This document shows, in pieces, positions 1 through 64,000 of a DNA stretch of 64,000 nucleotides. Each line of letters starts with the position of its first letter. Within the stretch, counting starts at the first letter, position 1. This DNA is from a virus, in the IMG/VR virus record IMGVR_UViG_3300029551_000174, positions 62,603 to 126,602 of that record; one strand, given 5' to 3'. Both the position numbers and the translations under genes were made by a program. The notes beneath the pieces were generated by a model. The model was not told the DNA's origin, ran no database searches, and saw nothing but the letters and a program-made list of their open reading frames with translations.

Positions 1-619
1 AGATGGTTTTCTTGATACCAATTTACATACTTTAGCATCAGAAAAGGAGGCGAAATCTTTTATCAAATGTATTGAGGAAAAATTAGGTGGCAAACTCAAT
101 CGTGAGACTCTTGAAGTAGAGAAGACTCAGCCAGAGTTCAAGGATGGGGATATAGTAACTATGCATAAGAAAAACTGTGATATAGTGTTCATTTTTAATA
201 GACTGAAAACTGAAGGTTCTTTCTATTATTACGCTTTCCATGCACTCCAAACAAATACAGGTATAATAGATTGTCATACTACATTGCCTTGTGCGTGGAC
301 ATTTTTTGAGGGCAAAATGAATTTTGCCACAGACTCAGAGAAGCAGCAGCTCTTTGGTGCTCTCGCAAAGGAAGGCAAGGCTTGGGATGCTGATAAGAAA
401 ATGATTGTGAACTTGAAGCCAAAGATTGAGCTGAAACCATTCGATAAGGTGTTGGTAAGAAATCAAAAAACAGAGGAATGGAGTGCAAATATATTTAGCC
501 ATACAGATAAGACTGATGAATATCTTGACTATGTATGTGTTAATGGCAGATGGGAGTTCTGCATCCCTTACATCGGTAATGAGCATTTGTTAGGTACAAC
601 TAAAGATGTGGAGGTATGA
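1..619 (+). CDS. hypothetical protein, 5'-partial (start lies upstream of window); paralog of CDS 45067..46035
   Basis: Open frame from nt 1 to stop at 617-619. nt 1-170 are ~98% identical to 45421-45590, and the C-terminal 90 aa (SEKQQLF.ALAKEGKAWDA...GNEHLLGTTKDVE) align to the C-terminus of 45067..46035. Confidence 0.55.
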   Translation, partial: DGFLDTNLHTLASEKEAKSFIKCIEEKLGGKLNRETLEVEKTQPEFKDGDIVTMHKKNCDIVFIFNRLKTEGSFYYYAFHALQTNTGIIDCHTTLPCAWTFFEGKMNFATDSEKQQLFGALAKEGKAWDADKKMIVNLKPKIELKPFDKVLVRNQKTEEWSANIFSHTDKTDEYLDYVCVNGRWEFCIPYIGNEHLLGTTKDVEV

Positions 620-620
620 G

Positions 621-642
621 CGTGAGACACACGTTAGCAACT
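621..642 (+). promoter_or_regulatory. Conserved hairpin element, copy 1 (cgtg-agaca-cacg + ttagcaact)
   Basis: Sequence motif shared with at least 11 other sites. Lies directly after the stop codon of the upstream CDS. Confidence 0.5.
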
Positions 643-667
643 TTGCTATGCAGAGAAAGGAAAGGCA

Positions 668-1270
668 GTGCGTGCATTGAAGACCAACTTCATTGAGAAT
701 GTGGATTTTATCAGTATTGCCAAAAATGGCAAAACTGCAACAGGTGGTTACAAAGAGGTTAGCTATCACCTCACCTCCGCTTGTTTGGAATATTTTGTTG
801 CTCGCAAGGTTCGTCCGGTGTTTGAAGTGTACCGCAAGGTCTTTCATTGTGTAGCACAAGGCATCATACCTTCTTATCAGATTGAAGACCCAATTGAGAG
901 AGCGAAGCGTTGGATAATGGAGCAGGAAGAGAAGAAAGCCATTGAGGAAAAGAACAAGGAAATGCAGCCAAAGGCAGAATACTTTGACAACTTAGTTGAC
1001 AAAGGTTTGCTTACGAACTTCCGAGATACAGCAAAGGAGATTGGTATGAAGCAGAATCTGTTCATCAAAACCTTGATTAAGAAAAAATACGTCTATCGTG
1101 ATAAACAGAATCACATTAAGCCATATTCGCAATACAATGGTGACTTGTTTAAGGTGAAAGACTGGGGAAACGACAAAGTTGTAGGTACAAGAACACTAAT
1201 CACACCAAAGGGAAAGGAGACATTCAGACTGCTTTTCGGAAATGGTAATATGCCTTCGTTGAATTTCTAG
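668..1270 (+). CDS. AntA/KilA-C type phage antirepressor-like protein
   Basis: GTG start. The N-terminal region resembles the AntA domain (KEVSYHLT..CLEYFV...VFEVYRK). The C-terminal KilA-C-like block (NLVDKGLLTN..KQNLF.K.L......NGDLFKVKDWG...TLITPKGKETF) resembles the C-terminal half of 3073..3999. Confidence 0.55.
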   Translation: MRALKTNFIENVDFISIAKNGKTATGGYKEVSYHLTSACLEYFVARKVRPVFEVYRKVFHCVAQGIIPSYQIEDPIERAKRWIMEQEEKKAIEEKNKEMQPKAEYFDNLVDKGLLTNFRDTAKEIGMKQNLFIKTLIKKKYVYRDKQNHIKPYSQYNGDLFKVKDWGNDKVVGTRTLITPKGKETFRLLFGNGNMPSLNF

Positions 1271-1274
1271 GTAA

Positions 1275-1300
1275 AGGGAGAGGAATATCATTTCCCCTCC
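1275..1300. terminator. Bidirectional hairpin terminator between convergent genes (gggagaggaata-catttcccctcc)
   Basis: Inverted repeat. A near-identical copy occurs at 17836-17862. Confidence 0.5.
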
Positions 1301-1367
1301 TTTGCCTTAATCTCCAGCTCGATAGGCTTGCCACAATGAGGGCAAACAAATGTTGGCTTAGATGGCT

Positions 1368-1691
1368 CTATTTCATATTTGAAGAAGTTTCCAGCTTGTC
1401 AACAATAGAACGAAGTTCTTGCAAGGAAGACGCTACAAATGTATCTCCATTTTCTGAGCGGACAAATGCACAGAAGTTAAACCTAGGCGAACACTCGCAG
1501 TAGATGTCTTCTGGGTCAACAAACAATTGCCAAGTTGGAATACCAAGAAGTTGTGCTATTTCTTCCAACCTCGCTTTTGTAGGGTTGCCATTGATAATGT
1601 TAGGGATACTTTGCTTGGTTATCCCTAACATCTTAGCAAAAGTAGTCTTTGTGATGCCTTTTTGCTTTAATATTTCTTCTAGTCTATACAT
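1368..1691 (-). CDS. XRE-family helix-turn-helix transcriptional regulator (CI/Cro-like), copy 1
   Basis: HTH signature (TKTTFAKMLGITKQSIPNIINGNPTKARLEEIAQLLGI). Divergent from the rightward genes across an AT-rich promoter region. Paralog of 18021..18269. Confidence 0.7.
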   Translation of the reverse strand: MYRLEEILKQKGITKTTFAKMLGITKQSIPNIINGNPTKARLEEIAQLLGIPTWQLFVDPEDIYCECSPRFNFCAFVRSENGDTFVASSLQELRSIVDKLETSSNMK

Positions 1692-1844
1692 ATTATATAT
1701 ATATTAAATGATTGTACGAACTTATTCGTTTGCAAAGGTACGATTAAATTACGAAAGTAAGAAGAGAATATTACTAATAAATGTGAATAAATATGGTGGT
1801 TTGAATATATTCGTACTAACAAAAGTTAAATATAAGAAGATTTT

Positions 1845-1890
1845 CATACTTTCTCTTGGTAATATGAGAAGATATTCGTACCTTTGCAAT
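1845..1890 (+). promoter_or_regulatory. Bacteroidetes sigma-A promoter (-7 'tacctttgca')
   Basis: TAnnTTTG -7 consensus at 1879-1888, upstream of CDS 1975. Confidence 0.5.
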
Positions 1891-1943
1891 GTCTTTAAGA
1901 GATAAAGGCTTTAAAGTTTAACTATCAATTGCTGTTATGCAGC

Positions 1944-1966
1944 CGAGTCGGCACTCGTAAAACGGT
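1944..1966 (+). promoter_or_regulatory. Leader hairpin variant (cgag-tcggca-ctcg + taaaacggt)
   Basis: Same architecture as 18550-18573 (cgtg-ttcggca-cacg + taaaacggt), with a compensatory stem change. Confidence 0.5.
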
Positions 1967-1974
1967 TTGAGGAT

Positions 1975-2313
1975 ATGACTACTTCAATTAAGAACAAGAT
2001 GAGAAAGGTAATGCAGTTGGCACATAGAGCCTATCAGTTGAAATCAAGTTCAATGTCTTGGGTTGAGTGCTTGAAACAGGCTTGGCAGGTCGTAAAGCTT
2101 GAGGCAGCGATGAAGACCAAGGTTGTAGAGTTCTTCTTTATGAAGATGAATGGTGAGGTAAGACAAGCCTTTGGTACTCTCCTTCAGAGCCACATTGACT
2201 ATACTCCAAATGGTACAGGGCATGCAGCATCAAGAGATTGCATCCGCTATTGGGATGAGGCAAAGGGTGCATGGAGACAATTCAAGGCTTATAACTTCTT
2301 GCGAGTTGCATAA
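1975..2313 (+). CDS. hypothetical protein (paralog of 18799..19128)
   Basis: 112 aa. About 40% identical to the 18799 product (…FFMK.NGE.R.AFGTL…RQFKA.N..RVA). Confidence 0.6.
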   Translation: MTTSIKNKMRKVMQLAHRAYQLKSSSMSWVECLKQAWQVVKLEAAMKTKVVEFFFMKMNGEVRQAFGTLLQSHIDYTPNGTGHAASRDCIRYWDEAKGAWRQFKAYNFLRVA

Positions 2314-2407
2314 AGATATATACACGTTCAAAGGTGTTTGGCGAGGCTTGATAGGGGGTGTGCCTTTAAACACCCCTTTAATTTAGGACTTTTAAAGTAT
2401 TTGAGAT

Positions 2408-2656
2408 ATGGAGACAAATATTAAGGTTATCAAGGTTGTAGGTTACAAGGGTCACAAGCTGACTTTGGTAGAAGACGTTTTTAGACAGCAGTCTGTACGC
2501 ATAGATGGTGTTGTTGAACCGGACTATGCTAGCATAGCCGATGCAAAACGAGTAATCAATGGTAAAGCCCCTAAATGGTTTGAGGATGGCTATATGTGGG
2601 ACGAAGCTAGCAAGAAGGTAGTGAAAGACCCTAACGCTTTTCGATGGGAGGAGTAA
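2408..2656 (+). CDS. hypothetical protein
   Basis: ORF in the co-directional gene series. Confidence 0.45.
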   Translation: METNIKVIKVVGYKGHKLTLVEDVFRQQSVRIDGVVEPDYASIADAKRVINGKAPKWFEDGYMWDEASKKVVKDPNAFRWEE

Positions 2657-2660
2657 GAAA

Positions 2661-2957
2661 ATGGATGAGAATTTCTTGAATGTGCTCTATATCGAACACA
2701 CAGACAAAATAGGCGTTTTAAAGGATGATAAGGGCGAAAGGGTATCAATTATCCTTGGGACAGACAAAACGCTTGTAGAACGCAAGAGAGAGGGTAAAAC
2801 GTACCTTCTTGTACCTTTGACAAAGAACCATACATTTGTCTGCAAGGGTGATAGTATTAATGTTGATGGTGAGCATATCAAGAGTGAAATCTTCTTCCGT
2901 AAGGATGGTGCTCAGTGGATTGAGATTGACAAAGAAACGTTATCTAAGGTAGCGTAA
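2661..2957 (+). CDS. hypothetical protein (paralog of 19522..19821)
   Basis: 98 aa. Motif NVLYIEH.DKIGVL...TYLLVPLTK.H.F.C....I.VDG..I.S.IFFRKD..QWI shared with the 19522 product. Confidence 0.6.
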   Translation: MDENFLNVLYIEHTDKIGVLKDDKGERVSIILGTDKTLVERKREGKTYLLVPLTKNHTFVCKGDSINVDGEHIKSEIFFRKDGAQWIEIDKETLSKVA

Positions 2958-3072
2958 TATATTATATAGGTTACTTGGCAGCGAGTCGTGAGCGGGACAC
3001 GACAGAAATATAAACTCCCACTGGTATGCTGCCAATAACCTTTTTTGTTTAACAATTTAAATTAGTTTTAAA

Positions 3073-3999
3073 ATGACAGGATTCAAAAGTGAAAATGTCG
3101 AATTGGAGGCTTTGCCAGTAGCCTCATCAGTTTTAAACAACTTCAAAGAAGGAGGTGTTAGAGTTGTAGAAATTATTGAGCATGACGGCAAGCAATCCGT
3201 GAACGCAAGGGAACTGCACCAAAAGTTGGGCAGCAAGCAGCAGTTTGCTAATTGGATTAGAAATCGTATTGAAAAGTACGGATTCGTTGAAAATCAAGAC
3301 TTTTGCTCATTTAATAAAGTTATTAAACGAGAAAATGGTGCTACAACAGTTACAGAGTATGCCCTTTCGCTAGATATGGCGAAGGAGTTGTGCATGGTTG
3401 AGAACAACGAGAAAGGCAGGATGATTCGCAAGTACTTTATTGAGGTTGAGAAGAAGGCTAGAACACAAAATCCATTTGCAATTCCTCAGACTTATTCTGA
3501 AGCCTTGCTTCTTGCTGCAAACCAAGCAAAGCAAATCGAAAAGCAGCAATTGGCATTGGAGCAGAAGAAAATTGAGAATGACAAGCTGGTTGCAGATGGT
3601 AAGCGCAAGGACGCAACCATAGTACGTATGAAGCCTAAAGAGGTATTCACGGATGCGGTTGCAGGTAGCAAGGGCAATTGCCTAGTTGGTGAGGTTGCGA
3701 AGTTGATAACCCAGAATGGCTACAAGATTGGCGAAAAGCAATTTTTTGCTTGGTTGCGTGATAATGGCTACCTTGGAAAGAAAGGAGAGCGTTACAATAT
3801 TCCTAACCAGCAGTATATGGGTAAGAATCCTTTGTTTTATATCAAGAGAGGTGTGCGACAGGGTGATAATGGAGTGTTGCACACGACAAGTACAACAATG
3901 CTGACACCAAAGGGACAGATTTATTTCGTAAACAAGTTCCTTGGAAAAGGAGGTTTGCAAGGCGATCTGTTTGCGAATGGTGAGGCACACGATAAATAA
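3073..3999 (+). CDS. Phage antirepressor, Bro-N domain + KilA-C domain
   Basis: N-terminus (VEIIEHDGKQSVNARELHQKLGSKQQFANWIRNRIEKYGFVENQDF) is typical of Bro-N. C-terminal KilA-C-like region. Paralogs at 20277..21158 and 16936..17688. Confidence 0.75.
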   Translation: MTGFKSENVELEALPVASSVLNNFKEGGVRVVEIIEHDGKQSVNARELHQKLGSKQQFANWIRNRIEKYGFVENQDFCSFNKVIKRENGATTVTEYALSLDMAKELCMVENNEKGRMIRKYFIEVEKKARTQNPFAIPQTYSEALLLAANQAKQIEKQQLALEQKKIENDKLVADGKRKDATIVRMKPKEVFTDAVAGSKGNCLVGEVAKLITQNGYKIGEKQFFAWLRDNGYLGKKGERYNIPNQQYMGKNPLFYIKRGVRQGDNGVLHTTSTTMLTPKGQIYFVNKFLGKGGLQGDLFANGEAHDK

Positions 4000-4003
4000 A
4001 CTG
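3979..4003 (+). promoter_or_regulatory. Conserved hairpin element overlapping the 3' end and stop codon of the antirepressor gene (ggtg-aggca-cacg + ataaataaactg)
   Basis: Motif; encodes the C-terminal residues GEAHDK*. Confidence 0.5.
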
Positions 4004-4095
4004 TATTGTTAATAATGTGGGGACGTGGTTAGGCTGCGTCTCCACAATAAAAAAAAGATAGATGCAAGATATTAACAAATTATCAAGAAGAGACG

Positions 4096-4353
4096 ATGAA
4101 AGTATATGTAGTAATTTCTTCATACCAACATGGGTTGGGTGAAGCAGTGGAGGTTGATGCAGAAGTCTTCTCTACCATAGATAAGGCAAGAAAAGCGATA
4201 AGACACAAAGGGATGAACACTTTGGAGAATTACAAGCGAGTTTTGAATTGCGATGATTATCTATGCAATATCTCAGATTCTTTCTTCCATATCTCAGACA
4301 GCGAAGGAGAAACGTGGGATAATTTCGACATCGTAGAACAAGAATTAAAATAA
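4096..4353 (+). CDS. hypothetical protein
   Basis: ORF in series. Confidence 0.4.
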   Translation: MKVYVVISSYQHGLGEAVEVDAEVFSTIDKARKAIRHKGMNTLENYKRVLNCDDYLCNISDSFFHISDSEGETWDNFDIVEQELK

Positions 4354-4360
4354 TAAAGCT

Positions 4361-4609
4361 ATGAAGATTGATGTTATCAAAAATATTTTGGAAGATGCGA
4401 AGGAGTGTGGTTGCCTTGTGACAATTACACTTGTAAATGGACAAGTATCTCATGTAAATTTCAGTAAGCATATAAAGAAGTTTACTACTACAGATGATGT
4501 TATCTTAGACGAGGATGGGCATCTTGTGACAATAATTGATACGGATGGAAGTTGTGACTACATTGATAGCGATTCCATCATTCGTATATTTAGTAAAGAA
4601 GGTTTATAA
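4361..4609 (+). CDS. hypothetical protein
   Basis: ORF in series. Confidence 0.4.
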   Translation: MKIDVIKNILEDAKECGCLVTITLVNGQVSHVNFSKHIKKFTTTDDVILDEDGHLVTIIDTDGSCDYIDSDSIIRIFSKEGL

Positions 4610-4628
4610 CAATTGATTAGATAAGAAT

Positions 4629-4877
4629 ATGGATGCTGGTCATGTGAATGTGATATTGGGCGAAGCCGAGAACAAAGGTCTTAGAGGAAATATCAACTTG
4701 GTAGGTGGAGCAAAGATAAGTTTCGACTTCAATAGTGTTGGTGGTGAAACCTCTTTCAATTGCAATACAAAGAACAGAACACTTATGATTGGGAGTGGGA
4801 ATACAGTAGTATTCACACGTAAATACATAGATTGCAACTCTATCCAGTATATTGAGATAGTTGAGCGTACAAACTAA
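4629..4877 (+). CDS. hypothetical protein
   Basis: ORF in series. Confidence 0.35.
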   Translation: MDAGHVNVILGEAENKGLRGNINLVGGAKISFDFNSVGGETSFNCNTKNRTLMIGSGNTVVFTRKYIDCNSIQYIEIVERTN

Positions 4878-4894
4878 TTCTAGGAGATAAGAAT

Positions 4895-5179
4895 ATGGAT
4901 ATATTAGATTATTATGAGGTTGTCTCCTCAAAGATTTCCAAGTTGGAAAGCATGAACGAGGGGCTTGTATTAATAGCACCGGAGCAGGAGGTGGATGGAA
5001 TCCGTTCCTTGATGGTGGGATTATATGTGCTAGAGCATAAACGATACAAGATGTACATATTCAACTCCTCTATGAATGAGGGTGAACTTGGTGACAAGTA
5101 CAAGGCGATGGTCAGTACGATGGATGTACTTAAACCGGATTGGGACAGAATCAAAGAGAAAAGGCGGAAGAGGATTTAA
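4895..5179 (+). CDS. hypothetical protein
   Basis: ORF in series. Confidence 0.4.
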   Translation: MDILDYYEVVSSKISKLESMNEGLVLIAPEQEVDGIRSLMVGLYVLEHKRYKMYIFNSSMNEGELGDKYKAMVSTMDVLKPDWDRIKEKRRKRI

Positions 5180-5319
5180 CTAACCTCTTACAGCCTTAAG
5201 TACAGAAGAAACATACTTGATGGTTATTTATCTGAATACATCAAGCAAAAGTGTGTTGAAATATCTGAGAATGCAAATTATTTCAAGATTATTTTTAGAA
5301 AAGATGAAAATAAATTAGA

Positions 5320-5360
5320 GTTTCCTTGCATTTCTCGAAGGTTTTTGTTACCTTTGCGGA
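5320..5360 (+). promoter_or_regulatory. Bacteroidetes sigma-A promoter (-7 'ttacctttgcgg')
   Basis: TTG near 5327. TAnnTTTG at 5349-5358. Confidence 0.45.
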
Positions 5361-5384
5361 TGCAAATAATAAAACAATGAGCTT

Positions 5385-5789
5385 ATGAAAGTATTATCTA
5401 TTCGCCAGCCGTATGCTTGGTTAATCGCTATCGGCTGCAAGACCATTGAAAACAGAACCTGGAATAGAAAGTTCCGTGGTCGTTTCCTTATTCATGCTAG
5501 CCAAGCCAAACCTGAAAAACTTGACGGATGGCAGGAGAGCGCAATGAAGAAATATTGCCAAGAGCATGGTATTGTTATTCCGGACTTCAAAGACTTACCA
5601 ACGTCAGCCATTATCGGCAGCGTAGAATTGGATGATATTCAATTCCATGAGGCTTATCCGGATGCGTTTGCTGAAGATTTTCAGTATCACTGGTTCTTGA
5701 AGAATGCTAAATTGTTCGATGAGCCGATTAGAAACGTCAAAGGCAAGTTGTTTCTCTGGGATTATGAGTACAATGAAGCCAAAAAGTAA
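5385..5789 (+). CDS. ASCH (ASC-1 homology, PUA-like) domain protein
   Basis: N-terminal signature LSIRQPYAWLIAIGCKTIENRTW, the GxKxxExR pattern of ASCH domains. Confidence 0.6.
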   Translation: MKVLSIRQPYAWLIAIGCKTIENRTWNRKFRGRFLIHASQAKPEKLDGWQESAMKKYCQEHGIVIPDFKDLPTSAIIGSVELDDIQFHEAYPDAFAEDFQYHWFLKNAKLFDEPIRNVKGKLFLWDYEYNEAKK

Positions 5790-5904
5790 AATAACAATAC
5801 TTCTGTAATAAAAATACAAGTCATTGGAAATTAGCGCAAAAGTGTTTGTTCTTCTAAAAGTTAGATAAGAAGTAAATGTAAACATATTATTAAATGTATA
5901 GAAT

Positions 5905-6378
5905 ATGAAGAAGGTCTTATATTTTATTTCTTTTGTTGTGCTCTTGTTGACTAGTTGCACATCAAAGGAAAACAAAGCAGATGCCCTTATTAAGGCAAGA
6001 GGGTTTGAGTGCGCCAATGTAGAGAAGTTAGAGGAATTTCAATGCAATCCTGCTTCTGCCGAAATGATTATGGTTGCTTATAATAGTTTGTGGCGCAACG
6101 ACTCGTTGTCTAGGAATATGCATTTGTCTAGTAGTAATATCAATTATGTTTATAATGAGATACAAAGACAAGAGCAAAATGCAAAAAATCTGTTGGAAAA
6201 AGCTGATGAGATTAGCATGATTAATAATCACACAGAATTATGTGGTTATTATGTTGTTATCTCTCCCGACAAGATTAATGGTGCGTATATAGACAAAAAT
6301 AGAAAATGTACAAGATATGAAGTCTTCTTCGATAAAGATGTCGAACGCATCATAGGAATACATCCAATTCGTAAATAA
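5905..6378 (+). CDS. Lipoprotein (signal peptide + lipobox LLTSC)
   Basis: MKKVLYFISFVVLLLTSCTSKENK. Moron-like position. Confidence 0.6.
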   Translation: MKKVLYFISFVVLLLTSCTSKENKADALIKARGFECANVEKLEEFQCNPASAEMIMVAYNSLWRNDSLSRNMHLSSSNINYVYNEIQRQEQNAKNLLEKADEISMINNHTELCGYYVVISPDKINGAYIDKNRKCTRYEVFFDKDVERIIGIHPIRK

Positions 6379-6432
6379 ACGAATTAACAGGTTTAGTGTT
6401 GTAAAGTTAGTATATTGACAATTTAAATAAAT

Positions 6433-7179
6433 GTGATTATGAAGAAGAAATTAATAATTGCCATCATCGTAGCCATTCCCTTGTTGATGGTGTGCAGTGG
6501 ATGTGGAAATAAAAACAAACAACCTACTATCGAGGAGCAGATTGCACGTAACAAATATATAGACAAGATTATGTGTAATGATTCATGTAAGGCAAAACGT
6601 GATGTAGTTTTAAAGAAATATTTCGGTTCAAACTATACTTTAGCCAAAAGTAAAATTAACAATTATGACAGCAATTATAATTGGGGATTTTTTATGGACG
6701 ATGGAGTCTTAGATGGCACAATAAATGGAGCAAAGGGAAAATATGAATATCATATAGATATTACGGTTTCTATAGAAAATCCACTCGATTGGACACTTAC
6801 GGAATTTCGTGTAAAGGATATAAAAACACAACATTACGTTTATGTAATAAGAAATGGAAGTGAAGAAAATGTAGAGGAGTATGAGAAGGCAATTACAACG
6901 AGCAATTCAGAAAGTGATATATATGTTTCTGATGAAGACTTATCCGCAATCGAGGATGCTTTGCAAAGAGAATGGGATATTAGTAACGCTTCTAGTGCTG
7001 TAGGTGCAGAAAGTTCAAATGTCTTCAAGGTCAAGAAAGAAAGTGTCAGCGGAAATGAGGTAACTGTTTCTTATTCTTTGCGTTCAACCTATGGTGGTCA
7101 GAAGAAATTCGTTGATTTGCATGGCGTTGTTAAGAAGAATAGTGATGGCTCTTGGAGTGTTGTAAACTTAGGCTATTAA
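6433..7179 (+). CDS. Lipoprotein (lipobox MVCSGCG)
   Basis: Hydrophobic N-terminus followed by Cys. Confidence 0.6.
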   Translation: MIMKKKLIIAIIVAIPLLMVCSGCGNKNKQPTIEEQIARNKYIDKIMCNDSCKAKRDVVLKKYFGSNYTLAKSKINNYDSNYNWGFFMDDGVLDGTINGAKGKYEYHIDITVSIENPLDWTLTEFRVKDIKTQHYVYVIRNGSEENVEEYEKAITTSNSESDIYVSDEDLSAIEDALQREWDISNASSAVGAESSNVFKVKKESVSGNEVTVSYSLRSTYGGQKKFVDLHGVVKKNSDGSWSVVNLGY

Positions 7180-7295
7180 CAGTTTTAGTTTAAAAATAGT
7201 TTGTTTGGCATGTTACAAGACTAATAATATAATAAGGTATAAATTTTAAAATAGGTTTTCAAAAGAAAATAAAGCTTAAAAGAATAAAGAAATAC

Positions 7296-7338
7296 ACTAA
7301 ATAATTTGCGTGTTTCAGAAATTATGCTTACCTTTGCA
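7296..7338 (+). promoter_or_regulatory. Bacteroidetes sigma-A promoter (aataatttgcg ... ttacctttgca)
   Basis: -33/-7 consensus, with no downstream CDS for more than 300 nt. May drive a non-coding transcript across the 7440-7565 repeat region. Confidence 0.4.
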
Positions 7339-7439
7339 AACGAAATCAGAAATGGTTCAAAAATCTCATAATTCGCAACTTACCACGTTATGTGAAGAAT
7401 GAGTTTTTTCAAGTACGTATGCAACTAAAAAAAAAGGTT

Positions 7440-7565
7440 GTTCAATTCTACTTGGGAAATATGGTATAGTAAAGTATTGTGCGGTACAGTAAAGTGCAGT
7501 ATAGTTCTGTTTAGTTTAGTACAGTTCTGTAAAGTAGAGTAATGTAAAGTACAGTGAAGTAAAGT
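7440..7565 (+). repeat. Array of short degenerate repeats (GTAAAGT / GTACAGT units)
   Basis: aagtattgtgcggtacagtaaagtgcagtatagttctgtttagtttagtacagttctgtaaagtagagtaatgtaaagtacagtgaagtaaagtgagcc. Confidence 0.5.
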
Positions 7566-7596
7566 GAGCCATCCTTTGGGGTGGCTCTTTTTTGTT
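7566..7596 (+). terminator. Rho-independent terminator (gagccatcc-tttg-gggtggctc + T-run)
   Basis: Stem-loop followed by TTTTTT. Confidence 0.6.
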
Positions 7597-7629
7597 AATA
7601 GTGGTTAATATAACAAAAATGTTACCATA

Positions 7630-7676
7630 AAATTTGGTCGTATAACAAATATGTTATATCTTTGCATTGTCTTAAG
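7630..7676 (+). promoter_or_regulatory. Bacteroidetes promoter upstream of hicA (-7 'ttatatctttgca')
   Basis: Consensus motif. Confidence 0.5.
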
Positions 7677-7697
7677 GACAAAAGAGTTCTTGTAACA

Positions 7698-7880
7698 ATG
7701 AAGAAAAGCGAATTGATTAAGAGACTGAGAGAAGCGGGATGCTTCCTGTCTCGACAAGGTTCGGGACATGAAAAATGGACTAATCCAAAAACGGGAAAGT
7801 CTCAATTCGTGCCAAGACACGCTAGAGAGGTCGCCACAGGCACCGCTCATAGTATTCTAAGAGAATTGGTTGGGGAGTAA
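7698..7880 (+). CDS. hicA: HicA family toxin (mRNA interferase), type II TA
   Basis: MKKSELIKRLREAGCFLSRQGSGHEKWTNPKTGKSQFVPRH.REV..GTAHSILREL is a canonical HicA signature. Start moved to an internal ATG of track ORF 7662..7880. Confidence 0.8.
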   Translation: MKKSELIKRLREAGCFLSRQGSGHEKWTNPKTGKSQFVPRHAREVATGTAHSILRELVGE

Positions 7881-7952
7881 TCCCCACCTTTCTCTCTTCA
7901 TTGCTTAAAGGACTCTTTTTTTTGTTAAGAAGATAAACGAATATATATATAT

Positions 7953-8351
7953 ATGAAGAAGATTAAAGTTATTGTAGAACAAGCCAAGGATGGGTCTTTT
8001 TGGTGTCATACCGAAAATGGCATAGATAAGGTTGGTTTAAACTCTTGTGGAGAAACTGTTGCCGCTGCGAAGCAAGACTTAATGGATTGTTTGGTGTTGG
8101 CAAAAGAGGATGCAAAAGAGAATGGAGAAGTGTTTCCTGACGTTGAATTTGAATACAAGTATGACTTACAATCTTTCTTTAATTATTTCTCTTTCCTCAA
8201 TGTGTCAGAGATTGCAAAACGAGCAGGTGTCAATCCTTCATTGATGCGTCAGTATAGTAAAGGCATAAAGCAAGCTGGCGAGAAAACTTATGAACGTTTG
8301 GCACATTGTATGAATGAAATAAAAAAAGATTTGGTAGCCGCTACCTTTTAG
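7953..8351 (+). CDS. hicB: HicB family antitoxin (RNase H-like fold N-domain + C-terminal HTH)
   Basis: Immediately downstream of hicA. C-terminal HTH (SEIAKRAGVNPSLMRQYSKGIKQ). Confidence 0.7.
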   Translation: MKKIKVIVEQAKDGSFWCHTENGIDKVGLNSCGETVAAAKQDLMDCLVLAKEDAKENGEVFPDVEFEYKYDLQSFFNYFSFLNVSEIAKRAGVNPSLMRQYSKGIKQAGEKTYERLAHCMNEIKKDLVAATF

Positions 8352-8387
8352 GCGTGTGGCTTCATTGTTACAATAGATAAAGAACTC

Positions 8388-8422
8388 AGAGCCTTCTGCA
8401 TGTGAATGTGGAAGGCTTTTTT
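8388..8422 (+). terminator. Rho-independent terminator after hicB (agccttc...gaaggct + T8)
   Basis: Inverted repeat plus TTTTTTTT. Confidence 0.6.
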
Positions 8423-8469
8423 TTGTCTAGACCTTATTCTTTGCACTTAAATCTTTAGTGAAATAGCAC

Positions 8470-8515
8470 ACATTAATTCTTTCGTCATTCCTTTGAATAT
8501 TAGCTAATTTTGCCA
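8470..8515 (+). promoter_or_regulatory. Putative promoter for the tape-measure gene (-7 'ctaattttgcc')
   Basis: TAnnTTTG about 25 nt upstream of the ATG at 8532. Confidence 0.4.
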
Positions 8516-8531
8516 AATAAAAAGTAAAGAA

Positions 8532-11500
8532 ATGTCAACGTTAGAATTTAATATCAAAGCGAATTTCGACCAAATCAAGCAAGCCAAGCAAGAGCTTGTA
8601 AGATTGCAAGGTGAGTTATTGAAGACTTCGAGAGCGACAGATAAATCTGTGGTTCAAGACCTCACGGATAAATATGCGGAACAAAAGCGTAAAGTAACCG
8701 AACTAAACGAAGCAATGGGTCGTTATATTATGGTAACGAGCAGCGATTATGCAAAGAAAATGCAATCTTTGACAAGGGAAGTATATGCTTTTGAATTGCA
8801 AGCCGACTCGTCCAGGCGAAAGATAGAGAAGCTTTCCAATGAGATAGCGAAGATGGAAAGCAAAATGCGCAGAGGTGGCCTTGATGTAGGAACAAGCGCA
8901 ATTCTTTCTGATAATATATCATCCAGCTATGCCTCGTTGAAAGACGAAAAGGCTAGACTGGAGAATCTTACGGGATTAGGTAAGCAAGCGAGACAAGAGT
9001 TACAGAATATGCAAACGGAATATGCTAAGTATTCGGGTTCTGTATCTCCTGCTAAGGATATGACCAATCAAATGACAAATGCATTTGCCCAAATGATTGC
9101 GGAAATGAAGCAAGCCCCTACTGTCGGTGAAGGTATTTCTTCATTATTTGGTCGTTTGAATGGAGACGCAAGGCAACTAGCTATGAGTTTGGTTGGAGGT
9201 CTGGGTCTTGAACAATTGGCTGAGCACATCTTTAACGTCCGCTCTCAATTCCAACAATTGGAAATTTCTTTTACGACAATGTTGGGTAGTGAGCAAAAGG
9301 CTGGTGCGCTTATGGATGAACTTATCCAAACTGCTGCTCGCACACCTTTCAACATGACAGACGTTACAGAAGGCGCAAAACAACTTTTAGCATATGGAAT
9401 TCAAGCCAATGAAGTAAATGACACCTTGGTACATTTGGGTGATATAGCTTCTGGCCTTAATGTTCCTTTGTCGCAGCTTGTTTATTTGTACGGCACGACC
9501 ATTTCGCAAGGAAGAATGTTTACAATTGACTTGCGTCAATTCATGGGTCGAGGCATTCCGATGGCAGAGACGTTGGGGCAAATCATGGGTAAGACCGTAT
9601 CCCAAGTGCAAGAAGCAGTAACGAAAGGTGAAGTCGGTGCAGACCTTGTGAAAGAAGCGATTGTGAGGATGTCAAGCGAGGGCAGCAAATTCGGAGGCCT
9701 GATGAGCAAGCAAGCCGAAACCCTTCAAGGTCGTTGGTCGAACATAGAAGATACGATAGACCAAGCAATCAACTCTATAGGACAAAAGACACAAGGAATC
9801 TTTGGAACAGGTCTTGACTTAATATCTTCTCTGATAGAGAATTGGGAAACTTTGGTTAAAGTTATTGGTTCAGCGGCTGTTATGGTCGGAACTTACAAAG
9901 CTGGCTTGATGGCAGCGGCAAGCATTCAGAAGGTTCAGAATGCTATGACAATGGCATCAATCACAGAGGAACTTGATTCTAAGTTAGGAGAGGCAAGAGA
10001 CCAAGAAAACAACTTCCGTTCCTTAAATGGTAAAGACACCAAGCAGTATCGGGCAAATAGATACAAGGCTTTAGGTGATGCTATTGCCGATACGTCAAAC
10101 ATCGGTGATGATAAGACCGAGAAAATCGTCTCAAAACAAATTGAGATGGCGAGAAACGAGGGGCTTATCACCGAGCAGATGGCTCAACAACTCCAAACAA
10201 AGCGAGATTTATTGGTTGCCCAGCAAAAGGCTGCTGATAATGAGCGTATGGAGTATGAGAACGCAAAGCGGACAAAAGAAATAGAAGAGGAAGCCGCACG
10301 ACAGAAGAGAGCCGATGCGGAAATGGCTGCTGAAATAAACGCAAAGGCTGCAAAGAAAGCCGCTATAGACGAGGCTAACAATACTCCTTTGGGTAAGGCT
10401 ATTCTTAACACAAATGCTATAGAGGAAAAGAAGAAACAGGCAGAGGTAAGCATTGAATTAGCCAAAGAAGAAGCAAGGGAACAACATGGAATTGTTGAGG
10501 AAATCGGTGCTCAAATCAAAAAACAAGAAGAACTTGTAGCCGCAAAAAAGGAGCAGGTAAAGTCTTCATACCAAAACGTGACTGATTTGGGCGGTTATGA
10601 TGATAGCTTTGGTGATGATTTGAAATTACGAGACCAAGCAGTAAATCAATATGTAGCTGAGCAGCAAAAGTTGAACGACCTCAAGCAGAAGAGTTATGAG
10701 GCTTCCCAAAAGGCATATATCGCAGACCAAAAAGTATTGGGTATGCAAGAAGACCTTAAAGGTGTAACCCAAGAGCTTAATCAAGCTATAGAGGAGGAAA
10801 ACCGAATCTATGGAGAAACTGGCTCTAATGCGGACGAGATAAACAAGCTGGTGAATGAGGGGGTTGCGGCAAAAGAGGGCGATACGGCTGCGGTTAATGC
10901 AAATACTGCTGCTAAACAAGGGAACACGTCAACAGAAAATGCCAACTCAACGGCACGAAACGCTAATACCGGAGCTACCACAAGACAATCTGCATCAAAT
11001 GTGGCAAACACAACCACAGAGAATGTTAATTCTGCGGCTACCGGAGCGAATACGGCTTCTCAAAACGTGAATACAAGTGCGAAGCAACGCAATTCCTTTG
11101 TTACTGGTATGATGTCAGTTGGTACAAAGGCAGCAACCTTGGCTCAATCGGCTTTTTCTTGGGCAACTAATGCTTTGACAACAAGCTTGCGTAGTCTTTG
11201 GGCTGCAATGCTTGCAAATCCATTGACAACTGTCATTACTTTAGTGAGCACAGCTATTTCTGTATTCTCTATGTTTGGTGACGAAACTGAAGATGTTGCG
11301 ACAAAGACAACAAATATGGGGAATAAAGCATCCGAGGCTAGTGCCAAGGTTCGTTCCCTGTTTGCTATCTTAGGGGCAGGCAAGGATGCGGAAAACCACA
11401 AAGAGACAATAGATGCATTGAAAAGCGCATACGAAGAGTATGGTGTAAAGCTCGATGAAACAATTATGAAGTCCGAAAACGAAGCTTCAAAGGTACAAGA

Positions 11501-14500
11501 GCTTATAAAGCATAAGGAAGATTTGATAGGCGTTATCGAAGAGCAAACTATTGCTATGCAACATCAAAATGCCGTGCAGCAGATTTATGATACATACAAG
11601 AACGAGAAGGATAAAGCTAAAACGAATTTCATAAATGCCACGGATGGTGTTCTTACCAAGGAACAAGCAGGAATGGCGACAATGGTGGTAAGCCAAGAAG
11701 ATTTGGATAAAATGGCGAAGCTGCAAGATGAAATCGATGGATTGGATGAAAGGACTAACAAGTACAAAGAAACAGTAGCAAAGCTACGATTAGTATCTGG
11801 AAATGTATACAAGGATATTGAAGCGTACTATCTCAATCTGGGATTGACAAAAGAACAAATATCAGAAATAACCGCTGAGACATATAGCTATATTGCAGCA
11901 AGCACACGTGCCAATGTAAATAAGCAAAAGTCTCTTGAGATGGAGGATAAGTCAAGAGCGGCAGCAGAGAAAACAAGGAATGCTATTAATAATCTTTCAG
12001 GTAGTACAAAGGAGAATGCCGAACGTAACAGGTTGGCGAAAAAGTCATTTAAGGAAATGGCTGTTGAAATGGATGAAATCCGAAAGATTTGCGAGAGAAC
12101 TTATCATATGAAAATCAAGGTGGATTATGATGATAAATCATTGCCGGCTTGGATTAAGAATATGTCTCAGAGCCAAAGAGTAGAAAGTGCAAGAGCAAGA
12201 TTGGCATGGTTGAAAGCCCATAAGCCAGGAGATACAACAAAGAAGTTTGGTGGTGTAAATAAGGATTATTGGACTATTTATAATGAAAACCGAGGGCTTC
12301 AATACAAGGGGGAAAAGGTAGAGAGTACACCAACCGAGACTGAGGCTCAGAGAAAGAAACGTCTCGCTGCTGAAGCTAAGAAAAAACGTGAAGCGGAACG
12401 TGCGGCAACTAAGGCAGAGCGTGAAGCAAATCAAAAGGAGACGATGGCTGGTAACAAGCGCAAGGCTGAGGAGGACTATTCCAAGTCTATTTCATCCTAT
12501 TCGGAGAGAGCAAGCGATGAGTTGTCAAAGCGAAGAACGGAATTGATTAAGAATGAGACCGAAAAGGAGATTGCTCAAATTAATATGTCTTCAGACAAGG
12601 AGAAAAAGGCTATAGAGGATTCTATTGACAAACTCGTTGAGGCTAAGAAGAAGAAAGACCAGATCGTTTGGGTAAATTCGGGAAAAGGTCGTAAAGCCAA
12701 CATGTGGAAACAGGGTAAGTCCGATGCGGAATACCGCAAAGAGGTCTTGGACACACAAATGGTTGACGACAAGGGTAATCATCTTGGGAAGACCATTGGG
12801 CAGAACTCAGAAGACCAAATTGCCTTGATTGAGAAACAGAGGCAATTAAAGCTGAAGGAAATACAGCAAGCAGAGATTAAGGACATGTTGGATTTCATGA
12901 AGCAATACGGCAGCTTAGAGCAACAACGTTATGCTATTCTGAAAGAATACACGGACAAGATAGACCTTGCTAGAGAGAAAGGTGATACTTTTGGCGCAGC
13001 GAGTGCGGAAATGGAGATGAACGACCAGTTGAAGAAGTTGAATTTTACGGATTTCAAGGATTCTATCAATTGGGATGTTGTCTTTCAGGATATGAACCGA
13101 TTGAGTATTCCTTATCTTGAAGACCTTCGCAAGAAGATGAAGGAGTTGCTTGGTTCGGGTACGTTGGAAATTGATGACATGAAATCCGTATCTGACCAAA
13201 TCTACAAGATTGATGATGCGATTTCCGAGCAGAAGGATAGATGGGGATTGGTTAATGATGCAGTCCGTGAACACCGTAGGCTTATTGATGAGGCAAAGGA
13301 TGCGCAAGACCGATTGGCACAAGCTAGGAAGGGGGAGTTTGATGCCAAGGCTGATAATATGAGCCAAAGGAGAAAAATCCAAGGCGTGTTTGCAGAAAGT
13401 GGGGTTAACATAGATACCAGTAATATCACTTCTGCCAATAAGGACAAACTTATGAGTTCTACCAAGAATCTCAGTGTAAGCCAAACGGAGAAGTTACGTA
13501 AGCTTTTTGATGATTTGGCGGTTTCAGAGGTTAAGGTTGGAAAGGCAACAAAGGAAGTTGGAAAGGCACAGGAAGAAGCCAAGGTAAAGCAGGATGCTGC
13601 AAAGAAGAGCTTGCATGATACTATAGAGGAATGGGCTGAGGGCTTGAGGAAAATCCAAGAGAAGCTGAAAGACCTTCCTGGGTTAGTCGATGCGTTAGGT
13701 CTCGGAAGCACAGGCTTTGGTAAAGCTGTAAATAATGGAATGGATGCATTGAACAGTGGAACACAAGCCTTTTCTGATTTTGCAAGCGGAAACTACATAG
13801 GCGCAGCTATGAATGGAATAAAAACCATTAGCTCGTTGGGTAAGATGTTCGGTATTGGCGGAGGTAATGGTGCAGAAGTTGCGAAGAAAACAGAAGAGCT
13901 GACCGAGAGCAATGACAGATTGATGTATTCCATTGATAAGTTAAAAGAGTCTATTGACAAATCTTCCGGTTATACAGCCGTCAGCAACTATAATGCTGCT
14001 TACGATGCTCAAAAACAGGTTAACACCCAAACGATGGATATTCTCAAAACACAGATGGGGTATCATGGGGCACACCATTCAAATGCTTATTATTGGAATC
14101 TTTCTGCACAAGATTATGCGGCAATCAATAAGACTTTGGCTGAGCAAAGTAAGATAAGGGGTGGTTATACTAATTCTTCGATAAACAAGGTCAATTCCTT
14201 GGAGGATATATACAAGCTCACTCCAGAGCAGATGGCTGACATTCGTACACATAATGCGGATGTATGGAAGAACATGACCGACCAAGGCAAGTATGATAAG
14301 ACGGAATATTGGGAGCAATATACAGAACTGGCGGGAAAACTAGAGGAGTTGACGGAGCAAATCAATGAGAATTTGACTCAAACAACCTTTGATTCGATGA
14401 AGAGTGACTTCATAAACAATCTTATGGATATGAGTAAGTCTGCAAAGGATTTTTCTAATGACTTCACTACAATGCTCAACCAGTCGATGCTTAACTTCGC

Positions 14501-15065
14501 TTTGGGAGACCTTATGAATAAAAAGCTTAAGCCTCTTTATGAGAGCTGGGCAAACAAGATGAAGGAGAATGGAGGAAGGCAGCTCACGCCAACCGAATTG
14601 AATAATCTTAAAGAAGAGTATGATAAGATAGTTCAAGAGGGTTTGGCTATTCGTGATAATATTGCTGATATTACGGGTTACAAGCAATCTTACGAGCAGT
14701 CCGCTTCTTCCGGTTCTTTTGAATCAATGAGCCAAGATACAGGAGAAGAGTTGAATGGTCGTTTCACAGCGGTGCAGATCGCCACAGAGGGAACGTACGA
14801 GGAAGCAAAGCTCATAAATACCAAGTTGGATGCTATTGCTGCTCGTGATGGTGGTATAGAGGGTAGCTTATTAACGGCTAGCGTGAATACCATTATGGGT
14901 GATGTAGGTAATATATGGACCGCCGTTGATGAGGGAAGAACCATTCTTGCACAAAGTTTGATGTGCTTGCAGTCGATAGATGAGCGACAAGAAAGCTGGA
15001 ATAAGCATATTTTACAGATGAGCCGTAATCTTGACACTATCAAAAACAAGGTGGATAGGTTGTAA
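8532..15065 (+). CDS. Tail tape-measure-like protein (2177 aa)
   Basis: Uninterrupted 6.5 kb ORF. Extensive coiled-coil-type K/E/Q-rich sequence. Internal hydrophobic segment (FSWATNALTTSLRSLWAAMLANPLTTVITLVSTAISVFSMF). N/T/A-rich degenerate repeats (NANTAAKQGNTSTENANSTARNANTGATT...). Confidence 0.65.
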   Translation: MSTLEFNIKANFDQIKQAKQELVRLQGELLKTSRATDKSVVQDLTDKYAEQKRKVTELNEAMGRYIMVTSSDYAKKMQSLTREVYAFELQADSSRRKIEKLSNEIAKMESKMRRGGLDVGTSAILSDNISSSYASLKDEKARLENLTGLGKQARQELQNMQTEYAKYSGSVSPAKDMTNQMTNAFAQMIAEMKQAPTVGEGISSLFGRLNGDARQLAMSLVGGLGLEQLAEHIFNVRSQFQQLEISFTTMLGSEQKAGALMDELIQTAARTPFNMTDVTEGAKQLLAYGIQANEVNDTLVHLGDIASGLNVPLSQLVYLYGTTISQGRMFTIDLRQFMGRGIPMAETLGQIMGKTVSQVQEAVTKGEVGADLVKEAIVRMSSEGSKFGGLMSKQAETLQGRWSNIEDTIDQAINSIGQKTQGIFGTGLDLISSLIENWETLVKVIGSAAVMVGTYKAGLMAAASIQKVQNAMTMASITEELDSKLGEARDQENNFRSLNGKDTKQYRANRYKALGDAIADTSNIGDDKTEKIVSKQIEMARNEGLITEQMAQQLQTKRDLLVAQQKAADNERMEYENAKRTKEIEEEAARQKRADAEMAAEINAKAAKKAAIDEANNTPLGKAILNTNAIEEKKKQAEVSIELAKEEAREQHGIVEEIGAQIKKQEELVAAKKEQVKSSYQNVTDLGGYDDSFGDDLKLRDQAVNQYVAEQQKLNDLKQKSYEASQKAYIADQKVLGMQEDLKGVTQELNQAIEEENRIYGETGSNADEINKLVNEGVAAKEGDTAAVNANTAAKQGNTSTENANSTARNANTGATTRQSASNVANTTTENVNSAATGANTASQNVNTSAKQRNSFVTGMMSVGTKAATLAQSAFSWATNALTTSLRSLWAAMLANPLTTVITLVSTAISVFSMFGDETEDVATKTTNMGNKASEASAKVRSLFAILGAGKDAENHKETIDALKSAYEEYGVKLDETIMKSENEASKVQELIKHKEDLIGVIEEQTIAMQHQNAVQQIYDTYKNEKDKAKTNFINATDGVLTKEQAGMATMVVSQEDLDKMAKLQDEIDGLDERTNKYKETVAKLRLVSGNVYKDIEAYYLNLGLTKEQISEITAETYSYIAASTRANVNKQKSLEMEDKSRAAAEKTRNAINNLSGSTKENAERNRLAKKSFKEMAVEMDEIRKICERTYHMKIKVDYDDKSLPAWIKNMSQSQRVESARARLAWLKAHKPGDTTKKFGGVNKDYWTIYNENRGLQYKGEKVESTPTETEAQRKKRLAAEAKKKREAERAATKAEREANQKETMAGNKRKAEEDYSKSISSYSERASDELSKRRTELIKNETEKEIAQINMSSDKEKKAIEDSIDKLVEAKKKKDQIVWVNSGKGRKANMWKQGKSDAEYRKEVLDTQMVDDKGNHLGKTIGQNSEDQIALIEKQRQLKLKEIQQAEIKDMLDFMKQYGSLEQQRYAILKEYTDKIDLAREKGDTFGAASAEMEMNDQLKKLNFTDFKDSINWDVVFQDMNRLSIPYLEDLRKKMKELLGSGTLEIDDMKSVSDQIYKIDDAISEQKDRWGLVNDAVREHRRLIDEAKDAQDRLAQARKGEFDAKADNMSQRRKIQGVFAESGVNIDTSNITSANKDKLMSSTKNLSVSQTEKLRKLFDDLAVSEVKVGKATKEVGKAQEEAKVKQDAAKKSLHDTIEEWAEGLRKIQEKLKDLPGLVDALGLGSTGFGKAVNNGMDALNSGTQAFSDFASGNYIGAAMNGIKTISSLGKMFGIGGGNGAEVAKKTEELTESNDRLMYSIDKLKESIDKSSGYTAVSNYNAAYDAQKQVNTQTMDILKTQMGYHGAHHSNAYYWNLSAQDYAAINKTLAEQSKIRGGYTNSSINKVNSLEDIYKLTPEQMADIRTHNADVWKNMTDQGKYDKTEYWEQYTELAGKLEELTEQINENLTQTTFDSMKSDFINNLMDMSKSAKDFSNDFTTMLNQSMLNFALGDLMNKKLKPLYESWANKMKENGGRQLTPTELNNLKEEYDKIVQEGLAIRDNIADITGYKQSYEQSASSGSFESMSQDTGEELNGRFTAVQIATEGTYEEAKLINTKLDAIAARDGGIEGSLLTASVNTIMGDVGNIWTAVDEGRTILAQSLMCLQSIDERQESWNKHILQMSRNLDTIKNKVDRL

Positions 15066-15070
15066 TACAA

Positions 15071-15130
15071 AAGGTGTGGAGAAATACAACTAAGCGCATG
15101 TATGCGTCCAGATGCAAGTCTCCACACCTT
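15071..15130 (+). terminator. Long hairpin after the tape-measure gene (aaggtgtggaga ... tctccacacctt)
   Basis: 12-bp inverted repeat enclosing a 36-nt loop. Followed by a second hairpin, gggaaa-aa-tttccc. Confidence 0.45.
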
Positions 15131-15865
15131 GAAAGTAGCCGAGGGAAAAATTTCCCCGAGGGTTCATTTCCTAAATTTGTGAAATGAAGAAGTAAGAAGA
15201 TGCTCGCTTAATAAAATTATTAGATGAGGGGTTAAGCATCATTTACCCCCATTGAAAGCAAATGGTAAGGTTTTTCATAAAGTTGTGAAAAACGTATGCA
15301 GTACAAATCCATAGAAAATGTGTTCATAATAAGTGTATGGAAATTGACAAAAAGTGTCAACGATTAAAAAAAACAAAAAATCACATTAGTCTATATTATT
15401 TATCAGATGTAGGGGTGTCGCTACAGGCTACACCCCTTAGACTTGCCAAAATTGGCAAAACTGACCCAAACAAAGTTTGTATTAGGTGTTCCTAGGATGG
15501 AAACCCTTTAGCGTTGACTAATAAGCGTGAATGAAAGATAATAATTACTAAGATAGTAGAACCAGATGGTGATTGCTAGCAAGATTAAGAAGATGGTGCA
15601 AGGATGATAGAAAAGGGGTGTCTTCAAAAATGATAATACCCCAAAATTGGTGTATTTGGTAGCCTCAGCGATTAAAAGGTGTAAAAATCTCACCTTATTG
15701 TTTATTAAAAGAGGTCTCCACAATTTTGAGGACACCCCATTTTGTAGGTTTTAGCCAGAATTGTCAAAAACTGATTAAGGGTAGGAACATTGTTCCGATC
15801 AGGTTATCCACAAGGGGTTTTTAACTAGATAGTTATAAACTTGATAGGAACACTTTCAACGAGTC

Positions 15866-15977
15866 CAGATTTGGGCTAGTACGAGGGCGCAAAATTGCTT
15901 TCTCGTTGATTATCAAGCGTTACCCCAAAAAGTTAGTACGAGAGCCTAAAAATCGGCTATCGTTGAAAATCAAGATG
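15866..15977. repeat. Two tandem ~45-bp imperfect direct repeats (TAGTACGAG-R-GC..AAAA(T)..CGTTGA..ATCAAG)
   Basis: 15870-15918 (tagtacgagggcgcaaaattgctttctcgttgattatcaagcg) versus 15929-15974 (tagtacgagagcctaaaaatcggctatcgttgaaaatcaag). Confidence 0.6.
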
Positions 15978-16158
15978 TTACATAGTTTTCCCCCATTTGG
16001 GTGAAAACCATCGGGCTTGTTTTCTAGCTCGTTGAATGATTGGTGTTGTCTCCAAAGGTTCAATAGGACAGAATATCCGTCCTATTTATCCTTTGAAATG
16101 CAACCACAAATCACATTTGGATTGTGGAACGGACGCAAATCTGCTTTGGTTGGCATCT

Positions 16159-16599
16159 TTATTGTTCAAATAAATATTTCCATTGGTTATTATCCTCTAC
16201 ATAACATTCACCATATGGGAAGTCTTCATATATTTCTTTATTTAATGAAATGAATAAATGTCTTTCTGAATATTTTGATTCAGTATTAAAAAGAACATCA
16301 AATGTTTTAATTTCCGTTTCTCCATCTAACTTTATGGACAAAATTCCATCTTTTACAAAATATGTTCCTGTATGCTTTGAGTTGAAACCACCAAAAGAAT
16401 TATAAGTACGATAAGCAACTTTGTTGCTCTTAAATCCAATAATACCGCTAACTCCTTTGCTGTACCAAATAGTGTTATCTAGCATTTCTGCTGTAACTTG
16501 CTCATTCTTTGGGTATTCATCAGTATTGTCGCTAGAGCACGATGTTAGCACAATCATTGAAGCAAATATTAGGGCAAACACAAATAAAAGTTTCTTCAT
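16159..16599 (-). CDS. Lipoprotein (lipobox LTSC)
   Basis: MKKLLFVFALIFASMIVLTSCSSD. Only leftward gene in this region. Confidence 0.55.
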   Translation of the reverse strand: MKKLLFVFALIFASMIVLTSCSSDNTDEYPKNEQVTAEMLDNTIWYSKGVSGIIGFKSNKVAYRTYNSFGGFNSKHTGTYFVKDGILSIKLDGETEIKTFDVLFNTESKYSERHLFISLNKEIYEDFPYGECYVEDNNQWKYLFEQ

Positions 16600-16809
16600 A
16601 ATCCTATACTTTTTAATTATTGAACTTTGTGGGGAACCCCCACGTTACTTAACTCTTTCCAGTTTATCCAGCACATCCCTAGCTCCAGCTATGGATGATG
16701 CGGAATACTAGTATGTAAAAGTACATCTTTTATACGAAACCGCCATTGTTCATCTTTATATTTAACTATCATTATACTATCTGTTATATTTTATTATAAT
16801 AATCTTTTT

Positions 16810-16856
16810 TTGCATTAATATGCTTGCAAGTTACACTAAAAAGTCGTATCTTTGCA
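16810..16856 (+). promoter_or_regulatory. Bacteroidetes promoter (-7 'cgtatctttgca')
   Basis: Consensus. Followed by the leader hairpin at 16899. Confidence 0.5.
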
Positions 16857-16898
16857 TCCGATTTCCACATTATAGGAATAATAGCTTAATTTTTAGAG

Positions 16899-16921
16899 CG
16901 TGAGTCACACGTTAAAAACTG
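16899..16921 (+). promoter_or_regulatory. Conserved leader hairpin element (cgtg-agtca-cacg + ttaaaaactg)
   Basis: Motif family. Confidence 0.5.
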
Positions 16922-16935
16922 AAAAGGAAAATAGA

Positions 16936-17688
16936 ATGAATGAGATTAAAGTGATTAACAAGTCAATGCTTCTTGGAAAGGAGATTGACGTGTATGGAAC
17001 TGCTGATGAGCCTTTGTTTAAGGCAAAGGACGTGGCAAGTTGGTTGGATATTCAGAATGTTTCTGACATGATAAAGAATATCGACCAAGATGAAAAGGTG
17101 TTAGATTCAATCTATACCCTTGGTGGAACACAAGAAGTTTGGTTGCTTACTGAGGATGGGGTGTATGAGGTCTTGATGCAAAGCCGTAAGCCAGTAGCCA
17201 AGCAGTTCAAGAAAGGAGTGAAGACCATCTTGAAGTCTATTCGCAAGACAGGTGGCTATTCCGTGGCTGGAACTATTACTGATAAGACGAAGGCAGGCAT
17301 GATTTGGGTGAAAGGCTGCAAGGAGCTTTTGAACTTAAACGATGCATCAACACTTGCATTGATGCAAAAGGTAGCCGAACCTTTAGGCTTGCCAACTCCA
17401 GACTACGTAAGCAGTAAGGGTGTCTTGAAGTCTTTGAGTGTATTGCTTGAAGAGAAGGGCATTGGAATATCTACACAAGCATTTAACAAGCTCCTAGTCA
17501 AGGATGGTTTGTTGCAAGTGCTTTATAGAAAAAGTAGTAAAGGTAAGCAAAAACAATTCAAGAACATTACCGAGAAGGGCTTGCCTTATGGTGAGAACAA
17601 GCAAAACCCAAAGAATCAGTCTGAGACACAGCCTTTGTGGTATGAGGATAAGTTCGATGAGGTTTTGAAGATTGTAGGCTTATTGTAG
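16936..17688 (+). CDS. Bro-N domain antirepressor-like protein
   Basis: ATG start downstream of the hairpin, in place of the track's GTG inside the motif. Bro-N-like N-terminus. The C-terminal part (KVAEPLGLPTPDYVSS...) is homologous to the middle of 20277..21158 (KIAEPLGLPTPDYVSA, ...KGLAYGEN...TQP.WY..KF.EVL.I.G). Confidence 0.65.
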   Translation: MNEIKVINKSMLLGKEIDVYGTADEPLFKAKDVASWLDIQNVSDMIKNIDQDEKVLDSIYTLGGTQEVWLLTEDGVYEVLMQSRKPVAKQFKKGVKTILKSIRKTGGYSVAGTITDKTKAGMIWVKGCKELLNLNDASTLALMQKVAEPLGLPTPDYVSSKGVLKSLSVLLEEKGIGISTQAFNKLLVKDGLLQVLYRKSSKGKQKQFKNITEKGLPYGENKQNPKNQSETQPLWYEDKFDEVLKIVGLL

Positions 17689-17835
17689 AGGAATATATTT
17701 GAAACGATTTTAAATACGATAAACAGGAAGACGTTCATACCTTAATGAATAGTGAACAATTCACAGAAGGTATTGATTATCAAGTTTTGCGCAATAATGC
17801 ACAAAACCACAAGGAATAAGAATAGAAGTGTTGAA

Positions 17836-17862
17836 GGAGAGGAATACTATTTCCCCTCCTTT
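17836..17862. terminator. Bidirectional hairpin terminator, copy 2 (ggagaggaatactatttcccctcc)
   Basis: Near-identical to 1275-1300. Confidence 0.5.
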
Positions 17863-18020
17863 TTGTTCTTCGTTCATCACATAGACGGGGGATTTTCTTG
17901 TACCTCCATTAGGCATTGGAATATCCATAGAAATCAACTTGAAATCCCTGATAAGGTCTTGGAAACCAATGTGAGCCGATTTTTCGGCTCACATATCGAA
18001 TACAATATCTGCACCCATAC

Positions 18021-18269
18021 TTATCCCTCCACCTTAATATTGATAGGCTTACCACAATGAGGGCAAGTAAAGATTGGCTTGGTTGGTTCTATTTCATCTT
18101 TAAAGAAGTCACCAACTTTGCACCCTAATACATCAGCAATACGTAGCAATGTCTTCATCGTTGGGTTACGGCTGAGGTTTTGGGTGAAAGTAAATCTTGT
18201 AATACCCATTTCTTTTGCTACCTGTTCGATAGTAAATCCCTTTTCTTTGATAATTGTTTTAACGTCCAT
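18021..18269 (-). CDS. XRE-family HTH regulator with C-terminal zinc ribbon (CPHCGKPI), copy 2
   Basis: HTH (FTIEQVAKEMGITRFTFTQNLSRNPTMKTLLRIADVLG) followed by C-x-x-C. Confidence 0.7.
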   Translation of the reverse strand: MDVKTIIKEKGFTIEQVAKEMGITRFTFTQNLSRNPTMKTLLRIADVLGCKVGDFFKDEIEPTKPIFTCPHCGKPINIKVEG

Positions 18270-18454
18270 ATTTCTTATATATATTAATGTGAGACTTTAT
18301 TTTGTGTGCAAAGATAATACATATAAATGAAACTACCAAATTTTTTCTTTGTTTTGTGCAGGTAAGTTCTAACAATGTGAATAAAAGTAAAGAATAAAAT
18401 CTAAATTATCTTATTTTGTTAATGATTGTTTATATTCTAACATTTTCTCTCAAA

Positions 18455-18497
18455 TTGTTTGGTATGTTAGAATATATTTTGTATCTTTGCATCGTGA
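18455..18497 (+). promoter_or_regulatory. Bacteroidetes promoter (-7 'ttgtatctttgca') plus the shared leader 'tcgtgattaagaaacaaaggt'
   Basis: Consensus. The leader resembles the 22805 and 44465 cassettes. Confidence 0.5.
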
Positions 18498-18549
18498 TTA
18501 AGAAACAAAGGTCACAAGAACATTATTAATTTAGTTGAGGCAGCGCCTC

Positions 18550-18573
18550 CGTGTTCGGCACACGTAAAACGGT
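18550..18573 (+). promoter_or_regulatory. Leader hairpin variant (cgtg-ttcggca-cacg + taaaacggt)
   Basis: Pairs with the 1944-1966 variant. Confidence 0.5.
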
Positions 18574-18581
18574 ATAGCAAT

Positions 18582-18764
18582 ATGACTACTTCAATGATAA
18601 GAAGAAACTTGATTCAGAAGTTCGTTATGACAGAGTTCGTAAGCAACAGAATGAACACCCAAAAGGACGTTGATAGAATGTTGAATATGATAACAATAAA
18701 GCTCAATATGAACAACGATGAGGCTAAGAGCTTCTTGCGTGAGAGCATCGGACTTGCAAAGTAA
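18582..18764 (+). CDS. hypothetical small protein
   Basis: 60-aa ORF after the leader hairpin. Confidence 0.4.
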   Translation: MTTSMIRRNLIQKFVMTEFVSNRMNTQKDVDRMLNMITIKLNMNNDEAKSFLRESIGLAK

Positions 18765-18798
18765 GTAATTTAAGTTTAACGTTTAAAATTGAAAGATT

Positions 18799-19128
18799 AT
18801 GGCTACTACATTTAAGAATATGATGAGAGAAGTGATGAAGCTTGCTTGGCAGTTCATCAAGAAGAATGGCTACACAATGAGCGAGGCTTTAAAGGTCGCT
18901 TGGATGAACATCAAGCTGAAGGGTCAGATGAAGAAGCGCATCGTGAAGTTCTACTTCCAGAAGGTTGATGGCAGCTTGCGTGAGGCATTCGGCACATTGA
19001 GCGAGAAGGTTATCCCAGCTACACAGGGTGCAGGTCGCAAGATGAATGACACTTGCCAAGTGTACTTTGATACCGAGAAAGAAGAATGGCGTTGCTTCAA
19101 GAAGGCAAACCTTATGAGAGTTGCATAA
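18799..19128 (+). CDS. hypothetical protein (paralog of 1975..2313)
   Basis: Alignment. Confidence 0.6.
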   Translation: MATTFKNMMREVMKLAWQFIKKNGYTMSEALKVAWMNIKLKGQMKKRIVKFYFQKVDGSLREAFGTLSEKVIPATQGAGRKMNDTCQVYFDTEKEEWRCFKKANLMRVA

Positions 19129-19160
19129 CAGATTTCTAACGATTTAAAAAGAAACTAGAT

Positions 19161-19460
19161 ATGAGCGCAAAGATTATCGTGATGCAAGGCAACATGGTTG
19201 CAACCATCGAAGAGACGAACAAGGACGCATTTCTCAAGCGTGGAGAGTATAAAGAGACCGATCTGGACAGACATAAGCGTGAGGTCGATTTCTTGATTAC
19301 AAGCATCGCTAACCGCTACGAAGTGACATTCAATCACAAGGTAGAGCTGAAGGAAAGCCGAAGCATCAAGAAAAGCGAGTATTTCGATAACATCTACTAC
19401 GTTACCGAGAATGCATTGAACAAGCTGAAAAAGCAATACTCATACGAGTGTGACTTGTAA
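19161..19460 (+). CDS. hypothetical protein
   Basis: ORF in series. Confidence 0.45.
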   Translation: MSAKIIVMQGNMVATIEETNKDAFLKRGEYKETDLDRHKREVDFLITSIANRYEVTFNHKVELKESRSIKKSEYFDNIYYVTENALNKLKKQYSYECDL

Positions 19461-19467
19461 TAGATTT

Positions 19468-19490
19468 CGTGAGGCACACGCTAAACTGCA
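19468..19490 (+). promoter_or_regulatory. Conserved hairpin element (cgtg-aggca-cacg + ctaaactg)
   Basis: Motif family. Directly after the stop of 19161..19460. Confidence 0.5.
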
Positions 19491-19521
19491 CCGGACTTTG
19501 GACATTAAATATTTAAGAGAT

Positions 19522-19821
19522 ATGGATAAGAATTTGATGGATGCTCTTTACGTTGAGCATGATGGCAAGATTGGCGTTTTAAGCTCAGATGAGTACAAGG
19601 TGGTATCACAGGTTATCGGCACGGATTTGACGCTTGTGTACGACAAGAAAGAGGGTAATACGTACCTTTTGATACCACTAACCCGAAAACATAAGTTCGA
19701 ATGCAATTGTAGTCACATTATCGTGGATGGCAAGCGGTTCGATTCTGACATCTTTTTCCGCAAGGATGCTTGCCAATGGATTCAGATGCAATCAAAAGAA
19801 ATGCTATTAATGGTAGCGTAA
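19522..19821 (+). CDS. hypothetical protein (paralog of 2661..2957)
   Basis: Start moved to the internal ATG matching the paralog N-terminus (MDKNLMDALYVEHDGKIGVL). Confidence 0.55.
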   Translation: MDKNLMDALYVEHDGKIGVLSSDEYKVVSQVIGTDLTLVYDKKEGNTYLLIPLTRKHKFECNCSHIIVDGKRFDSDIFFRKDACQWIQMQSKEMLLMVA

Positions 19822-19832
19822 CATAAAATTAA

Positions 19833-19858
19833 GGTGAGGCACACTTGAACAACTGCAC
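19833..19858 (+). promoter_or_regulatory. Conserved hairpin element (ggtg-aggca-cac + ttgaacaactg)
   Basis: Motif family. Confidence 0.45.
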
Positions 19859-20276
19859 ATTATCTTTGAGGTTTAACAATTAATTCCGTGAGCAATGGAA
19901 AGAAGAAGTAATGTGCAGCACCGTGCCTTGAAAGTTGGTCGTGCTGGCGATGGCAGAAGTCCTCCAATGTCAAACGAATGTTAATGTTTTAAATAAAACA
20001 CTAAAGCATTTGCAAGTTAGAGAAAATAGCATTAACTTTGCAGCCGAAAGTTATAATGGTTGTGAAGCGAAGAGCACGACTGGAAAGAAATTGAGAATTG
20101 TAAAAATAACACATAAATTTCATTTACTCCAAGCGTGGAGTATCGTCATTCCGTCCTTCTCTTCGCTTTAATGGATGGTTGACACAAGCCCTGTCCGCAC
20201 TTTCCACATTAGCGGATGGGGCTTTTCGTTTCCACCACAGCCAAATGTAATTATTAACAATTTAAATTTTAGGTAA

Positions 20277-21158
20277 ATGACATTAGAATTTAACAAAACT
20301 GATGTAAATGTAGAGGCTTTACCAGTAGTCTCAGAGTTCCTTAACAAAGAAAAGAGAGGTATTGAAGTTGTAGAGATTATCGAGCATGACGGCAAACAAG
20401 CCGTGAACGCAAGGGAGCTGCACCAAAAGTTGGGCAGTAAGCAAGACTTTTCAACATGGATTAAAAATCGCATAGAAAAGTATGGATTCGTTGAAAATCA
20501 AGATTTTGAAGTTTTCCACAAAATTATGGAAAACTCAAATGGTGGTCGAAGTCGTATTGAGTATGCCTTATCTTTGGATATGGCAAAGGAGTTGTGTATG
20601 ATAGAGAACAATGAGCAAGGTAGATTGTTCCGTAAGTACTTCATCGAAGTCGAGAAAGTTGCCAGAGTCAAGTACGAGCAGGAGAAGCTGGACAAGAAGG
20701 CTTCCGATTCCTTTGACATCAAGCTGAAGTGGTTGAACTTTCTTCCTGGTTATCTGAACCTCAGCGATGTTTCCAAATTGGCGATGGCTAAGAAAATTGC
20801 TGAACCATTAGGGTTGCCGACACCTGATTATGTGAGCGCACCGAATGGTGCAAAGCATTCCGCTACGGAGTTATTGAAATCTCATGGTGTAGGCTTGTCT
20901 GCTCGAAAGTTCAATGAGTTGGCGGTAAAGGCAGGATTATTGAAGCTAAAAGAGCGCAAGGGTACGAACAAGGTACACAAGTATTGTGAGATTACCAAGA
21001 AAGGATTGGCTTATGGTGAGAACGACATCAACGAGAAGAATATGAATCAAACACAACCACATTGGTATGATTCTAAATTTGGGGAGGTATTGGAAATCAT
21101 CGGCTACAAGTCATCCAAGCAAGTAGATATGTTTGCAAGCGGTGAGACACACGATTAA
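20277..21158 (+). CDS. Phage antirepressor, Bro-N domain protein
   Basis: N-terminus (VEIIEHDGKQAVNARELHQKLGSKQDFSTWIKNRIEKYGFVENQDF) is ~90% identical to 3073..3999. The C-terminus differs and matches 16936..17688. Confidence 0.75.
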   Translation: MTLEFNKTDVNVEALPVVSEFLNKEKRGIEVVEIIEHDGKQAVNARELHQKLGSKQDFSTWIKNRIEKYGFVENQDFEVFHKIMENSNGGRSRIEYALSLDMAKELCMIENNEQGRLFRKYFIEVEKVARVKYEQEKLDKKASDSFDIKLKWLNFLPGYLNLSDVSKLAMAKKIAEPLGLPTPDYVSAPNGAKHSATELLKSHGVGLSARKFNELAVKAGLLKLKERKGTNKVHKYCEITKKGLAYGENDINEKNMNQTQPHWYDSKFGEVLEIIGYKSSKQVDMFASGETHD

Positions 21159-21165
21159 ACTGTAG
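21141..21165 (+). promoter_or_regulatory. Conserved hairpin element overlapping the 3' end of the antirepressor gene (ggtg-agaca-cacg + attaaactgtag)
   Basis: Encodes SGETHD*. Confidence 0.5.
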
Positions 21166-21277
21166 TAATATTGATATATAATCGAGAAGGAGGGGAATGC
21201 GTGATGCACTCTCCTCTTTTTTATGTCTGAAAGTTTTTGTTTTTCACAATATAGATAAGTGTTGTTAAACTGAATGC

Positions 21278-21317
21278 TAATTTTTGGTAGAGTGGAATAT
21301 AATAGTTATCTTTGTGG
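21278..21317 (+). promoter_or_regulatory. Bacteroidetes promoter (-7 'ttatctttgtgg')
   Basis: Consensus upstream of thyX. Confidence 0.45.
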
Positions 21318-21341
21318 TCGAATTTCAAAACTTATAAGGAT

Positions 21342-22238
21342 ATGAAGATATTAGAACCGAGATATGAAATCCTATCCCAAGGCAAGGGCATGGATGGAGT
21401 TTACAAGCAGATAGAGTTATGCGGTCGCACTTGCTATGCGTCAAGTATGAAGATAGACAAAGACAGCGCAAAGCCTTTCGTAGAGCGTATGGTAAGCAGC
21501 AACCATCTTGCCATGTGTGAACATGGAACAATTTATCTCCATGTTGCTTACGATAATGACTTCTTTGTTCCGGAGTCTCTACTGGTAAAACACTATCGTG
21601 AGAACAAGTATTCCAAGGTGATGCAGATAGGTAACGATTACTATATTACGACTAACTACAGAGTTATAGTAGAGAATGAATGGTTTGAGGATTTGGACTA
21701 TATTTGCGATCCTACGGAATGGCATGAGAAGCGAATAACAGTCCGCTTTACTACTCAGATTGCGGTAAGTAGAGAGGCTAACAGACATCGTGTAGATTCC
21801 GTAGCGGAACAAAGCACCCGATATTGCAACTATAGTAAAGATAAGTTCGGAGGAGAGATTGCTATCAACAAGCCAAAGTGGGTTAGCGAAGATGATGCGG
21901 TTAATCCATCGTCTTTTGATGGTGGAACATTTGTTGACCTATCAAAGAACATCGGTAGTTATGAGCATTGGAGTCCGGTAGAAAAATGGTGGTTTGCAAA
22001 TAGAGTATGCGAAATGATGTATTTGTCTTTGGTCAAGGATGATGGTCTTAAACCACAGGATGCGAGAACGATACTTCCTCTTGATACCAACACGGAGTTG
22101 ATTCATACAGCATTCGTGAGTGATTGGCTTCATTTCTTCGATTTGCGATCAAAAGGAACTACCGGAAAGCCTCATCCAGATATTGAGGTCTTGGCAACCC
22201 CATTGATGAATGAGTTCAAGGAACGAGGTTTGATTTAA
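21342..22238 (+). CDS. thyX: Flavin-dependent thymidylate synthase ThyX
   Basis: ThyX motif RHRxxxxxxxS (ANRHRVDSVAEQSTRY). Start moved to the ATG downstream of the promoter. Confidence 0.8.
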   Translation: MKILEPRYEILSQGKGMDGVYKQIELCGRTCYASSMKIDKDSAKPFVERMVSSNHLAMCEHGTIYLHVAYDNDFFVPESLLVKHYRENKYSKVMQIGNDYYITTNYRVIVENEWFEDLDYICDPTEWHEKRITVRFTTQIAVSREANRHRVDSVAEQSTRYCNYSKDKFGGEIAINKPKWVSEDDAVNPSSFDGGTFVDLSKNIGSYEHWSPVEKWWFANRVCEMMYLSLVKDDGLKPQDARTILPLDTNTELIHTAFVSDWLHFFDLRSKGTTGKPHPDIEVLATPLMNEFKERGLI

Positions 22239-22244
22239 TCGCTT

Positions 22245-22715
22245 ATGAAGAAGAAAGCCAAGCAAATAGCCAATGTGATGAGCAATGACTCTTTGGAGGT
22301 TGTTGCTCAGATGATTGTTGATGAGGCTAAAGGTGTGCGCTATGAAGTGTATGCTGATGGCTCTAGTAAGAACAACAAGTGTGGTTGCGGTTGGCTTGTG
22401 CTTCATAAGGGAGCGATTATCAAAAGTGGGAAATATACATTTATCACAGCCAAAGTGAACGATTCGGTGAGAGCCGAAATAAGGGCGGTCATTCAAGCAT
22501 TGGGTGATTGCCCTCTTTTGTGTTCTGTTGATGTATATGTGGATTGCCAAGTGGCTATAGAGAGAATACAGGCTTGCAAGTTAGGAGACTTACAGCCTAT
22601 ATATAATAAGGTAGCGAAAGGCAAGGTGATAAGATACCATTGGGTTAAGGCTCATAGAGGTAATATGTATAATGAAATGGTGGATTCTTTGGCTTTTTCT
22701 GCTACAGAAAGTTAA
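22245..22715 (+). CDS. rnhA: Ribonuclease HI
   Basis: VYADGSS... catalytic Asp, and HWVKAHRGNMYNEMVDSLA, typical of the RNase H fold. Confidence 0.7.
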   Translation: MKKKAKQIANVMSNDSLEVVAQMIVDEAKGVRYEVYADGSSKNNKCGCGWLVLHKGAIIKSGKYTFITAKVNDSVRAEIRAVIQALGDCPLLCSVDVYVDCQVAIERIQACKLGDLQPIYNKVAKGKVIRYHWVKAHRGNMYNEMVDSLAFSATES

Positions 22716-22759
22716 TTTTGCGCCTACATATATAATAAGCGTTAAAATGCAAAAGAAAT

Positions 22760-22812
22760 ACATTAAATAATTTGCATATTTCGATAATTCTTTGTATCTT
22801 TGCATCGTAATT
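22760..22812 (+). promoter_or_regulatory. Bacteroidetes promoter (ataatttgca ... tgtatctttgca), part of the repeated promoter-leader cassette
   Basis: Consensus. 22741-22862 is ~97% identical to 44401-44527. Confidence 0.6.
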
Positions 22813-22837
22813 AAGAAACAAGGTTACTAATTAAAAA

Positions 22838-22861
22838 GGTGAGACACACCGTAAAAACTGT
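22838..22861 (+). promoter_or_regulatory. Conserved leader hairpin element (ggtg-agaca-cacc + gtaaaaactgt)
   Basis: Motif family. Confidence 0.55.
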
Positions 22862-22869
22862 GATTCGTT

Positions 22870-23091
22870 ATGAATACTAGATTGAGTAAGAAAGAAACAA
22901 TGGTTTATGGCAATATCGAAGTGATGGCTGATGTAATTGGTGGTAACAAGTACTTTACATTTGCTGAGTTGTATGATTTCGATTTGGATAATACCAAGGA
23001 TGAGTTGAAAGAAATGTTAAACTCTTTGACAGAGAAAGGTTACTTGAAGAGTTTTCACGATTTCTACGAAACTTATCGAGTTTTAAAGTAA
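22870..23091 (+). CDS. hypothetical protein
   Basis: First ORF after the promoter-leader cassette. Confidence 0.45.
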   Translation: MNTRLSKKETMVYGNIEVMADVIGGNKYFTFAELYDFDLDNTKDELKEMLNSLTEKGYLKSFHDFYETYRVLK

Positions 23092-23100
23092 GAATAACAA

Positions 23101-23121
23101 AGGGGATATAAAATCCCCTTA
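23101..23121 (+). terminator. Hairpin (aagggga-tataaaa-tcccctt)
   Basis: Perfect 7-bp stem. Confidence 0.45.
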
Positions 23122-23137
23122 CAATATAAATTTAGAA

Positions 23138-23160
23138 CGTGAGACACACGTAAAACTGTA
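23138..23160 (+). promoter_or_regulatory. Conserved hairpin element (cgtg-agaca-cacg + taaaactgta)
   Basis: Motif family. Confidence 0.5.
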
Positions 23161-23257
23161 TTGAAACAATGAAAAAGGTATTCACAATTGAGAATGCGTT
23201 AGCGTTTTTATTTGCTCTTGAAATAGTATCTTTAATTTATTTTCTAGGATAGGGCTT

Positions 23258-23476
23258 ATGCAGATTAAGTTTGGCAAAATAAAGTTTACTGCGGCTAAGT
23301 CCGAAAAAGGATGCCGCTTTGATGCTTGCTACAAAGGTGAGCATGTGGCTTTTGAGAGTGAAGATATGTCTTTGTATGATGATGTTTTTTCTGATAATAA
23401 CAGAAGAGCAAAGGCTGCAAAGAGGGTGGTTTACGAGAATATAAAACACAAGTATTATGAAAATCATAGAGATTAG
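23258..23476 (+). CDS. hypothetical protein
   Basis: ORF. Confidence 0.35.
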   Translation: MQIKFGKIKFTAAKSEKGCRFDACYKGEHVAFESEDMSLYDDVFSDNNRRAKAAKRVVYENIKHKYYENHRD

Positions 23477-23891
23477 CGATTTCAACGCTGCCGATGAATT
23501 TGTCGTTGAGGCTATGATGCATGATGGCAAATTCAAGGTTATCGGCAAGGTTATTATTGATAATAATCTTCTGAATGATGATGATTTGGGAACCATCTGG
23601 CATTGTGCCAATTGGCGAACGAATGGCTATGAAAAGATGGTTGTCCCTAATGGGGTGTACAAAGGCTTAAATGCATTTAGTGATGGTCGAATGTTCTATG
23701 TAATTACGGATGATGAGGTCGGAGTGGTTAACGAGAACATTATGGTACGTAAGCATTACGATGTCAATAATGGCTATTACATCAAGTCTCCTAGGTTACA
23801 CAAGGAGCAATCCAAGTACTTATGGTGCTTTGGTAGCCGTGAGACCATAACTAGAGAATATAAGTCAAACCATTTTATATGTGGTAAGTGA
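23457..23891 (+). CDS. hypothetical protein
   Basis: ORF. Confidence 0.45.
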   Translation: MKIIEISDFNAADEFVVEAMMHDGKFKVIGKVIIDNNLLNDDDLGTIWHCANWRTNGYEKMVVPNGVYKGLNAFSDGRMFYVITDDEVGVVNENIMVRKHYDVNNGYYIKSPRLHKEQSKYLWCFGSRETITREYKSNHFICGK

Positions 23892-24145
23892 TGGCAAAAA
23901 AGATTAATCATATTAAGCCTTCCTTCATTGAAGGTGGTGAAGTCTGGCATGATATTGATAAGTTCCCGATGCTAGACCACACTATTCTAGTTGAGTTACA
24001 GGTAAAAGGCTCAGACGGATTGATTTACCGGACGCAAGCTGTATGTGTTGAACGTGCAAATAGATTTGAGCCTACGATGTCTTTTGTCCCTAAGCGTTGG
24101 GCGTATGCGATAGACTTAGCTCAATGTAAGAAAGTGGAAGGATAA
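23888..24145 (+). CDS. hypothetical protein
   Basis: 4-nt overlap with the upstream gene (translational coupling). Confidence 0.45.
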   Translation: MMAKKINHIKPSFIEGGEVWHDIDKFPMLDHTILVELQVKGSDGLIYRTQAVCVERANRFEPTMSFVPKRWAYAIDLAQCKKVEG

Positions 24146-24172
24146 AATAAAATACAAATTAAGAATAAGCAT

Positions 24173-24523
24173 ATGGAAGAATCGAGAGGTGTTTACACAT
24201 TACCAGTCTTGTATAATGAGCAAAGTGGTACAAACGAAGGTGTATGTGTAAGAAAAGAACTTGGAGTAGTTGTTGCAATCGACAATGAAGATGAGTTTAA
24301 GGGTGTTTTTTCAAAGGACGGTGAGGTTGATGTATTCAAGCAGTTACTATCACAAGAAGTGTATCGTTACTATACAGAGCACAACGCATTCCCTACTGGG
24401 CCTTTGGTTTCTTACAAGGTGGATGGCGACATCATCTTTGATTACGTTGAAGTAACTATTGGAAAGATGTATGGTGGTTATGTATATATTGTGCATTACA
24501 ACTTTGCAAGCACGGCATCATAA
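24173..24523 (+). CDS. hypothetical protein
   Basis: ORF. Confidence 0.45.
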   Translation: MEESRGVYTLPVLYNEQSGTNEGVCVRKELGVVVAIDNEDEFKGVFSKDGEVDVFKQLLSQEVYRYYTEHNAFPTGPLVSYKVDGDIIFDYVEVTIGKMYGGYVYIVHYNFASTAS

Positions 24524-24699
24524 GAAACAAGTTTGATTATGACATTAATAATAGATAGAATTAAGATTTCGGCTCAGATTAAAGTGTTGGAGGATATTGC
24601 TGTTGACTATAAGGGTAAGACAATAGATAACATCATCCAACAGCTAGAAGCAAGATTGAGTGTGCTGAAATAAGTTCAAATTCCAGTAGTTGGAAGATT

Positions 24700-25056
24700 A
24701 TGAGTGGTGGACGTTTTGATTATGCTCAGTATAGGATTGCTGACATATATACAAAGATAGAAGATTATATTGATGGTCATCCATTGGATGAGGAAGATGA
24801 AAGATGTTTTCTCGAAGACCGATGGTTAGAGGAGGATGAAGACAAGTATGTTAGAAAGCATCATCATACGATGCCTAACAAATACGGCTTGTCTAAAGAG
24901 ACTATCAAGGAATTTAAGAAGGGCGTTGAACTTCTGAAGAAAGCTCAGGTTTATGCCCAAAGAATTGATTACCTTCTTTCCGGTGATGATGGAGAAGATA
25001 ATTTCCATCTACGTTTGAAAGAGGATTTGGCAAATTTAAAAAGTAAAAAAGGATAG
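24700..25056 (+). CDS. hypothetical acidic protein
   Basis: D/E-rich (DEEDERCFLEDRWLEEDEDKY). Confidence 0.4.
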   Translation: MSGGRFDYAQYRIADIYTKIEDYIDGHPLDEEDERCFLEDRWLEEDEDKYVRKHHHTMPNKYGLSKETIKEFKKGVELLKKAQVYAQRIDYLLSGDDGEDNFHLRLKEDLANLKSKKG

Positions 25057-25059
25057 ATT

Positions 25060-25554
25060 ATGAGTTGGAATTATCGCTTAGATACACCTATGATGCAATT
25101 AGCTGAAGAGGTGAACAAGAAATATGATACCGATGCAGGTAAGATGCTTCTTTGCACTTATCTCTTCATGGTATCAAGTGAAGAGGTCAAGGACAAACAA
25201 GCTTTCTTTGATTGGGTAGAAGAGCTGAGTAAGTCCTGTAAGTGTGATGCGGTAAGGGAGTACGTGGAAATCAAGGACAAAGCCGATTGGCTGCATGGTG
25301 GATTCAATAAGCCGATTTACCGACACTACAAGGGTAATTTCTATGAGTACCTTGGTGAGGTTACTGATAGCGAGACTTCTGAAGCTAAGGTTGCGTATCA
25401 AGCAGTGTGCGGACAACATGAAGTTTGGGTGCGACCAAAGGATATGTTCTTTGGTAATGTTGAGGTAGATGGTAAGCCGGTTCCTCGGTTTGAGAAGGTT
25501 GATTTAAAAGACTTAGAGAAACAAGCCGAGAGCAATGGACAGAAAAAAGATTAA
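25060..25554 (+). CDS. hypothetical protein with DUF1653-like C-terminal domain
   Basis: YRHYKGNFYEYLGEV...AKVAYQAV.GQHEVWVRPKDMF pattern. Confidence 0.45.
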   Translation: MSWNYRLDTPMMQLAEEVNKKYDTDAGKMLLCTYLFMVSSEEVKDKQAFFDWVEELSKSCKCDAVREYVEIKDKADWLHGGFNKPIYRHYKGNFYEYLGEVTDSETSEAKVAYQAVCGQHEVWVRPKDMFFGNVEVDGKPVPRFEKVDLKDLEKQAESNGQKKD

Positions 25555-25696
25555 GAGTTTGCTAGGTCAAGCAATCTTGCGAGTGAATGAAGTCGTACCG
25601 AATTTCGATGATTTGGATAAGATACTTCCTTTGCTTAGACAGGCGATTGATGAATTAGATAAGTCAGAATCGGGTTCAGTTTAGAAAGGGTGAAAA

Positions 25697-26230
25697 ATGG
25701 CAAATAGGCATACGGTAAAACCAAAGGTAGTTCCTTTTGAGATAGCCAAGCTTCTGAAGGAGGTTGGCTACGATGAGAAGATAGCCGAATTTTGGGCTTA
25801 CGCCAGCCCTTGGACAGCAAAGGGTGGTATTCGTAAGGGTGGAAAATATAGTGAGCATTACGGCAGTTATATTGCTTACTCCAATTCCGAGTGGGAGAAA
25901 TCCAATATTGAGTTTTCTGCTGCATTAAAGTTGAGTAGTAAGCATCCGGCAATATCCGCTCCAAGCTATGATATGGTGCTTGATTGGCTTTTAGAGCATT
26001 TCGGTTATTATATTTGTGTCGCAAATGTCTCGAAAGGAAAGTTCTGTTGGCAAACTACATCATGGCGTGTAGAGGAAGGCTTGTGTCATACGGATGGCAA
26101 GGAGTATTTAGGCAGATACGAGGCGATGGATGCCGCTTTCAAGAGTGTCTTAAAGGCTCGCATTGAGAATAAAGATAACGAGGAAATCAAAAGACTTTTG
26201 GAGGAAATACAAGATGGAAAGACTTTATGA
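25697..26230 (+). CDS. hypothetical protein
   Basis: ORF. Confidence 0.45.
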   Translation: MANRHTVKPKVVPFEIAKLLKEVGYDEKIAEFWAYASPWTAKGGIRKGGKYSEHYGSYIAYSNSEWEKSNIEFSAALKLSSKHPAISAPSYDMVLDWLLEHFGYYICVANVSKGKFCWQTTSWRVEEGLCHTDGKEYLGRYEAMDAAFKSVLKARIENKDNEEIKRLLEEIQDGKTL

Positions 26231-26549
26231 TACTTTTGTACACGCAATAATGATGGAGTTAGAAACTCGTTTATGTATTGAACTCGAATGTGTTTATAAG
26301 AATATAACAAACAAGATTGTTGAGAAGAAAGGTAAACTCACCAACGAAGACGTAATTGAGTTTCAGAAAAAACTACAAGAAGTGTACGACACGAATGCTG
26401 CTATTCGTGAAAAGGTTACTGGTATTAAAGATTTCAAGAATTGCATCTTAACTAAAGAAGCATGTGAAGAGCTAATAAAGCGACTTAGCATGATTAATAT
26501 AAAAGAAAATGAACAAGCAAAGAATGATAGAGTGGATAGCCACTTGTGA
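26214..26549 (+). CDS. hypothetical protein
   Basis: ORF; start uncertain. Confidence 0.4.
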   Translation: MERLYDTFVHAIMMELETRLCIELECVYKNITNKIVEKKGKLTNEDVIEFQKKLQEVYDTNAAIREKVTGIKDFKNCILTKEACEELIKRLSMINIKENEQAKNDRVDSHL

Positions 26550-26889
26550 TACAGGTGGCTCTTCAATGACTATGTGGAGTGCATTGATGGGGGTAAAACG
26601 AAAGAAAGATTTGAATATTCCCAAAGACAATAGTGACTTCCGTAGATGCTATGACATGGTAGAATACGGACACGTAACCTTGGATGAACTACAAGCTGTG
26701 AAGGAGCAGTATCCTTGGTTTGCTCCTGTTGTTGACAATTGGAAGGAATTGTCTCTTCTGTTTGAAGAAGAGCTGGACAAACGCTTGTATATGCGTATTC
26801 GTCAGCTTTGCGAAGAGTCAGATGCTATCCGGTATGAGAAAAAGGGAGAACTTTATTATGAGAGGAAATTTTGGTATAATATAACATAA
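26509..26889 (+). CDS. hypothetical protein
   Basis: ORF. Confidence 0.4.
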   Translation: MNKQRMIEWIATCDTGGSSMTMWSALMGVKRKKDLNIPKDNSDFRRCYDMVEYGHVTLDELQAVKEQYPWFAPVVDNWKELSLLFEEELDKRLYMRIRQLCEESDAIRYEKKGELYYERKFWYNIT

Positions 26890-26903
26890 TAATCAAATTA
26901 AGA

Positions 26904-35583: not shown

Positions 35584-36141
35584 ATGAAACCATTTATTGG
35601 AATCAAGAGAATTTGGTATGGTGCTCCTCTTACCGAGGCAAATACACCTGCTAAGTTGGCTACATGGTTGAAAACCGCTACAGAGGTCTTGAACAGCCAT
35701 GAGGGAACATGGGGATATTCTCAGGATGACCCTAGTGTTACCGAGTACAAGAACGAGCTGAACGGACAGGTTTACTATCGTGACAAGACCGATGAGGGTG
35801 CTAAGACTATTACATTCTCTATTGGTGTCTTCTCATGGAAGAACAAGGTTGACCTTCAAGGTGGTAAGATGTACGATTCAACCGGAGCAGCGACTACAAC
35901 GGAGGCGAACGCAGTAGGTTGGTCTTCTAGTCAAGATTTGGAAAATATCAACAAGTGTATTGTTGCTCAGACCAAGACAGGAAACTACATCGTTTTCTCA
36001 AATGCGGCTATCGTAGCCAAGGGAGACCAGCAGGACAAGAATATCACTTTGGGTATTTCTGCCGTTGCCATGGAAAGTGGGACCGATGGTGTGGCTGGCG
36101 AGTACCAATGGGAAGGTTCTGCAGTTGTGGAACGGGAATAA
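35584..36141 (+). CDS. Major tail protein (putative)
   Basis: 185 aa, G/T/S-rich. Position after the head-tail genes. Confidence 0.4.
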   Translation: MKPFIGIKRIWYGAPLTEANTPAKLATWLKTATEVLNSHEGTWGYSQDDPSVTEYKNELNGQVYYRDKTDEGAKTITFSIGVFSWKNKVDLQGGKMYDSTGAATTTEANAVGWSSSQDLENINKCIVAQTKTGNYIVFSNAAIVAKGDQQDKNITLGISAVAMESGTDGVAGEYQWEGSAVVERE

Positions 36142-36207
36142 GGTATAAACGACAAATGATAGAGGGGGATGGTATTACTGCCGTTCCCTTTTTTTATATT
36201 AAGAACT

Positions 36208-36591
36208 ATGAGTAAGGCAAGTAAATTAGTTGCGGATGCTATTCTTGGGGAGGATTCCGTAACAACAATGGTGAATGGAAAGACTTATTGTATTTCACCG
36301 CCAACTATTATAAAATTGGTAAAGGCGGCTAAATACCTTGACCGTTTTGAGGAAGGCAAATCGCCAGGGGAAATCTTATGGATGATGAAAGATTTAGGTG
36401 ACGCTTGCAAGGCATTATCTGTGTTTATACAAGGCGATGAATCCATTAGTGATGAATTATCTAAAGGAAAACTAGAAGATGTTGTCAATGGCTTGCAAAA
36501 GGCTTATTCTCTAATTTCAATAAAGGATTTTCAGAAGCTATCAATTTTGGCGAAGAGTGCGGCAAGGATGATAGCAAAACCACGACCATAG
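36208..36591 (+). CDS. Tail assembly chaperone-like protein (putative)
   Basis: Position after the tail tube gene. A small ORF at 36628..36780 follows. Confidence 0.35.
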   Translation: MSKASKLVADAILGEDSVTTMVNGKTYCISPPTIIKLVKAAKYLDRFEEGKSPGEILWMMKDLGDACKALSVFIQGDESISDELSKGKLEDVVNGLQKAYSLISIKDFQKLSILAKSAARMIAKPRP

Positions 36592-36805
36592 GAAACGATA
36601 CACTCTTAGGCAAGATTGCATCTTTTATGGATAGTCTGCATTTGTCGTACCAAGAGGTCGTGAGAGAAATACCTTATAGGAACTTGCTACTGATGGCAAA
36701 AGACAAGCAAAGAGTAGCATGTGGTGATGTAATGTATGAGGTAACGGAAGAAGAGTTTGGAATGAACTTCAAAAAAGGATAAGTTTAAAATAATGCAAAT
36801 AAAGT

Positions 36806-36858
36806 ATTAAAAGCACTAAAACGTTTGCAAGTTAGCAAAATATTGTTTATCTTTGCAA
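36806..36858 (+). promoter_or_regulatory. Bacteroidetes promoter (aacgtttgca ... tttatctttgca)
   Basis: Consensus. Confidence 0.55.
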
Positions 36859-36963
36859 GCGCAGAACAAAAAAGGATAAAATGGCGATTTAAGAAATTGA
36901 TAAGATATTAGAGACACGAAACCCGATGGACTATACCGAAAGGCAGTCCGAGTCACTATTCCT

Positions 36964-37311
36964 TTGACTTTGCAATCGGTAGTTTCGTGTTTTTGTGTTT
37001 TAAATAAGATGCAAGACGTAAGGTTAATATTCGAGATACTTGTTTCCATGCTGCTTTGCGTTTGTCTCATATTGCTTGCTGTAAGTAGATATAGGCAAAA
37101 GAAAAAGCGTGAAGAACCGGAGCGAAAGGAAATGGACTTGATAGACTTCTTTTCTTTGGGAGGAGTTGCCTATTATTGGAACAAAGGTGGTAAGCAGCAG
37201 AAATGCTACACATATGAAGAATTTCTGAAAATCAAGGCTGACTACGTGGAGCTTTGGTTGAATCAGAACAGATATATTTTTAACTCTCAATTAGATTGCG
37301 ATGATATATAG
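36964..37311 (+). CDS. Small membrane protein
   Basis: TM helix LIFEILVSMLLCVCLILLAV. Confidence 0.4.
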   Translation: MTLQSVVSCFCVLNKMQDVRLIFEILVSMLLCVCLILLAVSRYRQKKKREEPERKEMDLIDFFSLGGVAYYWNKGGKQQKCYTYEEFLKIKADYVELWLNQNRYIFNSQLDCDDI

Positions 37312-37531
37312 AGTATTTGTTTTGTTTCCGACAATAGTTGTATCAGATGGTATTGTCGGTATAGCTTGGCTAGGAAAGGTCTTTAGCTGGCGATATGGAA
37401 AGAACAAGAAAAAGAGCAAGAATGTATCCTTGATGATAGGATATAACACAGGAATGTCTCTTAAGTCGAAAATAGACGATAACGCTGCGGATGATTATTT
37501 AAGACGCATTGCCGAAGAAAACAGAATCTAA
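37301..37531 (+). CDS. Small membrane protein
   Basis: Hydrophobic N-terminus. Confidence 0.35.
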   Translation: MIYRVFVLFPTIVVSDGIVGIAWLGKVFSWRYGKNKKKSKNVSLMIGYNTGMSLKSKIDDNAADDYLRRIAEENRI

Positions 37532-37626
37532 ATTCAAGGGTTAGATACCCTTTTTACAACCATATTACTTGTGGTTATTTTTATACATCGGTTTTTATTA
37601 ACGATTGTTTTTTTTATGGTAGATAA

Positions 37627-38733
37627 ATGTATAAAAACGAGCACAAGTTCCCTTATAGATGGACTAAAAAAGATGCTAATTTCACAAAAGACAAAGGTAA
37701 GGTGATGTCTTGCTTCTGTTGTGGAGGTGGAAGTTCCTTTGGCTACAAACTAGCTGGCTACGATGTTGTAGCCTGTAATGAGATAGACCCAAAGGTTATG
37801 AAGATGTACTTGAAGAATCACGATGTCAAGTATGCTTTCAATTGTGATATTCGTGAGTTGATTACCAATATCAATATGGGGGGGCATATTATGAAAGAAG
37901 AGCTTCATAATTTGGATATATTGGATGCTAGTTTCCCTTGTTCGGTATTCAGTATTGCAGGTGACCGCCAAAAGGCTTGGGGAAAGGAAAAAGTATTCCG
38001 AGAAGGTCAGAAAGCACAAAGGCTTGACGATTTGGCTTTTTACTCAATCGCCCTCGCTCAAGAACTACAACCAAAGGTAGTGGTTTTTGAGAATGTCCAA
38101 GGTTTGTTGCAAGGTGAAGCTATCGAGTACGTGAAAGAGATTTACAGGCAGATGGATAATGCCGGATATATCTTGCAGCATTGGTTGCTTAATGCACGTA
38201 ATATGGGTGTTCCTCAGAATCGACCTAGGGTGTTCTTTCTAGGATTACGCAAAGACCTTTGCAAGCCGTTTATGGTTCAGAAGGATTTGTTCGAGCGAGT
38301 GCCTAAGATAGATATGGACTTCAACGAGAAAGAAATTGTCTTGGATGAGTTTTCGGACTATAGTGGAAGACAGATTCCAAAAGGAGTGATGAAGTATTGG
38401 GAGCATAGAAACGAGAAAGACAATTCTATCGGTGATATTGTCAAACGGATGGATAATCGTCTTTCTATGTTCAATAATATGTTTCTTAAAAAGGATAAAG
38501 TATGCAATACTATATCAGCAATGGAAGATAGGCTTTTGTATTTTGATAATCCAAGTTATATTTCAGCGCATGATACGATTTTAGCATCAACATTCCCGAT
38601 GGATTATGACTTTAATGGCATGAAGCCTTGGTTTGCTTGCGGAATGTGCGTTCCTCCGGTTATGATGGCGAATGTAGCTGCGAGAATCTGGGATTGTTGG
38701 TTGTCAAAGATTAAAAAGGAGGAATGCGCATGA
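37627..38733 (+). CDS. DNA (cytosine-5)-methyltransferase
   Basis: Motif I FCCGGGSS, PC motif ASFPCSVFSIAG, ENV motif VFENVQGL. Confidence 0.8.
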   Translation: MYKNEHKFPYRWTKKDANFTKDKGKVMSCFCCGGGSSFGYKLAGYDVVACNEIDPKVMKMYLKNHDVKYAFNCDIRELITNINMGGHIMKEELHNLDILDASFPCSVFSIAGDRQKAWGKEKVFREGQKAQRLDDLAFYSIALAQELQPKVVVFENVQGLLQGEAIEYVKEIYRQMDNAGYILQHWLLNARNMGVPQNRPRVFFLGLRKDLCKPFMVQKDLFERVPKIDMDFNEKEIVLDEFSDYSGRQIPKGVMKYWEHRNEKDNSIGDIVKRMDNRLSMFNNMFLKKDKVCNTISAMEDRLLYFDNPSYISAHDTILASTFPMDYDFNGMKPWFACGMCVPPVMMANVAARIWDCWLSKIKKEECA

Positions 38734-39467
38734 TAACAGCAAGTATGACTTCGGGTGAGATGCGTAGAGTACGAAACTTAGATGAAGCTAGAATCTATGA
38801 GTTTCAGATGCGAAAAGCTAATGAGCTTAAACGTGAAATGAGAAAGCAGAACGTAAGACAAATAACAAAGACCTTTGAGTTTGCTACACCGAATGCCGAT
38901 TATTTTATCGTTGTAGGTGTAAAACATGGCGATGTATTTGCTTCCGGTGTGTTCATTTATCTGAAGGAAACTAACGAGTATATTCCTATGAGCAGAAATG
39001 AGGGGTATAGCGAGGATTGTTTTGCTATGAGCGTTCATTTTCTGAAGAGATATGCAGAAAGGTATTTGAAAAAGGATTTGCCGATAGCAAAGATATTACA
39101 AAAGATATATACATCGTTTACAGGTGCGGTTCAGCTTTATAGTGACGACAAGACAAAAAGGGTGGTGTTTGCTATTCCGGAAGGGCTTATACTCACAGAA
39201 TACGAGCAAGAAAAGCGTATCATCCACTACAAAACCTTTGTAAGCATGGATATGCTAAAGAAGACACAGATGCAAAGTTACGAGAAGATTAGTGCATTTC
39301 TAATGGAATCATGTCAGCAAATAGCTATGGCAAGAGAAGCAGGAAATGACGAAAAGCTGGGCGTTGTGTACAGAAGGTTTTATGATGATATTGATTTACT
39401 AGACACTAAGGAGGCGCAAGCCATATATTCAGGTTTCTTTGAAAAAGGAGGTAACAATGAAAGATAA
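38724..39467 (+). CDS. hypothetical protein
   Basis: ORF between the methyltransferases. Confidence 0.45.
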   Translation: MRMITASMTSGEMRRVRNLDEARIYEFQMRKANELKREMRKQNVRQITKTFEFATPNADYFIVVGVKHGDVFASGVFIYLKETNEYIPMSRNEGYSEDCFAMSVHFLKRYAERYLKKDLPIAKILQKIYTSFTGAVQLYSDDKTKRVVFAIPEGLILTEYEQEKRIIHYKTFVSMDMLKKTQMQSYEKISAFLMESCQQIAMAREAGNDEKLGVVYRRFYDDIDLLDTKEAQAIYSGFFEKGGNNER

Positions 39468-39960
39468 ATGTATAACAAGGTTTCTTGGTGATATTAAGCC
39501 TATAAAGAATTACGAAAGGTATTATGTTAGCAAGCTGGGACATGTCTTTACTATTGGGAGAACGTCTCAATTAAAGGAAATCGCACCTTGCAAGACACCA
39601 AAAGGTTATTTGAAGGTATGGCTTTACAAAAACGGAAAGCGAAAGATGTTCTATGTTCATCGTTTGGTAGCGCAGGCATTCTTGGAGAATCCAGATGCAT
39701 TACCAATGGTGAATCATAAGGATTTCGACAAGACGAATAATAACGTAGATAACTTGGAGTATTGTACCGCAAGATACAATGTGATTTATTCTGCTATAGC
39801 AAAGAAAACCTCTTCCGAATACTTGGGTGTTACTTGGAATAAGAGTGTAAGAAAATGGCAAGCTCAGTACCAGGTAGGTAAGAAGAAAACTTATATCGGA
39901 TGCTTTGGTACGCAAGAAGAGGCTCACGAAGCTTATGTTAACGCTACAAAAGAGATTTGA
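39457..39960 (+). CDS. HNH homing endonuclease with NUMOD4-like and AP2 domains
   Basis: YYVSKLGHVF...GYLKV.LYKNGKRKMFYVHRLVAQAF, VNHKDFDKTNNNVDNLEY (HNH_3), EYLGVTWNK..RKWQAQY.VGKKKTYIGCFGTQEEAHEAY (AP2). Confidence 0.7.
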   Translation: MKDKCITRFLGDIKPIKNYERYYVSKLGHVFTIGRTSQLKEIAPCKTPKGYLKVWLYKNGKRKMFYVHRLVAQAFLENPDALPMVNHKDFDKTNNNVDNLEYCTARYNVIYSAIAKKTSSEYLGVTWNKSVRKWQAQYQVGKKKTYIGCFGTQEEAHEAYVNATKEI

Positions 39961-39961
39961 C

Positions 39962-40675
39962 ATGCTTAAATTTGATAGAATATACAATTCCGACTGTATA
40001 GAAGGAATGAAACAAATAGAGACCAGGAAAGTAGATTTAATTGTTACTGACCCACCATATTGTATCTCCTATAAGACCGGATGGAGAGCAGACGACCATC
40101 GCTTTTCGAAGGAAATACTCAATGACGATAATGAGCAATTGATTATTGATTATATGAGCGAATGCTACCGGATTTTGAAGGATGATAGTGCTGCTTATAT
40201 CTTCTGTAGTGCCAAAACATTGGACTTTTTTATGCAACAAGCGAGGAACGCAGGGTTTACCATTAAGAATGTGCTCATTTGGCGAAAGAACAACCATACG
40301 GCTGGAGATTTAGAGGCGCAATATGGGCAATGTTACGAGCCAATCCTGTACTTGAATAAAGGCAGACGAACCATAAACGGAAAGCGTTTGGAGGACGTAT
40401 GGGACTTTGATAGAGTTCCATCTGATAAATTGGTACATCAGAAAGAGAAACCAATTCCCTTGCTTATGCAATGCATCTTGAAATCATCGGACGAAGGAGA
40501 TTTGGTATTTGATGGTTTTATGGGTTCAGCAAGTACTGCTTTGGCTTGTATGCGAACAAACAGGAATTTCCTTGGCTTTGAATTAGACGGGGAATATTTC
40601 AAGGTAGCACAAAAAAGAATCAAAGAAGAAATGTTTAATCAAAAAGATATGTTTGGATATGTTGGAGATAGATAA
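39962..40675 (+). CDS. DNA methyltransferase, N6-adenine/N4-cytosine (beta class, DPPY)
   Basis: IVTDPPY motif IV. C-terminal FDGFMGSASTALAC motif I. Confidence 0.75.
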   Translation: MLKFDRIYNSDCIEGMKQIETRKVDLIVTDPPYCISYKTGWRADDHRFSKEILNDDNEQLIIDYMSECYRILKDDSAAYIFCSAKTLDFFMQQARNAGFTIKNVLIWRKNNHTAGDLEAQYGQCYEPILYLNKGRRTINGKRLEDVWDFDRVPSDKLVHQKEKPIPLLMQCILKSSDEGDLVFDGFMGSASTALACMRTNRNFLGFELDGEYFKVAQKRIKEEMFNQKDMFGYVGDR

Positions 40676-41405
40676 GATTTATCAAGTTGATTGTCTGGAT
40701 GGTATGAGCAAGATTGATGACAAATCTGTCTCGCTTATACTCACAGACCCTCCATATGAAATTTCAAGGAATTCCAATTATGCAAAGTCCGCTCCTACTG
40801 GTAAAGATACTGATAGATTCCGCATATCTATCGACTTTGGAGACTGGGATAAACAGGAAGCATTTGATATAGGCTCTATGATAAAAGAATCCTACAGGTG
40901 CTTGAAAGATGGTGGATATATAGTTTGTTTCTATGATTTGTGGAAGATTGGGGTCGTAAAGGATGCGATGATTAATGTCGGATTTAAACAAATTAGATTT
41001 ATTGAATGGATAAAAACAAATCCTGTTCCAATAAATAGTAAGACAAACTATCTCACAAACGCAAGAGAGGTCGCTGTGTGTGGGGTGAAAGGTAAAAATC
41101 CTATCTTTAAAAGCGAATATGACAATGGAGTATATAGCTTTCCAATCTGTCGTGATAAGGGGAGATTTCATCCTACCCAGAAGCCTGTTAGTCTTTTCAG
41201 AAGCATTATAAACAAGCATTCCTGCAAAGGAGATATTGTACTAGATTGCTGTATAGGTAGTGGAACTACGGCTATTGCGTGTATTCAAGAAAATCGTAAT
41301 TTTATTGGTTTTGAAACTAATAGAGAGTTTTACGACAAAGCAAACGAGAGAATAGAAAATGAATTAATGATAAAGCAAGATAGTTTATTTAGTAATGAAA
41401 GTTAG
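40653..41405 (+). CDS. DNA methyltransferase, N6-adenine/N4-cytosine (beta class, DPPY)
   Basis: ILTDPPYEIS and C-terminal VLDCCIGSGTTAIAC. Confidence 0.75.
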   Translation: MDMLEIDKIYQVDCLDGMSKIDDKSVSLILTDPPYEISRNSNYAKSAPTGKDTDRFRISIDFGDWDKQEAFDIGSMIKESYRCLKDGGYIVCFYDLWKIGVVKDAMINVGFKQIRFIEWIKTNPVPINSKTNYLTNAREVAVCGVKGKNPIFKSEYDNGVYSFPICRDKGRFHPTQKPVSLFRSIINKHSCKGDIVLDCCIGSGTTAIACIQENRNFIGFETNREFYDKANERIENELMIKQDSLFSNES

Positions 41406-42130
41406 TGGGTGATATGATGGAGCTAAATAGAATTTATCAAGGTGATTGCCGAAAGCTTCTAAAGCAGCTAGACGATGAATGTATAGACCTAGTATGCTCT
41501 GATGTTGCTTATCCGGTACAAGCTAGAGGTGGGCGCAGTAGTATGAGTGGATATTGGACGGATTCTCAAACTAGAAAAGGTAAGATATTCAAGAGTAATG
41601 ACATAGATATTTCGGAGTATATCAACGAACTATATCGAGTACTAAAGGATAAGACTCATTGCTATCTTATGTGTAACGACTATAATCTGATGCACTTTCT
41701 AGATGAGATAGGACGGAGTGAGTTTCACTTCACAAAGTGTTTAATATGGGATAAATGCACTAAGGTGTGTGGAACGTATTATATGAACCAAAAAGAGTAT
41801 ATCATTATGCTTCGTAAGGGAGGTGGAAAGCCAATTAATGAGTTTGGCACATCTGACATTCTGAGTGTTCCTATTCCAACCAACAAACGCAGGGATAAAG
41901 AAGGATTGATCAATCAGACCGAAAAACCAGTTAAGTTGATGGAGATTCTAATCAGAAACTCAACAAATGTAGGTGATGTTGTTCTTGACCCATTTATGGG
42001 GAGTGGCACAACAGCAAGGGCTTGCGTTAATCTTGAAAGAAAGTATATAGGCTTCGAAATAGACCAGCGGCAAGTAGATTTTTCCAATAACGAATTAAAG
42101 AGCATGAGTAGGCAATTAAGTCTGTTTTAA
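41405..42130 (+). CDS. DNA methyltransferase-like protein with atypical motif IV (SDVAYP) and intact motif I
   Basis: LVCSDVAYPV in place of DPPY. C-terminal VLDPFMGSGTTARAC. Confidence 0.6.
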   Translation: MGDMMELNRIYQGDCRKLLKQLDDECIDLVCSDVAYPVQARGGRSSMSGYWTDSQTRKGKIFKSNDIDISEYINELYRVLKDKTHCYLMCNDYNLMHFLDEIGRSEFHFTKCLIWDKCTKVCGTYYMNQKEYIIMLRKGGGKPINEFGTSDILSVPIPTNKRRDKEGLINQTEKPVKLMEILIRNSTNVGDVVLDPFMGSGTTARACVNLERKYIGFEIDQRQVDFSNNELKSMSRQLSLF

Positions 42131-42134
42131 AACA

Positions 42135-42359
42135 ATGGATATGAGTATGGTTATTCAATGTAACACAGTTGTAAGAAATGGGAATAAAGAGATAACGGAT
42201 GCTCTTATAAAAGCCATTAAGGATGAAGCCTCGAAGCGTGGGTTGGTACGTGATGAATTGGTTGAATATTGCAACCAATTGTTAAGGAAAGGCGAAATCA
42301 AGGCTTGTATTAAGAATTTGTTTTATAATTTCAAACGTTATTTTTGGAGGTATTATTGA
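42135..42359 (+). CDS. hypothetical protein
   Basis: ORF. Confidence 0.4.
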   Translation: MDMSMVIQCNTVVRNGNKEITDALIKAIKDEASKRGLVRDELVEYCNQLLRKGEIKACIKNLFYNFKRYFWRYY

Positions 42360-42360
42360 T

Positions 42361-42990
42361 ATGAGAAGAAGAAAGTTGAACAAGTCTCCAGTGCTAGGTC
42401 TCTGCGGATTTGTTGTCGGTTACGAGTGCAAGGAAAAGGGAATAAAGCTGATGGAGTGCGATAAGGCGCAAGCTGATGCAATCATAGTTCCTCATCACTT
42501 TTCACACAAGGTAACGAAGAATAGTTGCTTGAATCTTTTGGTATTGTACAAAGGCAAGATTAGGGGTGCTATGCAAATTGGGTATGGAATTCGACCGCAT
42601 ATCAAGACTGAAAAGGGCGAAGTGTTGGATTACCATCAAGTGAGGGAATTTGACCGAATGTGGTTGTCTGATGATATGCCAAAGTATAGCGAAACCATTT
42701 GCCTTTCTCTCTTACACAAGTATATTAGGGCAACGCATAAGGAAATCAAGTATCTTATATCTTATGCCGATACGTCCATAGGTAACAAGGGAACTATATA
42801 TAAAGCTGCAAACTATGAGCATATTGATACCATTAAGGCAGATTTCTATGTATTACCAAGTGGTGAGCGTGTGCATCCGGTAACTATGTGGCATCGGCAC
42901 AAGACAAGAGTGTGGGAGGTTCTGACGGAACTATACCCAGGAATAAAAAAGGCAGAAGGGTTTCAACTTAAATTTCTGAAGAAGTTATGA
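42361..42990 (+). CDS. hypothetical protein (candidate DNA-modification accessory)
   Basis: 209-aa ORF immediately downstream of the methyltransferase block. Confidence 0.45.
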   Translation: MRRRKLNKSPVLGLCGFVVGYECKEKGIKLMECDKAQADAIIVPHHFSHKVTKNSCLNLLVLYKGKIRGAMQIGYGIRPHIKTEKGEVLDYHQVREFDRMWLSDDMPKYSETICLSLLHKYIRATHKEIKYLISYADTSIGNKGTIYKAANYEHIDTIKADFYVLPSGERVHPVTMWHRHKTRVWEVLTELYPGIKKAEGFQLKFLKKL

Positions 42991-43202
42991 AGAAAAGAAA
43001 TAAATATATTCCTTGTCATTTGCATCCAGATCCTGAGCATTGGGTTAGAAAAGGTCAATCTTGGAAGGCGAAGGTCGCTTATGAAAACGAGGATGATGCT
43101 TGGGAATTTCTGAATCAGAATCCGAAGTTAAAGGCACTCGGTTGGCATCCTTACTTATGCAAGGTTTGCTCAAAGTGGCATATTGGTAGGTTACATAATT
43201 AA
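42987..43202 (+). CDS. Small Cys/His-rich (zinc-finger-like) protein
   Basis: CHLH...CKVCSKWH. Confidence 0.4.
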   Translation: MKKRNKYIPCHLHPDPEHWVRKGQSWKAKVAYENEDDAWEFLNQNPKLKALGWHPYLCKVCSKWHIGRLHN

Positions 43203-43207
43203 CGATT

Positions 43208-43594
43208 ATGAAAAAAGAAGATAGACTTAAAATATATCGCAAATACGATGGGCATTGTGCTTATTGCGGTAAGAGTATAGAGTATAAGGATATGCAGGTT
43301 GACCATCTTGTTCCGAATAATCGAGGTTGTTACTCTCGGTGGAGCGACAAGGAGGGAAGGTTTGTCGTTTTTCATGGCGATGACTGTATGGAGAACTATA
43401 TGCCATCTTGCAGGTCTTGTAATCTTCGTAAGCGTGATATGAGTTTGGAACAATTTCGCTCAGAGATTACTAGACAGGCTAAAGGATTGCTTAATGGTAA
43501 GGCTTCTTTCCAAGTAAAGATGTCGCTTGCTTATGGTTTAATCGAAGAGCACTTTGATAGACAAATTGAGTTCTACTTTGAGAAATTTAAATAA
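43208..43594 (+). CDS. HNH endonuclease
   Basis: HCAYCGK...DHLVPNNRG...CRSCNLRK (HNHc). Confidence 0.7.
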   Translation: MKKEDRLKIYRKYDGHCAYCGKSIEYKDMQVDHLVPNNRGCYSRWSDKEGRFVVFHGDDCMENYMPSCRSCNLRKRDMSLEQFRSEITRQAKGLLNGKASFQVKMSLAYGLIEEHFDRQIEFYFEKFK

Positions 43595-43602
43595 TAGGGA
43601 AT

Positions 43603-43887
43603 ATGAAGAAGTTTAAGAAGTCGATAGAGATTAGCACTGAGAATATTTCAGACGTTCTTCAAGTGCCAATTGTTACAAGTTTATACAAGACTAAGAATTT
43701 TAAAAATCCTTGCCTTGAAGGTCGTAGCGTTCCTTATGATACTATAGCATTGATGTATGTTCATATCGAAGGCTTTGATAGCGATTTTTGTATTGACCAA
43801 GGCAACATGCTCGCTCTTGATATTTGTGATACTTGGTATGCCTTTTCAAAAGCAGGGTGGGAGAAACATAAAAACGATGAGGTATGA
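43603..43887 (+). CDS. hypothetical protein
   Basis: ORF. Confidence 0.4.
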   Translation: MKKFKKSIEISTENISDVLQVPIVTSLYKTKNFKNPCLEGRSVPYDTIALMYVHIEGFDSDFCIDQGNMLALDICDTWYAFSKAGWEKHKNDEV

Positions 43888-44291
43888 AGAAGAAAGGATA
43901 TTACGAATACGACCCTGTTATCTATCCAAGAATGTTATGTGTCGCTATTGGAATGAACCAAGAGGACGCTAACAAGTGTTTTGAAGGTAGAAAAGGTGAG
44001 GTTTTGAAGGTTGATTTCTCTAATTCTAACGCAATAACCTACGATGAAGTTAGGGAAAAGTCGAATAAGAAGCTTTGTTCATTTATTAATTTTGCAAGCA
44101 AGGATTCTATGAGGATGGGGATTTGTTGCCATGAAGCTTCTCATGCCTGCGATGCCATCGAGGATGCTATTGGTATGGAACACGGAGGCGAGCCTTCTGC
44201 CTACTTGATTGGTTGGATTGCGTCTTGCATCAACAAGGCACGTTTGGGTATTGGTGATTTCGTTGAAATTAAAGATAAGGAAGAAAAGTAG
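43884..44291 (+). CDS. Small HExxH zinc metallopeptidase-like protein
   Basis: HEASHACDAIEDAIGMEHGGE (HExxH plus downstream E). Confidence 0.5.
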   Translation: MKKKGYYEYDPVIYPRMLCVAIGMNQEDANKCFEGRKGEVLKVDFSNSNAITYDEVREKSNKKLCSFINFASKDSMRMGICCHEASHACDAIEDAIGMEHGGEPSAYLIGWIASCINKARLGIGDFVEIKDKEEK

Positions 44292-44419
44292 CCCAAAGAC
44301 AAAATACCTTTGAGTGCTTTGCCCCATCACTATATATAATAATGTAGTGGTGGGGATTTTTGTGTTAACATCAGCAAATTATCCGTCTGTATTATTATAG
44401 TATGTTAAATACTAAAAGA

Positions 44420-44472
44420 AACACATTAAATAGTTTGCATATTTCGATTATTCTTTGTATCTTTGCATCGTA
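44420..44472 (+). promoter_or_regulatory. Bacteroidetes promoter, copy of the 22760 promoter-leader cassette
   Basis: 44401-44527 is ~97% identical to 22741-22862. Confidence 0.6.
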
Positions 44473-44500
44473 ATTAAGAAACAAGGTTACTAATTAAAAA

Positions 44501-44524
44501 GGTGAGACACACCTTAAAAACTGT
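44501..44524 (+). promoter_or_regulatory. Conserved leader hairpin element (ggtg-agaca-cacc + ttaaaaactgt)
   Basis: Motif family. Confidence 0.55.
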
Positions 44525-44533
44525 AATGAGAAA

Positions 44534-44908
44534 ATGAAAAAGTTTTTTGAAAACTTATCTGAAAAGATTAATGATGCGGCTTTTGAGGCGCAGCTTGATG
44601 ATTTTGCTTGCGAGTTTGATGCTATTGACAAACCTGCCGAAATCGTGGTGTCTGTTAAGAGTCGAAAGGTTATCCATTCAAATGGAAATGTTTCCTTTTA
44701 TCCATATTACAATGTAGATAAGATAAATATCTATGATGAAGACGGAGAAGACGTTTCTTCAAAATATCCTTTGTTCTGCCAAAGAGTTAAGGATTGCGTG
44801 CCTTCTTACAAGGATATTGAGAATAGTCTAGAAGAGGCAAATATGAGCGATACCGAGCTTTATTTCGGCTCAGAGGCTAATTATTTGCGTTATAAGTATG
44901 GTAACTAA
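44534..44908 (+). CDS. hypothetical protein
   Basis: First ORF after the cassette. Confidence 0.45.
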   Translation: MKKFFENLSEKINDAAFEAQLDDFACEFDAIDKPAEIVVSVKSRKVIHSNGNVSFYPYYNVDKINIYDEDGEDVSSKYPLFCQRVKDCVPSYKDIENSLEEANMSDTELYFGSEANYLRYKYGN

Positions 44909-45066
44909 ATTGTTTGGATATGGAGTACGAAAATAAGTTTGTAGGTCTTTCATCTGTAACGAGTCACGACCTTGAAATATTAAGGTATGAACTAGAGTAT
45001 GGATGGAAATTGGCTCTTATGCCAAATGATGTATGGTACAACTAATTACATTTAAGATTTCAAATT

Positions 45067-46035
45067 ATGGCATATTATAAAGTTAGTGTAGCGGAAATCC
45101 TAAAGGATAAACCAGTAAACACGAAGTTATATTCTCCTTTGTTTGGGGATGTATATTTTTCACATGTAGAGGACAGTATTATAAATGTGGAACATCATGC
45201 AGGAGTATCAAAATTCTTTAATAGTGGCAGATATTACAATTTCGATGAATCAGAGCCGTTATTATTCCCTTCTATGGAAATGCGTGACTGGGAGAAGTTT
45301 TCTTGGAAGAGGGGTGATGTGTTGGTAAATAGCAGAGGTTTAAAGATACTCTTCGATAGATGGGCAAATGACAACTATACTAGTTTCTATGCAAAGACAA
45401 TTAATTTGGTAGAAGATGGTTTTCTTGATACCAATTTACATACTTTAGCATCAGAAAAGGAGGCGAAATCTTTTATCAAATGTATTGAGGAAAAATTGGG
45501 TGGCAAACTCAATCGTGAGACCCTTGAAGTAGAGAAGGCTCAGCCAGAGTTCAAGGATGGGGATATAGTGTATATGGGTAATGCTTGGAATGAATATATT
45601 GGTATTATTAAGAATAGGACAAGTGGTAATCAAATTGAAACATATGCACATTGTCACAAAGATTCTAAAGAGGAAGCGGTATTAGGTCTCTGGCTTAATA
45701 AAAATGATTCTGATGAACTTCGCCTTGCCACTAACTCAGAGAAGCAGCAACTCTTTGACGCTCTAGCAAAGGAAGGCAAGGCTTGGGATGCAGAGACAAA
45801 GACTTTGGAGGACTTGCCAAAGAAGTGCGAGTTCAAGCCTTTCGATAAGGTACTTGTTAGAAATACAGATACAGAAGAATGGTTTCCAGGGTTCTTTGAG
45901 AAGTTTGATAGTACTTGGAATTATCCATATCATATAATGAACCGCCGTTGTATGACAGATTTTGCTTTTAAGCAGTGCATTCCTTACGAGGGAAATGAGC
46001 ACTTGTTAGGTACAACTAAAGACGTGGAGGGCTAA
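45067..46035 (+). CDS. hypothetical protein (full-length paralog of the 5'-partial CDS at 1..619)
   Basis: 322 aa; alignment. Confidence 0.55.
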   Translation: MAYYKVSVAEILKDKPVNTKLYSPLFGDVYFSHVEDSIINVEHHAGVSKFFNSGRYYNFDESEPLLFPSMEMRDWEKFSWKRGDVLVNSRGLKILFDRWANDNYTSFYAKTINLVEDGFLDTNLHTLASEKEAKSFIKCIEEKLGGKLNRETLEVEKAQPEFKDGDIVYMGNAWNEYIGIIKNRTSGNQIETYAHCHKDSKEEAVLGLWLNKNDSDELRLATNSEKQQLFDALAKEGKAWDAETKTLEDLPKKCEFKPFDKVLVRNTDTEEWFPGFFEKFDSTWNYPYHIMNRRCMTDFAFKQCIPYEGNEHLLGTTKDVEG

Positions 46036-46171
46036 TTATGGGCAATGAGGATTTAACGAATTGCATACCTTGGTATTGCCCACCACGCTTTAAGTGTGAA
46101 GATATACAAGATGGTAAGGCGCAAAGAAGAATGCGAAGAAAGAATCAACTTAGAAAAAGAAAGGGTAGATT

Positions 46172-46582
46172 ATGGTAGACGATAAGAAAATAGAATCTGC
46201 AAAGGAAGAAATCTACGATGATAAATTCCTTGGCTGCGGTGAAATGGTAGAAGCCTTCGAAGATGAAGATAAGATGGAAATGTTCGACAAAGAGGACATC
46301 AAAGAAGCTATTGGACTAGGTGCTAAGTGGATGCAAGAAGAATTTTTGAAGGACTTGCGGCATCCTGCTAGCGAAGTTCCTAGAAATGATAACGGAAAGA
46401 TTCTCGCATTCTCAAAAGTTAATAGTAATATTAAGCTCTACGATATGAACGCTATGTTAAATGAAACTGCTTGTGATACATATCAAGAAATGTGGGAAAT
46501 TAGAGTTAGAGCATATACTTTTACTGATTGGGTATTCGTAGATGAACTGTTAGACTTGATTACGAAAGGAGGTGAGCAATGA
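46172..46582 (+). CDS. Highly acidic protein
   Basis: D/E-rich throughout (EEIYDDKF..EMVEAFEDEDKMEMFDKEDIKE). Confidence 0.45.
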   Translation: MVDDKKIESAKEEIYDDKFLGCGEMVEAFEDEDKMEMFDKEDIKEAIGLGAKWMQEEFLKDLRHPASEVPRNDNGKILAFSKVNSNIKLYDMNAMLNETACDTYQEMWEIRVRAYTFTDWVFVDELLDLITKGGEQ

Positions 46583-46902
46583 AAGAGCTTAAAGATTTGG
46601 TTGCTGGTGATGATGTACTAGTTGTAGGTAGGTCTTGCAGACGTATCGCCAAAATTGATAAAGTAACAAAGACTCAAATTGTTGTTAATAACACTAGATT
46701 TAGAAGAGATTCGGGCTGGCAATGCGGTGGTGATAGATGGAATGTTAGAAAAATATCTGTTCCTACAGAAAAGGAAATATCAGATGTTAAAGAAGAGAAT
46801 CTTCGTAAGACTCTCATCTACGCTATCAGTTCTTTTGATTTCAAACGTTTATCAACAGATGTGTTAAAACAAGTGTACAATATTGTAAAAGGCAAAGAAT
46901 GA
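46579..46902 (+). CDS. hypothetical protein (MKELK start)
   Basis: ORF. The start ATGAAAGAGCTTAAAG recurs at 46899. Confidence 0.45.
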   Translation: MKELKDLVAGDDVLVVGRSCRRIAKIDKVTKTQIVVNNTRFRRDSGWQCGGDRWNVRKISVPTEKEISDVKEENLRKTLIYAISSFDFKRLSTDVLKQVYNIVKGKE

Positions 46903-47087
46903 AAGAGCTTAAAGTTGGCGAAAGAGTAACCATTACTCTTGAAGTTGTTGAACGTAAAGGTGGCTGCAAAGGATGTTTCTTTAGTACATCAGGATCGTGT
47001 TTTAAACGTGCTGATTTTGATTTTGCATGTTTAAGATGTGAACGTTCAGACAAAAAGTGTATAATCTTTAAAGAAGTTAAGGAGTAA
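46899..47087 (+). CDS. Small Cys-rich protein (MKELK start)
   Basis: CKGCFFSTSGSCFKRADFDFACLRCERSDKKC. Confidence 0.4.
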   Translation: MKELKVGERVTITLEVVERKGGCKGCFFSTSGSCFKRADFDFACLRCERSDKKCIIFKEVKE

Positions 47088-47092
47088 AGCGT

Positions 47093-47326
47093 ATGAATGG
47101 ATTATTATCAATGATTGGAGTGGTAACTAGAATAGATTATCAAATGGGTGATGATTTTCCTTTTGGTTCTCCAAGCCCTAGACTTGGTACACCAAATGGC
47201 AACATTCCTTCTGATAAACAGAAGTGTCAGCCAAAGGCGCAGCATGAGTTTATCATCAAGGGTATTAAGATTATGGCAGCTTCTAAGAAAGATGCTATCA
47301 AAAAGTATAATCATCGTAAAAAGTAA
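47093..47326 (+). CDS. hypothetical protein
   Basis: Preceded by the junction motif GTAAAGCGTATG. Confidence 0.4.
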   Translation: MNGLLSMIGVVTRIDYQMGDDFPFGSPSPRLGTPNGNIPSDKQKCQPKAQHEFIIKGIKIMAASKKDAIKKYNHRKK

Positions 47327-47331
47327 AGCGT

Positions 47332-47487
47332 ATGGCACAGAAAGAATATAGAATAGTCAAGATAGAGAAGGGTTTGTTTCTTATCGAGCATAGAAGTACA
47401 CCTGATGGAACTTGGCAAGAGGTTGAAGATAAGCAGTTCAAGACTAAGCCAAAGGCTGAAGCTTGGGCTAGAAAGAACTTAGTTTAA
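47332..47487 (+). CDS. hypothetical small protein (52 aa, not in the ORF track)
   Basis: ATG within the junction motif GTAAAGCGTATG. MAQKEYRIVKIEKGLF... Confidence 0.35.
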   Translation: MAQKEYRIVKIEKGLFLIEHRSTPDGTWQEVEDKQFKTKPKAEAWARKNLV

Positions 47488-47500
47488 TAAAGTAAAGCGT

Positions 47501-47956
47501 ATGGATATAGAATACATTCCAGGAGATTTGGTAATGACAAACGGAGTACCACTAGGTACAGCTAAAGATGTCGTTTACAGAGTAACATCATCAGACCCAA
47601 CAAAGACTTTGGAGTTGGACGATGGAACGGTTCTGAAAGGTGTTGTCTGTTTAGAGAACATCGAAGGTGCGGAATTAGGAGATAAAGGCTATCTCTCAGG
47701 TGACTGCTGTGCTTGGGTTAAGGATATTGTTCCTATCCCTCTTACGCCCGCATTTTTGGAGAAGAATGGATGGAAGGTTTCATTAGAGTGTAAATGGATT
47801 TACGTAAAAGAAGATGATGTTAAAGTTTTCAGACTCTTAGACGATATTCATTACGCTGTTTATATAGGATTTGTAAGGCTATTAGAATTTCAACATATTC
47901 ATCAGTTACAACATCTTCTATTTGGTTTAGGGCTTAACTCAGAAATGGAGGTGTAG
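47501..47956 (+). CDS. hypothetical protein
   Basis: Junction motif GTAAAGCGTATG. Confidence 0.45.
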   Translation: MDIEYIPGDLVMTNGVPLGTAKDVVYRVTSSDPTKTLELDDGTVLKGVVCLENIEGAELGDKGYLSGDCCAWVKDIVPIPLTPAFLEKNGWKVSLECKWIYVKEDDVKVFRLLDDIHYAVYIGFVRLLEFQHIHQLQHLLFGLGLNSEMEV

Positions 47957-48141
47957 GTATGTTTATAAGTGAATTTATTCAACAGCTTCAAGATGTTTAC
48001 GATGAAGAGGGTGATATGGAAATTGCCATCAAGATAGATGATAACGACTTAGGTTCTGAACCTATTGTAGTGAAATCTACTGTTTATGAACAACTTTATA
48101 TAGTTAATTCCTAACCGCCTTCGGGCATAAAATATAAAGAT

Positions 48142-48363
48142 ATGACAGAAGAAAGATTATCTAGAGCTAACGAATTAAGCAACTTTGTTAATGCTTATAA
48201 AGAAGTTATCGGTAGATATTGTAATGGCATGAGTGCTAATGAAAACAGACTGGGGAGTGCTCTAATAGATATAAACAAGTATGCGCCAAAAGAATCTGCC
48301 GACATAAAGAATGCTATAAAAAAGGCTTTAAATAGCATTCAAAAAGAGTTTGACGAGCTTTAG
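48142..48363 (+). CDS. hypothetical protein
   Basis: Preceded by a hairpin plus AT-rich junction. Confidence 0.4.
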   Translation: MTEERLSRANELSNFVNAYKEVIGRYCNGMSANENRLGSALIDINKYAPKESADIKNAIKKALNSIQKEFDEL

Positions 48364-48399
48364 TAACTAACCTCCCTTATGGGATAAAATATAAGTAAT

Positions 48400-48729
48400 A
48401 TGACAGAAATAGAATTATACAACGAATTAAAGAATGTAGAAGGTCGTTTAAAGATGATGGATTCGCAAATATTAGAGCTTCACATAAAGGAGAATGATAT
48501 AATGAACGACTTTCTAAGTTTGTTACCTTTTCAGAAAGGTGACAAGGTGAAAGATAAAGATGGCAATATCTTTATCATAGAACATCTAAAAGATGCCATA
48601 TCTCTTGACAAGAATGAAATCAAGGTTCATTTTCTTATCCGAAAAATAAAGAAAAACGGAGAACCTTATCAATACGCAAACCAAGCTTGGGGAATTGATT
48701 ATTTTTCCCTTGAGAAAGTAGTAGAGTAA
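48400..48729 (+). CDS. hypothetical protein
   Basis: Preceded by a hairpin plus AT-rich junction. Confidence 0.4.
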   Translation: MTEIELYNELKNVEGRLKMMDSQILELHIKENDIMNDFLSLLPFQKGDKVKDKDGNIFIIEHLKDAISLDKNEIKVHFLIRKIKKNGEPYQYANQAWGIDYFSLEKVVE

Positions 48730-48763
48730 TAACCATCCTGCAAAGGATATAAATGTAAGTAAT

Positions 48764-49255
48764 ATGGAACAAATTTCATTAGAAGACAAAGTTAGTGAAA
48801 CTTTGGGTTGGCTCGCAAATCAAATTGCGTGTACTCAAGTATATAAAAAGTGGGGCGAAGAATTTAAAAAGGAAAGTCTCAACGCTGCTTGGCAAAAAGT
48901 TCAAGAACAGTTTAAGAAAGATATTGATTGGAATACTCTTACGGAAAGTCAGTGTAAGGCTTTGCATTTTGGAAGTTGGCAATCCGAAGAAGATGTTGAG
49001 GAAGAAATTTCTTGTTTACAATCTGAATTAGACAAGGGACATCTTACAAAAGAGGAATTTGATAAGAAGGTTGCCAACGAGAAAAATACTCTTGGACTTC
49101 GTTTGATTCCTCTATATCTCTATCCTTCATTGCCAATCGGTATTACCCTAACGTCTATTTGTGGAGAAGAGAGAGTTTTTGATGGCTCAAACATTGATAC
49201 GATATTAGATTTGGATGCCTTGCATGGGGGATTAAGCCGAAAAAAGATTAACTAA
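48764..49255 (+). CDS. hypothetical protein
   Basis: Preceded by a hairpin plus AT-rich junction. Confidence 0.45.
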   Translation: MEQISLEDKVSETLGWLANQIACTQVYKKWGEEFKKESLNAAWQKVQEQFKKDIDWNTLTESQCKALHFGSWQSEEDVEEEISCLQSELDKGHLTKEEFDKKVANEKNTLGLRLIPLYLYPSLPIGITLTSICGEERVFDGSNIDTILDLDALHGGLSRKKIN

Positions 49256-49297
49256 CCACCCTCTCCTGTAATAGGGAGAGGGATAATTAAGAAGAAT

Positions 49298-49750
49298 ATG
49301 TACGCAAAAGTAAAAAAGACAGGAGAAATTTTATATGATGCTTATATGGACGAGATTGATAATGGCTACTATCTCGTTAAAGGCATAGACAAAGAAGGTA
49401 AAAAATGCTCGTTCTATCCTCATGAGACAACGGACTTGTATAGTTCAACAAAACTTATAGTTTCTTTCAATAAAAAAGAAGAAGACACTAAACATGTGTG
49501 CTTTCTAGGTAAGGGTGGTTGCGTCTTATGTGGTGGTGGGGAAGACTCAGAGATGAGTAAACTGTGCCATACGCTATGGATGCCACCAAAAGAATATGAT
49601 AAAGAGCAACATTGTATTTGTAATAGATATGATACTACTTCTTGCAATTTTACAGAAATGGATATGAGTAAAGTGTTTATACTTGCAAAGAATGGTCGTT
49701 ATATACCTTTTGAGGAAGCACTGAAAATGAGAGAAAGAATTAATGTATAA
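49298..49750 (+). CDS. hypothetical Cys-rich protein
   Basis: Multiple CxxC (CVLCGGGE, HCICNRYDTTSC). Confidence 0.45.
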   Translation: MYAKVKKTGEILYDAYMDEIDNGYYLVKGIDKEGKKCSFYPHETTDLYSSTKLIVSFNKKEEDTKHVCFLGKGGCVLCGGGEDSEMSKLCHTLWMPPKEYDKEQHCICNRYDTTSCNFTEMDMSKVFILAKNGRYIPFEEALKMRERINV

Positions 49751-49896
49751 CAGTATCAAACAGATTCAGACTAACAAGCCAACTCGCAGTCCTCCAAGAG
49801 ATAGCTGCCGACTATCAAGGCAAAACTATTGACAACATCATTCAGAAGATGGGGCAAGGCTTGACGAAGTGATTAAACAAGAAACAATATAGAATT

Positions 49897-50202
49897 ATGG
49901 ATAAGAAAGAGAAATCAATCAATAGTCATATTGATAAGGCTATAGGCTATTCAGATAAGGCTCATGACGAGTTGCAAATCGCTCTAAATATTGCTTTGGA
50001 AGGAAAAGGGCTTAGTGACGAGGAAAAGGAACTTTTAAGCGTTGGCTTTGCAACAGGATCAGAAGAAGCCGTAGAGCGTGTTGCTGATGGTAGTTGTAAT
50101 GATGAATATATCAGTGCATGGGATAGCCCAATTAGAGACTGCCGAATATCTGAGGTATATCACATGACAGGTGAGCAGATACGTGAATATTTTAATTTAT
50201 AA
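49897..50202 (+). CDS. hypothetical protein
   Basis: ORF. Confidence 0.4.
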   Translation: MDKKEKSINSHIDKAIGYSDKAHDELQIALNIALEGKGLSDEEKELLSVGFATGSEEAVERVADGSCNDEYISAWDSPIRDCRISEVYHMTGEQIREYFNL

Positions 50203-50204
50203 CT

Positions 50205-50543
50205 ATGGATAAGAAGAAAGTTACAGAGCTGATACAAGAAGCAAAACATTTAGCAATTTTACGCAAATATGAAAACAGACAGACATATTTGAATAATTGC
50301 ATTTGTCGTTTGGAAGAAGCTTTGAAGGAACTCAACAAGCCAGACTGGGTATCTGTTGAGGATGAGCTTCCCCCTTATTATGAGGCTGTCTTGGTCTGTC
50401 ATAAAGATTTCCCATGCAATGTAAGAATTGCGAACAGGGTAGCAGGAGAAAGAAATAGCTTCATTGATTCTAATGGTTTTACACATGATGAGTTCGATTT
50501 ACCCGTATCTCATTGGAAACCTATTGAAAAGTTGGAGGATTAA
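50205..50543 (+). CDS. hypothetical protein
   Basis: ORF. Confidence 0.4.
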   Translation: MDKKKVTELIQEAKHLAILRKYENRQTYLNNCICRLEEALKELNKPDWVSVEDELPPYYEAVLVCHKDFPCNVRIANRVAGERNSFIDSNGFTHDEFDLPVSHWKPIEKLED

Positions 50544-50705
50544 TTATGAATAAAGAAAATATAAAGAAATTAATACAGAAAGCTGAGGAAAATGTTTATG
50601 CAATTAATTATAAATATTTAACTACCAATGTTGATGATAAATTAATAGCTGCTATTGAATACATTATTCAAGCACTTAAAGGTCTTAAAGAGTTGGAGGA
50701 TTGAT

Positions 50706-50909
50706 ATGACAAAGCAAGAAGCAATGGCTTTCGCTATCAGCGTAGGAAAGCCGATAAGACATAACTCATTTTCAAAAGGTGAGTTTGTTCAATACAAAGG
50801 AAAGGAGTTAGTTGATGAAGAAGGAACTATCCTTCCTCAACAAGAGTTTTGGGCTATCCGTTCAGGTGGCTCTTGGGAGAATGGATGGGAAGAATATAAA
50901 GAGGATTGA
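50706..50909 (+). CDS. hypothetical protein
   Basis: ATG preceded by GGAGGATTGAT. Confidence 0.4.
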   Translation: MTKQEAMAFAISVGKPIRHNSFSKGEFVQYKGKELVDEEGTILPQQEFWAIRSGGSWENGWEEYKED

Positions 50910-51334
50910 TTATGACAAGAGAAGAAGCTAAAGAATTTTATCCTATTCTGCAAGATTATGCTGAAGGAAAGGTGATTGAGTGTAGAACCAAACCGAGTGC
51001 CTTAGAAGGTACAGATGTTCCGAATGATTGGGCGGAAATGAAGGAGATTGAGTACTGGAATAATACAGAGTATCGCATCAAGCCAGATAGTAAGGCGAAA
51101 GCAAAGTACCGCCCTTTTGCCAATGTAGAAGAATGTTGGCAGGAGATGTTAAAGCATCAGCCTTTTGGATGGGTGAAGAACAATAACCTCTATCGGAATA
51201 TCTTAGAAACAAGCGATGGAGCTATTTTTTTACCATCATTTCCTGGGGAGATGTTTGTGTCTTCTTTTAATAAGGCTAAGGAAAAATTCACCTTTGCTGA
51301 TGGGACACCCTTCGGTGTAAAAGTGGAGGAATAG
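50906..51334 (+). CDS. hypothetical protein
   Basis: ORF; overlapping start. Confidence 0.45.
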   Translation: MIMTREEAKEFYPILQDYAEGKVIECRTKPSALEGTDVPNDWAEMKEIEYWNNTEYRIKPDSKAKAKYRPFANVEECWQEMLKHQPFGWVKNNNLYRNILETSDGAIFLPSFPGEMFVSSFNKAKEKFTFADGTPFGVKVEE

Positions 51335-51336
51335 TT

Positions 51337-51558
51337 ATGGATAAAAACGTTTGTGATAATACATTAGTCTTTGGTAGCTGCTATGCTAGAAGCTGTATTG
51401 AAGTGCCTTCTTTAAAGGCAGGAAGAGCGAAATGGAAGGCTTTCTATGATAAGTTCCCTTGGCTTAAAGGTCAACCTTTCTATCTTAGACGTTCATGCTT
51501 CTGGGATGGAGGTGAAAGAAATTTGAATGCAATAAAGATAAAACTTAAAAAGATATAG
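51337..51558 (+). CDS. hypothetical protein
   Basis: ORF. Confidence 0.4.
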   Translation: MDKNVCDNTLVFGSCYARSCIEVPSLKAGRAKWKAFYDKFPWLKGQPFYLRRSCFWDGGERNLNAIKIKLKKI

Positions 51559-51560
51559 TT

Positions 51561-51815
51561 ATGGCAACATATAGAATAGTAGATATGTATCATAAAAGCA
51601 AGGCTGTTAAAGGCATACATTATGATTCTTGGAATGAGCCAATCTTTGCGTATCGTGTAGATAAGAGACATTCATTGTTATTTGGACTTATCCATTATTG
51701 GGATTATGGTGCATATAACCTTTGCCCAGAGTATTTGTTTTCTTCGATTGATAAAGCCAAGGATGCTATATTGAAGGTTGATAAAAGTAGAAGAGTAACA
51801 ATTTTATATAAGTAG
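51561..51815 (+). CDS. hypothetical protein
   Basis: ORF. Confidence 0.4.
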   Translation: MATYRIVDMYHKSKAVKGIHYDSWNEPIFAYRVDKRHSLLFGLIHYWDYGAYNLCPEYLFSSIDKAKDAILKVDKSRRVTILYK

Positions 51816-51818
51816 CTT

Positions 51819-52184
51819 ATGAAAGTAGAAAATATCAAATTCAAGGCAAAGAGTTTCTTGGATGGAGCTTGGGTACAAGGAGATTTGGTGCATAAAGAAG
51901 ATGGAGCGATTTGCATATTAAGAAACGGATTTAATGTATCAGAAGTTGACCCTTCTACAGTCTGTCAGTTTACAGGTCTGAAAGATTTTGAGGGCAATGA
52001 AATTTGGGAAGGTGATATTATAAGTAGCCCACACTTTGAACGTGTAGCCACAGTAAAATGGGATGATTCTTTATGTGGTTTTAAATGTTCAGATGTTACT
52101 GGGAATATTAATTTTTCTTTTACAGCTATTGCTCACTGTTCTGAATGGTCTATTGTTGGTAATGAATTCGATAAAAAGAAGTAG
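51819..52184 (+). CDS. hypothetical protein
   Basis: ORF. Confidence 0.4.
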   Translation: MKVENIKFKAKSFLDGAWVQGDLVHKEDGAICILRNGFNVSEVDPSTVCQFTGLKDFEGNEIWEGDIISSPHFERVATVKWDDSLCGFKCSDVTGNINFSFTAIAHCSEWSIVGNEFDKKK

Positions 52185-52187
52185 CGT

Positions 52188-52475
52188 ATGAAGAAAAAGA
52201 TTTTAGACTTAGCCAAGTCAGCCGTTTGGTTCGTCTTGTGCTTGCTTGTAGGAGCATTGATATTTGAGGGCATCCGCTCTTTGGCTAATAGCGATGAACC
52301 TGCAAGGGATTTTGGTACATCTGTATTCACCAAGAAAGGGCACGACTATCTGCTAGTAGATACGAAACACGGAGTTTGTGTTATTCACGCCGAGAGCTGC
52401 CATTGCCGTTTAGACACCTTGGGTATCTATGTGGTTGATAACAAAGATACAACTTATGTGATTAAAAAGAAGTAG
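52188..52475 (+). CDS. Small membrane protein
   Basis: TM helix SAVWFVLCLLVGALIF. Junction motif. Confidence 0.4.
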   Translation: MKKKILDLAKSAVWFVLCLLVGALIFEGIRSLANSDEPARDFGTSVFTKKGHDYLLVDTKHGVCVIHAESCHCRLDTLGIYVVDNKDTTYVIKKK

Positions 52476-52478
52476 CGT

Positions 52479-52739
52479 ATGAGTCTTAAAAAGAAAGAAA
52501 AACTAACGGCATATTGGGATAAGAAAGAGAACTGTATTGGTGCTTATCACCCTCTAGGGTTTATGACCCAAACAGATGCTCATTATCTCTTTGATAATGT
52601 CTTTACCAAAGAGTTTGTCAAAGAAATGACTGATAGAGGATATGATGTTACAACGATGAAGTTTGAAATCTCTCCCAAGCTGCCGAACTATGAGCGGTTC
52701 AATGGCTTATCAAAAAAGTATTGCAGAAAGGAGAAGTAG
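52479..52739 (+). CDS. hypothetical protein
   Basis: Junction motif. Confidence 0.4.
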   Translation: MSLKKKEKLTAYWDKKENCIGAYHPLGFMTQTDAHYLFDNVFTKEFVKEMTDRGYDVTTMKFEISPKLPNYERFNGLSKKYCRKEK

Positions 52740-52742
52740 CGT

Positions 52743-52910
52743 ATGAAGAAACAAATAGTCTTAGACGAACAAGATATTAAAGAGTTCCACGAGGATGCGG
52801 AGCATCTACGTTGGCTATATAACAGAATGGTGTGTGAGTATGGTGAAAGCGTTAACTTTGATTACATGCACCGTTTTGCCAAGATATTCAATAAATTAAA
52901 GCAATTATAG
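52743..52910 (+). CDS. hypothetical small protein (55 aa, not in the ORF track)
   Basis: ATG in the junction motif GTAGCGTATG. Confidence 0.35.
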   Translation: MKKQIVLDEQDIKEFHEDAEHLRWLYNRMVCEYGESVNFDYMHRFAKIFNKLKQL

Positions 52911-52913
52911 CGT

Positions 52914-53114
52914 ATGAAGATTAGATTAGCAAAGAAAATAATGAAGCATAAATGTACTTTCCTCGATTTAGAAGAGGAGTACAAAAAGAAAGGGTATAAT
53001 GTAAAGTGGTTGCTTGCATGGGCATCTTACGATAAAAGAAAGATGTGTCGGAATGCCTTACCATTTGACCACCGCATCACCAAGGCGATAAGTTTAACAA
53101 GTAAAAAGAAATGA
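52914..53114 (+). CDS. hypothetical protein
   Basis: Junction motif. Confidence 0.4.
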   Translation: MKIRLAKKIMKHKCTFLDLEEEYKKKGYNVKWLLAWASYDKRKMCRNALPFDHRITKAISLTSKKK

Positions 53115-53117
53115 GAT

Positions 53118-54323
53118 ATGAATGAGTTTACAAAGGTCTTTGCAAAGACAATAGAAGATGAAGCTATCAAGCAGATAGAAGTTCTATCCAATAGCGATGC
53201 TTACTCTGGTTGTGAAATAAGAATAATGCCAGATTGTCACGCAGGTAAAGGCTGTACTATTGGCACGGTGATAGAGCTGGACAAAAGAGTAGTTCCTAAC
53301 ACCGTAGGAGTAGATATAGGTTGTGGAATGAAAGTCGTTAGACTTGGTAAAGTTAATATTAATCTACAGAAATTTGACGAAGCAGTCAATACGTTGATTC
53401 CATCTGGTTTCAATATCAACGAAGAAGCTTCTGCATTCATACATGGATTAGTTGACGGCAATATGTTTGGTAAATTTCGTTCTTGGGATAGTATTAATGG
53501 GATGGATATAGTATATCGTTCTGTTGGTTCTCTTGGTGGGGGTAATCACTTTATAGAGTTAGATGCAAACGAAGAGGGTGAGAAGTTTCTTGTGATACAT
53601 ACAGGAAGTAGAAACCTTGGAGTTAGGGTATGCAACTATTACCAAAACCTTGCTTACCAGTATTGCCACAAGAAGGCTGCCGATAAGTCGGAGGTTATTG
53701 CCAAGCTAAAAAGCGAAGGCAGAGAAAATGAGATACAGAGTGTTATTAAGTCATTAGGTACTAAAAATATAAGCAAGGAACTTTCTTACTTGGAAGGTGA
53801 TTTGCTCAATGACTACCTCAATGATATGCGCATAGTTCAAAAATATGCTGAACAAAACAGAATGATTATCGCCAACAGACTTGTAAATGCTTTAGGTGTA
53901 GATATTGATGCTAATTCAGATAAGTATTCTTTTACAACCATTCACAACTATATAGATACAGACAAGGGTATATTGCGAAAGGGAGCTATCAGTGCAAAAA
54001 AGGATGAGGTAGTCATTATCCCAATGAATATGCGTGATGGTTCTCTTATCTGCAAGGGAAAAGGTAACAAAGATTGGCTATGCTCTGCCCCTCATGGCGC
54101 AGGTAGATTAATGTCTCGTACACAGGCAAAGAAAGAGTTATCTATGGATTCTTACAAGAATGAAATGAATGGTATTTATTCCACATCAGTTTGTGAAGAA
54201 ACCATTGATGAAGCACCTATGGCATACAAGCCAACCGAAGAAATTGTTGAGTTAATCAAACCTACGGTTGATGTCATTGATGTCATTAAGCCAATTTACA
54301 ACTTTAAAGCAAAATCATTATGA
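53118..54323 (+). CDS. rtcB: RNA ligase RtcB (3'-phosphate/5'-OH RNA ligase)
   Basis: Metal-binding motifs IMPDCHAGKGCTIGTV and GGNHFIEL. 401 aa. Confidence 0.8.
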   Translation: MNEFTKVFAKTIEDEAIKQIEVLSNSDAYSGCEIRIMPDCHAGKGCTIGTVIELDKRVVPNTVGVDIGCGMKVVRLGKVNINLQKFDEAVNTLIPSGFNINEEASAFIHGLVDGNMFGKFRSWDSINGMDIVYRSVGSLGGGNHFIELDANEEGEKFLVIHTGSRNLGVRVCNYYQNLAYQYCHKKAADKSEVIAKLKSEGRENEIQSVIKSLGTKNISKELSYLEGDLLNDYLNDMRIVQKYAEQNRMIIANRLVNALGVDIDANSDKYSFTTIHNYIDTDKGILRKGAISAKKDEVVIIPMNMRDGSLICKGKGNKDWLCSAPHGAGRLMSRTQAKKELSMDSYKNEMNGIYSTSVCEETIDEAPMAYKPTEEIVELIKPTVDVIDVIKPIYNFKAKSL

Positions 54324-54559
54324 GCAAGGAAACATTTGACTTCTCGGAGGCTCTGAGAAGAATGAAGGAAGGGAAGAAAGTGAGAAGAATCGGCTGGGGT
54401 ATAGTTGACAAACTATGGATAGATAAAGATAAAAATATCAACATTTTCTATAAAGCAACAACACATTCTTCGGAAGGTTTCATTCATATTTTTCCAAGTT
54501 GTTGGAGTTATTTCACTTGCGAAGATATTCTCGCAACAGACTGGGAGGAGGTGGAATGA
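54320..54559 (+). CDS. hypothetical protein
   Basis: Overlaps the rtcB stop. Confidence 0.4.
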   Translation: MSKETFDFSEALRRMKEGKKVRRIGWGIVDKLWIDKDKNINIFYKATTHSSEGFIHIFPSCWSYFTCEDILATDWEEVE

Positions 54560-54879
54560 TGAAGAACGTTCCATGTGTATGCGATTTCAGACCACTGCTA
54601 TTCGCAGAACAATTCGAGAGATTAAGCAGGTTGGCACTTGTCTCTGTGTATGCAATTGCACTTAATAAGTTTTGGAAATCTTGCGAAGAGTCTTACAATA
54701 ATCGTGTTGACGACCCTCGTTTGGATAGCCGTCCACCGTATCTTTGGCAATGGATGGATGATTCCGATATTTTGATAGGAAACAAGGTATATAGAAAGCC
54801 TTCTTTTAAGCCTTTTCTACACCTTCGTGATAGTGAAATTAAAAAGATTATAAATCAGTTTAATAGATATAAGATATAA
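54556..54879 (+). CDS. hypothetical protein
   Basis: Start moved to the ATG overlapping the upstream stop. Confidence 0.4.
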   Translation: MMKNVPCVCDFRPLLFAEQFERLSRLALVSVYAIALNKFWKSCEESYNNRVDDPRLDSRPPYLWQWMDDSDILIGNKVYRKPSFKPFLHLRDSEIKKIINQFNRYKI

Positions 54880-54881
54880 GT

Positions 54882-55205
54882 ATGAAAAAGAAAGTATTGC
54901 ATCTGTCCGTCAAGAAGCAGTGGTTTGATATGATTTCTGCTGGCGAAAAGACGGAGGAGTACCGGGAGATAAAACCTTATTGGATTGAACGTCTGACTAC
55001 TAACTGTGAAGTAGCTTATGATGTGGCGGCAGAAACATATTGCTGCGGAATGGTTTACACCCACGTCCTTTTCATCAACGGCTACCGCAAGGATAGTCCA
55101 CGAATTGAGAAGGAAATTGAGAGTATCACCATCGGTAAGCCAAAGAAGGGAATGTGCCCAGACAAGTGGCTTGATACCGAGTTTTTTATCATTAAATTCA
55201 AGTGA
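54882..55205 (+). CDS. ASCH domain protein (second copy)
   Basis: LSVKKQWFDMISAGEKTEEYRE (GxKxxExR). Confidence 0.5.
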   Translation: MKKKVLHLSVKKQWFDMISAGEKTEEYREIKPYWIERLTTNCEVAYDVAAETYCCGMVYTHVLFINGYRKDSPRIEKEIESITIGKPKKGMCPDKWLDTEFFIIKFK

Positions 55206-55206
55206 T

Positions 55207-55377
55207 ATGAATTACATACAATGTGATGAATGTAAATATAGATTAGTCTGTAACGGAGAGTCACTTACTAGTGGAAGTACAGGAAGTTGCGACCATTGTG
55301 TTATCAGCAATACTCCTATATTTCCAAAGATTAAAACACCACCAGATGAAAGATACGCTGACATTTGGAATTGGTAA
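55207..55377 (+). CDS. Small Cys-rich zinc-ribbon-like protein
   Basis: CDECKYRLVCNGE...CDHC. Confidence 0.35.
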   Translation: MNYIQCDECKYRLVCNGESLTSGSTGSCDHCVISNTPIFPKIKTPPDERYADIWNW

Positions 55378-55775
55378 ATATTCATAAATTAAGTTTAAGG
55401 GATATGAAAATAAAGAATTTACCTAAAAAGATTTATCTCAATATCTGTAGCAATGAAGATGAGGTAGATTACAATGAGCTGAACGGAGTAACGTTCAGCA
55501 CAGAAAAGGTTGGTGTTACCGATTGTGATACGGAAAACGTTCCTTACGTGAATGCTGCATCATTATGGCACAACCTAATAGAAGATAAGCCACCATTAAG
55601 AAAGTGGGTAATGTTCCGATATAGTGGAGGTGGCGTAAATCCTACGGCTCTTCATTATGGAGCAATGAGTGACGAAATATGGGTTGTCACAAGAGGAGAC
55701 GGAACACAGCGTATCGAAGCTCTGTATGAATGCTATGATAAGATAGAGTGGCTTGATTTTGATGAACTAAAATAG
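55365..55775 (+). CDS. hypothetical protein
   Basis: ORF. Confidence 0.4.
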   Translation: MELVNIHKLSLRDMKIKNLPKKIYLNICSNEDEVDYNELNGVTFSTEKVGVTDCDTENVPYVNAASLWHNLIEDKPPLRKWVMFRYSGGGVNPTALHYGAMSDEIWVVTRGDGTQRIEALYECYDKIEWLDFDELK

Positions 55776-55784
55776 TAATAGCGT

Positions 55785-56015
55785 ATGACAAACGAGGAAT
55801 TTTGTAAGGCTCATATAGGTGAGCGAGTTCTTTATAAAGGTAAAGATATTGGCGCATACGTTGCAGGGTATGTAGAAGAAAAGTATATCATCTTAGGATT
55901 TAATGATTATACGGGTTGTATTAGTTGTTTCACTTCTAAAATAAAAAATCTTTGTGGAATGTATCACTCATATCGATTCGCAAAATTAAAGTATTTGGAA
56001 GTAGTAAAACATTAG
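55785..56015 (+). CDS. hypothetical protein
   Basis: Junction motif. Confidence 0.4.
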   Translation: MTNEEFCKAHIGERVLYKGKDIGAYVAGYVEEKYIILGFNDYTGCISCFTSKIKNLCGMYHSYRFAKLKYLEVVKH

Positions 56016-56019
56016 TAAT

Positions 56020-56361
56020 ATGGAAAAAGATAACAGTTGTTTTAAGCTTTTATTTATTCTTTTTATATTAGGAATTTTTGCTTATATGGGTATTAACGAT
56101 AGGTCTCATAAAGGTAAAACTTTTTGGTATGAAGTAATAGATAAACGAGAGTCTGTAGGAAGTCACTTCTCAATTATTAACAAGGGAGTGAGGACGGATT
56201 ATAATATAATATTCAAACGAATTGATAACGGAAAGCTGTTCCCATGTAAAGATGTGGAGTATGGAGATTATATTCAATATCTGTTACACCACAAATACTC
56301 CATAACAGAGGAAGATATGCAAGAGCTTTCAGGTATTTATAATAGAGATTTCTATAAGTGA
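56020..56361 (+). CDS. Small membrane protein
   Basis: TM helix FKLLFILFILGIFAYMGI. Confidence 0.4.
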   Translation: MEKDNSCFKLLFILFILGIFAYMGINDRSHKGKTFWYEVIDKRESVGSHFSIINKGVRTDYNIIFKRIDNGKLFPCKDVEYGDYIQYLLHHKYSITEEDMQELSGIYNRDFYK

Positions 56362-56747
56362 TAAAAATAGAGAATATGGAAAAATATAAATATACAAATA
56401 AAGAGGAAAGACCCATTCCAAAATATAAGAATGGTGATATTGCTTGGTATATAGATAGTTGGTTTGAACATCCGCAACGCTGTATTATAAAGGGATGCTG
56501 CAACGTATCTTGGTTCGAGGGAAATGAGCTTAACCCTTCTGGATGGTGGATAGATTATAAATACAAACCCGACTATTGTGAACGAACTAAACAGCATACA
56601 ATTAGAGAAGAAGAGCTTTTTGATACCGAGCAAGAAGCTTTAATTGCATTGTTCGAGAAGTTTAAAGAAAAAGTAAAACGTAAAGTAGATTTCTTTAGCA
56701 AAGAGGCAAAAAGGTTAGGCATAAAACAGCAGTTGTTATTACAATAA
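56358..56747 (+). CDS. hypothetical protein
   Basis: ORF. Confidence 0.4.
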   Translation: MIKIENMEKYKYTNKEERPIPKYKNGDIAWYIDSWFEHPQRCIIKGCCNVSWFEGNELNPSGWWIDYKYKPDYCERTKQHTIREEELFDTEQEALIALFEKFKEKVKRKVDFFSKEAKRLGIKQQLLLQ

Positions 56748-56979
56748 TAAAAAAGGGTAGGGCGAAAGCTCTACCCCTTTCGCAAAAAAATAGCCCCTCC
56801 ATCGACCAGTCTTGGTATGACAAGGCAATGCGTTGGGTTGACCCTGACTGGTGGGAGAAACACCCTGATGGCGGAAAGGATTCCTTGAACTTTGAAGAAG
56901 CTCTGAAGGCTATCATGAAAGCTACTGGTGCAAAAATGAATAAAAAGGAAGAGGAGAACAAAAACAAAGAGGGGGAAGA

Positions 56980-57417
56980 CTAAGCTTCCCCTATCTCCTT
57001 TAACCCCAAATCCATTAATAGCTTATCCAATATCTCATTCACGTCATTACGGAAACTTCGGTAAGTAACATAATAGAAACTGATGTTTTTGTAATCATGG
57101 CTTACATTAGAACATGTACACCCCAAAACCTTAGCGATTTTTTCTCTTAACCCTCTTCTCATCTTAGAACCGCCAAGGGCACTAGGAGAATAAAGATAAA
57201 GAATAACAAAGATAAATTGCTTGCGTACCATTGTGGAATTTCGTCCGGCATGATAGCTCATAAATTTATCGTAAATATTGCCTACTTGCGCCAAATCTTG
57301 CATCAATGGAACGGAAAGGCTTATTTCTTCCTTGGATAAGATGGCCTTAGTTTCTCTAATCCATTTTATGCGTTCCATGATTTTCTTTAGATTCATTTCA
57401 ATGTCTGATTCTTTCAT
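56980..57417 (-). CDS. hypothetical protein
   Basis: Start of the leftward gene block. Confidence 0.45.
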   Translation of the reverse strand: MKESDIEMNLKKIMERIKWIRETKAILSKEEISLSVPLMQDLAQVGNIYDKFMSYHAGRNSTMVRKQFIFVILYLYSPSALGGSKMRRGLREKIAKVLGCTCSNVSHDYKNISFYYVTYRSFRNDVNEILDKLLMDLGLKEIGEA

Positions 57418-57573
57418 TCTTTTCTGTTTTTAGTTCAACATTTCTTAGACGAAGTAAACCTCGTCTGCATCTATTTGTTTCCTAAACTTTTCTATGTTAG
57501 AAACTATCAACGAGCAGTGCTCAAACGAACTCTGCCCATTGATAACTTTTTTCTATTCTTGTTATTCGGTATC

Positions 57574-58116
57574 TCATTTTATTTCGATAAGAGTTAAAAT
57601 GCAATAACCCAACAAGTCTTTATAGCTGTCAAGAATAGGTTCTTCTTTAGCATCCTCGTTCAAAGTAAGCAAAGAGCAAATACGATTAATCTTCTCTTGC
57701 AAATGACCGAATGCATACGGATAACCATCCTTAGAGAAACATTCCGAGAAAGCGTTTCCATACCGCTTATTCTTGGTTTTGAAAAGCTCGATTTGCGACC
57801 CGATGATGTCGTTATAATCAGAAACAATATACCAAGAGAGCGTAAGCAAGGCTTCCATCGCCATTACGCTGATATGATTTCGTAAGGTTTCTTTGTCTTC
57901 AGAAGATGCTCGAATCTCATACATAAGACGAAGGAAATTGGCTGCGCTTGAAAATAATCCGAGCTTTCCGAAGTCCTCCCTTAGAGACGAAACGAAAGTG
58001 GCATTATCCTTGCATTCAATCATGTCTGCCAAATGTCTAATCTCAAAGATATACTTGTTAGCATATTCGCTACACCCATTGTTATTTTGTTCCACCATGT
58101 CCGTATCCTCCTCCAC
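57574..58116 (-). CDS. hypothetical protein
   Basis: ORF. Confidence 0.45.
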   Translation of the reverse strand: MEEDTDMVEQNNNGCSEYANKYIFEIRHLADMIECKDNATFVSSLREDFGKLGLFSSAANFLRLMYEIRASSEDKETLRNHISVMAMEALLTLSWYIVSDYNDIIGSQIELFKTKNKRYGNAFSECFSKDGYPYAFGHLQEKINRICSLLTLNEDAKEEPILDSYKDLLGYCILTLIEIK

Positions 58117-58669
58117 GATTATTTTCCATATTCAACTCTCCAAGTATGCTTTCTGGATTTTCTACCTTGCGGAATGCGCCCTGACAAATACGAGTACCTT
58201 TCTTGACTACGAAAACATAATATTCGTAATCAGAATCAAGTTTAAATTTGCTATCTTTCGTTGGCATATAACGCTCAGAATTAACCCTATAAAGCGCACC
58301 AATATCGTCTCTGTAATCTTCATCAACTAAGCCAAGACAAATATCAATATCGGCTCTTACTTTAGTCATGTAACCAACTTGTGTTTCGTTCTTGCCAATA
58401 AACGCCACATCAACTTCCAGGCCTTTGTCAGTAAAGCCTGAACGTGAACGAATGTCCAAGCCAACTCCTTTAGGAAGTTCCACGCCTAAATGCAGATTTA
58501 TGTGACCTCTTCCCATTTTCACCCAAGGCATATTCAATACCACATCTTGTGGACAGTAAAAATCAACTGCCGCAGCATTACCTTCCTTATAAGGAACACG
58601 ACCACCTCGCAAGTCAAGTACATAAGCCTTGCCTTGTGCTACTAACTTCTTCATTAACTCCTTATCCAT
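58082..58669 (-). CDS. dut: dUTP diphosphatase (dUTPase / dCTP deaminase superfamily)
   Basis: Motifs IRSRSGF, GLVDEDYRDD and the C-terminal Gly-rich RGGGYGHGG. Confidence 0.75.
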   Translation of the reverse strand: MDKELMKKLVAQGKAYVLDLRGGRVPYKEGNAAAVDFYCPQDVVLNMPWVKMGRGHINLHLGVELPKGVGLDIRSRSGFTDKGLEVDVAFIGKNETQVGYMTKVRADIDICLGLVDEDYRDDIGALYRVNSERYMPTKDSKFKLDSDYEYYVFVVKKGTRICQGAFRKVENPESILGELNMENNRGGGYGHGGTK

Positions 58670-58809
58670 TGTATATAAAGCCTAAATCATTTAAAGTTCT
58701 ACAATTCTTAACCAGTCCTTTTGCCCATAAATTACGCAACTCAGGTAACGGGTCTTTTCCGTACCTATTCTTTATGGTTGCTAAGGTCAAGATTTCCGGT
58801 TTAATATGT

Positions 58810-59283
58810 TTATCTCTTTTCTGCTTTATTAGCTCCTTCAGAATATTCTCCAAGTTCTCCATTGACGAAATCCTCCATTGTTATATTGTCAACCCCAAAT
58901 TTATCAGCCAAATCATCATTCCCAATAATCAGCCAATTAGATTTGTCTTTGAGAAACTCTATACTCTCGGTGCTTTTTGCAGCATCAACAAAAGTATCAT
59001 CAATATTATCAGTAGAGCGATATGGAACTACCGCCTTATCAGCATACATAGCAATTTCGTAAGTAATAACCGATACCATTTTTGCGAATGTTATATCGCT
59101 TGAATACATTACTTGGTTCTTGTCATATCCTAAGATGTTGACACGGACTATATTATCATCTGCTTGCAACGCTCTAAAGAAATCGTGCTTTAGCTGAAAA
59201 TCCGTAATATCTATCGGATGTTCATTACCCGATGGAATACTTATAATATTCAACAGGCTTACAAAAATAACTTTTTTATTCAT
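58810..59283 (-). CDS. hypothetical protein
   Basis: ORF. Confidence 0.4.
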   Translation of the reverse strand: MNKKVIFVSLLNIISIPSGNEHPIDITDFQLKHDFFRALQADDNIVRVNILGYDKNQVMYSSDITFAKMVSVITYEIAMYADKAVVPYRSTDNIDDTFVDAAKSTESIEFLKDKSNWLIIGNDDLADKFGVDNITMEDFVNGELGEYSEGANKAEKR

Positions 59284-59536
59284 TGTCTTCTTCTGTCAAT
59301 AATTTGTCTATTGTTTTTTCTAATTCGTTCAATCTCAAAGTATAATCCTCTTCGTAAACGCATGTCAATGTAGAAATAAAAAACTTATCATTATCTGTTC
59401 TCAATTCAATCTCCATGTATTCCTCGTAATAGCTATCGTATTTAATCGCTATCGAAAAGGAGTTCATGTAATCTGGGTTAAACCTTCTCTGTAAGGCTTG
59501 TGCCCTCGTAAAGGCATTTTTAAATTCATCCGTCAT
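59276..59536 (-). CDS. hypothetical protein
   Basis: ORF. Confidence 0.4.
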   Translation of the reverse strand: MTDEFKNAFTRAQALQRRFNPDYMNSFSIAIKYDSYYEEYMEIELRTDNDKFFISTLTCVYEEDYTLRLNELEKTIDKLLTEEDNE

Positions 59537-59919
59537 GGCTTAATATTTTGAGTAAGCATTTCCTTGTTCTTTGCCATCGCATCATGAAAGCCTATATCGT
59601 ATCTGTCTGTTTGCTCCAGCTCATAGTTTCGCTTAATTAGTTCACTTGTCTGATACGAACTCTTTGCAAGTTTAATCTTAAAATAGACAAACTCAACAAA
59701 CATAACCATAAAGCAAAGAACAAAACCGATAATCACCGCTACCTTTGTGTTCTCTTTACAGAACTTTACAATACACTTAGCAACCCAGCATGTTGTACTA
59801 ACTATGCCTACAAGTACAAGGTAAGGAATTCGTAGCAGAACCTTACATAACATACCCATAGTTCTCTTCGTATAAGATGCGAAATCCGTACTCGTAAAAA
59901 CTAACTTTAACTTCTTCAT
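59533..59919 (-). CDS. Membrane protein
   Basis: Two TM helices. Confidence 0.4.
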   Translation of the reverse strand: MKKLKLVFTSTDFASYTKRTMGMLCKVLLRIPYLVLVGIVSTTCWVAKCIVKFCKENTKVAVIIGFVLCFMVMFVEFVYFKIKLAKSSYQTSELIKRNYELEQTDRYDIGFHDAMAKNKEMLTQNIKP

Positions 59920-59927
59920 ATTTTAGC

Positions 59928-60407
59928 CTATTTAATGTTTATCAAAAGTCTCTTATTTACGAACCACAACAAATCAATTCCGTTCATCATACAATATCCG
60001 CAAAGCATGCCAATCAATATTATGATCTTCTTGAATACTCGGTAATGCGTCATTTCTATCTTCAGCATAGACATCATCAAGTCTTCAAAGGAACGGTCTC
60101 TCATTGAGTCTGGGTCTAGCCTCAACGATTTGACATTCATCTTGTACTTATTGGCCATAGAGAATAATGTAATAGCAAATTCCGCTAATTTGTCCTCTAG
60201 TGTTCCGGTAACGAGTTTAGAATACACTTCTATCGTACCACGTCCATTAACATTTTCATATTCCCAACGCTTGGCATTGAAACGACCTTCATATTTGCGC
60301 ATTTCTACAATAGCGTCAATTACGTTGAATGTTTCAGCCCTTTGGGTTTGGCTAGCAACATCGAAGTTGCAAGCCTCTATAATCTGTTCTATTTCTGCTA
60401 TCTCCAT
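59928..60407 (-). CDS. hypothetical protein
   Basis: ORF. Confidence 0.45.
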   Translation of the reverse strand: MEIAEIEQIIEACNFDVASQTQRAETFNVIDAIVEMRKYEGRFNAKRWEYENVNGRGTIEVYSKLVTGTLEDKLAEFAITLFSMANKYKMNVKSLRLDPDSMRDRSFEDLMMSMLKIEMTHYRVFKKIIILIGMLCGYCMMNGIDLLWFVNKRLLINIK

Positions 60408-60411
60408 TTTT

Positions 60412-60705
60412 TTATACTATTGAATCTAAATCAAAATCATTAGAGGGGATGAAAGCCACATGGTCTTTCTCCCTAGTCATCGTTCTCTCTCCTGTTCGCA
60501 CGCAATTGATTGGCTTGGAATTTTTGTGTCGTACCACAAACGTTCCAAAGCTACGTATTGTTACTCTATCTCTATTACGTAACGACTGCTTGGTGAGGTC
60601 TATAAAAAAATTCACAATGGCTTGAACATCATCCTTACGGAACTTCTTGCCATTTACATCTCTAAGGTTCTTAATGATTGCCTTGACAATTTCTTCTTTC
60701 TTCAT
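60412..60705 (-). CDS. HU/IHF family DNA-binding protein
   Basis: RVTIRSFGTFVV...P..TGE pattern of HU beta-arm proteins. Confidence 0.65.
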   Translation of the reverse strand: MKKEEIVKAIIKNLRDVNGKKFRKDDVQAIVNFFIDLTKQSLRNRDRVTIRSFGTFVVRHKNSKPINCVRTGERTMTREKDHVAFIPSNDFDLDSIV

Positions 60706-61549
60706 ATTCTCTAAGTTTTTTATTCCCTAAACTTCTAATCAAGTCGTATGGGTCTATATCATATTTCTTGATAAAGCAATCCCTCAGCTTGCTTAAAACA
60801 TTGAAATCTGCATTTGTTGTATTCTTGACTATCATATAAGCCGAGTCTAACCGAGCATCTGTTTTAGGGGCTTTAACCCGAAAAAGCTTGTTGCCTTTCT
60901 CGTCTTCAATAAGTTCCAGATTAACTTCCTCGCCTTTAGCTTTTTTTCTTGCTGACCATTCTTCATAAGTGATGGCATTTTGCTTGATAGTCTCATCCTC
61001 TTTAGCCTCCTTTTCTCTCTGTATATTTGCCTCTACAGATTTTATGGCATCTATGCGATGGGAGCAAAAAGTATTCAAGCTCTTTGTTATAACTTGCGGA
61101 TTTGGCTTCTTGTAGAACTTTTCAAACTTTCCGGCAATAAACATCTTGAAGAAAGTAATCAGTTCATTCAGATTAAGGAAATAATACTCATCCTTTATAG
61201 CATTCGCAGTCATTATCTTGATATTGTCAGTAGCCTCATTATTTACAAAGCCACAAATACCATAGACATCAGAAACCCATGCTACAAGCCATGTTATTGC
61301 ACTTCCCTCTCCATAGCACAGGTCAAGATAGGTTAGTGTTGGTGCGCTGCTTTTAAAAGCTTTTCCGATAGGCATCTTACTACCTACTTGGCTTGATGGA
61401 GAGAAAGACATTAGAATGTTATCGAACGTTCCATACTCATTGAATATTCGTTGCTTTTCTCTGTTGATTGAGACGCTGCACGAGGTTGGCTGACTCTTGA
61501 TAATAGCCTTGCTCTGCATCTTTATTAGTTCCTTGCTTTCTGTCATCAT
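60671..61549 (-). CDS. hypothetical protein (replication module)
   Basis: ORF; overlaps the upstream gene. Confidence 0.45.
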   Translation of the reverse strand: MMTESKELIKMQSKAIIKSQPTSCSVSINREKQRIFNEYGTFDNILMSFSPSSQVGSKMPIGKAFKSSAPTLTYLDLCYGEGSAITWLVAWVSDVYGICGFVNNEATDNIKIMTANAIKDEYYFLNLNELITFFKMFIAGKFEKFYKKPNPQVITKSLNTFCSHRIDAIKSVEANIQREKEAKEDETIKQNAITYEEWSARKKAKGEEVNLELIEDEKGNKLFRVKAPKTDARLDSAYMIVKNTTNADFNVLSKLRDCFIKKYDIDPYDLIRSLGNKKLREYEERRNCQGNH

Positions 61550-62132
61550 AATTTCCTTCCAATACTTTAACGAAATTGTTTGGTCTCATAATCCAATCAA
61601 AACTTGCCATCCACCCATTGCTACCATTAAGAAATGCAGATGCGGCTGCTTTATCTATCACAAGTTTCATCTGCTCACTCCCATATTCTTTAAGCCGTGA
61701 ATTAATCATTGACTTTCTCTTCGAAGTCAGGGCATGAACAAGAGGCATTCCTCTTCCAACGATAACCTTATTGAAATATTCGCAAACCTTCTTTGCTTTA
61801 TCATCCACTTGTTGTACACTAGGGACGTTGTTCAATGCTATTCGTTCAGGTTCATTCTTGTGTGGTTTAGATTCTTCACCTTCAGCAAATTCTATGTTGT
61901 CTTCATGCTTCCAAATAAAGACTTTTCCGCTACCGATAGATAACATTTGTTTCTCAAATAGCCCCACAATAGCTTTTTTCACCTTTGCCACCGACATGCC
62001 TATCTTTTCCGATAATTCTTTGTTGCTTCCATATACATATCCGTCTTTGTCAGCATTAAATGAAAGACGGACGAAAGCGACTAATTCATCAGCATCCAAG
62101 CTACATGCTTTTTCATCTAATTTTACTACCAT
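61437..62132 (-). CDS. Putative replication initiation / replisome organizer-like protein
   Basis: Position adjacent to the helicase; N-terminal HTH-like region. Weak call. Confidence 0.35.
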   Translation of the reverse strand: MVVKLDEKACSLDADELVAFVRLSFNADKDGYVYGSNKELSEKIGMSVAKVKKAIVGLFEKQMLSIGSGKVFIWKHEDNIEFAEGEESKPHKNEPERIALNNVPSVQQVDDKAKKVCEYFNKVIVGRGMPLVHALTSKRKSMINSRLKEYGSEQMKLVIDKAAASAFLNGSNGWMASFDWIMRPNNFVKVLEGNYDDRKQGTNKDAEQGYYQESANLVQRLNQQRKATNIQ

Positions 62133-62135
62133 ATC

Positions 62136-63308
62136 TTAAAAGAATGTATTTGTTAATTGTTTATTTCCACTCATTATTACCCACTTTCCTTTGCCGTTTT
62201 GATCTAGCAATTTCAAGTCTTCAACCTTCCCGAACCTCTCATAAGTACCGCAGAGGTCAACAAACCAAGGCTGTTTCCCTTTTGATAGTCTAAGAAGTCT
62301 TCCTACAACTTGATAGTATTGCGCTAATGAGCGTGTTGGCTTTGCATACACGACCGTATCTAACTCCGGATAGTCAAAACCTACGACTAATATTTGACTA
62401 TTTACCAATACTTTAGTCTGACCATTACGGAAACGCTCGATGATTGCTTCACGTTCTTTTGGAGGAGTCTCTCCGCAAACCATTTCACAGTTAGGTATGG
62501 AATATGTCAGCTTCTGAGCTTCCTTAACGAACTTCGTAAAAACCAAGATACCTTTACGCTGTCCACCTCGTTTAGGATTAAGCAATCTTTTAACAACACT
62601 AACTAGCCATCCGTACAAATCTACACGTTCATATTCTTGCTTGACACTTTGGTCAGTGTAATCACGGCAAGTTGAATTGAGCTGCAAGTTTCCTTCGTTC
62701 CATTGTGGTGGCGGGCATTTGTAATAGTTCGGAAGACAGATATATCCGTTTTTTGCCATATCCTCAACTTGAACATAGTAAATAAGCTCCTTGAAAATCT
62801 TGTCTCTACTTCTTGTCAGAAACTTCAGTATGCTACCATAGTTCTGATAGGAATACAAACGGAAAGGTGTTGCGGTTAAACCTATGACCTTACTCTTTAA
62901 TTTATCAAGAAACTCCTTATACATGCCGGATTCAGGTTTTACTAAATGAACCTCATCAATTAATATGTATTTAAAGTCTGTAAACAATTCGGGATGTCCT
63001 TTCACGCTACCAATTGTAGCAAAAGTAACATCGCTGATTTCTTTTGATTTAAAGCTAGCGGAATAGATGCTGGCATTATCAAATCCATAAGAACAATACT
63101 TCTTGTAGTTTTGTTCCAAAATCTCCTTAGTAGGAGAGAACACAAGCACTTTATCCTTGAGCCTAGCAGCTATATCTGCTAAAATCAATGATTTGCCCGA
63201 TGCAGTAGGAAGCACTTCCAGAGCGTTCCAGTTTTTCTTCTTATCCAAGAAAAACTCAACAGCCTTCTTGCTTGCCTCTTCTTGATATGGTCTTAATTTA
63301 AACTTCAT
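62136..63308 (-). CDS. Superfamily-2 DNA helicase (DEAD/DEAH-box type)
   Basis: Motif I PTASGKS, motif II ILIDEVH, motif III GLTATPFR. Confidence 0.8.
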   Translation of the reverse strand: MKFKLRPYQEEASKKAVEFFLDKKKNWNALEVLPTASGKSLILADIAARLKDKVLVFSPTKEILEQNYKKYCSYGFDNASIYSASFKSKEISDVTFATIGSVKGHPELFTDFKYILIDEVHLVKPESGMYKEFLDKLKSKVIGLTATPFRLYSYQNYGSILKFLTRSRDKIFKELIYYVQVEDMAKNGYICLPNYYKCPPPQWNEGNLQLNSTCRDYTDQSVKQEYERVDLYGWLVSVVKRLLNPKRGGQRKGILVFTKFVKEAQKLTYSIPNCEMVCGETPPKEREAIIERFRNGQTKVLVNSQILVVGFDYPELDTVVYAKPTRSLAQYYQVVGRLLRLSKGKQPWFVDLCGTYERFGKVEDLKLLDQNGKGKWVIMSGNKQLTNTFF

Positions 63309-63393
63309 TTCACAAATAATATGAAATCACTTTTGTTACTATATAGGAATGCACAAGTCTTATGCATAACAAAAGCCCTTAGAGAAGACCTTA

Positions 63394-63416
63394 CAGTTTT
63401 TATGGTGTGTCTCACC
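63394..63416 (-). promoter_or_regulatory. Conserved leader hairpin element on the minus strand (ggtg-agaca-cacc + ataaaaactg)
   Basis: Reverse complement of cagtttttatggtgtgtctcacc. Confidence 0.55.
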
Positions 63417-63417
63417 G

Positions 63418-63470
63418 AATACGATTGCAAAGATACAAAGAATAATTTAATAATGCAAGCGTTTTAATGC
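63418..63470 (-). promoter_or_regulatory. Bacteroidetes promoter (minus strand) for the helicase/replication operon; copy of the promoter cassette
   Basis: Reverse complement reads aaacgcttgca...attctttgtatctttgcaatcg. Confidence 0.55.
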
Positions 63471-63501
63471 TTATTATTTATTATATAACATACTTTAAAC
63501 T

Positions 63502-63936
63502 TTATTCATTATCTTTTTCTTCATTCATTTTCAGAATAAGAGCCGCATAGTATTTGTAGAGTTCTTGTAATTCAAACACAGACCAGTTCTTTGCTTGATG
63601 TTTCATTACCTCCAATAAATCAACTTGCTGCTCACCAAGTCGTTTTACTTCATCCATATCCAAAGGAATGTGAGGATGCTTTTGCAGATAAGCCAATCTT
63701 CCTAGCTTCATTACTAAATTCTTTCTATAACCGATAAGATGGTCAGAAGAGAATCTGTTGCATCGTTTGCATTCCGCATTCTGATTACGTGTATCAAAGC
63801 GCAAGCTCATATGAGTTCGTCCGCAATAATGCCCATTGTCGGCTTGGTCGATTGGTAATATTCGTCCACAACTGATACATCTGAAGTACTTATAGTGAAA
63901 CTCTCTAGAGTCTCTCATGCGGATATAAACCGACAT
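63502..63936 (-). CDS. NinG/Rap-like recombination-associated protein (Cys-rich)
   Basis: CISCGRIL...HYCGR...CKRCNR pattern and size typical of lambda NinG. Confidence 0.45.
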   Translation of the reverse strand: MSVYIRMRDSREFHYKYFRCISCGRILPIDQADNGHYCGRTHMSLRFDTRNQNAECKRCNRFSSDHLIGYRKNLVMKLGRLAYLQKHPHIPLDMDEVKRLGEQQVDLLEVMKHQAKNWSVFELQELYKYYAALILKMNEEKDNE

Positions 63937-64000
63937 AAGCCTATCTAGCTTGTCAACCCACTTTTGCTTCTCGCTCCTTTGGTGTTTAGGCTTCTTTCCT

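What the first reader, a model, noticed from the sequence alone, without database searches (positions are those of the whole stretch)
1296..4003. Duplicated immunity-like module: leftward HTH regulator, then rightward small genes and a Bro-N antirepressor, present twice
Module A (1368-3999) and module B (18021-21158) have the same gene order with pairwise homologous products. The HTH regulators are 1368..1691 and 18021..18269. The 110-aa proteins are 1975 and 18799. The 98-aa proteins are 2661 and 19522. The antirepressors are 3073 and 20277, whose N-termini are ~90% identical. Each has a divergent AT-rich promoter region between the HTH gene and the rightward genes, a CI/Cro-like layout. Two paralogous switch regions in one phage genome, plus two more antirepressor-type genes (668, 16936), is unusual. 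It suggests a layered or heteroimmune antirepressor-based decision circuit.
Basis: seen in the sequence. Interest (0 to 1): 0.6.

Follow-up and report, generated by a model that had tools for sequence, protein, structure and literature searches.

The report
Duplicated secondary-immunity cassettes in gut phage
A large temperate phage of human-gut Bacteroidales carries two related copies of a small self-regulated gene cassette ending in an antirepressor gene. Its repressor-operator pair, and a previously undescribed structured RNA in front of one antirepressor, come in many interchangeable specificities, which is what competition between related phages would produce.

Summary
Modules A (1273-3999) and B (17835-21225) are paralogous beyond the antirepressor domain: WYL_2 proteins 43% identical, 98-aa proteins 54%, HTH 36%, antirepressor N-domains 69%. 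They also share a 5'-UTR element and a flanking hairpin.

Corrections:
- The antirepressor N-domains are AntA, not Bro-N.
- The first rightward gene is a WYL_2 protein, not a Cro.
- These are not the phage's main switch. In relatives, a conserved S24 CI-like repressor, an integrase and prophage-host junctions lie just right of the window.

About 240 related loci add four points:
- The small HTH gene occurs in at least 12 types in otherwise 93-99% identical genomes.
- Each type has its own 7-10 bp repeat over both divergent promoters.
- Cassettes within one genome never share a type.
- The second cassette is accessory and sits at either of two sites flanking the tape-measure gene.

The module-B antirepressor has its own promoter and a ~200-nt pseudoknotted RNA with 7 co-varying pairing types. 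Rfam has no matching family.

Best reading: secondary immunity cassettes working like P22 immI and P1/P7 immI. DNA binding, repression and the antirepressor's target are inferred, not shown.

The parts
1273..1303 (.). Hairpin GGGAGAGGAAT..ATTTCCCCTCC between the upstream ANT gene (668-1270) and the module-A HTH gene. Left edge of the homology with module B.
   Evidence: Read directly. The same hairpin is at 17835-17860.
1321..1397 (-). Remnant of the zinc-ribbon-like C-terminal tail (CPHCGKPIE..) of a B-type HTH gene, overlapping the 3' end of the present A HTH gene. A scar of HTH gene replacement.
   Evidence: 83% identical to 18042-18118. In relative L001 a B-type HTH gene occupies this place.
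1368..1691 (-). Module A regulator: 107-aa XRE-type HTH protein (type T8) with a C-terminal tail of the DFIALIKQG/..LDKLE kind.
   Evidence: Pfam HTH_3 6e-10; PHROG transcriptional regulator/repressor families; typing.
1692..1974 (.). Module A control region. Leftward -7 box TACCTTTGC (1740-1732) and rightward -7 box TACCTTTGC (1879-1887). Type-specific repeats: TATTCGTAC at 1808-1816 and 1873-1881, a one-mismatch copy at 1738-1746 (-), and the inverted pair GTACGAA / TTATTCGT at 1714-1729. Conserved 5'-UTR element at 1943-1966 with hairpin CGAGT-CGGC-ACTCG.
   Evidence: Sequence. The exact 9-mer occurs only here in 64 kb. Repeat/type matrix. 5'-UTR element.
1975..2313 (+). WYL_2 (DUF2693) protein, 112 aa: two N-terminal helices plus a Sm/SH3-like barrel.
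2408..2656 (+). 82-aa protein with no family. Sits where module B has its unrelated 99-aa protein.
   Evidence: 80-82% conserved in relatives.
2661..2957 (+). 98-aa all-beta protein, restricted to this phage group.
2968..3052 (+). Long hairpin followed by UUUUUUGUUU between the 98-aa gene and the antirepressor gene; terminator/attenuator-like.
   Evidence: MFE -28.5 kcal/mol, z -2.4; sequence.
3073..3999 (+). Antirepressor-family protein, AntA N-domain plus ANT/KilAC C-domain. Present at this position in only about 3 of 80 relatives.
   Evidence: Pfam AntA 5e-27, ANT 4e-25; PHROG anti-repressor Ant 8e-61; distribution.
18021..18269 (-). Module B regulator: 82-aa XRE-type HTH protein (type T1) with a CPHCGKPI zinc-ribbon-like tail.
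   Evidence: Pfam HTH_26 6e-10, HTH_3 7e-8; typing.
18270..18581 (.). Module B control region. Divergent Bacteroidota-type promoters at 18340-18308 (-) and 18458-18490 (+). Repeats TTCTAACA(A/T) at 18367-18375, 18435-18443 and 18464-18472 (-). 5'-UTR element at 18549-18573 with hairpin CGTGT-TCGGC-ACACG, a compensatory change relative to module A.
   Evidence: Promoter pattern: 10 hits against 0.65 expected. Repeats. 5'-UTR.
18582..18764 (+). 60-aa ORF found only in some cassettes. It starts with the same MTTS codons as the module-A WYL_2 gene.
18799..19128 (+). WYL_2 protein, 109 aa. 69% identical to gp17 of the temperate Bacteroides phage BS-TP2, where it is the first rightward gene across from the leftward genes that include the S24 repressor.
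   Evidence: Pfam 7e-24.
19161..19460 (+). 99-aa protein with no family, 99% conserved in accessory cassettes.
19522..19821 (+). 98-aa family paralogue. The true start is the ATG at 19522, not the GTG at 19450.
   Evidence: 54% identity to the 2661 protein; alignment.
20009..20041 (+). Separate Bacteroidota-type promoter TTTGCAAGTTAGAG..TAACTTTGC in front of the RNA and antirepressor gene. It does not vary with the HTH type.
20045..20245 (+). Structured RNA of about 200 nt.
- P1: 20058-20064 with 20236-20242.
- S1: 20067-20074.
- P2: 20127-20140.
- P3: about 20145-20184, with loop segment S2 at 20159-20166.
- P4: 20186-20224, followed by a U-run at 20223-20232.
S1 pairs with S2 to form a pseudoknot.
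   Evidence: MFE -72.4 kcal/mol, z -5.3. 96.9% of cells paired and 11 pairs changed on both sides; 0/500 shuffles reach those values; slid controls 35-47%. Seven S1 types, each complementary in cis to a loop. No Rfam family.
20277..21158 (+). Antirepressor-family protein: AntA N-domain plus a C-domain shared with the Bro-N protein of 16900-17688.
   Evidence: Pfam AntA 5e-29; PHROG Ant 2e-44; BLASTP.
21190..21225 (+). Terminator hairpin GGAGGGGAATGCGTGATGCACTCTCCTC plus T-run. In relatives without module B it directly follows the tape-measure gene, so it marks the right edge of the 6.2-kb insertion 15066-21190.
   Evidence: Junction comparison with L002.
668..1270 (+). Extra antirepressor-type gene (truncated AntA plus ANT/KilAC), upstream of and convergent with the module-A HTH gene. 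Present in a minority of relatives.
16900..17688 (+). Extra antirepressor-type gene (Bro-N plus the C-domain shared with the 20277 protein), inside the same 6.2-kb insertion as module B.
   Evidence: Pfam Bro-N 2e-17.

Best explanation
The two modules are paralogous copies of an accessory regulatory cassette in a roughly 115-125 kb temperate siphophage of human-gut Bacteroidales.

How each cassette is built:
- A small XRE-type repressor is made leftward.
- It is proposed to bind type-specific 7-10 bp repeats. These overlap the -7 box and spacer of the rightward promoter and the start of its own transcript. It would thereby shut off itself and a rightward operon.
- That operon holds a WYL_2 small nucleic-acid-binding protein, a small unknown protein and a 98-aa beta protein.
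- An antirepressor gene sits at the 3' end. In module A it lies behind a terminator-like hairpin. In module B it lies behind its own constant promoter and a ~200-nt pseudoknotted RNA ending in a terminator-like hairpin.

The phage's real lysogeny switch is a conserved CI-like S24 repressor next to an integrase, about 5-9 kb right of the window.

The cassettes therefore work like secondary immunity regions (P22 immI: mnt-arc-ant; P1/P7 immI: c4 RNA-icd-ant). In a lysogen, the small repressor and the RNA pairing keep the operon and the antirepressor silent. They also silence the same cassette type of an incoming relative. An incoming phage with a different specificity escapes and makes its antirepressor, which neutralises the shared S24 repressor. 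That arms race would explain three things: many repressor/operator types and RNA pairing types; different types in the 2-3 cassettes of one genome; and the come-and-go of the second cassette.

Shown: paralogy; domain content; promoters by consensus; repeat/type co-variation; RNA covariation; S24 repressor, integrase and prophage junctions in relatives.

Inferred: DNA binding and repression; the RNA's effect on antirepressor expression; the antirepressor's target; the immunity phenotype.
For: - Paralogy across four genes plus non-coding elements.
- The HTH gene is hypervariable. There are 11 types below 70% identity plus one more, in genomes whose flanking genes are 93-99% identical. A scar of a replaced HTH gene lies at 1321-1397.
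- Each type has its own repeat, 3-5 copies per control region against about 0 copies of other types' repeats. The motifs were picked from each type's own region, so this comparison is partly circular. The repeats sit at conserved positions overlapping both promoters.
- Within type T1, two near-identical proteins differ at ISRVTF/ITRFTF and go with different repeats, TCATACA and TCTAACA.
- Bacteroidota promoter consensus: 10 hits against 0.65 expected, including both module-B promoters.
- Cassettes of one genome never share a type: 0 of 36, and 0 among the 13 multi-cassette genomes of a second, overlapping set of 40. One genome has three cassettes of three types.
- Temperate lifestyle and a plausible antirepressor target: S24 repressor 93-100% identical in about 65 relatives; tyrosine integrase beside it; sharp common breakpoint with host-like DNA (46-48% GC; HU-HIG and amidase genes) in some contigs.
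- WYL_2 is the first or second gene across from a repressor in other Bacteroidales prophages. At least 11 of 22 nearest leftward genes are HTH_3, and 2 match Peptidase_S24.
- The same cassette with a pRha+ANT antirepressor sits next to the tape-measure gene in a more distant lineage.
- RNA: z -5.3, 11 covarying pairs, 7 pairing types all matched in cis. Its promoter is independent of the HTH type.
- Literature parallels. P22 immI lies inside the late operon and is very variable among P22-like phages (PMC8022706). P1/P7 heteroimmunity is ascribed to small differences in immI (PMC6906374). Antirepressors act in trans on non-cognate prophages (PMC3121763).
Against: - No experiment. HTH binding, the sign of regulation and the antirepressor's target are all inferred.
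- The HTH gene and control region are adjacent, so their co-variation partly reflects linkage. Single-region repeat statistics are modest (P 0.000-0.3 per type; type 5 shows no clear repeat).
- The core operon (WYL_2 plus small proteins) has no known function, and the antirepressor is optional. About 3 of 80 relatives have it in module A, and minimal cassettes lack it. So 'antirepressor control' cannot be the whole purpose.
- First-site and second-site HTH type pools are largely disjoint, so 'never the same type' is weak as independent evidence.
- The S24 repressor and integrase were seen in relatives (97-100% identical in the adjoining gene), not in the window itself.
- The RNA's pairing partner lies within the RNA, not at the antirepressor's ribosome-binding site as in P1.
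Confidence: 0.55

Rival explanations
1. Captured immunity regions used as decoy immunity. Each cassette would be the repressor/early-promoter end of another, smaller temperate Bacteroidales phage. The small repressor would protect the lysogen by repressing incoming heterologous phages that use the same operators. The downstream genes would be passengers.
For: - WYL_2 next to a repressor is the usual early-region layout in other Bacteroidales prophages.
- Small HTH proteins with the same CPHCGK or DFIALIKQG-like tails occur there.
- The module-B WYL_2 is 69% identical to BS-TP2 gp17, closer than to its own paralogue.
- The second cassette is accessory and mobile.
Against: - The whole operon, not only the repressor, is conserved at 93-99% at site 1 in all 80 relatives.
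- The cassette keeps its own 5'-UTR element.
- The same cassette-plus-antirepressor layout recurs beside the tape-measure gene in a distant lineage.
- It was not checked whether any free-living phage uses one of these operator types as its main switch.
Confidence: 0.15
2. Ordinary temporal control of an accessory early operon. The HTH would be a Cro-like shut-off factor for lytic growth only. Its variety would be neutral mosaicism from recombination between relatives, with no immunity role.
For: - Divergent promoters with autoregulation are generic.
- The cassette promoters belong to a promoter/leader family used elsewhere in the genome.
- The region is recombination-prone: inversions, and two insertion sites.
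Against: - Neutral mosaicism does not explain why only the HTH domain plus operators are replaced. Flanks stay 93-99% identical, and the replacement has occurred at least 12 times.
- It does not explain why a second, independent specificity layer (RNA pairing, 7 types) sits in the same cassette.
Confidence: 0.2
3. A defence, anti-defence or toxin-antitoxin cassette, with the HTH protein as its regulator in the manner of WYL/HTH regulators of defence islands.
For: - WYL-fold matches to BrxR and CapW.
- Weak PADLOC HTH matches, for example PDC-M69A at 3e-7.
- The cassette is accessory and mobile.
Against: - No PADLOC hit for any operon protein.
- No nuclease, NTPase or toxin domain.
- The WYL_2 protein lacks the fused HTH of BrxR/CapW.
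- The cargo is antirepressor-family.
Confidence: 0.07

Closest known systems
P22 secondary immunity region immI (mnt - arc - ant, with sar antisense RNA)
   Same: - An antirepressor gene has its own dedicated small repressor and sits apart from the primary CI-type repressor.
- It is embedded among virion genes, here next to the tape-measure gene. In P22 it lies between genes 16 and 9 in the late operon.
- Its presence varies among close relatives (PMC8022706).
   Different: - The regulators here are XRE HTH proteins, not ribbon-helix-helix Mnt/Arc.
- The operon starts with WYL_2 and two unknown small proteins.
- There are up to three cassettes per genome and at least 12 specificities.
- There is no significant match to sar RNA (18 bits against a gathering score of 43, E 0.76).
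P1/P7 immI (c4 antisense RNA - icd - ant)
   Same: - A structured RNA lies just upstream of the antirepressor gene, on the same strand and behind a constant promoter.
- Short complementary segments change together between relatives. In P1/P7, small immI differences are credited with heteroimmunity (PMC6906374).
   Different: - No sequence or structure homology: no Rfam hit.
- The co-varying partner of S1 is a hairpin loop within the same RNA (a pseudoknot), not the ribosome-binding region of the downstream gene.
- Trans action is untested.
Transcription factor - small protein induction modules of polylysogens (Silpe et al. 2023, PMC10432266)
   Same: A regulator gene lies next to genes for small proteins that act on the master repressor independently of DNA damage. 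The modules are sequence-diverse but share one logic.
   Different: - There the factor activates its neighbour. Here operator-like repeats overlap the core promoter, which suggests repression.
- The effector here is a large AntA-family protein plus unknown small proteins.
Lambda-type CI/Cro switch
   Same: Divergent promoters share an operator-bearing intergenic region, and immunity-type replacement of repressor plus operators occurs among relatives.
   Different: - The module regulator has no S24 or CI C-terminal domain.
- There is no Cro-type HTH as the first rightward gene.
- The CI-like S24 repressor of this phage is elsewhere and is conserved.
Trans-acting antirepressors of Gifsy prophages (Lemire et al. 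2011, PMC3121763)
   Same: Several antirepressor genes serve one lysogeny circuit, with possible cross-talk between related prophages.
   Different: Those are controlled by LexA. Here each has a private, diversified repressor or RNA.

Membership tests
Pfam AntA (PF08346) + ANT/KilAC (PF03374) antirepressor family | Significant match to the family profiles above the curated cut-offs | tested here: met
   - 3073 protein: AntA 94.9 bits (cut-off 27) and ANT 88.8 bits (cut-off 25.3).
- 20277 protein: AntA 101 bits, no ANT domain.

   No Bro-N hit for 3073 or 20277. Only the 16900 protein matches, at 64 bits.
Pfam WYL_2 (PF10902, DUF2693) | Profile match and Sm/SH3-like barrel fold | tested here: met
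P22-type immI secondary immunity region | Antirepressor gene separate from the primary repressor locus, in a phage that has a CI-type primary repressor | tested here: met
   The S24 repressor plus integrase lie right of the window in relatives. The antirepressor genes are 40-60 kb away.
P22-type immI secondary immunity region | Dedicated repressor whose operator overlaps the ant promoter | tested here: inconclusive
   Type-specific repeats overlap the rightward promoter of the operon. However, the module-B antirepressor has a further promoter without such repeats. Binding was not tested.
P22-type immI secondary immunity region | Ribbon-helix-helix regulators Mnt and Arc; sar antisense RNA | tested here: not met
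   The regulators are HTH_3/HTH_26. The sar model scores 18 bits against a gathering score of 43.
P22-type immI secondary immunity region | Antirepressor protein inactivates the primary repressor | not testable with these tools
   Needs protein interaction or induction assays.
P1/P7-type immI (c4 RNA) | Membership of the C4 antisense RNA family | tested here: not met
   No C4 hit, even at E up to 10, on 19800-20400.
P1/P7-type immI (c4 RNA) | RNA upstream of ant with complementary segments that co-vary between relatives | tested here: met
   Seven S1 types, each complementary (7-8 nt in the extracted segments) to a loop in cis, in 16 of 16 distinct combinations. A shuffled S1 reaches 7 nt in 1.5% of trials. 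Five of the 8 pseudoknot pairs show changes on both sides.
P1/P7-type immI (c4 RNA) | The RNA blocks translation or transcription of the downstream ant operon by pairing with its leader | not testable with these tools
   No significant complementarity of the P4 loop elsewhere in the window (12 near-matches against 10.5 expected by chance). Needs reporter assays.
Lambda-type CI/Cro switch | CI-type repressor (HTH plus S24/oligomerisation domain) opposite a Cro-type HTH gene | tested here: not met
   The module regulators are 82 and 107 aa with no S24 domain. The first rightward gene is WYL_2.

The most novel reading that the evidence does not exclude
The ~200-nt RNA in front of the accessory antirepressor gene is a new class of immunity RNA. 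Its 8-9-nt S1 segment and hairpin loops would act as a lock and key, in cis and between co-resident or incoming phage genomes, deciding whether the antirepressor is made. Together with the independently assorting repressor/operator types, this would give the phage population a combinatorial two-layer (protein-DNA and RNA-RNA) heteroimmunity code on top of one shared CI-like repressor. The WYL_2 protein would be a nucleic-acid sensor feeding into the same decision.
Probability: 0.3. Interest if true: 0.8.

Novelty: new variant of a known kind. Interest (0 to 1): 0.6.

Why it matters
Little is known about how temperate phages of gut Bacteroidales decide between lysogeny and lysis, or how they compete inside one host.

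This phage family is common in human-gut metagenomes (hundreds of IMG/VR contigs) and offers a natural experiment. It has one conserved primary repressor. On top of that sit swappable cassettes with at least 12 repressor/operator specificities and 7 RNA pairing specificities.

If the immunity reading holds:
- It extends the P22 and P1 secondary-immunity paradigms to another bacterial phylum.
- It supplies orthogonal repressor/operator pairs and RNA pairs for Bacteroides genetics.
- It gives testable predictions for which prophages cross-induce or exclude each other in the gut.

The structured RNA and the WYL_2 protein at the head of early operons are uncharacterised elements in their own right.

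Tried and rejected
- The sigma-70 promoter and simple terminator scans were uninformative; hits were at shuffle level. I replaced them with the Bacteroidota consensus TTTG-N18-22-TAnnTTTGC.
- PDB sequence searches for the WYL_2 and 98-aa proteins found nothing significant.
- PADLOC gave only generic HTH hits, so I gave the defence-system reading a low weight.
- Rfam gave only tRNAs at gathering score over the whole window. In permissive mode on 19800-20400 there was nothing significant.
- I considered the phage virulent at first: a ~120 kb siphovirus with almost all window genes on one strand and no integrase in the window. The S24 repressor, integrase and prophage-host junctions in relatives rejected this.
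- I checked whether the phage is LoVEphage. That phage has a retroelement, and no LoVEphage record appeared among the near matches in the phage collection. Left open, probably a different family.
- I checked whether Ant genes generally follow WYL_2 in other Bacteroidales prophages. By eye only 1 of 23 loci has one, so the link is specific to this cassette lineage.
- A search for a trans target of the P4 loop in the window found nothing above chance.
- Single-region repeat enrichment against shuffles is only moderate in AT-rich DNA. The argument rests on the cross-type comparison instead.

Full report
**1. What is in the sequence**

- Module A:
  - HTH gene 1368-1691 (-)
  - 112-aa gene 1975-2313
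  - 82-aa gene 2408-2656
  - 98-aa gene 2661-2957
  - 308-aa gene 3073-3999
- Module B:
  - HTH gene 18021-18269 (-)
  - 60-aa ORF 18582-18764
  - 109-aa gene 18799-19128
  - 99-aa gene 19161-19460
  - 98-aa-type gene 19522-19821
  - 293-aa gene 20277-21158

Pairwise BLASTP gives:

| Pair | Identity | E-value |
|---|---|---|
| 112-aa vs 109-aa | 43% | 2e-26 |
| 98-aa pair | 54% | 5e-35 |
| First 129 residues of the two large proteins | 69% | 3e-60 |
| HTH domains | 36% | 1.5e-7 |

The middle genes (82 aa against 60 and 99 aa) are unrelated.

Similarity extends to non-coding DNA:
- A hairpin lies left of each HTH gene.
- 1321-1397 matches 18042-18118 at 83%.
- An 18-nt 5'-UTR element occurs at 1949-1966 and 18556-18573. 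The window has three matches, two of them in the modules and one weak, against 0.04 expected by chance.

**2. Domain content**

- The regulators are XRE-type HTH proteins (HTH_3, HTH_26).
- The 112-aa and 109-aa proteins are WYL_2/DUF2693.
- The 82-, 99-, 60- and 98-aa proteins have no family.
- The two large proteins carry an AntA N-domain, not Bro-N.
- The 3073 protein adds an ANT/KilAC C-domain.
- The 20277 protein instead has a C-domain that is 39% identical to that of the Bro-N protein encoded at 16900-17688.
- The 668-1270 protein is ANT/KilAC with a truncated AntA.

So the four antirepressor-type genes combine N-domains (AntA, Bro-N) with C-domains (KilAC, a second type). A more distant lineage uses a pRha N-domain in the same cassette position.

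**3. What kind of genome this is**

In the window, a 2177-aa tape-measure protein gene (8532-15065) lies between the two modules. The window also holds the following:
- a major capsid gene
- ThyX and RNase H
- five tRNAs
- several DNA methylases and a Mom-like gene
- RtcB
- a leftward replication/recombination cluster at its right end

No cultured relative exists; the closest records are two unannotated human-faecal scaffolds. IMG/VR holds hundreds of relatives, with the longest contigs clustering at about 115-128 kb.

Promoters fit the Bacteroidota consensus TTTG-N18-22-TAnnTTTGC: 10 hits against 0.65 expected. WYL_2 homologues occur almost only in Bacteroidales genomes.

The window itself has no integrase. 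Relatives whose adjoining gene (window 63502-63936) is 97-100% identical continue rightwards for about 5 kb, through a Rad52-like gene, to the following:
- a 376-aa protein with three N-terminal HTH-like repeats (by eye) and a Peptidase_S24 domain, transcribed divergently
- a 399-aa tyrosine integrase next to it

All contigs share a sharp breakpoint 182 bp past the S24 gene. Beyond it lies either the integrase (the phage form) or unrelated DNA. In three contigs that DNA has 46-48% GC and carries HU-HIG and amidase genes (the prophage-host junction form).

The family is therefore temperate, and its primary switch is not in either module. The S24 repressor is 93-100% identical in about 65 relatives.

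**4. Comparative anatomy of the modules**

Eighty loci around the 98-aa gene show:
- The core of module A (HTH, WYL_2, 82 aa, 98 aa) sits at a fixed place in all.
- The antirepressor gene follows it in only about three.

A second cassette occupies one of two sites:
- Site 2: inverted, between the equivalents of window 5789 and 5905.
- Site 3: direct, between the tape-measure gene and thyX, as in the window.

In 40 genomes where both regions were recovered:

| Arrangement | Genomes |
|---|---|
| Second cassette at site 2 | 12 |
| Second cassette at site 3 | 15 |
| Cassettes at both sites | 1 |
| No second cassette | 8 |
| Site-1 HTH not recovered (two with site 2, two with site 3) | 4 |

The same cassette types occur at both sites.

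In the window, 15066-21190 is a 6.2-kb insertion relative to scaffold MT835576. It ends at a terminator that otherwise follows the tape-measure gene. Minimal cassettes consist of HTH, (60 aa), WYL_2 and 99 aa only. The antirepressor and the 98-aa gene are therefore optional.

**5. The key result: repressor/operator types**

The genes on either side are 93-99% identical between relatives. The HTH gene, by contrast, falls into 11 clusters below 70% identity, plus one further type, with two alternative C-terminal tails.

The replaced segment runs from inside the HTH gene to just before the rightward -7 box. The window keeps a scar of a displaced B-type tail at 1321-1397.

Every type comes with its own intergenic sequence, which carries 3-5 copies of a type-specific 7-10-bp repeat. 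Examples:
- TATTCGTAC (window module A)
- TTCTAACA (window module B)
- TACGTTACA
- TAATATTAGAA
- ATACGA
- AAGTAAT

Copies lie at conserved positions: in the leader of the HTH gene, at about +100, at about +140-165, and in the spacer/-7 box of the rightward promoter.

The repeat-by-type matrix is diagonal: 3-5 copies against about 0. The motifs were picked from each type's own region, so this is partly circular.

Two near-identical T1 proteins differ at ISRVTF/ITRFTF and go with different repeats.

In the window, the exact 9-mer TATTCGTAC occurs only in module A's control region.

Repeats that overlap core promoter elements argue for repression and autorepression. Binding itself is inferred.

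Cassettes of one genome never share a type. That held for 0 of 36 genomes, and for 0 among the 13 multi-cassette genomes of a second, overlapping set of 40. One genome has three cassettes of three types. The site-specific type pools are largely disjoint, so this is weak as independent evidence.

**6. A second specificity layer found in module B**

Between the 98-aa-type gene and the antirepressor gene lie:
- a separate consensus promoter at 20009-20041
- a ~200-nt RNA at about 20045-20245 that folds far better than shuffles (-72.4 kcal/mol, z -5.3)

On 17 distinct variants, RNAalifold and pair counting support an outer stem and three hairpins. The last hairpin is a 13-bp stem followed by a U-run. 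Figures:
- 96.9% of cells paired
- 11 pairs changed on both sides
- 0/500 shuffles reach those values
- slid controls reach 35-47% paired

An 8-9-nt 5' segment (S1; GCGAAGAG in the window) is hypervariable. Seven types were found in 134 copies. In every one of 16 distinct combinations, S1 is fully complementary to the loop of hairpin P3 or of hairpin P4 in the same RNA. A shuffled S1 reaches that length in 1.5% of trials.

Further observations:
- The other loop often matches the S1 of a different variant in the population, which leaves room for pairing in trans.
- The RNA's promoter does not vary with the HTH type.
- HTH type and S1 type assort independently.
- Rfam has no matching family.

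In module A the antirepressor gene is preceded only by a long hairpin plus a U-run.

**7. The other operon proteins**

- In the temperate Bacteroides phage BS-TP2 and in 26 Bacteroidales genome loci, WYL_2 is the first or second gene of a rightward operon. The operon faces leftward genes whose nearest member is an HTH_3 protein in at least 11 of 22 cases and matches Peptidase_S24 in 2.
- Antirepressor genes do not generally follow it there.
- PADLOC finds no defence-system protein in the cassettes.

**8. Interpretation**

The best-supported reading is that the modules are secondary immunity cassettes. Each is a private, diversified repressor/operator pair controlling a small early operon. Antirepressor genes sit at the end, guarded by a terminator (module A) or by a pairing-specific RNA (module B). 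All of this rides on top of one conserved CI-like S24 repressor.

This is the logic of two known systems:
- P22 immI, which also lies among virion genes and is variably present in relatives (PMC8022706).
- P1/P7 immI, where an RNA upstream of ant and small sequence differences are credited with heteroimmunity (PMC6906374).

Trans-acting antirepressors that couple prophages are also known (PMC3121763). So are diverse regulator/small-protein induction modules (PMC10432266).

By membership, however, the cassettes are none of these:
- no ribbon-helix-helix regulators
- no sar or C4 RNA
- no Cro

Rival readings remain possible and are scored lower:
- decoy immunity from captured early regions
- plain temporal control with neutral mosaicism
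- a defence or anti-defence cassette

**9. Verdict**

'Layered, heteroimmune, antirepressor-linked' fits. 'CI/Cro-like switch' and 'Bro-N' do not.
- The finding is a new variant of a known kind.
- Three elements are worth experiments: the many orthogonal repressor/operator pairs, the WYL_2 protein at the head of Bacteroidales early operons, and an undescribed pseudoknotted RNA with seven pairing types.

Noticed in passing
window 20009-20245: Undescribed ~200-nt structured RNA with its own promoter, upstream of the module-B antirepressor gene. It has seven co-varying pseudoknot pairing types and occurs in at least 117 stretches of IMG/VR DNA. No Rfam family matches.
   Followed up: yes
window 22731-22864, 29336-29420, 44395-44527, 36781-36861, 63420-63498 (-), 23129-23177, 18452-18508: Family of promoter-plus-leader repeats: TTTGCATATTTCGAT..TATCTTTGCATCG, then GTGAGACACACCGTAAAAACTGT. 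The cassette promoters and their 5'-UTR element CGGCACTCGTAAAACGGT are variants of it. The role of the leader motif is unknown.
   Followed up: partly
window 15066-16158: About 1.1 kb without a sizeable ORF, right after the tape-measure gene and inside the 6.2-kb insertion. It has several hairpins built on GGGGTGT..ACACCCC-like arms. No Rfam hit at gathering score.
   Followed up: no
window 1-619 versus 45414-46030: Segmental duplication. 1-156 is 98% identical to 45414-45569. The 152-aa protein (161-619) is a paralogue of the C-terminal part of the 322-aa protein (45067-46035).
   Followed up: no
L114:3040-5799 and L159:1-4477 (relatives, right of the window): Primary lysogeny region: a 376-aa repressor (three HTH-like repeats by eye, plus Peptidase_S24) and a tyrosine integrase. 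A common breakpoint at about L114:4487 separates phage DNA from either the integrase or host-like DNA (46-48% GC; HU-HIG and amidase genes).
   Followed up: yes
L147 (IMGVR_UViG_3300045988_107542): A relative that lacks the S24 repressor gene and nearly all of the integrase gene (only 48 residues left). Possibly a natural obligately lytic deletion variant.
   Followed up: no
L269 and one locus: Rearranged relatives in which the block d157-d248-tape measure is inverted, or d248/d157 lie upstream of module A. The repeated cassettes may serve as substrates for inversion.
   Followed up: no
window 37627-42990: Dense DNA-modification cluster: one C5 cytosine methylase, three tandem N6/N4 methylases (39905-42130) and a Mom-family protein (42361-42990).
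   Followed up: no
window 28326-28763: Cluster of five tRNA genes (Glu, Gln, Tyr, Lys and one with an odd two-base anticodon call at 28614-28688). Relatives carry further tRNAs (Arg, Leu/Phe) near the right end.
   Followed up: no
window 26904-27728, 29507-30442, 53118-54323: Auxiliary genes unusual for a temperate siphophage: an SPFH/Band 7 protein, an amidoligase and an RtcB RNA ligase.
   Followed up: no
alignment A3 (98-aa family): The 98-aa family is itself mosaic. Some members join a B-type N-terminal half to an A-type C-terminal half (for example P0092). This shows recombination between cassette copies.
   Followed up: no
L001:11185-12438: An RRXRR + HNH endonuclease gene lies in the region left of the window in the related scaffold MT835610.
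   Followed up: no

What the first reader, a model, noticed from the sequence alone, without database searches (positions are those of the whole stretch)
15066..16160. 1.1 kb protein-free region after the tape-measure gene, with repeated GGGGTGTC/GACACCCC pairing segments
No ORF longer than 75 aa is present. The region contains a 12-bp-stem hairpin (15071-15130) and a gggaaa/tttccc hairpin. It has three forward copies and one reverse copy of GGGGTGTC (15411, 15614; reverse complements at 15429 and 15731). These allow a local hairpin (15411-15436) and a long-range helix enclosing about 120 nt (15614-15738). Density of structure without coding capacity suggests a structured non-coding RNA, a packaging (pac/cos) or origin region, or an attachment site.
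Basis: seen in the sequence. Interest (0 to 1): 0.6.

Follow-up and report, generated by a model that had tools for sequence, protein, structure and literature searches.

The report
Decayed antirepressor genes plus terminator hairpins
The 1.1 kb gene-free stretch after the tape-measure gene is real and rich in hairpins, but it is most likely wreckage of broken antirepressor genes with a few terminator-type hairpins, in a swappable part of a gut Bacteroidota phage genome, so it is ordinary.

Summary
Window 15066-16158 has no plausible gene under any stop-codon recoding. GGGGTGTC and its complement occur only here in 64 kb, and the region folds better than its coding flanks.

The proposed functions are not supported.
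- Of 74 informative close relatives, 68 lack the region, and the next gene follows the tape-measure gene within 1-207 nt. It is therefore not this phage's pac/cos site, origin or attachment site.
- It matches no Rfam family.
- None of the phage's 13 strong Bacteroidetes-type promoters lies in it.

About 500 of its roughly 1,090 nt are recognisable fragments of AntA/Rha-type antirepressor genes. All fragments are in + orientation, scrambled, tandemly duplicated and full of stops. One profile match has nhmmer E 2e-6, and four segments beat all 200-300 shuffles. Several "hairpins" are a palindromic codon stretch inherited from those genes.

The GGGGTGTC...GACACCCC hairpins resemble intrinsic terminators found elsewhere in related elements. 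They sit between convergent transcription units. The 132-nt "long helix" encloses the 5' end of a dead AntA gene.

The central 620 nt is 96-99% identical to a module in about 16.4 kb integrase-bearing elements that otherwise barely resemble this phage. This indicates recent recombination.

A functional RNA cannot be excluded without transcript data.

In passing, I found a structured leader RNA with strong covariation upstream of the antirepressor genes, at 20041-20262.

The parts
15071..15130 (.). Hairpin T1, directly after the tape-measure stop codon (15063-15065). It has a 12-bp perfect stem that extends to 29-nt arms. On the minus strand it is followed by TTTTGTATTA.
   Evidence: (I1). It is kept in L001, L002, L003, L011, L038, L041 and L044, and in shortened form in L043. 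A C-to-T change gives G.U on the + strand.
15163..15188 (.). Small hairpin TTCATTTCC...GAAATGAA. Its loop holds the only -7-like motif in the gap (TAAATTTG).
   Evidence: I16. A C-G to G-C compensatory change occurs in L077. There is no matching -33 element.
15201..15387 (+). Decayed fragment of the second half of an AntA antirepressor domain. CSLNKIIR corresponds to CSFNKVIK, and KVFHKVVKN to EVFHKIMEN.
   Evidence: Smith-Waterman score against the AntA gene 3304-3476 is 48; 0 of 300 and 0 of 200 dinucleotide shuffles reach it. nhmmer places 15266-15297 on the same AntA segment at a non-significant E 0.084.
15345..15362 (.). Palindrome TTGACA-AAAAG-TGTCAA.
   Evidence: It is replaced by TTTACCA-AAAAG-TGGTAAA in L002, L011, L038 and L041. 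That is two fully compensatory pair changes.
15412..15436 (.). Hairpin H1: GGGGTGTCGC-TACAG-GCTACACCCC.
   Evidence: (I21). The stem is kept with different loops in relatives. Sequence variation between relatives begins inside its loop.
15447..15606 (+). Second decayed copy of the AntA-domain second half, plus an N-terminal scrap (IIITKIVEPDGD, compare IEVVEIIEHDGK).
   Evidence: Smith-Waterman score against the L006 AntA-type gene (nt 246-396) is 45; 0 of 200 shuffles reach it. The 21-nt stretch 15443-15463 matches window 717-737, which codes IAKNGKT. nhmmer places 15545-15572 on the AntA profile at a non-significant E 0.49.
15611..15742 (.). Long inverted repeat H2. The GGGGTGTC/GACACCCC stem is extended to 19-22 bp, flanked by AAAA and ATTTT, and encloses 88 nt.
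   Evidence: (I2). It is near-identical in 13 other contigs. Three stem substitutions all give G.U on the + strand, and one substitution breaks a pair.
15623..15677 (+). Decayed 5' end of an AntA-type gene inside H2. FKNDNTPKLVYLVASAIK corresponds to FKSENVELEALPVASSVL.
   Evidence: Smith-Waterman score against AntA1 nt 10-65 is 41; 0 of 200 and 1 of 300 shuffles reach it.
15745..15779 (+). Another possible copy of the GGTTTT...AAAAC codon palindrome of the AntA domain.
   Evidence: nhmmer E 0.11, not significant on its own, + strand. Direct repeat D4 with 15268-15293. The wider stretch 15746-15880 is not significant against any AntA gene.
15877..16011 (+). Tandem degenerate units with 57-nt spacing, derived from the ...KYGFVENQDFEVFHKI... 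part of AntA/Rha genes.
   Evidence: D1. 89% identity over 44 nt to the L091 Rha-type gene. nhmmer E 2e-6 for 15951-16010. hmmsearch scores 4.8 bits; 0 of 300 shuffles reach it.
16053..16095 (.). Hairpin with 20-nt arms (85% complementary) in the conserved right-hand block.
   Evidence: I6. On the minus strand there is only a chance-level match to CRISPR-DR49 (19.7 bits, gathering score 41, E 4). L077 has an unrelated hairpin here.
16126..16153 (.). Junction motif GGAACGGACGCAAATCTGCkTTGGTTGC, just 3' of the minus-strand ORF 16159-16599.
   Evidence: It recurs in 18 IMG/VR stretches, next to different upstream and downstream modules.

Best explanation
The gap is non-coding filler in a recombination-prone accessory slot between the last tail-operon gene (tape measure, + strand) and a convergent minus-strand gene (16159-16599).

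About 500 of its roughly 1,090 nt (about 45%) are traceable debris of AntA/Rha-type antirepressor genes, of which this phage carries several intact paralogues. The fragments are all in + orientation, out of order, partly duplicated in tandem, and broken by stops and frameshifts.

Some of the hairpin density is inherited. The codons for ...VF.K..EN... form a GGTTTT(N15)AAAAC palindrome that appears up to four times. The rest probably arose from local inverted and tandem duplication.

The GGGGTGTC...GACACCCC hairpins are terminator-type stem-loops that separate the two convergent transcription units. In this window the second hairpin has been stretched to a 132-nt inverted repeat around a dead AntA 5' end.

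The central 620 nt was recently exchanged by recombination with a family of about 16.4 kb integrase-bearing elements.

Shown: non-coding status, homology to antirepressor genes, absence from most relatives, and the mosaic identity pattern. Inferred: the terminator role of the hairpins, and the absence of any further function.
For: 1. Not a gene. Stops occur in all six frames, and six-frame Pfam and PHROGs scans find nothing.

2. Antirepressor origin.
- 15932-15975 is 89% identical to a Rha-type gene in L091. The Smith-Waterman score is 69, against a shuffle maximum of 44.
- An AntA DNA profile hits 15951-16010 at E 2e-6. Four weaker placements on the same profile (E 0.084-4.1, not significant individually) also fall on the + strand.
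- An AntA protein profile scores 4.8 bits; 0 of 300 shuffles reach it.
- 15201-15387, 15447-15606, 15623-15677 and 15947-16008 each beat all 200 dinucleotide shuffles, while the reverse-complement scores sit at background.

3. Dispensable. Of 74 informative IMG/VR relatives, 19 have a 38-39 nt gap, 39 have a 100-149 nt gap before a P63C-HTH or ThyX gene, and only 6 carry a roughly 630-nt short form.

4. No independent promoter. A weight matrix built from the phage's own promoters gives 13 strong sites in the window, and none lies in the gap on either strand.

5. Terminator-type hairpins. The same arm motif forms canonical terminators in L096: GGTGTCC-ATTAGAC-GGACACC followed by TTTTTTTT, and AAAAAAGGGGTG...CACCCCTTATTTG. 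H2 is flanked by AAAA and ATTTTGTAGGTTTT.

6. Recent exchange. The window differs from 9 small elements by 0.6-4% in 15412-16035, by 23% in the tape-measure 3' end and by 56% in the tape-measure body. Diversity of the gap centre among the small elements (0.008-0.034) equals their baseline of 0.027. The high identity therefore does not point to special constraint.
Against: - Five or six base pairs in four small hairpins change on both sides and stay paired, against 0-1 in slid controls. This could reflect selection on structure. Quasi-palindrome (template-switch) correction could produce the same pattern without selection.
- Three of four stem substitutions in H2 keep pairing through G.U on the + strand.
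- The gap folds better than its flanks.
- 15746-15880 and 16046-16160 have no traceable origin.
- The terminator scan found no canonical terminator in 14800-17000, and H1 lacks a U tract.
- No transcript data were available.
Confidence: 0.6

Rival explanations
1. The region encodes one or more functional structured RNAs. Candidates are a stabilising 3' UTR of the tail operon, an sRNA ending at the GGGGTGTC hairpins, or (on the minus strand) a 3' UTR of ORF 16159-16599 that is antisense to the conserved core of the antirepressor mRNAs.
For: - Folding z is -5.9 for 15600-15760 on the + strand.
- The gap is more structured than its flanks.
- Compensatory changes occur in four hairpins.
- G.U-preserving substitutions favour the + strand in H2.
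- The fragments share up to 17 identical nt with both intact AntA genes, so a minus-strand transcript could pair with their mRNAs.
Against: - No Rfam family matches at the gathering score or at E<1.
- No phage-type promoter lies on either strand.
- Most close relatives lack the region.
- Consensus folding gives similar energies on both strands (-62.6 against -56.6 kcal/mol).
- Copies of the 132-nt element are too alike to test covariation.
- The paired segments are largely explained by gene-derived palindromes.
Confidence: 0.2
2. The central module is a cis-acting DNA site, such as a packaging signal or replication origin, that belongs to the roughly 16.4 kb integrase-bearing elements. It is shared with large phages because the small elements exploit them as helpers.
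For: - The long form of the gap occurs mainly in 15-21 kb contigs. These encode an integrase and a TMP-like protein but no recognisable capsid or terminase, and at least one contig is circularly permuted relative to others.
- The module is 96-99% identical between these elements and the window, while the flanks are 23-56% divergent.
Against: - Within the small elements the module is no more conserved than the tape-measure body (0.008-0.034 against 0.027).
- Short and intermediate architectures show that the centre is dispensable and rearranged.
- Close relatives of the window phage lack it.
- The sequence is made of antirepressor-gene fragments.
- A separate 0.8 kb non-coding region lies next to the integrase.
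Confidence: 0.1
3. The 132-nt inverted repeat (15611-15742) is a miniature mobile element, MITE-like or IS200/IS605-like, that inserted into a hairpin.
For: - It has 19-22 bp terminal inverted repeats around 88 nt.
- Relatives have a short hairpin at the same place.
- Variation between relatives starts inside the hairpin loop.
Against: - There is one copy per genome, always at the same locus.
- No target-site duplication is present.
- No match was found in 185,579 species genomes for a 26-mer from its interior.
- Its interior is the 5' end of an AntA gene.
Confidence: 0.05
4. Part of the region mimics a CRISPR repeat (a solitary repeat unit or RNA anti-CRISPR) or a ToxI-type antitoxin repeat.
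For: Weak matches exist to CRISPR-DR49 on the minus strand at 16045-16110 (19.7 bits) and to ToxI at 15644-15676 (18.2 bits).
Against: - Both matches have E about 4 and score less than half the gathering score.
- L077 and L078 replace the DR49-like hairpin with an unrelated one.
- There is no repeat array.
- No match to the type II-C repeat pattern occurs in any of the 78 loci held when the search was run.
Confidence: 0.03

Closest known systems
Gene remnants and pseudogenes at mosaic junctions of tailed-phage genomes (established knowledge of phage mosaicism and accessory 'moron' slots)
   Same: The region is variable between close relatives. It sits between conserved modules, carries recognisable broken pieces of a multi-copy phage gene family (AntA/Rha antirepressors), and is flanked by short shared junction sequences (16126-16153).
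   Different: The fragments are unusually scrambled and tandemly repeated, with up to four copies of one 30-nt codon stretch. The same debris is shared at 96-99% identity with much smaller integrase-bearing elements.
Intrinsic (rho-independent) bidirectional terminators between convergent genes
   Same: G+C-rich stems (GGGGTGTC/GACACCCC) sit between convergent transcription units. H2 is flanked by an A tract and a T-rich tract. Related elements use the same arm motif in canonical terminators.
   Different: H1 has no U tract. H2 has an 88-nt interior, far larger than a terminator loop. The consensus scan called no terminator here.
Helper-satellite pairs that share cis sites (P2/P4 cos, cos-type PICIs; from my own knowledge)
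   Same: A non-coding module is nearly identical between a large phage and small integrase-bearing elements that lack capsid and terminase genes.
   Different: The module is dispensable in close relatives of the large phage. Within the small elements it is no more conserved than their coding DNA. No helper-satellite relationship has been shown.

Membership tests
Pseudogene fragments of AntA/Rha antirepressor genes (Pfam PF08346 AntA; Rha-type) | Detectable homology to intact family members | tested here: met
   nhmmer E 2e-6 for 15951-16010. Four segments beat 200-300 dinucleotide shuffles. 89% identity over 44 nt to the L091 Rha-type gene. The protein profile scores 4.8 bits; 0 of 300 shuffles reach it.
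Pseudogene fragments of AntA/Rha antirepressor genes (Pfam PF08346 AntA; Rha-type) | Reading frame destroyed by stops or frameshifts | tested here: met
   Stops occur inside the aligned fragments, for example STRA*KSAIVENQDVT*.
Pseudogene fragments of AntA/Rha antirepressor genes (Pfam PF08346 AntA; Rha-type) | Collinear coverage of one parent gene | tested here: not met
   Fragments of 10-60 codons are out of order and repeated. 15746-15880 and 16046-16160 are untraceable. This is debris from several events, not one decayed gene.
Intrinsic terminator | G+C-rich stem-loop followed by a U tract | tested here: inconclusive
   The stems qualify. H2 is followed by ATTTTGTAGGTTTT and H1 by TTAGACTTG. 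The consensus scan found 0 sites in 14800-17000. The same arm motif occurs in canonical terminators in L096.
Intrinsic terminator | Mapped transcript 3' ends | not testable with these tools
   No RNA data were available.
Described structured RNA family (Rfam 15) | Match at the family's gathering score | tested here: not met
   Only tRNAs at 28.3-28.8 kb pass. The best hits in the gap have E 2.5-4.3 and score less than half the gathering score.
pac/cos site or replication origin of this phage | Conserved in close relatives | tested here: not met
   Absent from 68 of 74 informative loci whose tape-measure C-terminus is mostly 92-99% identical.
pac/cos site or replication origin of this phage | Read-start pile-up in virion DNA, or origin activity | not testable with these tools
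   No read data were available.
Phage attachment site (attP) | Next to an integrase; core identical to a host site, often a tRNA 3' end | tested here: not met
   None of the large window ORFs scanned is an integrase, and none lies near the gap. No tRNA lies in the region. In the small elements the integrase is 3.7 kb away with its own non-coding region. Two gap 20-26-mers have no exact match in 185,579 species genomes.
MITE / hairpin-targeting IS derivative | Terminal inverted repeats | tested here: met
   22-nt arms, 86% complementary (I2).
MITE / hairpin-targeting IS derivative | Multiple dispersed copies and target-site duplication | tested here: not met
   One copy, always at the same locus. 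No duplication flanks the arms.
CRISPR solitary repeat / RNA anti-CRISPR | Clear similarity to a CRISPR repeat family, kept among relatives | tested here: not met
   CRISPR-DR49 scores 19.7 bits against a gathering score of 41, E 4. L077 has an unrelated hairpin here. The type II-C repeat pattern is absent from the 78 loci held when searched.

The most novel reading that the evidence does not exclude
The central 620-nt module (15412-16035), including the 132-nt inverted repeat, is a functional cis- or trans-acting element. It could be a packaging or replication signal, or an RNA antisense to antirepressor mRNAs. On this reading it is shared between large Bacteroidota phages and a family of about 16.4 kb integrase-bearing, capsid-less elements that parasitise them, and its near-identity across otherwise unrelated genomes reflects that dependence.
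Probability: 0.08. Interest if true: 0.6.

Novelty: already known. Interest (0 to 1): 0.2.

Why it matters
As interpreted here it matters little. It is a case study of how hairpin-rich, ORF-free DNA in a phage can be the wreckage of a multi-copy gene family plus terminators, rather than an RNA gene or a packaging, origin or attachment site. It is a useful negative for genome scans: repeated pairing segments and good folding scores are not enough without conservation across relatives and a promoter.

The by-products are more interesting than the finding. One is a covariation-supported leader RNA in front of the antirepressor genes. The other is a family of small integrase-bearing elements that exchange DNA with these phages.

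Tried and rejected
- **Stop-codon recoding.** All three stops occur in every frame.
- **DGR template/variable repeat pair.** The gap has no second copy in the window.
- **Tandem-repeat array.** TRF finds none.
- **tRNA or tmRNA fragment.** None found.
- **Known RNA families.** Nothing at the gathering score or at a permissive E-value.
- **Sigma-70-type promoter scan.** Counts are at shuffle level: 11 found against 8.8 expected.
- **Bacteroidetes-type promoter matrix.** No site in the gap.
- **Protein remnants.**
  - tblastn of the six-frame gap translation against the related loci gave nothing beyond syntenic DNA.
  - tblastn of 2,085 ORFs from the window and loci against the gap also gave nothing beyond syntenic DNA.
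  - Pfam and PHROGs scans of the six frames gave nothing.
  - Only DNA-level and profile-level comparison with the phage's own antirepressor genes worked.
- **Similarity to 50,697 GenBank phage records.** Nothing significant.
- **The repeated motif CGTTGA as an iteron.** My first pattern was not enriched. The copies turned out to be the VENQD codons of antirepressor fragments.
- **REP-like reading of GTAG plus hairpin.** The hairpin occurs only at this locus.
- **High identity of the gap centre as a sign of constraint.** Rejected after the diversity comparison.
- **Host identification.** Two exact-match scans of genome contigs found nothing.
- **First sliding-window fold run.** It timed out and was repeated at lower depth.
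- **Literature searches.** Nothing specific turned up.
Full report
**Setting**

The window comes from an uncultured tailed phage of a Bacteroidota host. Three lines support this.
- G+C is about 38%.
- Thirteen strong promoters have the Bacteroidetes form TTTG-N20-TAnnTTTG.
- The capsid protein's nearest cultured relatives are Cellulophaga and Riemerella phages, at 25-29% identity.

The 2,177-aa tape-measure protein (8532-15065, Pfam TMP_3) is the last gene of a + strand block. After the gap comes a convergent minus-strand ORF (16159-16599, 146 aa, no family). A + strand Bro-N antirepressor follows, with its own promoter at 16823.

**Observation**

- Two exact forward copies of GGGGTGTC lie at 15412 and 15615.
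- One exact reverse copy lies at 15731, and one 7-of-8 reverse copy at 15429.
- These are the only copies in 64 kb. Shuffles give 0.5 on average, and 2 of 100 reach three.
- The long pairing is a 22-nt inverted repeat (15611-15632 with 15721-15742) that encloses 88 nt.
- As RNA, 15600-15760 folds at -51.9 kcal/mol (z -5.9) on the + strand and -40.5 kcal/mol (z -3.6) on the - strand.
- All six frames carry all three stop codons, so recoding does not rescue a gene.
- In 150-nt windows the gap has mean z -2.1, against -0.9 and -1.2 in the coding flanks.

**Relatives**

I fetched 76 IMG/VR loci through the tape-measure C-terminus, most at 92-99% protein identity. In these the DNA after the stop codon is a variable slot.

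| Arrangement after the tape-measure stop | Loci |
|---|---|
| 38-39 nt, then a minus-strand 140-157 aa ORF | 19 |
| 100-128 nt, then a P63C-HTH gene | 13 |
| 120-149 nt, then ThyX (at 21312 in this window) | 26 |
| 1 nt | 8 |
| Other short gaps (77 and 207 nt) | 2 |
| About 630-nt non-coding stretch | 6 |
| Contig ends, uninformative | 2 |

The six loci with the 630-nt stretch are L002, L003, L011, L038, L041 and L044. Their stretch shares window 15066-15421 and 15985-16157. It has a single short hairpin, GGGGTGTCG-CAAATCA-CGACACCCC, in place of 15412-15742.

Window 15066-21311 is therefore an accessory island. The gap is dispensable for close relatives, which rules out an essential pac/cos site or origin. 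None of the large window ORFs scanned is an integrase, and no tRNA lies near the gap.

**What the sequence is made of**

Nothing was found in Rfam, in six-frame Pfam or PHROGs scans, or among GenBank phages. The breakthrough came from comparing the gap with the phage group's own antirepressor genes.

- The tandem 57-nt units at 15877-15974 are 89% identical over 44 nt to codons 37-52 of a Rha-type gene in L091. The Smith-Waterman score is 69, against a shuffle maximum of 44.
- A DNA profile of 11 AntA-type genes hits 15951-16010 at E 2e-6.
  - That stretch corresponds to KYGFVENQDFEVF.KI.EN.
  - Four weaker placements, not significant individually, fall at 15266-15297 (E 0.084), 15745-15779 (E 0.11), 15816-15849 (E 4.1) and 15545-15572 (E 0.49). 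All are on the + strand.
- The protein profile scores 4.8 bits on the same unit. None of 300 shuffled gaps exceeds 2.6 bits.
- Segment-wise Smith-Waterman tests against five AntA-type genes gave scores that no dinucleotide shuffle out of 200 reached for four segments:
  - 15201-15387, the second half of the domain (CSLNKIIR against CSFNKVIK);
  - 15447-15606, a second copy of that half;
  - 15623-15677, the 5' end of the gene (FKNDNTPKLVYLVASAIK against FKSENVELEALPVASSVL);
  - 15947-16008.
- The reverse-complement scores stayed at background in every one of these cases.
- 15746-15880 and 16046-16160 remain untraceable.

Several of the 'hairpins' are the GGTTTT(N15)AAAAC stretch. This is already a perfect 8-bp palindrome in the intact AntA2 gene, GTTTTCCAcaaaattaTGGAAAAC, coding VFHKIMEN. 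Intact genes of the group also show tandem duplication of this stretch (L028). Truncated mini-copies occur elsewhere in the window, at 17741-17815.

**The GGGGTGTC hairpins**

Across 34 further contigs the stem is kept while the loop differs. The loops seen are CTACAGG, CAAATCA, TTAAGAACGAGT, TTAAAAACGAGT, ACGATTTG and GATGCAGG. Sequence divergence between architectures begins inside the loop.

One stem-end G-C became T-A in L002. The hairpin occurs only at this locus.

In the related element L096, canonical terminators use the same arm motif:
- GGTGTCC-ATTAGAC-GGACACC followed by TTTTTTTT;
- AAAAAAGGGGTG...CACCCCTTATTTG.

H2 is flanked by AAAA and ATTTTGTAGGTTTT, as a bidirectional terminator would be, and it sits between convergent genes. 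I therefore read H1 and H2 as terminator-type hairpins. In this window the arms of H2 now embrace the dead 5' end of an AntA gene.

That reading is inference. The consensus scan called no terminator, and H1 lacks a U tract.

**Is there selection on structure?**

RNAalifold on eight copies of 15131-15450 finds 5-6 pairs with changes on both sides. An example is TTGACA/TGTCAA becoming TTTACC/GGTAAA. Controls with slid partners give 0-1 such pairs.

Energies are similar on the two strands (-62.6 against -56.6 kcal/mol). Templated quasi-palindrome correction is a non-selective route to the same pattern.

The 132-nt element is near-identical in 14 contigs. It has five variable sites:
- three stem changes that all give G.U on the + strand;
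- one change that breaks a pair;
- one change in a loop.

This is too little variation to decide either way.

**Mosaic origin**

A metagenome scan for a left-block 20-mer returned 26 human-gut contigs. Twelve of them, plus IMG/VR L077 and L078, carry the long form. These share only 14697-16621 with the window.

They belong to elements with the following gene order:
- tyrosine integrase (PF00589, 2.5e-31);
- six ORFs with no family assignment;
- a 1,849-1,865 aa TMP-like protein, 36% identical to the window's at both ends;
- the gap;
- a minus-strand ORF of 145 aa.

L096 is circularly permuted relative to L097 and L106, which implies a unit of about 16.4 kb. Seven assemblies give contigs of 15.0-17.3 kb.

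| Region (window coordinates) | Diversity among nine small elements | Window against the small elements |
|---|---|---|
| Tape-measure body | 0.027 | 56% divergent |
| Tape-measure 3' end (14697-15065) | 0.165 | 23% divergent |
| Gap centre (15412-16035) | 0.008-0.034 | 0.6-4% divergent |
| Minus-strand ORF (16159-16599) | 0.36 | 29% divergent |

(All figures.)

The striking identity of the gap centre therefore reflects a recent recombinational exchange with this lineage. It does not reflect unusual constraint.

The right-hand junction GGAACGGACGCAAATCTGCkTTGGTTGC recurs in 18 IMG/VR stretches between different modules. That is the behaviour expected of a recombination boundary.

**Verdict**

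The best explanation, at confidence 0.6, is antirepressor-gene debris plus terminator-type hairpins in a swappable slot.

| Rival explanation | Confidence |
|---|---|
| A functional RNA | 0.2 |
| A cis site of the small elements | 0.1 |
| A MITE-like insertion | 0.05 |
| A CRISPR-repeat or ToxI mimic | 0.03 |

The finding is ordinary, with interest 0.2.

**By-products**

- Window 20041-20262 lies between the promoter at 20009-20040 and the AntA2 start codon. It is a conserved leader RNA.
  - It folds at -72.4 kcal/mol, z -5.7.
  - Homologous copies in 45 or more BLAST hits precede both AntA- and Rha-type genes, at 74-99% identity.
  - In 23 distinct copies, 13 of 49 pairs show compensatory changes. 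That is 55 cells, against 0-9 in slid controls, and 0 of 500 shuffles reach the covariation score.
  - It ends in an intrinsic terminator about 35 nt before the ORF.
  - The only Rfam echo is a sub-threshold match to P22 sar RNA (E 0.39).
- The roughly 16.4 kb integrase-bearing elements described above deserve their own study.

Noticed in passing
window 20041-20262 (+), with promoter 20009-20040 and AntA2 start codon at 20277: A conserved, strongly structured 5' leader or sRNA lies upstream of AntA- and Rha-type antirepressor genes. MFE is -72.4 kcal/mol, z -5.7. In 23 distinct copies, 13 of 49 pairs show compensatory changes. It ends in an intrinsic terminator (20186-20243) about 35 nt before the ORF. 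No Rfam family matches; there is only a sub-threshold echo of P22 sar RNA. It is a candidate attenuator, riboswitch-like leader or sRNA controlling antirepressor expression.
   Followed up: partly
L096 (whole), L097, L106, L113, L117, L118, L077, L078: A family of about 16.4 kb, apparently circular or tandem, integrase-bearing elements. Each has a 1,849-1,865 aa TMP-like protein and no recognisable capsid or terminase genes. They share only the tape-measure 3' end, the gap and the next ORF with the window phage. They could be satellite-like or defective elements that recombine with large phages.
   Followed up: partly
window 16126-16153; L084-L093: A 28-nt junction motif, GGAACGGACGCAAATCTGCkTTGGTTGC, recurs in 18 IMG/VR stretches between different upstream and downstream modules. 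It always lies just 3' of minus-strand ORFs. It is probably a shared recombination boundary.
   Followed up: partly
window 7305, 7633, 18458, 20009, 21283, 22771, 28152, 36824, 44434 (+); 18309-18340 (-); 16823 (+): A very uniform promoter set, TTTGCAAG...N...TATCTTTGCATCG, of Bacteroidetes -33/-7 type. It drives the early and accessory genes and the tRNA cluster. None precedes the tape-measure operon.
   Followed up: partly
window 17741-17815: A 24-codon mini-ORF (MNSEQFTEGIDYQVLRNNAQNHKE*) is a truncated copy of an antirepressor-type segment that also occurs in L087 and L089. It is further evidence of gene debris in the island.
   Followed up: partly
window 28326-28763 and 53118-54323: A cluster of five tRNA genes (Glu, Gln, Tyr and Lys, plus one that ARAGORN reports with an abnormal two-base anticodon 'gg' at 28614-28688). 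An RtcB RNA ligase gene is also present. Together they suggest a counter-measure to host tRNA-cleaving defences.
   Followed up: no
L028 9528-10463: An intact AntA-type gene carries an in-frame tandem duplication of the VENQD-EVFHKIM-NSN segment. This is the same stretch that is multiplied in the gap.
   Followed up: no
window 16621-16650; L105 and L098: A short palindrome, GTGGGGAACCCCCAC (GTGGGGACACCCCAC in L105), lies just upstream of the start of the minus-strand ORF 16159-16599. Its function is unknown, and that ORF has no canonical promoter.
   Followed up: no

Follow-up and report, generated by a model that had tools for sequence, protein, structure and literature searches.

Several small RNA structures are known to act close to the start of bacterial and viral genes. 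In the leader of T4 gene 32, the rpsO/S15 operator of E. coli and the tisB standby site, a pseudoknot in the initiation region sets the loading of the 30S subunit, and T4 RegA and phage coat proteins switch genes at RNA operators. The ops, boxB and put elements act as small hairpins in the non-template strand or in nascent RNA. The frameshift pseudoknot of the luteovirus BWYV combines a 4-5-bp stem 1, a 2-nt loop 1, a 3-bp stem 2 and 0-1 junction base with an A-rich loop 3 of 6-10 nt that can occupy the minor groove of stem 1. Shine-Dalgarno pairing is not used by Bacteroidetes, and how their ribosomes, which largely ignore Shine-Dalgarno sequences, choose start codons is understood only in part; the range of expression tools for gut Bacteroides and Prevotella is limited. 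Here we describe an almost invariant element of ~27 nt (25-29 nt) that recurs in a 64-kb window, the whole stretch of 64,000 nucleotides of viral DNA that was analysed, which judging by its promoters is from a Bacteroidales phage.

The window consensus, GTGAGRCACAC-N(3-10)-AACUGY, is present in 10 copies against 0.9 expected. A scan of the whole window for GTGAGRCACAC with at most one mismatch gave 10 matches (0.89 expected; none of 100 shuffles reached 10), and a covariance model returned the identical 10 sites at 23-45 bits, the next-best match scoring 10.5 bits. All ten copies are on the coding strand, nine of them on the plus strand among plus-strand genes and one on the minus strand within a minus-strand replication block. 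All ten are also intergenic or overlap the last codons of a gene. About 6-7 of the ten fall within an accessory region at 16.9-23.2 kb, and four touch Ant genes.

The first-pass annotation had described a hairpin motif. The conserved element is real, but its unit is a 4-bp stem together with pairing of the loop to downstream sequence, not a 3-bp GTG/CAC hairpin, and covariation supports its prediction as an H-type mini-pseudoknot RNA. In the predicted fold, stem 1 would pair 5'-N-G-U-G with C-A-C-N' (4 bp) around the 5-nt loop AGRCA; A-G would form loop 1, the loop bases R-C-A would pair with a downstream U-G-Y as stem 2, and the A-rich loop 3 would span 6-10 nt with AAC at its 3' end. Pairing statistics were obtained from 64 distinct sequences drawn from the window, 116 viral loci, 30 genome loci and variant scans. 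We found 96.7% of pair cells to be paired, compared with 87.7% in shuffles (0 of 500 shuffles reached the observed value, a statistic that overstates independence because many copies share ancestry) and 11-57% in slid controls. Double changes occur at three of the seven pairs. The closing pair of stem 1 is GC in 33 sequences, CG in 16, GU in 4, AU in 1 and UA in 1; the variable pair of stem 2 is AU in 40, GC in 10, GU in 4, UA in 3 and UG in 2. Where the variable loop position is U, as it is in six contexts, the partner is always A or G, and the G.U and U.G wobbles fit a sense-strand RNA. The sole U2 variant in all of IMG/VR (locus L147, GAGAGACACTC) carries a compensating A10-to-U change and still has an ATG 8 nt downstream; in a second variant (L148, ATGAGACACAC) no compensating change is present. 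Essentially no variation occurs at five of the seven pairs, and the evidence for the helices consists of the two variable pairs and the single compensated variant.

RNAfold recovered the stem-1 hairpin unaided in most contexts. Taken by itself, stem 1 has a stability of -1.4 to -4.0 kcal/mol and stem 2 one of about -0.6 to +2, so that the pseudoknot is thermodynamically marginal and would therefore require tertiary contacts or a partner. Scans of IMG/VR for variants at G3, C7 or A8 found nothing, a result in keeping with a precise shape or sequence being recognized; a sequence-specific protein operator would account equally well for the near-total invariance. We infer from these sequence patterns that the element is probably transcribed into RNA and that the pseudoknot probably folds in vivo.

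We analyzed the position of the element relative to start codons, defined as an ATG or GTG that begins a reading frame of 20 codons or more, measuring distance from the last paired base and grouping copies into downstream-context clusters. A start codon lies exactly 7-9 nt past the element in 30 of 47 independent downstream contexts, compared with 3.6% in a random-position control, and the spacers differ in sequence among contexts. No start codon occurs at 4-16 nt in 12 of the 47, including those of both Ant-overlapping copies and the helicase leader (84 nt). Distances from the -7 promoter box to the element are spread flatly over 11-46 nt. Of 49 upstream contexts, about 20 place the element downstream of a promoter, and 28 lack a promoter box altogether because they are intercistronic. 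The fallback suggestion of the first-pass annotation, a regulatory site that must be retained at gene ends, pointed in the right direction, but the site is anchored to start codons rather than to gene ends.

Individual copies illustrate these arrangements. The Bacteroides-type promoter at 22771-22802 (plus strand, TTTG-N20-TAnnTTTG) drives a leader bearing the copy at 22836-22862 (plus, 40.7 bits), whose last paired base is followed after 8 nt by the ATG of gene 22870-23091. A near-identical promoter at 44434-44465 precedes the best-scoring copy (44499-44525, plus, 45.2 bits), with the ATG of gene 44534-44908 9 nt downstream; the segment 44318-44542 forms a promoter-leader cassette containing the motif, and in relatives other genes follow this cassette. 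The copy at 23136-23160 (plus, 35.7 bits, closing pairs C-G plus A-U) comes after a hairpin at 23100-23120 and has, 9 nt downstream, the ATG of a 27-codon hydrophobic ORF (23169-23252). At 16897-16923 (plus, 35 bits) the variable loop position is U, paired to A; this copy is 45 nt past a -7 promoter box, and the ATG of an Ant gene (~16936) is 13 nt downstream. The single minus-strand copy (63392-63418, 42.2 bits) is in the leader of the helicase/replication operon, 12 nt past the -7 box (63426-63435) of a minus-strand promoter; a 20-codon upstream ORF begins ~25 nt downstream of it and the helicase ATG (63308) lies ~84 nt downstream. Three further plus-strand copies are located just after the stops of <1..619, 19161-19460 and 19522-19821, as had been noted earlier, their starts being 3, 9 and 13 nt past the stops at 619, 19460 and 19821, respectively. 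The weakest (619-645, 23.4 bits), with AACUUUG in place of AACUGY, is directly 3' of the first of these stops and 5' of a truncated Ant fragment (668-1270). The other two are intercistronic and share the stem 2 GCA:UGC: the copy at 19466-19490 (30.6 bits) has a C-G closing pair and its next ATG 32 nt downstream (19522), and that at 19831-19857 (36.7 bits) has a G.U closing pair.

The two remaining copies overlap the 3' ends of Ant-family genes (20277-21158 and 3073-3999, both plus strand; PHROG 63/5817). The copy at ~21139-21165 (plus, 30.4 bits; gGTGAGACACACgattaaACTGTag at 21141-21165) covers the final five codons and stop codon of its gene, where GGT GAG ACA CAC GAT TAA encodes G-E-T-H-D-stop. 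Its stem 1 is cut to GUG/CAC because N0-N12 is G/G, and its stem 2 is ACA:UGU. The copy at ~3977-4005 (plus, 34.8 bits; gGTGAGGCACACgataaataaACTGT at 3979-4004) overlaps the last codons and stop of the other gene, giving G-E-A-H-D-K-stop, and has the stem 2 GCA:UGU with one G.U wobble. The sequence confirms that the element is in frame and encodes the C-terminal ends NGEAHDK (3073-3999) and SGETHD (20277-21158), and BLASTP likewise bears out the statement that the preceding C-terminal domains are unrelated: the N-terminal 132 residues of the two proteins are 69% identical and the C-terminal halves are unrelated. In the five gene contexts with coding-overlap copies, the codons GGT GAG RCA CAC show no synonymous change, which indicates selection on the nucleotides rather than on the peptide; the sole change is a non-synonymous A/G at a position that is also variable in non-coding copies.

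In these Ant copies the closing codons of the gene have taken in the element, in every case in the frame GGU GAG RCA CAC; the stop codon falls within loop 3 of the predicted fold, and a strong hairpin or a terminator comes next. An intrinsic terminator (21185-21223, plus strand), with a G+C-rich 12-bp stem followed by U6, lies 21 nt past the 21142 copy. The element itself, with a 4-bp stem followed by an A-rich stretch, was rejected as an intrinsic terminator, the true one being separate. A 14-bp hairpin (4016-4046, plus strand) lies 11 nt past the 3980 copy and is followed by A8, with no U run. A mini-ORF, AUG UGG GGA CGU GGU UAG (4015-4032), starts 10 nt past this pseudoknot and is conserved as MWGVA-stop in locus L141. 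Attenuation through such a mini-ORF was considered for the Ant-end copies and set aside, as it is clean only for the 3980/L141 type (MWGRG-stop, MWGVA-stop) and the mini-ORF is unconserved in the 21142 type. The role of the Ant coding-overlap copies falls outside what the translation-initiation reading developed below explains.

A short conserved sequence at the ends of otherwise mosaic genes had been taken as a linker, the main role of which would be to provide homology for module exchange between phages and which would mark the joints of the mosaic. We compared 116 related loci (1-15 kb each) with the window by blastn, and the breakpoints of homology in these relatives do not coincide with the motif in the way that had been predicted: among 179 distinct breakpoint clusters, only 7 are within 40 nt of a copy, or 3.9% compared with 3.3% expected from coverage. 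Alignments reaching a copy continue across it in 135 cases and break in 40 (23%), a frequency not above the 27% seen at 107 motif-less gene starts. Collinear homology runs across most copies; those at 22839, 23139 and 63405 have 38, 38 and 23 collinear alignments across them and 2, 0 and 0 breaks. Some joints do occur at or beside copies. Homology in relatives stops at 614-617, beside the 619-645 copy, and is lost in three relatives at 19844, inside the 19831-19857 copy; it starts in thirteen relatives exactly at 21185/21190, the foot of the terminator just beyond a copy; and joints at 22862 and 44542 also coincide with copies. Moreover, in relatives the motif-ending promoter-leader cassette stands before six or more different genes, and Ant genes with differing C-terminal domains have a common 3' tail containing the motif, so that occasional recombination is possible as a by-product. 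However, a stretch of ~27 nt offers little length for efficient homologous exchange, and a passive homology patch explains neither the strand specificity, the compensatory changes and the anchoring to start codons nor the presence of the element in otherwise unrelated elements. The linker reading is largely refuted, and we regard module exchange as a very improbable main role. A sequence conserved where the genes of a mosaic genome meet is not necessarily a recombination linker, and an attractive but wrong inference is corrected here.

The element is widespread in human-gut phage contigs and is also found in Alistipes and Prevotella/Segatella chromosomes, where the flanks checked are partly mobile-element-like. 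It is 5' of a 680-aa ParB-like gene in many Alistipes genomes and 5' of small ORFs in Prevotella/Segatella. Among the Prevotella/Segatella flanks checked, those of locus L118 are prophage-like; the flanks of locus L139 contain only RadC, a phosphoribosyltransferase-domain gene and a LuxR-type regulator. In a Bacteroidales MAG the element is 5' of the housekeeping gene cysS, beside purE and purL. Because the same sequence occurs in several unrelated settings, its partner is probably host machinery. A blastp comparison of the chromosomal loci with the window found no shared regulator protein, no annotated relative was found in the phage collection, and plasmids gave no match. In Rfam 15 only tRNAs reached the gathering score, and nothing matched the motif at E-values up to 10 in a search region that included 22760-23200 (two copies). 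A full-text literature search with the motif sequence returned no relevant paper.

Three other regulatory readings were weighed against a role in translation initiation. The element may be an operator for a trans-acting RNA-binding regulator, encoded by the host or by the mobile element and possibly related to Ant, that would switch a set of early/accessory genes off or on. Extreme invariance even within the stems is typical of base-specific protein recognition, the position beside the start codon is fixed, and the multiple copies per genome, mostly in the accessory region and in four cases touching Ant genes, resemble a regulon. Against this, the element is present in phages, at unrelated Alistipes and Prevotella/Segatella loci and before cysS with no shared candidate regulator nearby, and no RNA-binding protein was found among ~40 scanned of the ~116 window ORFs; we consider such an operator unlikely. 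A site acting on transcription elongation or on the RNA itself, either by antitermination of the nut/put/ops type or by processing or stabilization that sets mRNA ends, would account for the strand specificity, for the promoters upstream in about 20 contexts and for the strong hairpin or terminator that follows within 11-25 nt in at least four independent contexts (3980, 21142, L093:1787, L141:523, L146:34). Yet spacing is tight to the start codon and loose to the promoter, a pattern for which antitermination and 5'-end protection have no need. Many intercistronic copies have no nearby terminator, the loop-to-downstream pairing spans ~22 nt, beyond what a transcription bubble exposes, and no N-, Q-, RfaH- or NusG-like gene is present among the ~40 window proteins scanned, all of which makes this reading quite improbable. 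Scarcely credible, finally, is a minimal riboswitch, in which a pseudoknot binding a small molecule would control the adjacent start codon or the following terminator. The topology is like that of preQ1-I (a hairpin, an A-rich 3' tail and tail-to-loop pairing), and the element lies beside start codons and beside terminators, which are the two usual expression platforms. However, the motif has no Rfam match even at an E-value of 10; stem 2 abuts stem 1, leaving no loop 2 and hence no ligand pocket; the genes that follow have no function in common (Ant, helicase, ParB, cysS and many small ORFs); and ten copies per phage genome would be unprecedented.

Further candidates were rejected. A promoter for a crAss-like virion RNA polymerase was dismissed, since the 2177-aa ORF behind the idea is a tape-measure protein and the element also occurs outside phages, and a sigma-54, ECF or T7/SP6-like promoter was dismissed because box spacing varies (3-10 nt) and the element is downstream of ordinary Bacteroides promoters. 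Symmetric G-C/C-G/U-A/A-U flank changes, wobbles and strand bias fit a folded single strand better than a dimeric DNA-binding site. ToxI-like antitoxin repeats are tandem and the copies here are dispersed. The STAXI pseudoknot motif (Weinberg 2010, PMC2864571) occurs in Enterobacteriales as tandem repeats, and it had no Rfam match here. Stem 2, RCA:UGY, resembles a Cys anticodon-codon pairing and one copy precedes cysS, which might suggest a Cys-tRNA/T-box-like element; we regard this likeness as a coincidence because cysS is one of 47 contexts.

The reading that we favor is that of a cis-acting translation-initiation element in organisms without Shine-Dalgarno use, to which we give about an even chance. 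The element would lie within the translation-initiation region with its 3' edge usually 7-9 nt 5' of the start codon, the place held by the Shine-Dalgarno helix in other bacteria; this distance matches the usual Shine-Dalgarno spacing. It contains no GGAGG or AGGAG, so that complementarity to the CCUCC core is absent; only GGUG is present, ~30 nt before the AUG, and this is lost in copies with a C-G closing pair. The folded element may dock on the 30S subunit, at the platform or at protein S1, and docking would position or recruit the ribosome on mobile-element genes, at both promoter-proximal and internal cistrons. We infer that initiation would be enhanced rather than repressed or timed. A more specific version is tentative, and we hold it to be possible but doubtful: a portable, Shine-Dalgarno-independent ribosome-docking signal specific to Bacteroidales, in which a 7-bp coaxial helix would replace the SD-antiSD helix on the 30S platform or bind S1, and which phages and integrative elements would have in common and pass among themselves for strong early translation where the anti-SD is sequestered. 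If the element is a strong initiation signal, it would represent a ribosome-binding site of a new kind as well as a practical engineering part for Bacteroides and Prevotella. If the translation-initiation reading is true, the element would also serve as a marker for gene starts and for early/accessory genes in uncultured gut phages. The element itself is transferable and nearly invariant, and it is found in many gut phages, at chromosomal loci of several Bacteroidales genera and before at least one host gene.

Like the linkers of lambdoid phage and mycobacteriophage mosaics, the element is short, conserved, located at gene boundaries and sometimes exactly where homology stops; unlike them, it is not enriched in breakpoints over other gene boundaries, it has a structure, it keeps to one strand and its position follows start codons. 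Lambda nut boxB, HK022 put and RfaH ops are likewise small strand-specific leader hairpins, some of them upstream of terminators, but they are far from start codons and are placed relative to promoters or terminators. The preQ1-I riboswitch (RF00522) is also a very small H-type pseudoknot in which the end of an A-rich 3' tail pairs with a hairpin loop. Its loop is ~11-14 nt, compared with 5 nt (AGRCA) here, and the element has neither a ligand pocket nor a link to queuosine genes; the RF00522 model gave no match at gathering score over the window, nor at an E-value up to 10 over 22760-23200. The architecture is nearly identical on paper to that of BWYV-type pseudoknots, but the element has no slippery heptamer 5-8 nt upstream and no overlapping frames. 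No slippery X XXY YYZ heptamer is found 5' of the Ant-overlapping copies, where the sequences read GATATGTTTGCAAGCG and GATCTGTTTGCGAATG, and the element is not a frameshift signal, since most copies are in untranslated leaders. The pseudoknots of gene 32, rpsO and tisB each serve a single gene, are usually linked to an autoregulatory protein and are used together with a Shine-Dalgarno sequence, whereas the element described here is portable, almost invariant and placed ahead of dozens of unrelated genes, in a phylum without Shine-Dalgarno use.

The core GTGAGRCACAC, with up to one mismatch, occurs ten times in the window against an expectation of 0.89, a count reached in 0 of 100 shuffles, and 10/10 copies lie on the coding strand. 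A covariance model derived from the element recovered exactly the same ten sites at 23-45 bits, the next match scoring 10.5 bits. At 21141-21165 (gGTGAGACACACgattaaACTGTag) the codons GGT GAG ACA CAC GAT TAA are the final residues and stop of ORF 20277-21158, and the copy at 3979-4004 (gGTGAGGCACACgataaataaACTGT) forms the end of ORF 3073-3999. The first-pass annotation had stated that the motif supplies the last codons of these two genes, that their C-terminal parts are unrelated, and that further copies come after the stops of <1..619, 19161..19460 and 19522..19821. Direct reading of the sequence confirmed the first point and located the further copies after stops at 619, 19460 and 19821; both ORFs match anti-repressor (Ant) PHROGs, with 69% identity over the first 132 residues and an unrelated remainder.

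Alignment of the ten window copies revealed another conserved stretch, (A)AACUGY, located 3-10 nt 3′ of the core. An exact-pattern scan of IMG/VR found at least 116 loci; those among the matches listed come from gut phage contigs, most of which measure about 20-130 kb; a few are shorter fragments and one reaches 222 kb. Among 64 distinct sequences, which include the IMG/VR matches listed, two positions were variable and co-varied with their partners. The bases before and after the core were G-C in 33, C-G in 16, G.U in 4, A-U in 1, U-A in 1 and unpaired in 9, while the loop purine and the pyrimidine following ACUG were A-U in 40, G-C in 10, G.U in 4, U-A in 3, U.G in 2 and unpaired in 5. This covariation supports a predicted H-type pseudoknot, in which stem 1 (N-GUG/CAC-N′) encloses the loop AGRCA, stem 2 is RCA:UGY and loop 3 is A-rich. 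Pair cells were paired in 96.7% of cases versus 87.7% in shuffles, the observed value being matched by 0 of 500 shuffles, and a register-shift control gave only 11-57%. When IMG/VR was scanned for changes at the invariant pairs, U2 variants gave a single match, locus L147 (GAGAGACACTC), in which U-A is compensated to A-U and the ATG is still 8 nt downstream; G1 variants likewise gave a single match, L148, without compensation, and targeted IMG/VR scans returned no G3, C7 or A8 variants. Where the loop position was a pyrimidine in the IMG/VR scan, U was partnered by A or G in 6/6 contexts and the sole C context was mismatched. These results thus support the proposed helices, and the primary sequence is also very tightly constrained. 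Both the wobble pairs and the bias towards one strand suggest that the element acts as the sense strand, most simply as RNA. The computed stability of stem 1 by itself is -1.4 to -4.0 kcal/mol and stem 2 by itself is not stable, so that tertiary contacts or a partner would be required for the predicted fold.

We grouped the copies, including the IMG/VR matches listed, by downstream sequence into 47 independent contexts. In 30 of these, a start codon (ATG or GTG heading an ORF of 20 codons or more) lay exactly 7-9 nt past the last paired base (7 nt in 5, 8 nt in 14 and 9 nt in 11), compared with 3.6% for random positions, and the spacer sequence varied among contexts. Promoters in the window have the Bacteroides form TTTG-N19-21-TAnnTTTG, and the distance from the -7 box to the element was evenly distributed over 11-46 nt; over half of the upstream contexts lack any promoter because the copy sits between cistrons. 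The tight start-codon spacing and variable promoter spacing indicate that the element is positioned relative to the start codon and not to the transcription start. Within the window, genes 22870 and 44534 and the short ORF 23169 obey the 7-9 nt rule; the Ant gene at about 16936 starts 13 nt downstream, and the distance is greater still for 19522, the gene after the 19834 copy and the helicase operon. A promoter-plus-leader cassette of about 200 nt is duplicated in the window (22664-22862 and 44318-44542) and, in relatives, stands before six or more different genes. Its leader contains a second small hairpin between promoter and pseudoknot (UAAUUA...UAAUUA, or GUAA/UUAC against GUGA/UCAC), and the promoter at 18458 (18458-18520) has the same leader start with the pseudoknot absent.

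The element overlaps coding sequence in five gene contexts (window ORFs 3073-3999 and 20277-21158, and loci L093/L101, L141 and L146 outside it), always in one reading frame, GGU GAG RCA CAC, encoding G-E-T/A-H, with the stop codon inside loop 3. No synonymous changes were found in these five contexts, the sole change being A/G at the loop position that is also free in non-coding copies. This absence indicates that selection acts on the nucleotides rather than on the peptide. The outer stem-1 pair is usually mismatched here because the next codon must lead to the stop. A canonical terminator (21185-21223) lies 3′ of the 21142 copy, and a 14-bp hairpin without a U run (4016-4046) lies 3′ of the 3980 copy. 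In the interval 4015-4046, a mini-ORF, AUG UGG GGA CGU GGU UAG, begins ten nucleotides past the 3980 copy and lies within the 5′ arm of this hairpin, which is followed by A8 and not a U run; the relative L141 (559-590) retains this arrangement (MWGVA*). The start-codon model does not account for what the Ant-overlapping copies do. Possibly they affect the downstream terminator, serve the short ORF starting 10 nt downstream in copies of the 3980 type, or are kept through exchange of Ant cassettes.

The motif at Ant gene ends had originally been read as a recombination linker or, alternatively, as a regulatory site; the linker reading predicts that breakpoints of homology should coincide with it. 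When the 116 IMG/VR loci listed were compared with the window by blastn, only 7 of 179 distinct internal breakpoints fell within 40 nt of a copy (3.9%, versus a coverage-weighted expectation of 3.3%). Of the alignments from these loci reaching a copy, 135 crossed it and 40 stopped (23%), against 592 crossing and 221 stopping (27%) at 107 element-free gene starts. On these alignments, joints show no preference for the element, but some do lie at or next to a copy. For the gene preceding the 622 copy, homology ends at 614-617 and a truncated Ant fragment follows; three relatives diverge within the 19834 copy; a 225-nt promoter-leader cassette (44318-44542) stands before other genes elsewhere; and in 13 relatives everything left of 21185/21190 is replaced, a site at the terminator foot, 21-26 nt past the copy. 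Such joints are expected from reuse of a portable regulatory cassette and imply no recombination device. ORF 668-1270 follows the weakest copy of the motif and aligns with Ant profiles over their C-terminal two-thirds alone; it resembles what remains of an Ant gene with a truncated N terminus, probably the product of a rearrangement.

The window derives from a tailed phage, with a 2177-aa tape-measure protein, a major capsid protein, a minus-strand replication block, five tRNAs and RtcB, and its nearest public records are unannotated human-faecal phage contigs. The tRNA cluster (28326-28763) lies behind a promoter at 28152-28183. For the tRNA at 28614-28688 ARAGORN calls "tRNA-??? anticodon (gg)" and Rfam scores a normal tRNA (58 bits); its anticodon loop may be unusual. 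The cluster and the RtcB RNA ligase (53118-54323; Pfam E-value 5e-63) together suggest a capacity to repair tRNAs attacked by host anticodon nucleases. The window also combines a ThyX-like protein, an amidoligase, a class-II glutamine amidotransferase fragment and a DUF1599 "nucleotide modification" domain (21312-22238, 29507-30442, 30518-31051, 57574-58116), a set resembling those of phages that hypermodify thymidine in their own DNA; a C5 cytosine methylase is encoded at 37627-38733. The motif-rich accessory region also encodes, at 18799-19128, a small WYL_2-domain protein (Sm-like SH3 barrel). Nucleic-acid-binding regulators often contain WYL domains.

In a scan of bacterial genomes, exact copies of the element turned up in Bacteroidales chromosomes. 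Many Alistipes genomes carry it 8 nt upstream of a 680-aa ParB-like gene, which in the one Alistipes locus read (L121) is behind a long G+C-rich inverted repeat. This repeat (4830-5060, minus strand), about 230 nt long, located upstream of the motif and ParB-like gene and accompanied by a divergent SIR2-like gene, resembles hairpin promoters or single-strand initiation regions such as those in conjugative leading regions; the sequence immediately upstream of the motif looks similar in other Alistipes loci, the far-upstream reading covering L121 alone. In Prevotella/Segatella the element is downstream of ordinary promoters and upstream of small ORFs. Flanks include prophage-like genes at L118 (amidoligase, SNF2 helicase, ParB/PAPS-reductase) and, at L139, RadC, a phosphoribosyltransferase-domain gene and a LuxR-type regulator. 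One exact copy (L136, 613-643, minus strand), in a Bacteroidales MAG from goat rectum, is 7 nt upstream of the ATG of a chromosomal cysS (cysteinyl-tRNA synthetase) whose surroundings, with purE and purL, are those of a normal chromosome. Stem 2, RCA:UGY, coincidentally resembles a Cys anticodon bound to a Cys codon.

The best-supported reading of these sequence patterns is that the element is a cis-acting part of the translation-initiation region. The 3′ edge of the compact pseudoknot would be placed where a Shine-Dalgarno helix would sit; the host group does not use Shine-Dalgarno pairing. We prefer a model in which the predicted pseudoknot would directly recruit the 30S subunit or S1. Alternatively, the element may be the operator of a conserved RNA-binding regulator. 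No protein common to the chromosomal loci and the window and fit to be a dedicated regulator was found. Taken with the presence of the element in these chromosomal settings, this makes a host-encoded partner, such as the ribosome, the more likely one. Antitermination or processing is less likely, as such roles do not require the tight start-codon spacing seen here, and a riboswitch is unlikely given the very small loop, the diversity of the genes downstream and the high copy number within one genome.

No Rfam family matched at the gathering score or at E-values up to 10, and a full-text literature search for the element sequence returned nothing relevant; the element appears to be an undescribed RNA motif. 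In structure it is similar to minimal pseudoknots of the luteovirus type and, at a greater distance, to the preQ1-I aptamer, and in proposed function it is closest to the initiation-controlling leader pseudoknots of T4 gene 32, rpsO and tisB; it fails the defining tests of each of these families. We would place it among the 5′-leader cis-regulatory RNA structures, where its portability, near-invariance and use by mobile elements of several Bacteroidales genera are unusual.

Follow-up and report, generated by a model that had tools for sequence, protein, structure and literature searches.

The stretch of viral DNA analysed here, a window of 64,000 nucleotides, carries two nearly identical blocks of about 120 bp, at 22741-22862 and 44401-44527, ahead of different genes. 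This raises the question of what such a block is made of, how it came to precede unrelated genes, and whether it ties these genes together. In a preliminary description it had been taken for a portable promoter and leader cassette, recently copied or gene-converted, that would wire dispersed operons into one regulon.

The source is an abundant human-gut siphovirus of Bacteroidales (Prevotella-type); the phage is siphovirus-like and encodes a 2177-aa tape measure protein. The lineage is very common in human-gut metagenomes, with at least 100 contigs in each collection scan. The annotated phage collection holds no cultured relative, the matches there being only unannotated faecal fragments and two promoter-like ones in microviruses. 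A scan of bacterial genomes for the start of the leader gave three matches, namely two phage-like contigs from a MAG bin and a gene of Prevotella sp., where the version of the leader is 17 nt long. With only these three, the leader start is not a common host motif.

The cassette pair and its promoter

The pair is real and lies essentially where it had been placed. The ungapped core (22751-22864 against 44414-44527) is identical at 109 of 114 positions (95.6%), as compared with the ~97% claimed. A self-comparison of the window for repeats recovers the two copies, called A and B below, at 93% identity over 124 nt, and a global alignment over the originally given boundaries yields 89.8%, because the 5' ends are ragged. 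The surrounding sequence is indeed unrelated: the flanks are at background, with 57% identity in the 200 nt upstream and 52% in the first 200 nt of the downstream coding sequence (gapped). When up to three mismatches are allowed, the 34-nt promoter core matches only copies A and B (0.00 expected). All of the parts that had been named were found, namely the -33 element TTTGCA, the -7 box TATCTTTG, the leader TCGTAATTAAGAAACAAGGTTACTAATTAAAAA and the hairpin GGTGAGACACACC, called HP2 in the following. The features of the two copies are:

22751-22869, + strand: cassette copy A, with CATTAAA at 22761-22767, -33 TTTG at 22771-22774 and -7 box TATCTTTG at 22795-22802
22807-22869, + strand: leader of copy A, with the predicted +1 G at 22807 and HP2 (GGTG-AGACA-CACC, 38.1 bits) at 22838-22850
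22851-22860, + strand: 3' part of copy A, an A-rich tract and ACTG, then 9 nt and ATG 22870 of a 73-aa ORF (22870-23091)
44414-44533, + strand: cassette copy B, with -33 TTTG at 44434-44437, -7 box TATCTTTG at 44458-44465 and the predicted +1 G at 44470
44501-44513, + strand: HP2 of copy B (39.1 bits), with a tail to ACTG at 44523, then 10 nt and ATG 44534 of a 124-aa ORF (44534-44908)

Neither the 73-aa nor the 124-aa ORF has a PHROG or Pfam match. The cassette is modular, consisting of a Bacteroidota-type promoter, a conserved leader and the separable HP2 element.

The consensus of the Bacteroidota primary sigma factor, sigma-A(Bfr), is -33 TTTG and -7 TAnnTTTG, including the G-5 position (PMC6847099). 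The -33 and -7 elements of the phage fit it, also in having no G at -10/-9 (PMC6847099). The -7 element, TAnnTTTG or in refined form TAHHTTTG, is present as TATCTTTG at 22795-22802, at 44458-44465 and, on the minus strand, at 63435-63428, and the spacer between -33 TTTG and -7 box is 20 nt in both A and B. Compared with the general consensus, the phage promoters add CAYTAAA upstream, TTTGCA at -33 and CATCGT around +1. Counting from G-5 of the -7 element with the geometry of PMC6847099, we infer that transcription starts at 22807 and 44470.

The pattern TTTG-N18-22-TAHHTTTG occurs 16 times in the window, against 1.7±1.3 in shuffled sequence. Most of these matches (about 10) are intergenic and co-oriented with downstream genes, which start within ~70-110 nt of the promoters, and the remaining ones, inside ORFs, may be due to chance. 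Between 16 and 30 kb, a sigma-70 promoter scan stays at chance level (43 against 41.3), as does a scan for intrinsic terminators, with no enrichment. The 5'-terminal hairpin of the class-1 leader is weak (-1.6 kcal/mol) and is broken in some variants.

A shorter version ahead of the leftward helicase operon (63394-63470, minus strand) had also been reported, and both the repeat search and the HP2 model find it. The partial versions noted at 16810-16921, 18455-18573 and 29352-29500 are borne out as well, with 62-64% identity overall and the promoter and hairpin blocks in common. These cassettes and a further one at 1856 are laid out as follows:

63394-63469, − strand: short helicase cassette, with CATTAAA, a CTTGCA -33 region and -7 box TATCTTTG at 63435-63428
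63416-63404, − strand: HP2 of the helicase cassette (39.0 bits), ~9 nt from the predicted +1, with a tail to 63394
63368-63305, − strand: 20-codon uORF that follows the short cassette and overlaps the helicase ATG (63308)
16813-16935, + strand: partial cassette, with CATTAAT, CTTGCA, -7 box at 16847-16854 and a different leader
16899-16911, + strand: HP2 of the partial cassette (CGTG-AGTCA-CACG, 35.4 bits), with a tail to 16921 and ATG 16936 of a Bro-N protein
18458-18581, + strand: class-2 cassette, with a TTTGGTA-type -33, -7 box at 18482-18489, 5' hairpin GUGAUU..GGUCAC at 18494-18515 and ATG 18582
18537-18549, + strand: class-2 middle hairpin GAGGC-AGC-GCCTC, abutting an HP2 variant (CGTG-TTCGGCA-CACG, 18550-18564) that is followed by TAAAACGG at 18565-18572
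1856-1974, + strand: class-2-like cassette, paralog of the one at 18458, with -7 box at 1879-1886, a 5' hairpin and middle hairpin GCTG-TTATG-CAGC
1944-1957, + strand: HP2 variant of the 1856 cassette (CGAG-TCGGCA-CTCG), then TAAAACGG at 1958-1965 and ATG 1975 of a WYL_2 protein
29374-29512, + strand: elaborated cassette, with CATTAAA, CTTGCA, -7 box at 29398-29405 and ATG 29513 of an amidoligase-like protein; its multi-hairpin leader of ~100 nt includes an HP2-like GGTG-AGAGCGA-CACC at 29462-29476 and GAAACAACTAG

In the class-2 leaders the two hairpins abut each other, compensatory changes are seen in 5 of 10 pairs, and the middle stem is formed by any of three unrelated sequences.

HP2 and its distance to start codons

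HP2 is a 13-nt hairpin, sGWG-AGNCA-CWCs (4-bp stem, 5-nt loop), followed by an A-rich tract and then ACTG. Its core is found 10 times in the window, as compared with 0.04 expected, nine times on the + strand in the + gene block and once on the − strand in the − block. Canonical copies score 24-39 bits with a covariance model, noise at most 10.7, and the tally for the window is 10 canonical and two variant copies. As a correction to the preliminary description, the hairpin occurs beyond the cassette as well and is an independent motif. Of 231 unique HP2 contexts, 95 have no -7 box within 100 nt. The stand-alone and degenerate copies of the window are:

23138-23158, + strand: stand-alone HP2 with no promoter, CGTGAGACACACG TAAAACTG, then 10 nt and ATG 23169 of a 27-aa hydrophobic ORF (30.9 bits)
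19468-19488, + strand: stand-alone intercistronic HP2, 8 nt past the stop of ORF 19161-19460 (30.1 bits)
19833-19855, + strand: stand-alone HP2 with a G.U outer pair, 12 nt past the stop of ORF 19522-19821 (33.8 bits)
621-643, + strand: weakest canonical HP2, with tail AACTT and not AACTG, 2 nt past the stop of ORF 161-619 (24.0 bits)
3979-4003, + strand: degenerate HP2 whose outer pair is disrupted (G/G), sharing sequence with the final codons of the Ant-like gene 3073-3999 (31.2 bits)
21141-21162, + strand: degenerate HP2, its outer pair likewise disrupted (G/G), that extends over the end of the Ant-like gene 20277-21158, a paralog of the former (28.1 bits)

What HP2 does accompany is a start codon. 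In 120 of 169 unique contexts (71%) from 2.7 Mb of related phage DNA, an ATG, GTG or TTG that opens at least 20 codons lies 6-12 nt after ACTG, as compared with 16% at random positions, and the first ATG after HP2 peaks at 9-10 nt past ACTG. The genes concerned are unrelated and have at least 41 distinct N-termini. Apparent exceptions to the spacing have an in-frame TTG or GTG at +9/+10, or a 27-aa ORF; at the 19468 copy, for instance, an in-frame TTG (19498) lies 9 nt after ACTG and upstream of ATG 19522. At 19833 no convincing start codon is found at the usual spacing, and at 21141 there is none. The copy at 3979 is probably vestigial, and copies with a broken outer pair are mostly those at the ends of Ant genes that lack a start codon; a few HP2 copies lie inside gene 3' ends. 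HP2 can thus occur apart from the promoter, and its position follows that of start codons, not of promoters. This property, missed in the preliminary description, suggests that the wiring is post-transcriptional and not purely a matter of transcription.

It is important to consider here that HP2 could be an mRNA processing or stability element, that is, a 5' stabiliser or an RNase entry or cleavage site between cistrons, or a nut-like antitermination site, and not a signal for translation. In the helicase leader, HP2 adjoins the predicted transcription start (5-9 nt from +1) and is 25-65 nt from any start codon, far from the ATG; many short leaders have it at the extreme 5' end (CGUCUU followed by HP2, 84 copies), intercistronic copies lie 2-12 nt past stop codons, and the layout of a hairpin and a linear box recalls nut sites. 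However, the 9-10-nt start spacing in ~70% of the contexts is unexpected for a stabiliser or a nut site, which makes this option distinctly unlikely. The lambda boxB, with its 5-bp stem and GNRA-like pentaloop, is present once per operon and not tied to start codons. HP2 departs from the boxA and boxB arrangement of lambda nut, having a 4-bp stem and the loop AGNCA, a pentaloop that is not GNRA-like, and 10-12 mostly start-linked copies per 64 kb instead of one per operon, with no boxA-like partner noticed. Mimicry of a CRISPR repeat, with its hairpin and 8-10-nt handle, is likewise disfavoured by the number of copies and by their link to start codons.

Stem covariation and possible recognition of HP2

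The stem is maintained by compensatory changes. The outer pair is G-C in 123 contexts, C-G in 74, G-T in 12 and other in 12, and the third pair is Watson-Crick in 169 of 169 contexts, although it was left free in the search. Two stem pairs covary in more distant relatives, where the stems are GGAG/CTCC, CGAG/CTCG, AGGG/CCCT, AGTG/CACT and TGTG/CACA. The covariation score is 0.324 against 0.072±0.034 in shuffles and is reached by none of 500 shuffles, with few independent events behind it because most of the sequences are close relatives (89-100% nucleotide identity). We infer that the pairing takes place in RNA, the covariation being also compatible with pairing in single-stranded DNA. As to an asymmetry between wobble and mismatch, which would tell RNA from DNA pairing, the viral collection gives 0 matches for C12>T and 1 for G2>A, which are tiny counts.

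The covariation bears on the possibility that HP2 is a signal at the DNA level, either a phage-specific (middle or late) promoter with very short leaders or an activator site, so that the cassette would hold two tandem promoters. This would fit the fixed spacing to the start codon and the stand-alone copies that precede genes without a nearby host-type promoter. By inspection, TAAAACTG also loosely resembles TAnnTTTG (T, A and the final TG in common), and relatives encode a protein with an RNA polymerase alpha-CTD-like domain and an HTH. However, the covarying stem pairs argue for nucleic-acid pairing, since compensatory changes would not be selected for if a protein read two half-sites. The distance from the hairpin to ACTG varies between ~5 and 10 nt, unlike in promoters, and the implied leaders of 4-5 nt would be poor substrates. 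Furthermore, more than half of the HP2 copies already have a strong host-type promoter 5-75 nt upstream, and neither an RNA polymerase nor a sigma factor turned up in a scan of 106 ORFs of the window, or among 10 others within it that were compared with PHROGs. A DNA-level role is therefore very unlikely.

HP2 appears to be recognised through both its sequence and its shape. The loop, ACUG and two of the four stem pairs hardly vary, which implies a putative partner, and a generic scan for a 4-bp hairpin with an A-tract and C[TG]G finds no excess over shuffles, as expected if the sequence is part of the definition. The isolated hairpin is only marginally stable (-2.1 to -3.6 kcal/mol). At the gathering threshold, Rfam reports only five tRNAs in the whole window; at a permissive E-value the best match in 22740-22900 has E=1.3, and there are none in 29380-29520 and 18470-18600. 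A pseudoknot between loop and tail and an alternative pairing of GGUUAC with the start region were also considered, and are not conserved across gene contexts.

The partner could be a dedicated protein, HP2 being then the operator of a putative phage RNA-binding protein that acts as translational repressor or activator, like T4 RegA on early mRNAs, or the target of an endoribonuclease, like T4 RegB. The near-invariant loop AGNCA, two G-C pairs and ACUG suggest sequence-specific recognition, the hairpin is too weak to hold by itself, and HP2 copies are found in early and accessory regions, with none in the tail and head modules. Candidate RNA-binding proteins of the window are two WYL_2 Sm-like proteins (behind HP2-variant leaders), a HicA and an ASCH protein. 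However, the WYL_2 genes of two more distant relatives, L305 and L306, have leaders without an HP2-like element, and the model finds none there; co-occurrence thus does not support WYL_2 as the binder. Taken together, we regard this option as possible, if unlikely. It overlaps with the explanation favoured below, placing the activity in a dedicated trans factor and not in cis enhancement, with the early and accessory genes switched together. Ribosomal protein S21 was also sought among the same 106 ORFs, and none was found.

Bacteroidota ribosomes sequester their anti-Shine-Dalgarno sequence, and an A-rich determinant has been reported at -12 to -15 in Bacteroidota mRNAs. The A-run of HP2, at -13 to -17 relative to the start codon, matches this position. 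The explanation that we favour, with moderate confidence, is that of a portable promoter and 5'-UTR or translation-initiation module, spread and reshuffled by recombination, in which HP2 probably sets the translation start in a Shine-Dalgarno-less host. Its first part would be a host sigma-A(Bfr)-type promoter (-33 TTTG, 20 nt, -7 TATCTTTG) extended upstream by the conserved CAYTAAA, its second part a conserved leader starting with GURAUUAAGAAACAA and able to form a weak 5'-terminal hairpin, and its third part HP2 with the A-rich tract and ACUG, some 9-10 nt upstream of the start codon. HP2 and its A-rich tail would by themselves be portable and independent of a Shine-Dalgarno sequence. The hairpin would leave the A-run (roughly -13 to -17) unpaired at the margin of the ribosome-binding region, the place of the A-rich enhancer in Bacteroidota mRNAs. 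The predicted pairing and accessibility of HP2 start regions show no clear difference from those of other genes. Through the invariant loop and ACUG, one and the same factor may recognise all copies, be it the ribosome/bS1 or a phage protein, in which case HP2 genes would be co-controlled after transcription.

The E. coli rpsA leader, the T4 RegA and RegB targets and lambda nut boxB exemplify structured Shine-Dalgarno-independent starts and phage post-transcriptional regulons. The likeness lies in small conserved-loop hairpins by A/U-rich strands, placed in several leaders and read by the ribosome/S1 or a phage protein; these are functional analogies only, with no homology in sequence or structure, and the RegA and RegB sites are not known to be hairpins.

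A more far-reaching proposal, which we put forward only tentatively, is that HP2 is a dedicated ribosome-recruitment or translational-control signal of this gut Bacteroidales phage lineage, at once a substitute for Shine-Dalgarno, the mark of a post-transcriptional regulon and a homology patch for exchange. If true, the regulon would comprise dozens of early and accessory genes, read by the host ribosome/bS1 or a phage RNA-binding protein. That the dispersed cassette-driven operons belong to one putative regulon, as initially suggested, is plausible. HP2 would bear on the choice and tuning of start sites in the Bacteroidota and on the competition of their phages for ribosomes. It is a concrete, mutable element, testable in Bacteroides and Prevotella reporters, and could become a compact expression part for engineering these bacteria.

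Probable exchange and spread of the cassettes

We now turn to how the cassettes came to stand in front of different genes. Their portability is upheld, as the same promoter and leader precede ~10 distinct N-termini in close relatives, not all of them unrelated (several class-2 ones resemble paralogs). The gene conversion or recombination invoked in the preliminary description is also borne out qualitatively, by chimeric cassettes, swapped neighbours and uncoupled flank identities. Recent copying finds no support in the identities: paralogs within a genome are 0.938 identical, no higher than the 0.912-0.955 found across genomes, and A and B are as alike as orthologous copies across the lineage. 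Conservation with occasional exchange explains the identity as well as recent duplication does.

A simpler account would be that one ordinary promoter region was recently duplicated and that HP2 elsewhere represents decaying relics. The 95.6% identity does take in the promoter spacer, which is normally not constrained in sequence, and the HP2 copies at 3979 and 21141 are clearly degenerate. However, A and B are no more alike than copies in different genomes, and the cassette and HP2 precede dozens of different genes across the lineage with conserved start spacing. HP2 also persists where the helicase is only 65-81% identical and the rest of the leader has diverged, and its stem is kept by compensatory changes. 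This account is highly improbable.

Putative mobile promoters (PMPs) are defined as more than 50 nt at 80% identity or higher, with non-homologous genes up- and downstream (Matus-Garcia et al. 2012, PMC3488235). Copies A and B fall within this definition, with 114 nt at 95.6% and flanks at 57% and 52%. The class is purely operational, comes from bacterial and archaeal genomes and is silent on mechanism (PMC3488235), whereas the conserved block of the phage runs through a structured leader to the start codon.

A closer parallel is found in the promoter-early stem-loops (PeSLs), mobile regulatory cassettes of T4-type phages (Arbiol et al. 2010, PMC2839356; Comeau et al. 2014, PMC4122927). Like these, the present cassette combines, within ~100 bp, a stem-loop with a strong early promoter of the host type and AT-rich sequence upstream, occurs as many intergenic repeats ahead of small genes of unknown function, and lies at insertion, deletion and replacement junctions between related phages, with chimeric copies. 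Unlike them, it has no sequence similarity to PeSLs, belongs to a different host phylum with a Bacteroidota -33/-7 promoter instead of a sigma-70 one, and resides in a siphovirus-like genome and not in a T4-type myovirus. The PeSL stem-loop is stable and GC-rich, usually GGGG..CCCC, a terminator or attenuator around or upstream of the promoter, whereas HP2 has a weak 4-bp stem, no U-tract and a fixed loop, keeps a constant spacing to the start codon within the leader and also occurs without a promoter. By analogy, the cassette may be viewed as a counterpart of these mobile regulatory cassettes, much like PeSL, now in a Bacteroidales gut phage.

Because the same 25-115 nt precede many unrelated genes, the cassettes would act as homology patches for recombination, which would move, swap and partially convert them as it does PeSLs in T4-type phages. 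The view that mobile regulatory cassettes drive phage mosaicism would thereby be extended from T4-type coliphages to temperate-type gut siphoviruses. Among the related phages, one downstream gene can follow different upstream neighbours, one upstream neighbour can precede different genes, and flank identities are uncoupled across the cassette. In contig 102127, the MKKFF cassette includes the 3' half of that genome's MMITS cassette, and one recombination junction falls inside HP2 itself.

The repeat and its promoter

The two cassettes, promoter-plus-leader repeats of about 115 bp ahead of the ATGs at 22870 (copy A) and 44534 (copy B), are identical at 109 of 114 bases (22751-22864 against 44414-44527, ungapped alignment, 95.6%), and their flanks agree no better than unrelated sequences do (57% over 200 nt upstream, 52% over the opening 200 nt of the downstream genes). 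They are thus true repeats, as the preliminary description had proposed; with the ends chosen there, a global alignment gives 89.8%, the lower value being due to ragged 5' ends. The shorter minus-strand version (63394-63470) and the partial versions (16810-16921, 18455-18573 and 29352-29500) that it listed are also present, the latter at 62–64% overall identity and with blocks in common. With up to three mismatches allowed, a 34-nt promoter core matches the window only at copies A and B, no match being expected by chance. Under the operational criteria of PMC3488235, the pair counts as a putative mobile promoter.

The "-33" and "-7" boxes of the cassette match the primary-sigma consensus of Bacteroidota, TTTG / TAnnTTTG, with a spacer of 20 nt (for the consensus and the G-5 position, see PMC6847099). 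From this geometry, the G of CATCG (22807 and 44470) is the predicted transcription start. The window has 16 matches to the full promoter pattern, where 1.7 are expected; ca 10 of these matches are intergenic and oriented as the genes downstream, while the remaining ones lie inside ORFs and may be due to chance. Two sub-classes can be distinguished.

Promoters of the two sub-classes
CAYTAAA-N3-TTTGCA:
7305
16813
20009
22771
28152, ahead of the tRNA cluster
29374
36824
44434
63469, minus strand
TTTGGTA:
1856, CTTGGTA variant
7633
18340, minus strand
18458
21283

The five-tRNA cluster (28152-28763) is driven by a promoter of the cassette class (CACTAAA-TTTGCA, -7 box at 28176), and contains tRNAs for Glu, Gln, Tyr and Lys, together with one at 28614-28688 whose anticodon could not be read by ARAGORN.

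The hairpin element HP2

The hairpin element HP2 consists of the hairpin GGTGAGACACACC, an A-rich tract and ACTG. It had been described as a part of the cassette, and it is indeed present there, but it is not limited to it and is instead dispersed through the window. The core GTGAGNCACAC occurs 10 times against 0.04 expected, nine times on the plus strand within the plus gene block and once on the minus strand within the minus block. A covariance model built from HP2 scores the ten copies at 24–39 bits, the next best match being at 10.7. The hairpin by itself is weak, at −2.1 to −3.6 kcal/mol.

HP2 copies outside the standard arrangement
621, no adjoining promoter
3979, no adjoining promoter
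19468, no adjoining promoter
19833, no adjoining promoter
21141, no adjoining promoter
23138, no adjoining promoter
1944, 6- or 7-nt loop, second leader class
18550, 6- or 7-nt loop, second leader class

An elaborated leader of ca 100 nt (29410-29512), which precedes amidoligase-like and GATase-like genes, folds into several hairpins with an MFE of −28.8 kcal/mol; one is an HP2-like stem with a 7-nt loop, and the leader has no match in Rfam.

The viral collection was searched with exact patterns for HP2 and the leader start. Among the matches listed, the promoter-plus-leader precedes at least about 10 distinct N-termini, several of the class-2 ones resembling paralogs, and HP2 at least 41–45; in 95 of 231 unique HP2 contexts, again among the matches listed, there is no -7 box within 100 nt. 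The class 1 leader reads GURAUUAAGAAACAA..GUUAC..A-rich..HP2, and the class 2 leader has a 5' hairpin, a linker, and a middle hairpin abutting a variant HP2, followed by UAAAACGG. In bacterial genomes the leader start has only three matches: two are in phage-like contigs, and the third is at a Prevotella sp. gene, where the version of the leader is 17 nt long. As a host motif it is uncommon. HP2 is retained in phages whose helicase is only 65–81% identical, and no Rfam family matches the cassette or HP2.

We now turn to the stem. In 221 unique contexts from close relatives, among the matches listed, the outer pair is G-C in 123, C-G in 74, G-T in 12 and other in 12. The third pair, which the search left free, is Watson-Crick in all 169 unique contexts listed. 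The phages with 65–81% helicase identity carry the compensatory variants GGAG/CTCC, CGAG/CTCG, AGGG/CCCT, AGTG/CACT and TGTG/CACA. For 23 distinct hairpin sequences, pairing holds in 92.4% of cells, double changes are seen in two of the four stem pairs, and covariation scores 0.324, a value that none of 500 shuffles reaches (0.072±0.034), with few independent events since most sequences are close relatives; the signal is lost when the stem partners are slid. RNAalifold folds the class-2 leaders into two adjoining hairpins, in which 5 of 10 base pairs show compensatory changes, and the middle stem exists in three unrelated versions (GAGGT/ACCTC, GCTG/CAGC and GCTAT/ATAGC). Such compensatory change is the expectation of nucleic-acid pairing, not of a protein reading two DNA half-sites. 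It is therefore very unlikely that HP2 is a DNA-level promoter: the stem covaries, the distance from hairpin to ACTG is variable, no polymerase or sigma factor was found among 106 scanned window ORFs, and leaders of 4–5 nt would be implied.

HP2 is near-invariant in its other two stem pairs (both G-C), in the loop AGNCA and in ACTG, and is therefore read by sequence plus shape. An invariant loop on a weak stem favours a partner, and HP2 could conceivably be mainly an operator for some RNA-binding regulator or nuclease of the phage. However, no such factor was found, and in the relatives L305 and L306 the WYL_2 Sm-like proteins occur without HP2, so that we regard this closest variant of our favoured reading as rather unlikely.

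Spacing to the start codon

The first ATG after ACTG shows a sharp peak at 9–10 nt. Among the matches listed, 120 of 169 unique contexts (71%) have an ATG, GTG or TTG 6–12 nt past ACTG that opens at least 20 codons, compared to 16% of random positions, and several of the remaining ones have an ATG at 13–16 nt. Of the apparent exceptions, two have another start codon in frame, TTG at +9 for the 19468-type site and GTG at +10 for the MGRTKE site (named by its N-terminus), and the 23138 site opens a 27-aa ORF. With this spacing, the A-run falls at about −13 to −17; ribosome profiling in Flavobacterium is reported to place an A-rich positive determinant at ca −12 to −15, in a phylum without Shine-Dalgarno pairing (PMC6847099; PMC7797042).

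A real exception is the helicase leader, where HP2 lies 5–9 nt from the inferred transcription start and 25–65 nt from any start codon. This arrangement agrees with a processing, stability or nut-like element, but such a role misfits the start-codon spacing and is in our view improbable. Between this HP2 and the helicase gene there is a 20-codon upstream ORF (63305-63368, minus strand), whose stop overlaps the helicase start (ATGA), which suggests that the two are translationally coupled.

The outer pair is broken mostly in HP2 copies that overlap the 3' ends of two Ant-like (anti-repressor) genes and have no start codon. These paralogs, 3073-3999 and 20277-21158, share 77% nucleotide identity over 300 nt, and both end in a degenerate HP2 (3979 and 21141) followed by a GC-rich hairpin; the degenerate copies look like scars of recombination at HP2.

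We favour, with moderate confidence, a reading in which the host-type promoter and the conserved structured leader would form one modular expression cassette. Its key part would be HP2 with the A-rich tail, a portable 5'-UTR/translation-initiation module that recurs before many early or accessory genes and is reshuffled through homologous recombination. In how they work, the closest known systems are the PeSL (promoter-early stem-loop) cassettes of T4-type phages (PMC2839356, PMC4122927), which are likewise promoter and stem-loop composites before ORFans, at recombination junctions and with chimeras. The present cassette lies outside that family, as promoter consensus, host and phage type all differ. 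A PeSL also has a stem-loop that forms a stable terminator, in contrast to HP2, a weak, start-codon-linked leader hairpin that occurs alone as well. The literature search found no paper describing the cassette or HP2. Precedent exists for the promoter-cassette idea; a hairpin module tied to start codons, in a system that lacks Shine-Dalgarno sites, seems not to have been described so far, and is the part worth testing.

Exchange among relatives and genomic setting

That the cassette is portable and exchanged by recombination or gene conversion, as first suggested, is supported qualitatively by chimeric cassettes, swapped neighbours and uncoupled flanks. For orthologous cassettes, the identities of upstream flank and downstream gene are uncoupled (e.g. 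0.91/0.99, 0.99/0.91 and 0.62/0.94), and one downstream gene cluster can stand behind up to five different upstream clusters, the converse also being true. In contig 102127 the MKKFF cassette is a chimera whose 3' leader half is that of the MMITS cassette in this genome (both named by downstream N-termini), in contig 105285 two paralogous cassettes have a derived spacer variant in common, and at one locus the junction is within HP2 itself. The phage L307 (helicase 81% identical) has its own cassette pair (1157-1290 and 17106-17240), with identical leaders and HP2 but different sequences upstream of the promoter, an independent repeat of the pattern in the window. The proposed recent copying, on the other hand, is not supported, as the identity of the window pair (0.938) lies within the range for copies from different genomes (0.912–0.955); paralogous and orthologous identities are about equal throughout the lineage. 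To a plain recent duplication, which leaves the lineage-wide reuse unexplained, we give hardly any credence.

The window has a G+C content of about 38%, with genes on the plus strand to ca 57 kb and on the minus strand beyond, and encodes a 2177-aa tape measure protein, a major head protein, RtcB (53118-54323), DNA methylases, Ant/Bro anti-repressors, HTH repressors, a helicase and five tRNAs. The closest GenBank records are unannotated human faecal phage fragments (93.5% identity). The helicase is found at 97–100% identity in more than 100 IMG/VR contigs of 63–135 kb, and its more distant homologues (60–81%) both in Bacteroides and Parabacteroides genomes and in contigs that also encode integrases, S24 repressors and NinG. 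The window therefore comes from a temperate-type siphovirus lineage of gut Bacteroidales that is very common.

Two paralogous immunity-like switch regions (1321-1988 and 18042-18595) each have divergent promoters.

Genes of the switch regions
1368-1691, minus strand, HTH repressor
18021-18269, minus strand, HTH repressor
1975-2313, plus strand, WYL_2 Sm-like protein behind a class-2 structured leader
18799-19128, plus strand, WYL_2 Sm-like protein behind a class-2 structured leader

The ORF at the window start (1-619), which has no family match, is a paralog of the 322-aa ORF 45067-46035 (compared region 45414-46030), with 95% nucleotide identity over the first 168 nt and lower beyond. A Pfam HicA_toxin match probably belongs, from reading the translation, to the 72-aa ORF 7662-7880, which has its own TTTGGTC-type promoter, and ORF 7953-8351 may be the HicB partner. 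The regions 37009-44291 and 44534-63936 form a dense DNA-modification block with three N6_N4 methylases, a Mom-like protein and an HNH endonuclease; a Tad2-like (anti-Thoeris) domain protein is encoded in the 44.5–64 kb block. Relatives (L299, 20818-21173; L311, 18061-18795) encode a 276–323-aa protein with Pfam matches to HTH_17 and to the RNA polymerase alpha C-terminal domain; not found in the window, this protein might alter how promoters or UP elements are recognized. Also present in relatives (L313, 3065-4954; L317, 7219-7809 and 7926-9809) are a DNA methylase with an intein, a TnpB/Cas12f-like OrfB and a Thy1 gene of unusual length (627 aa).
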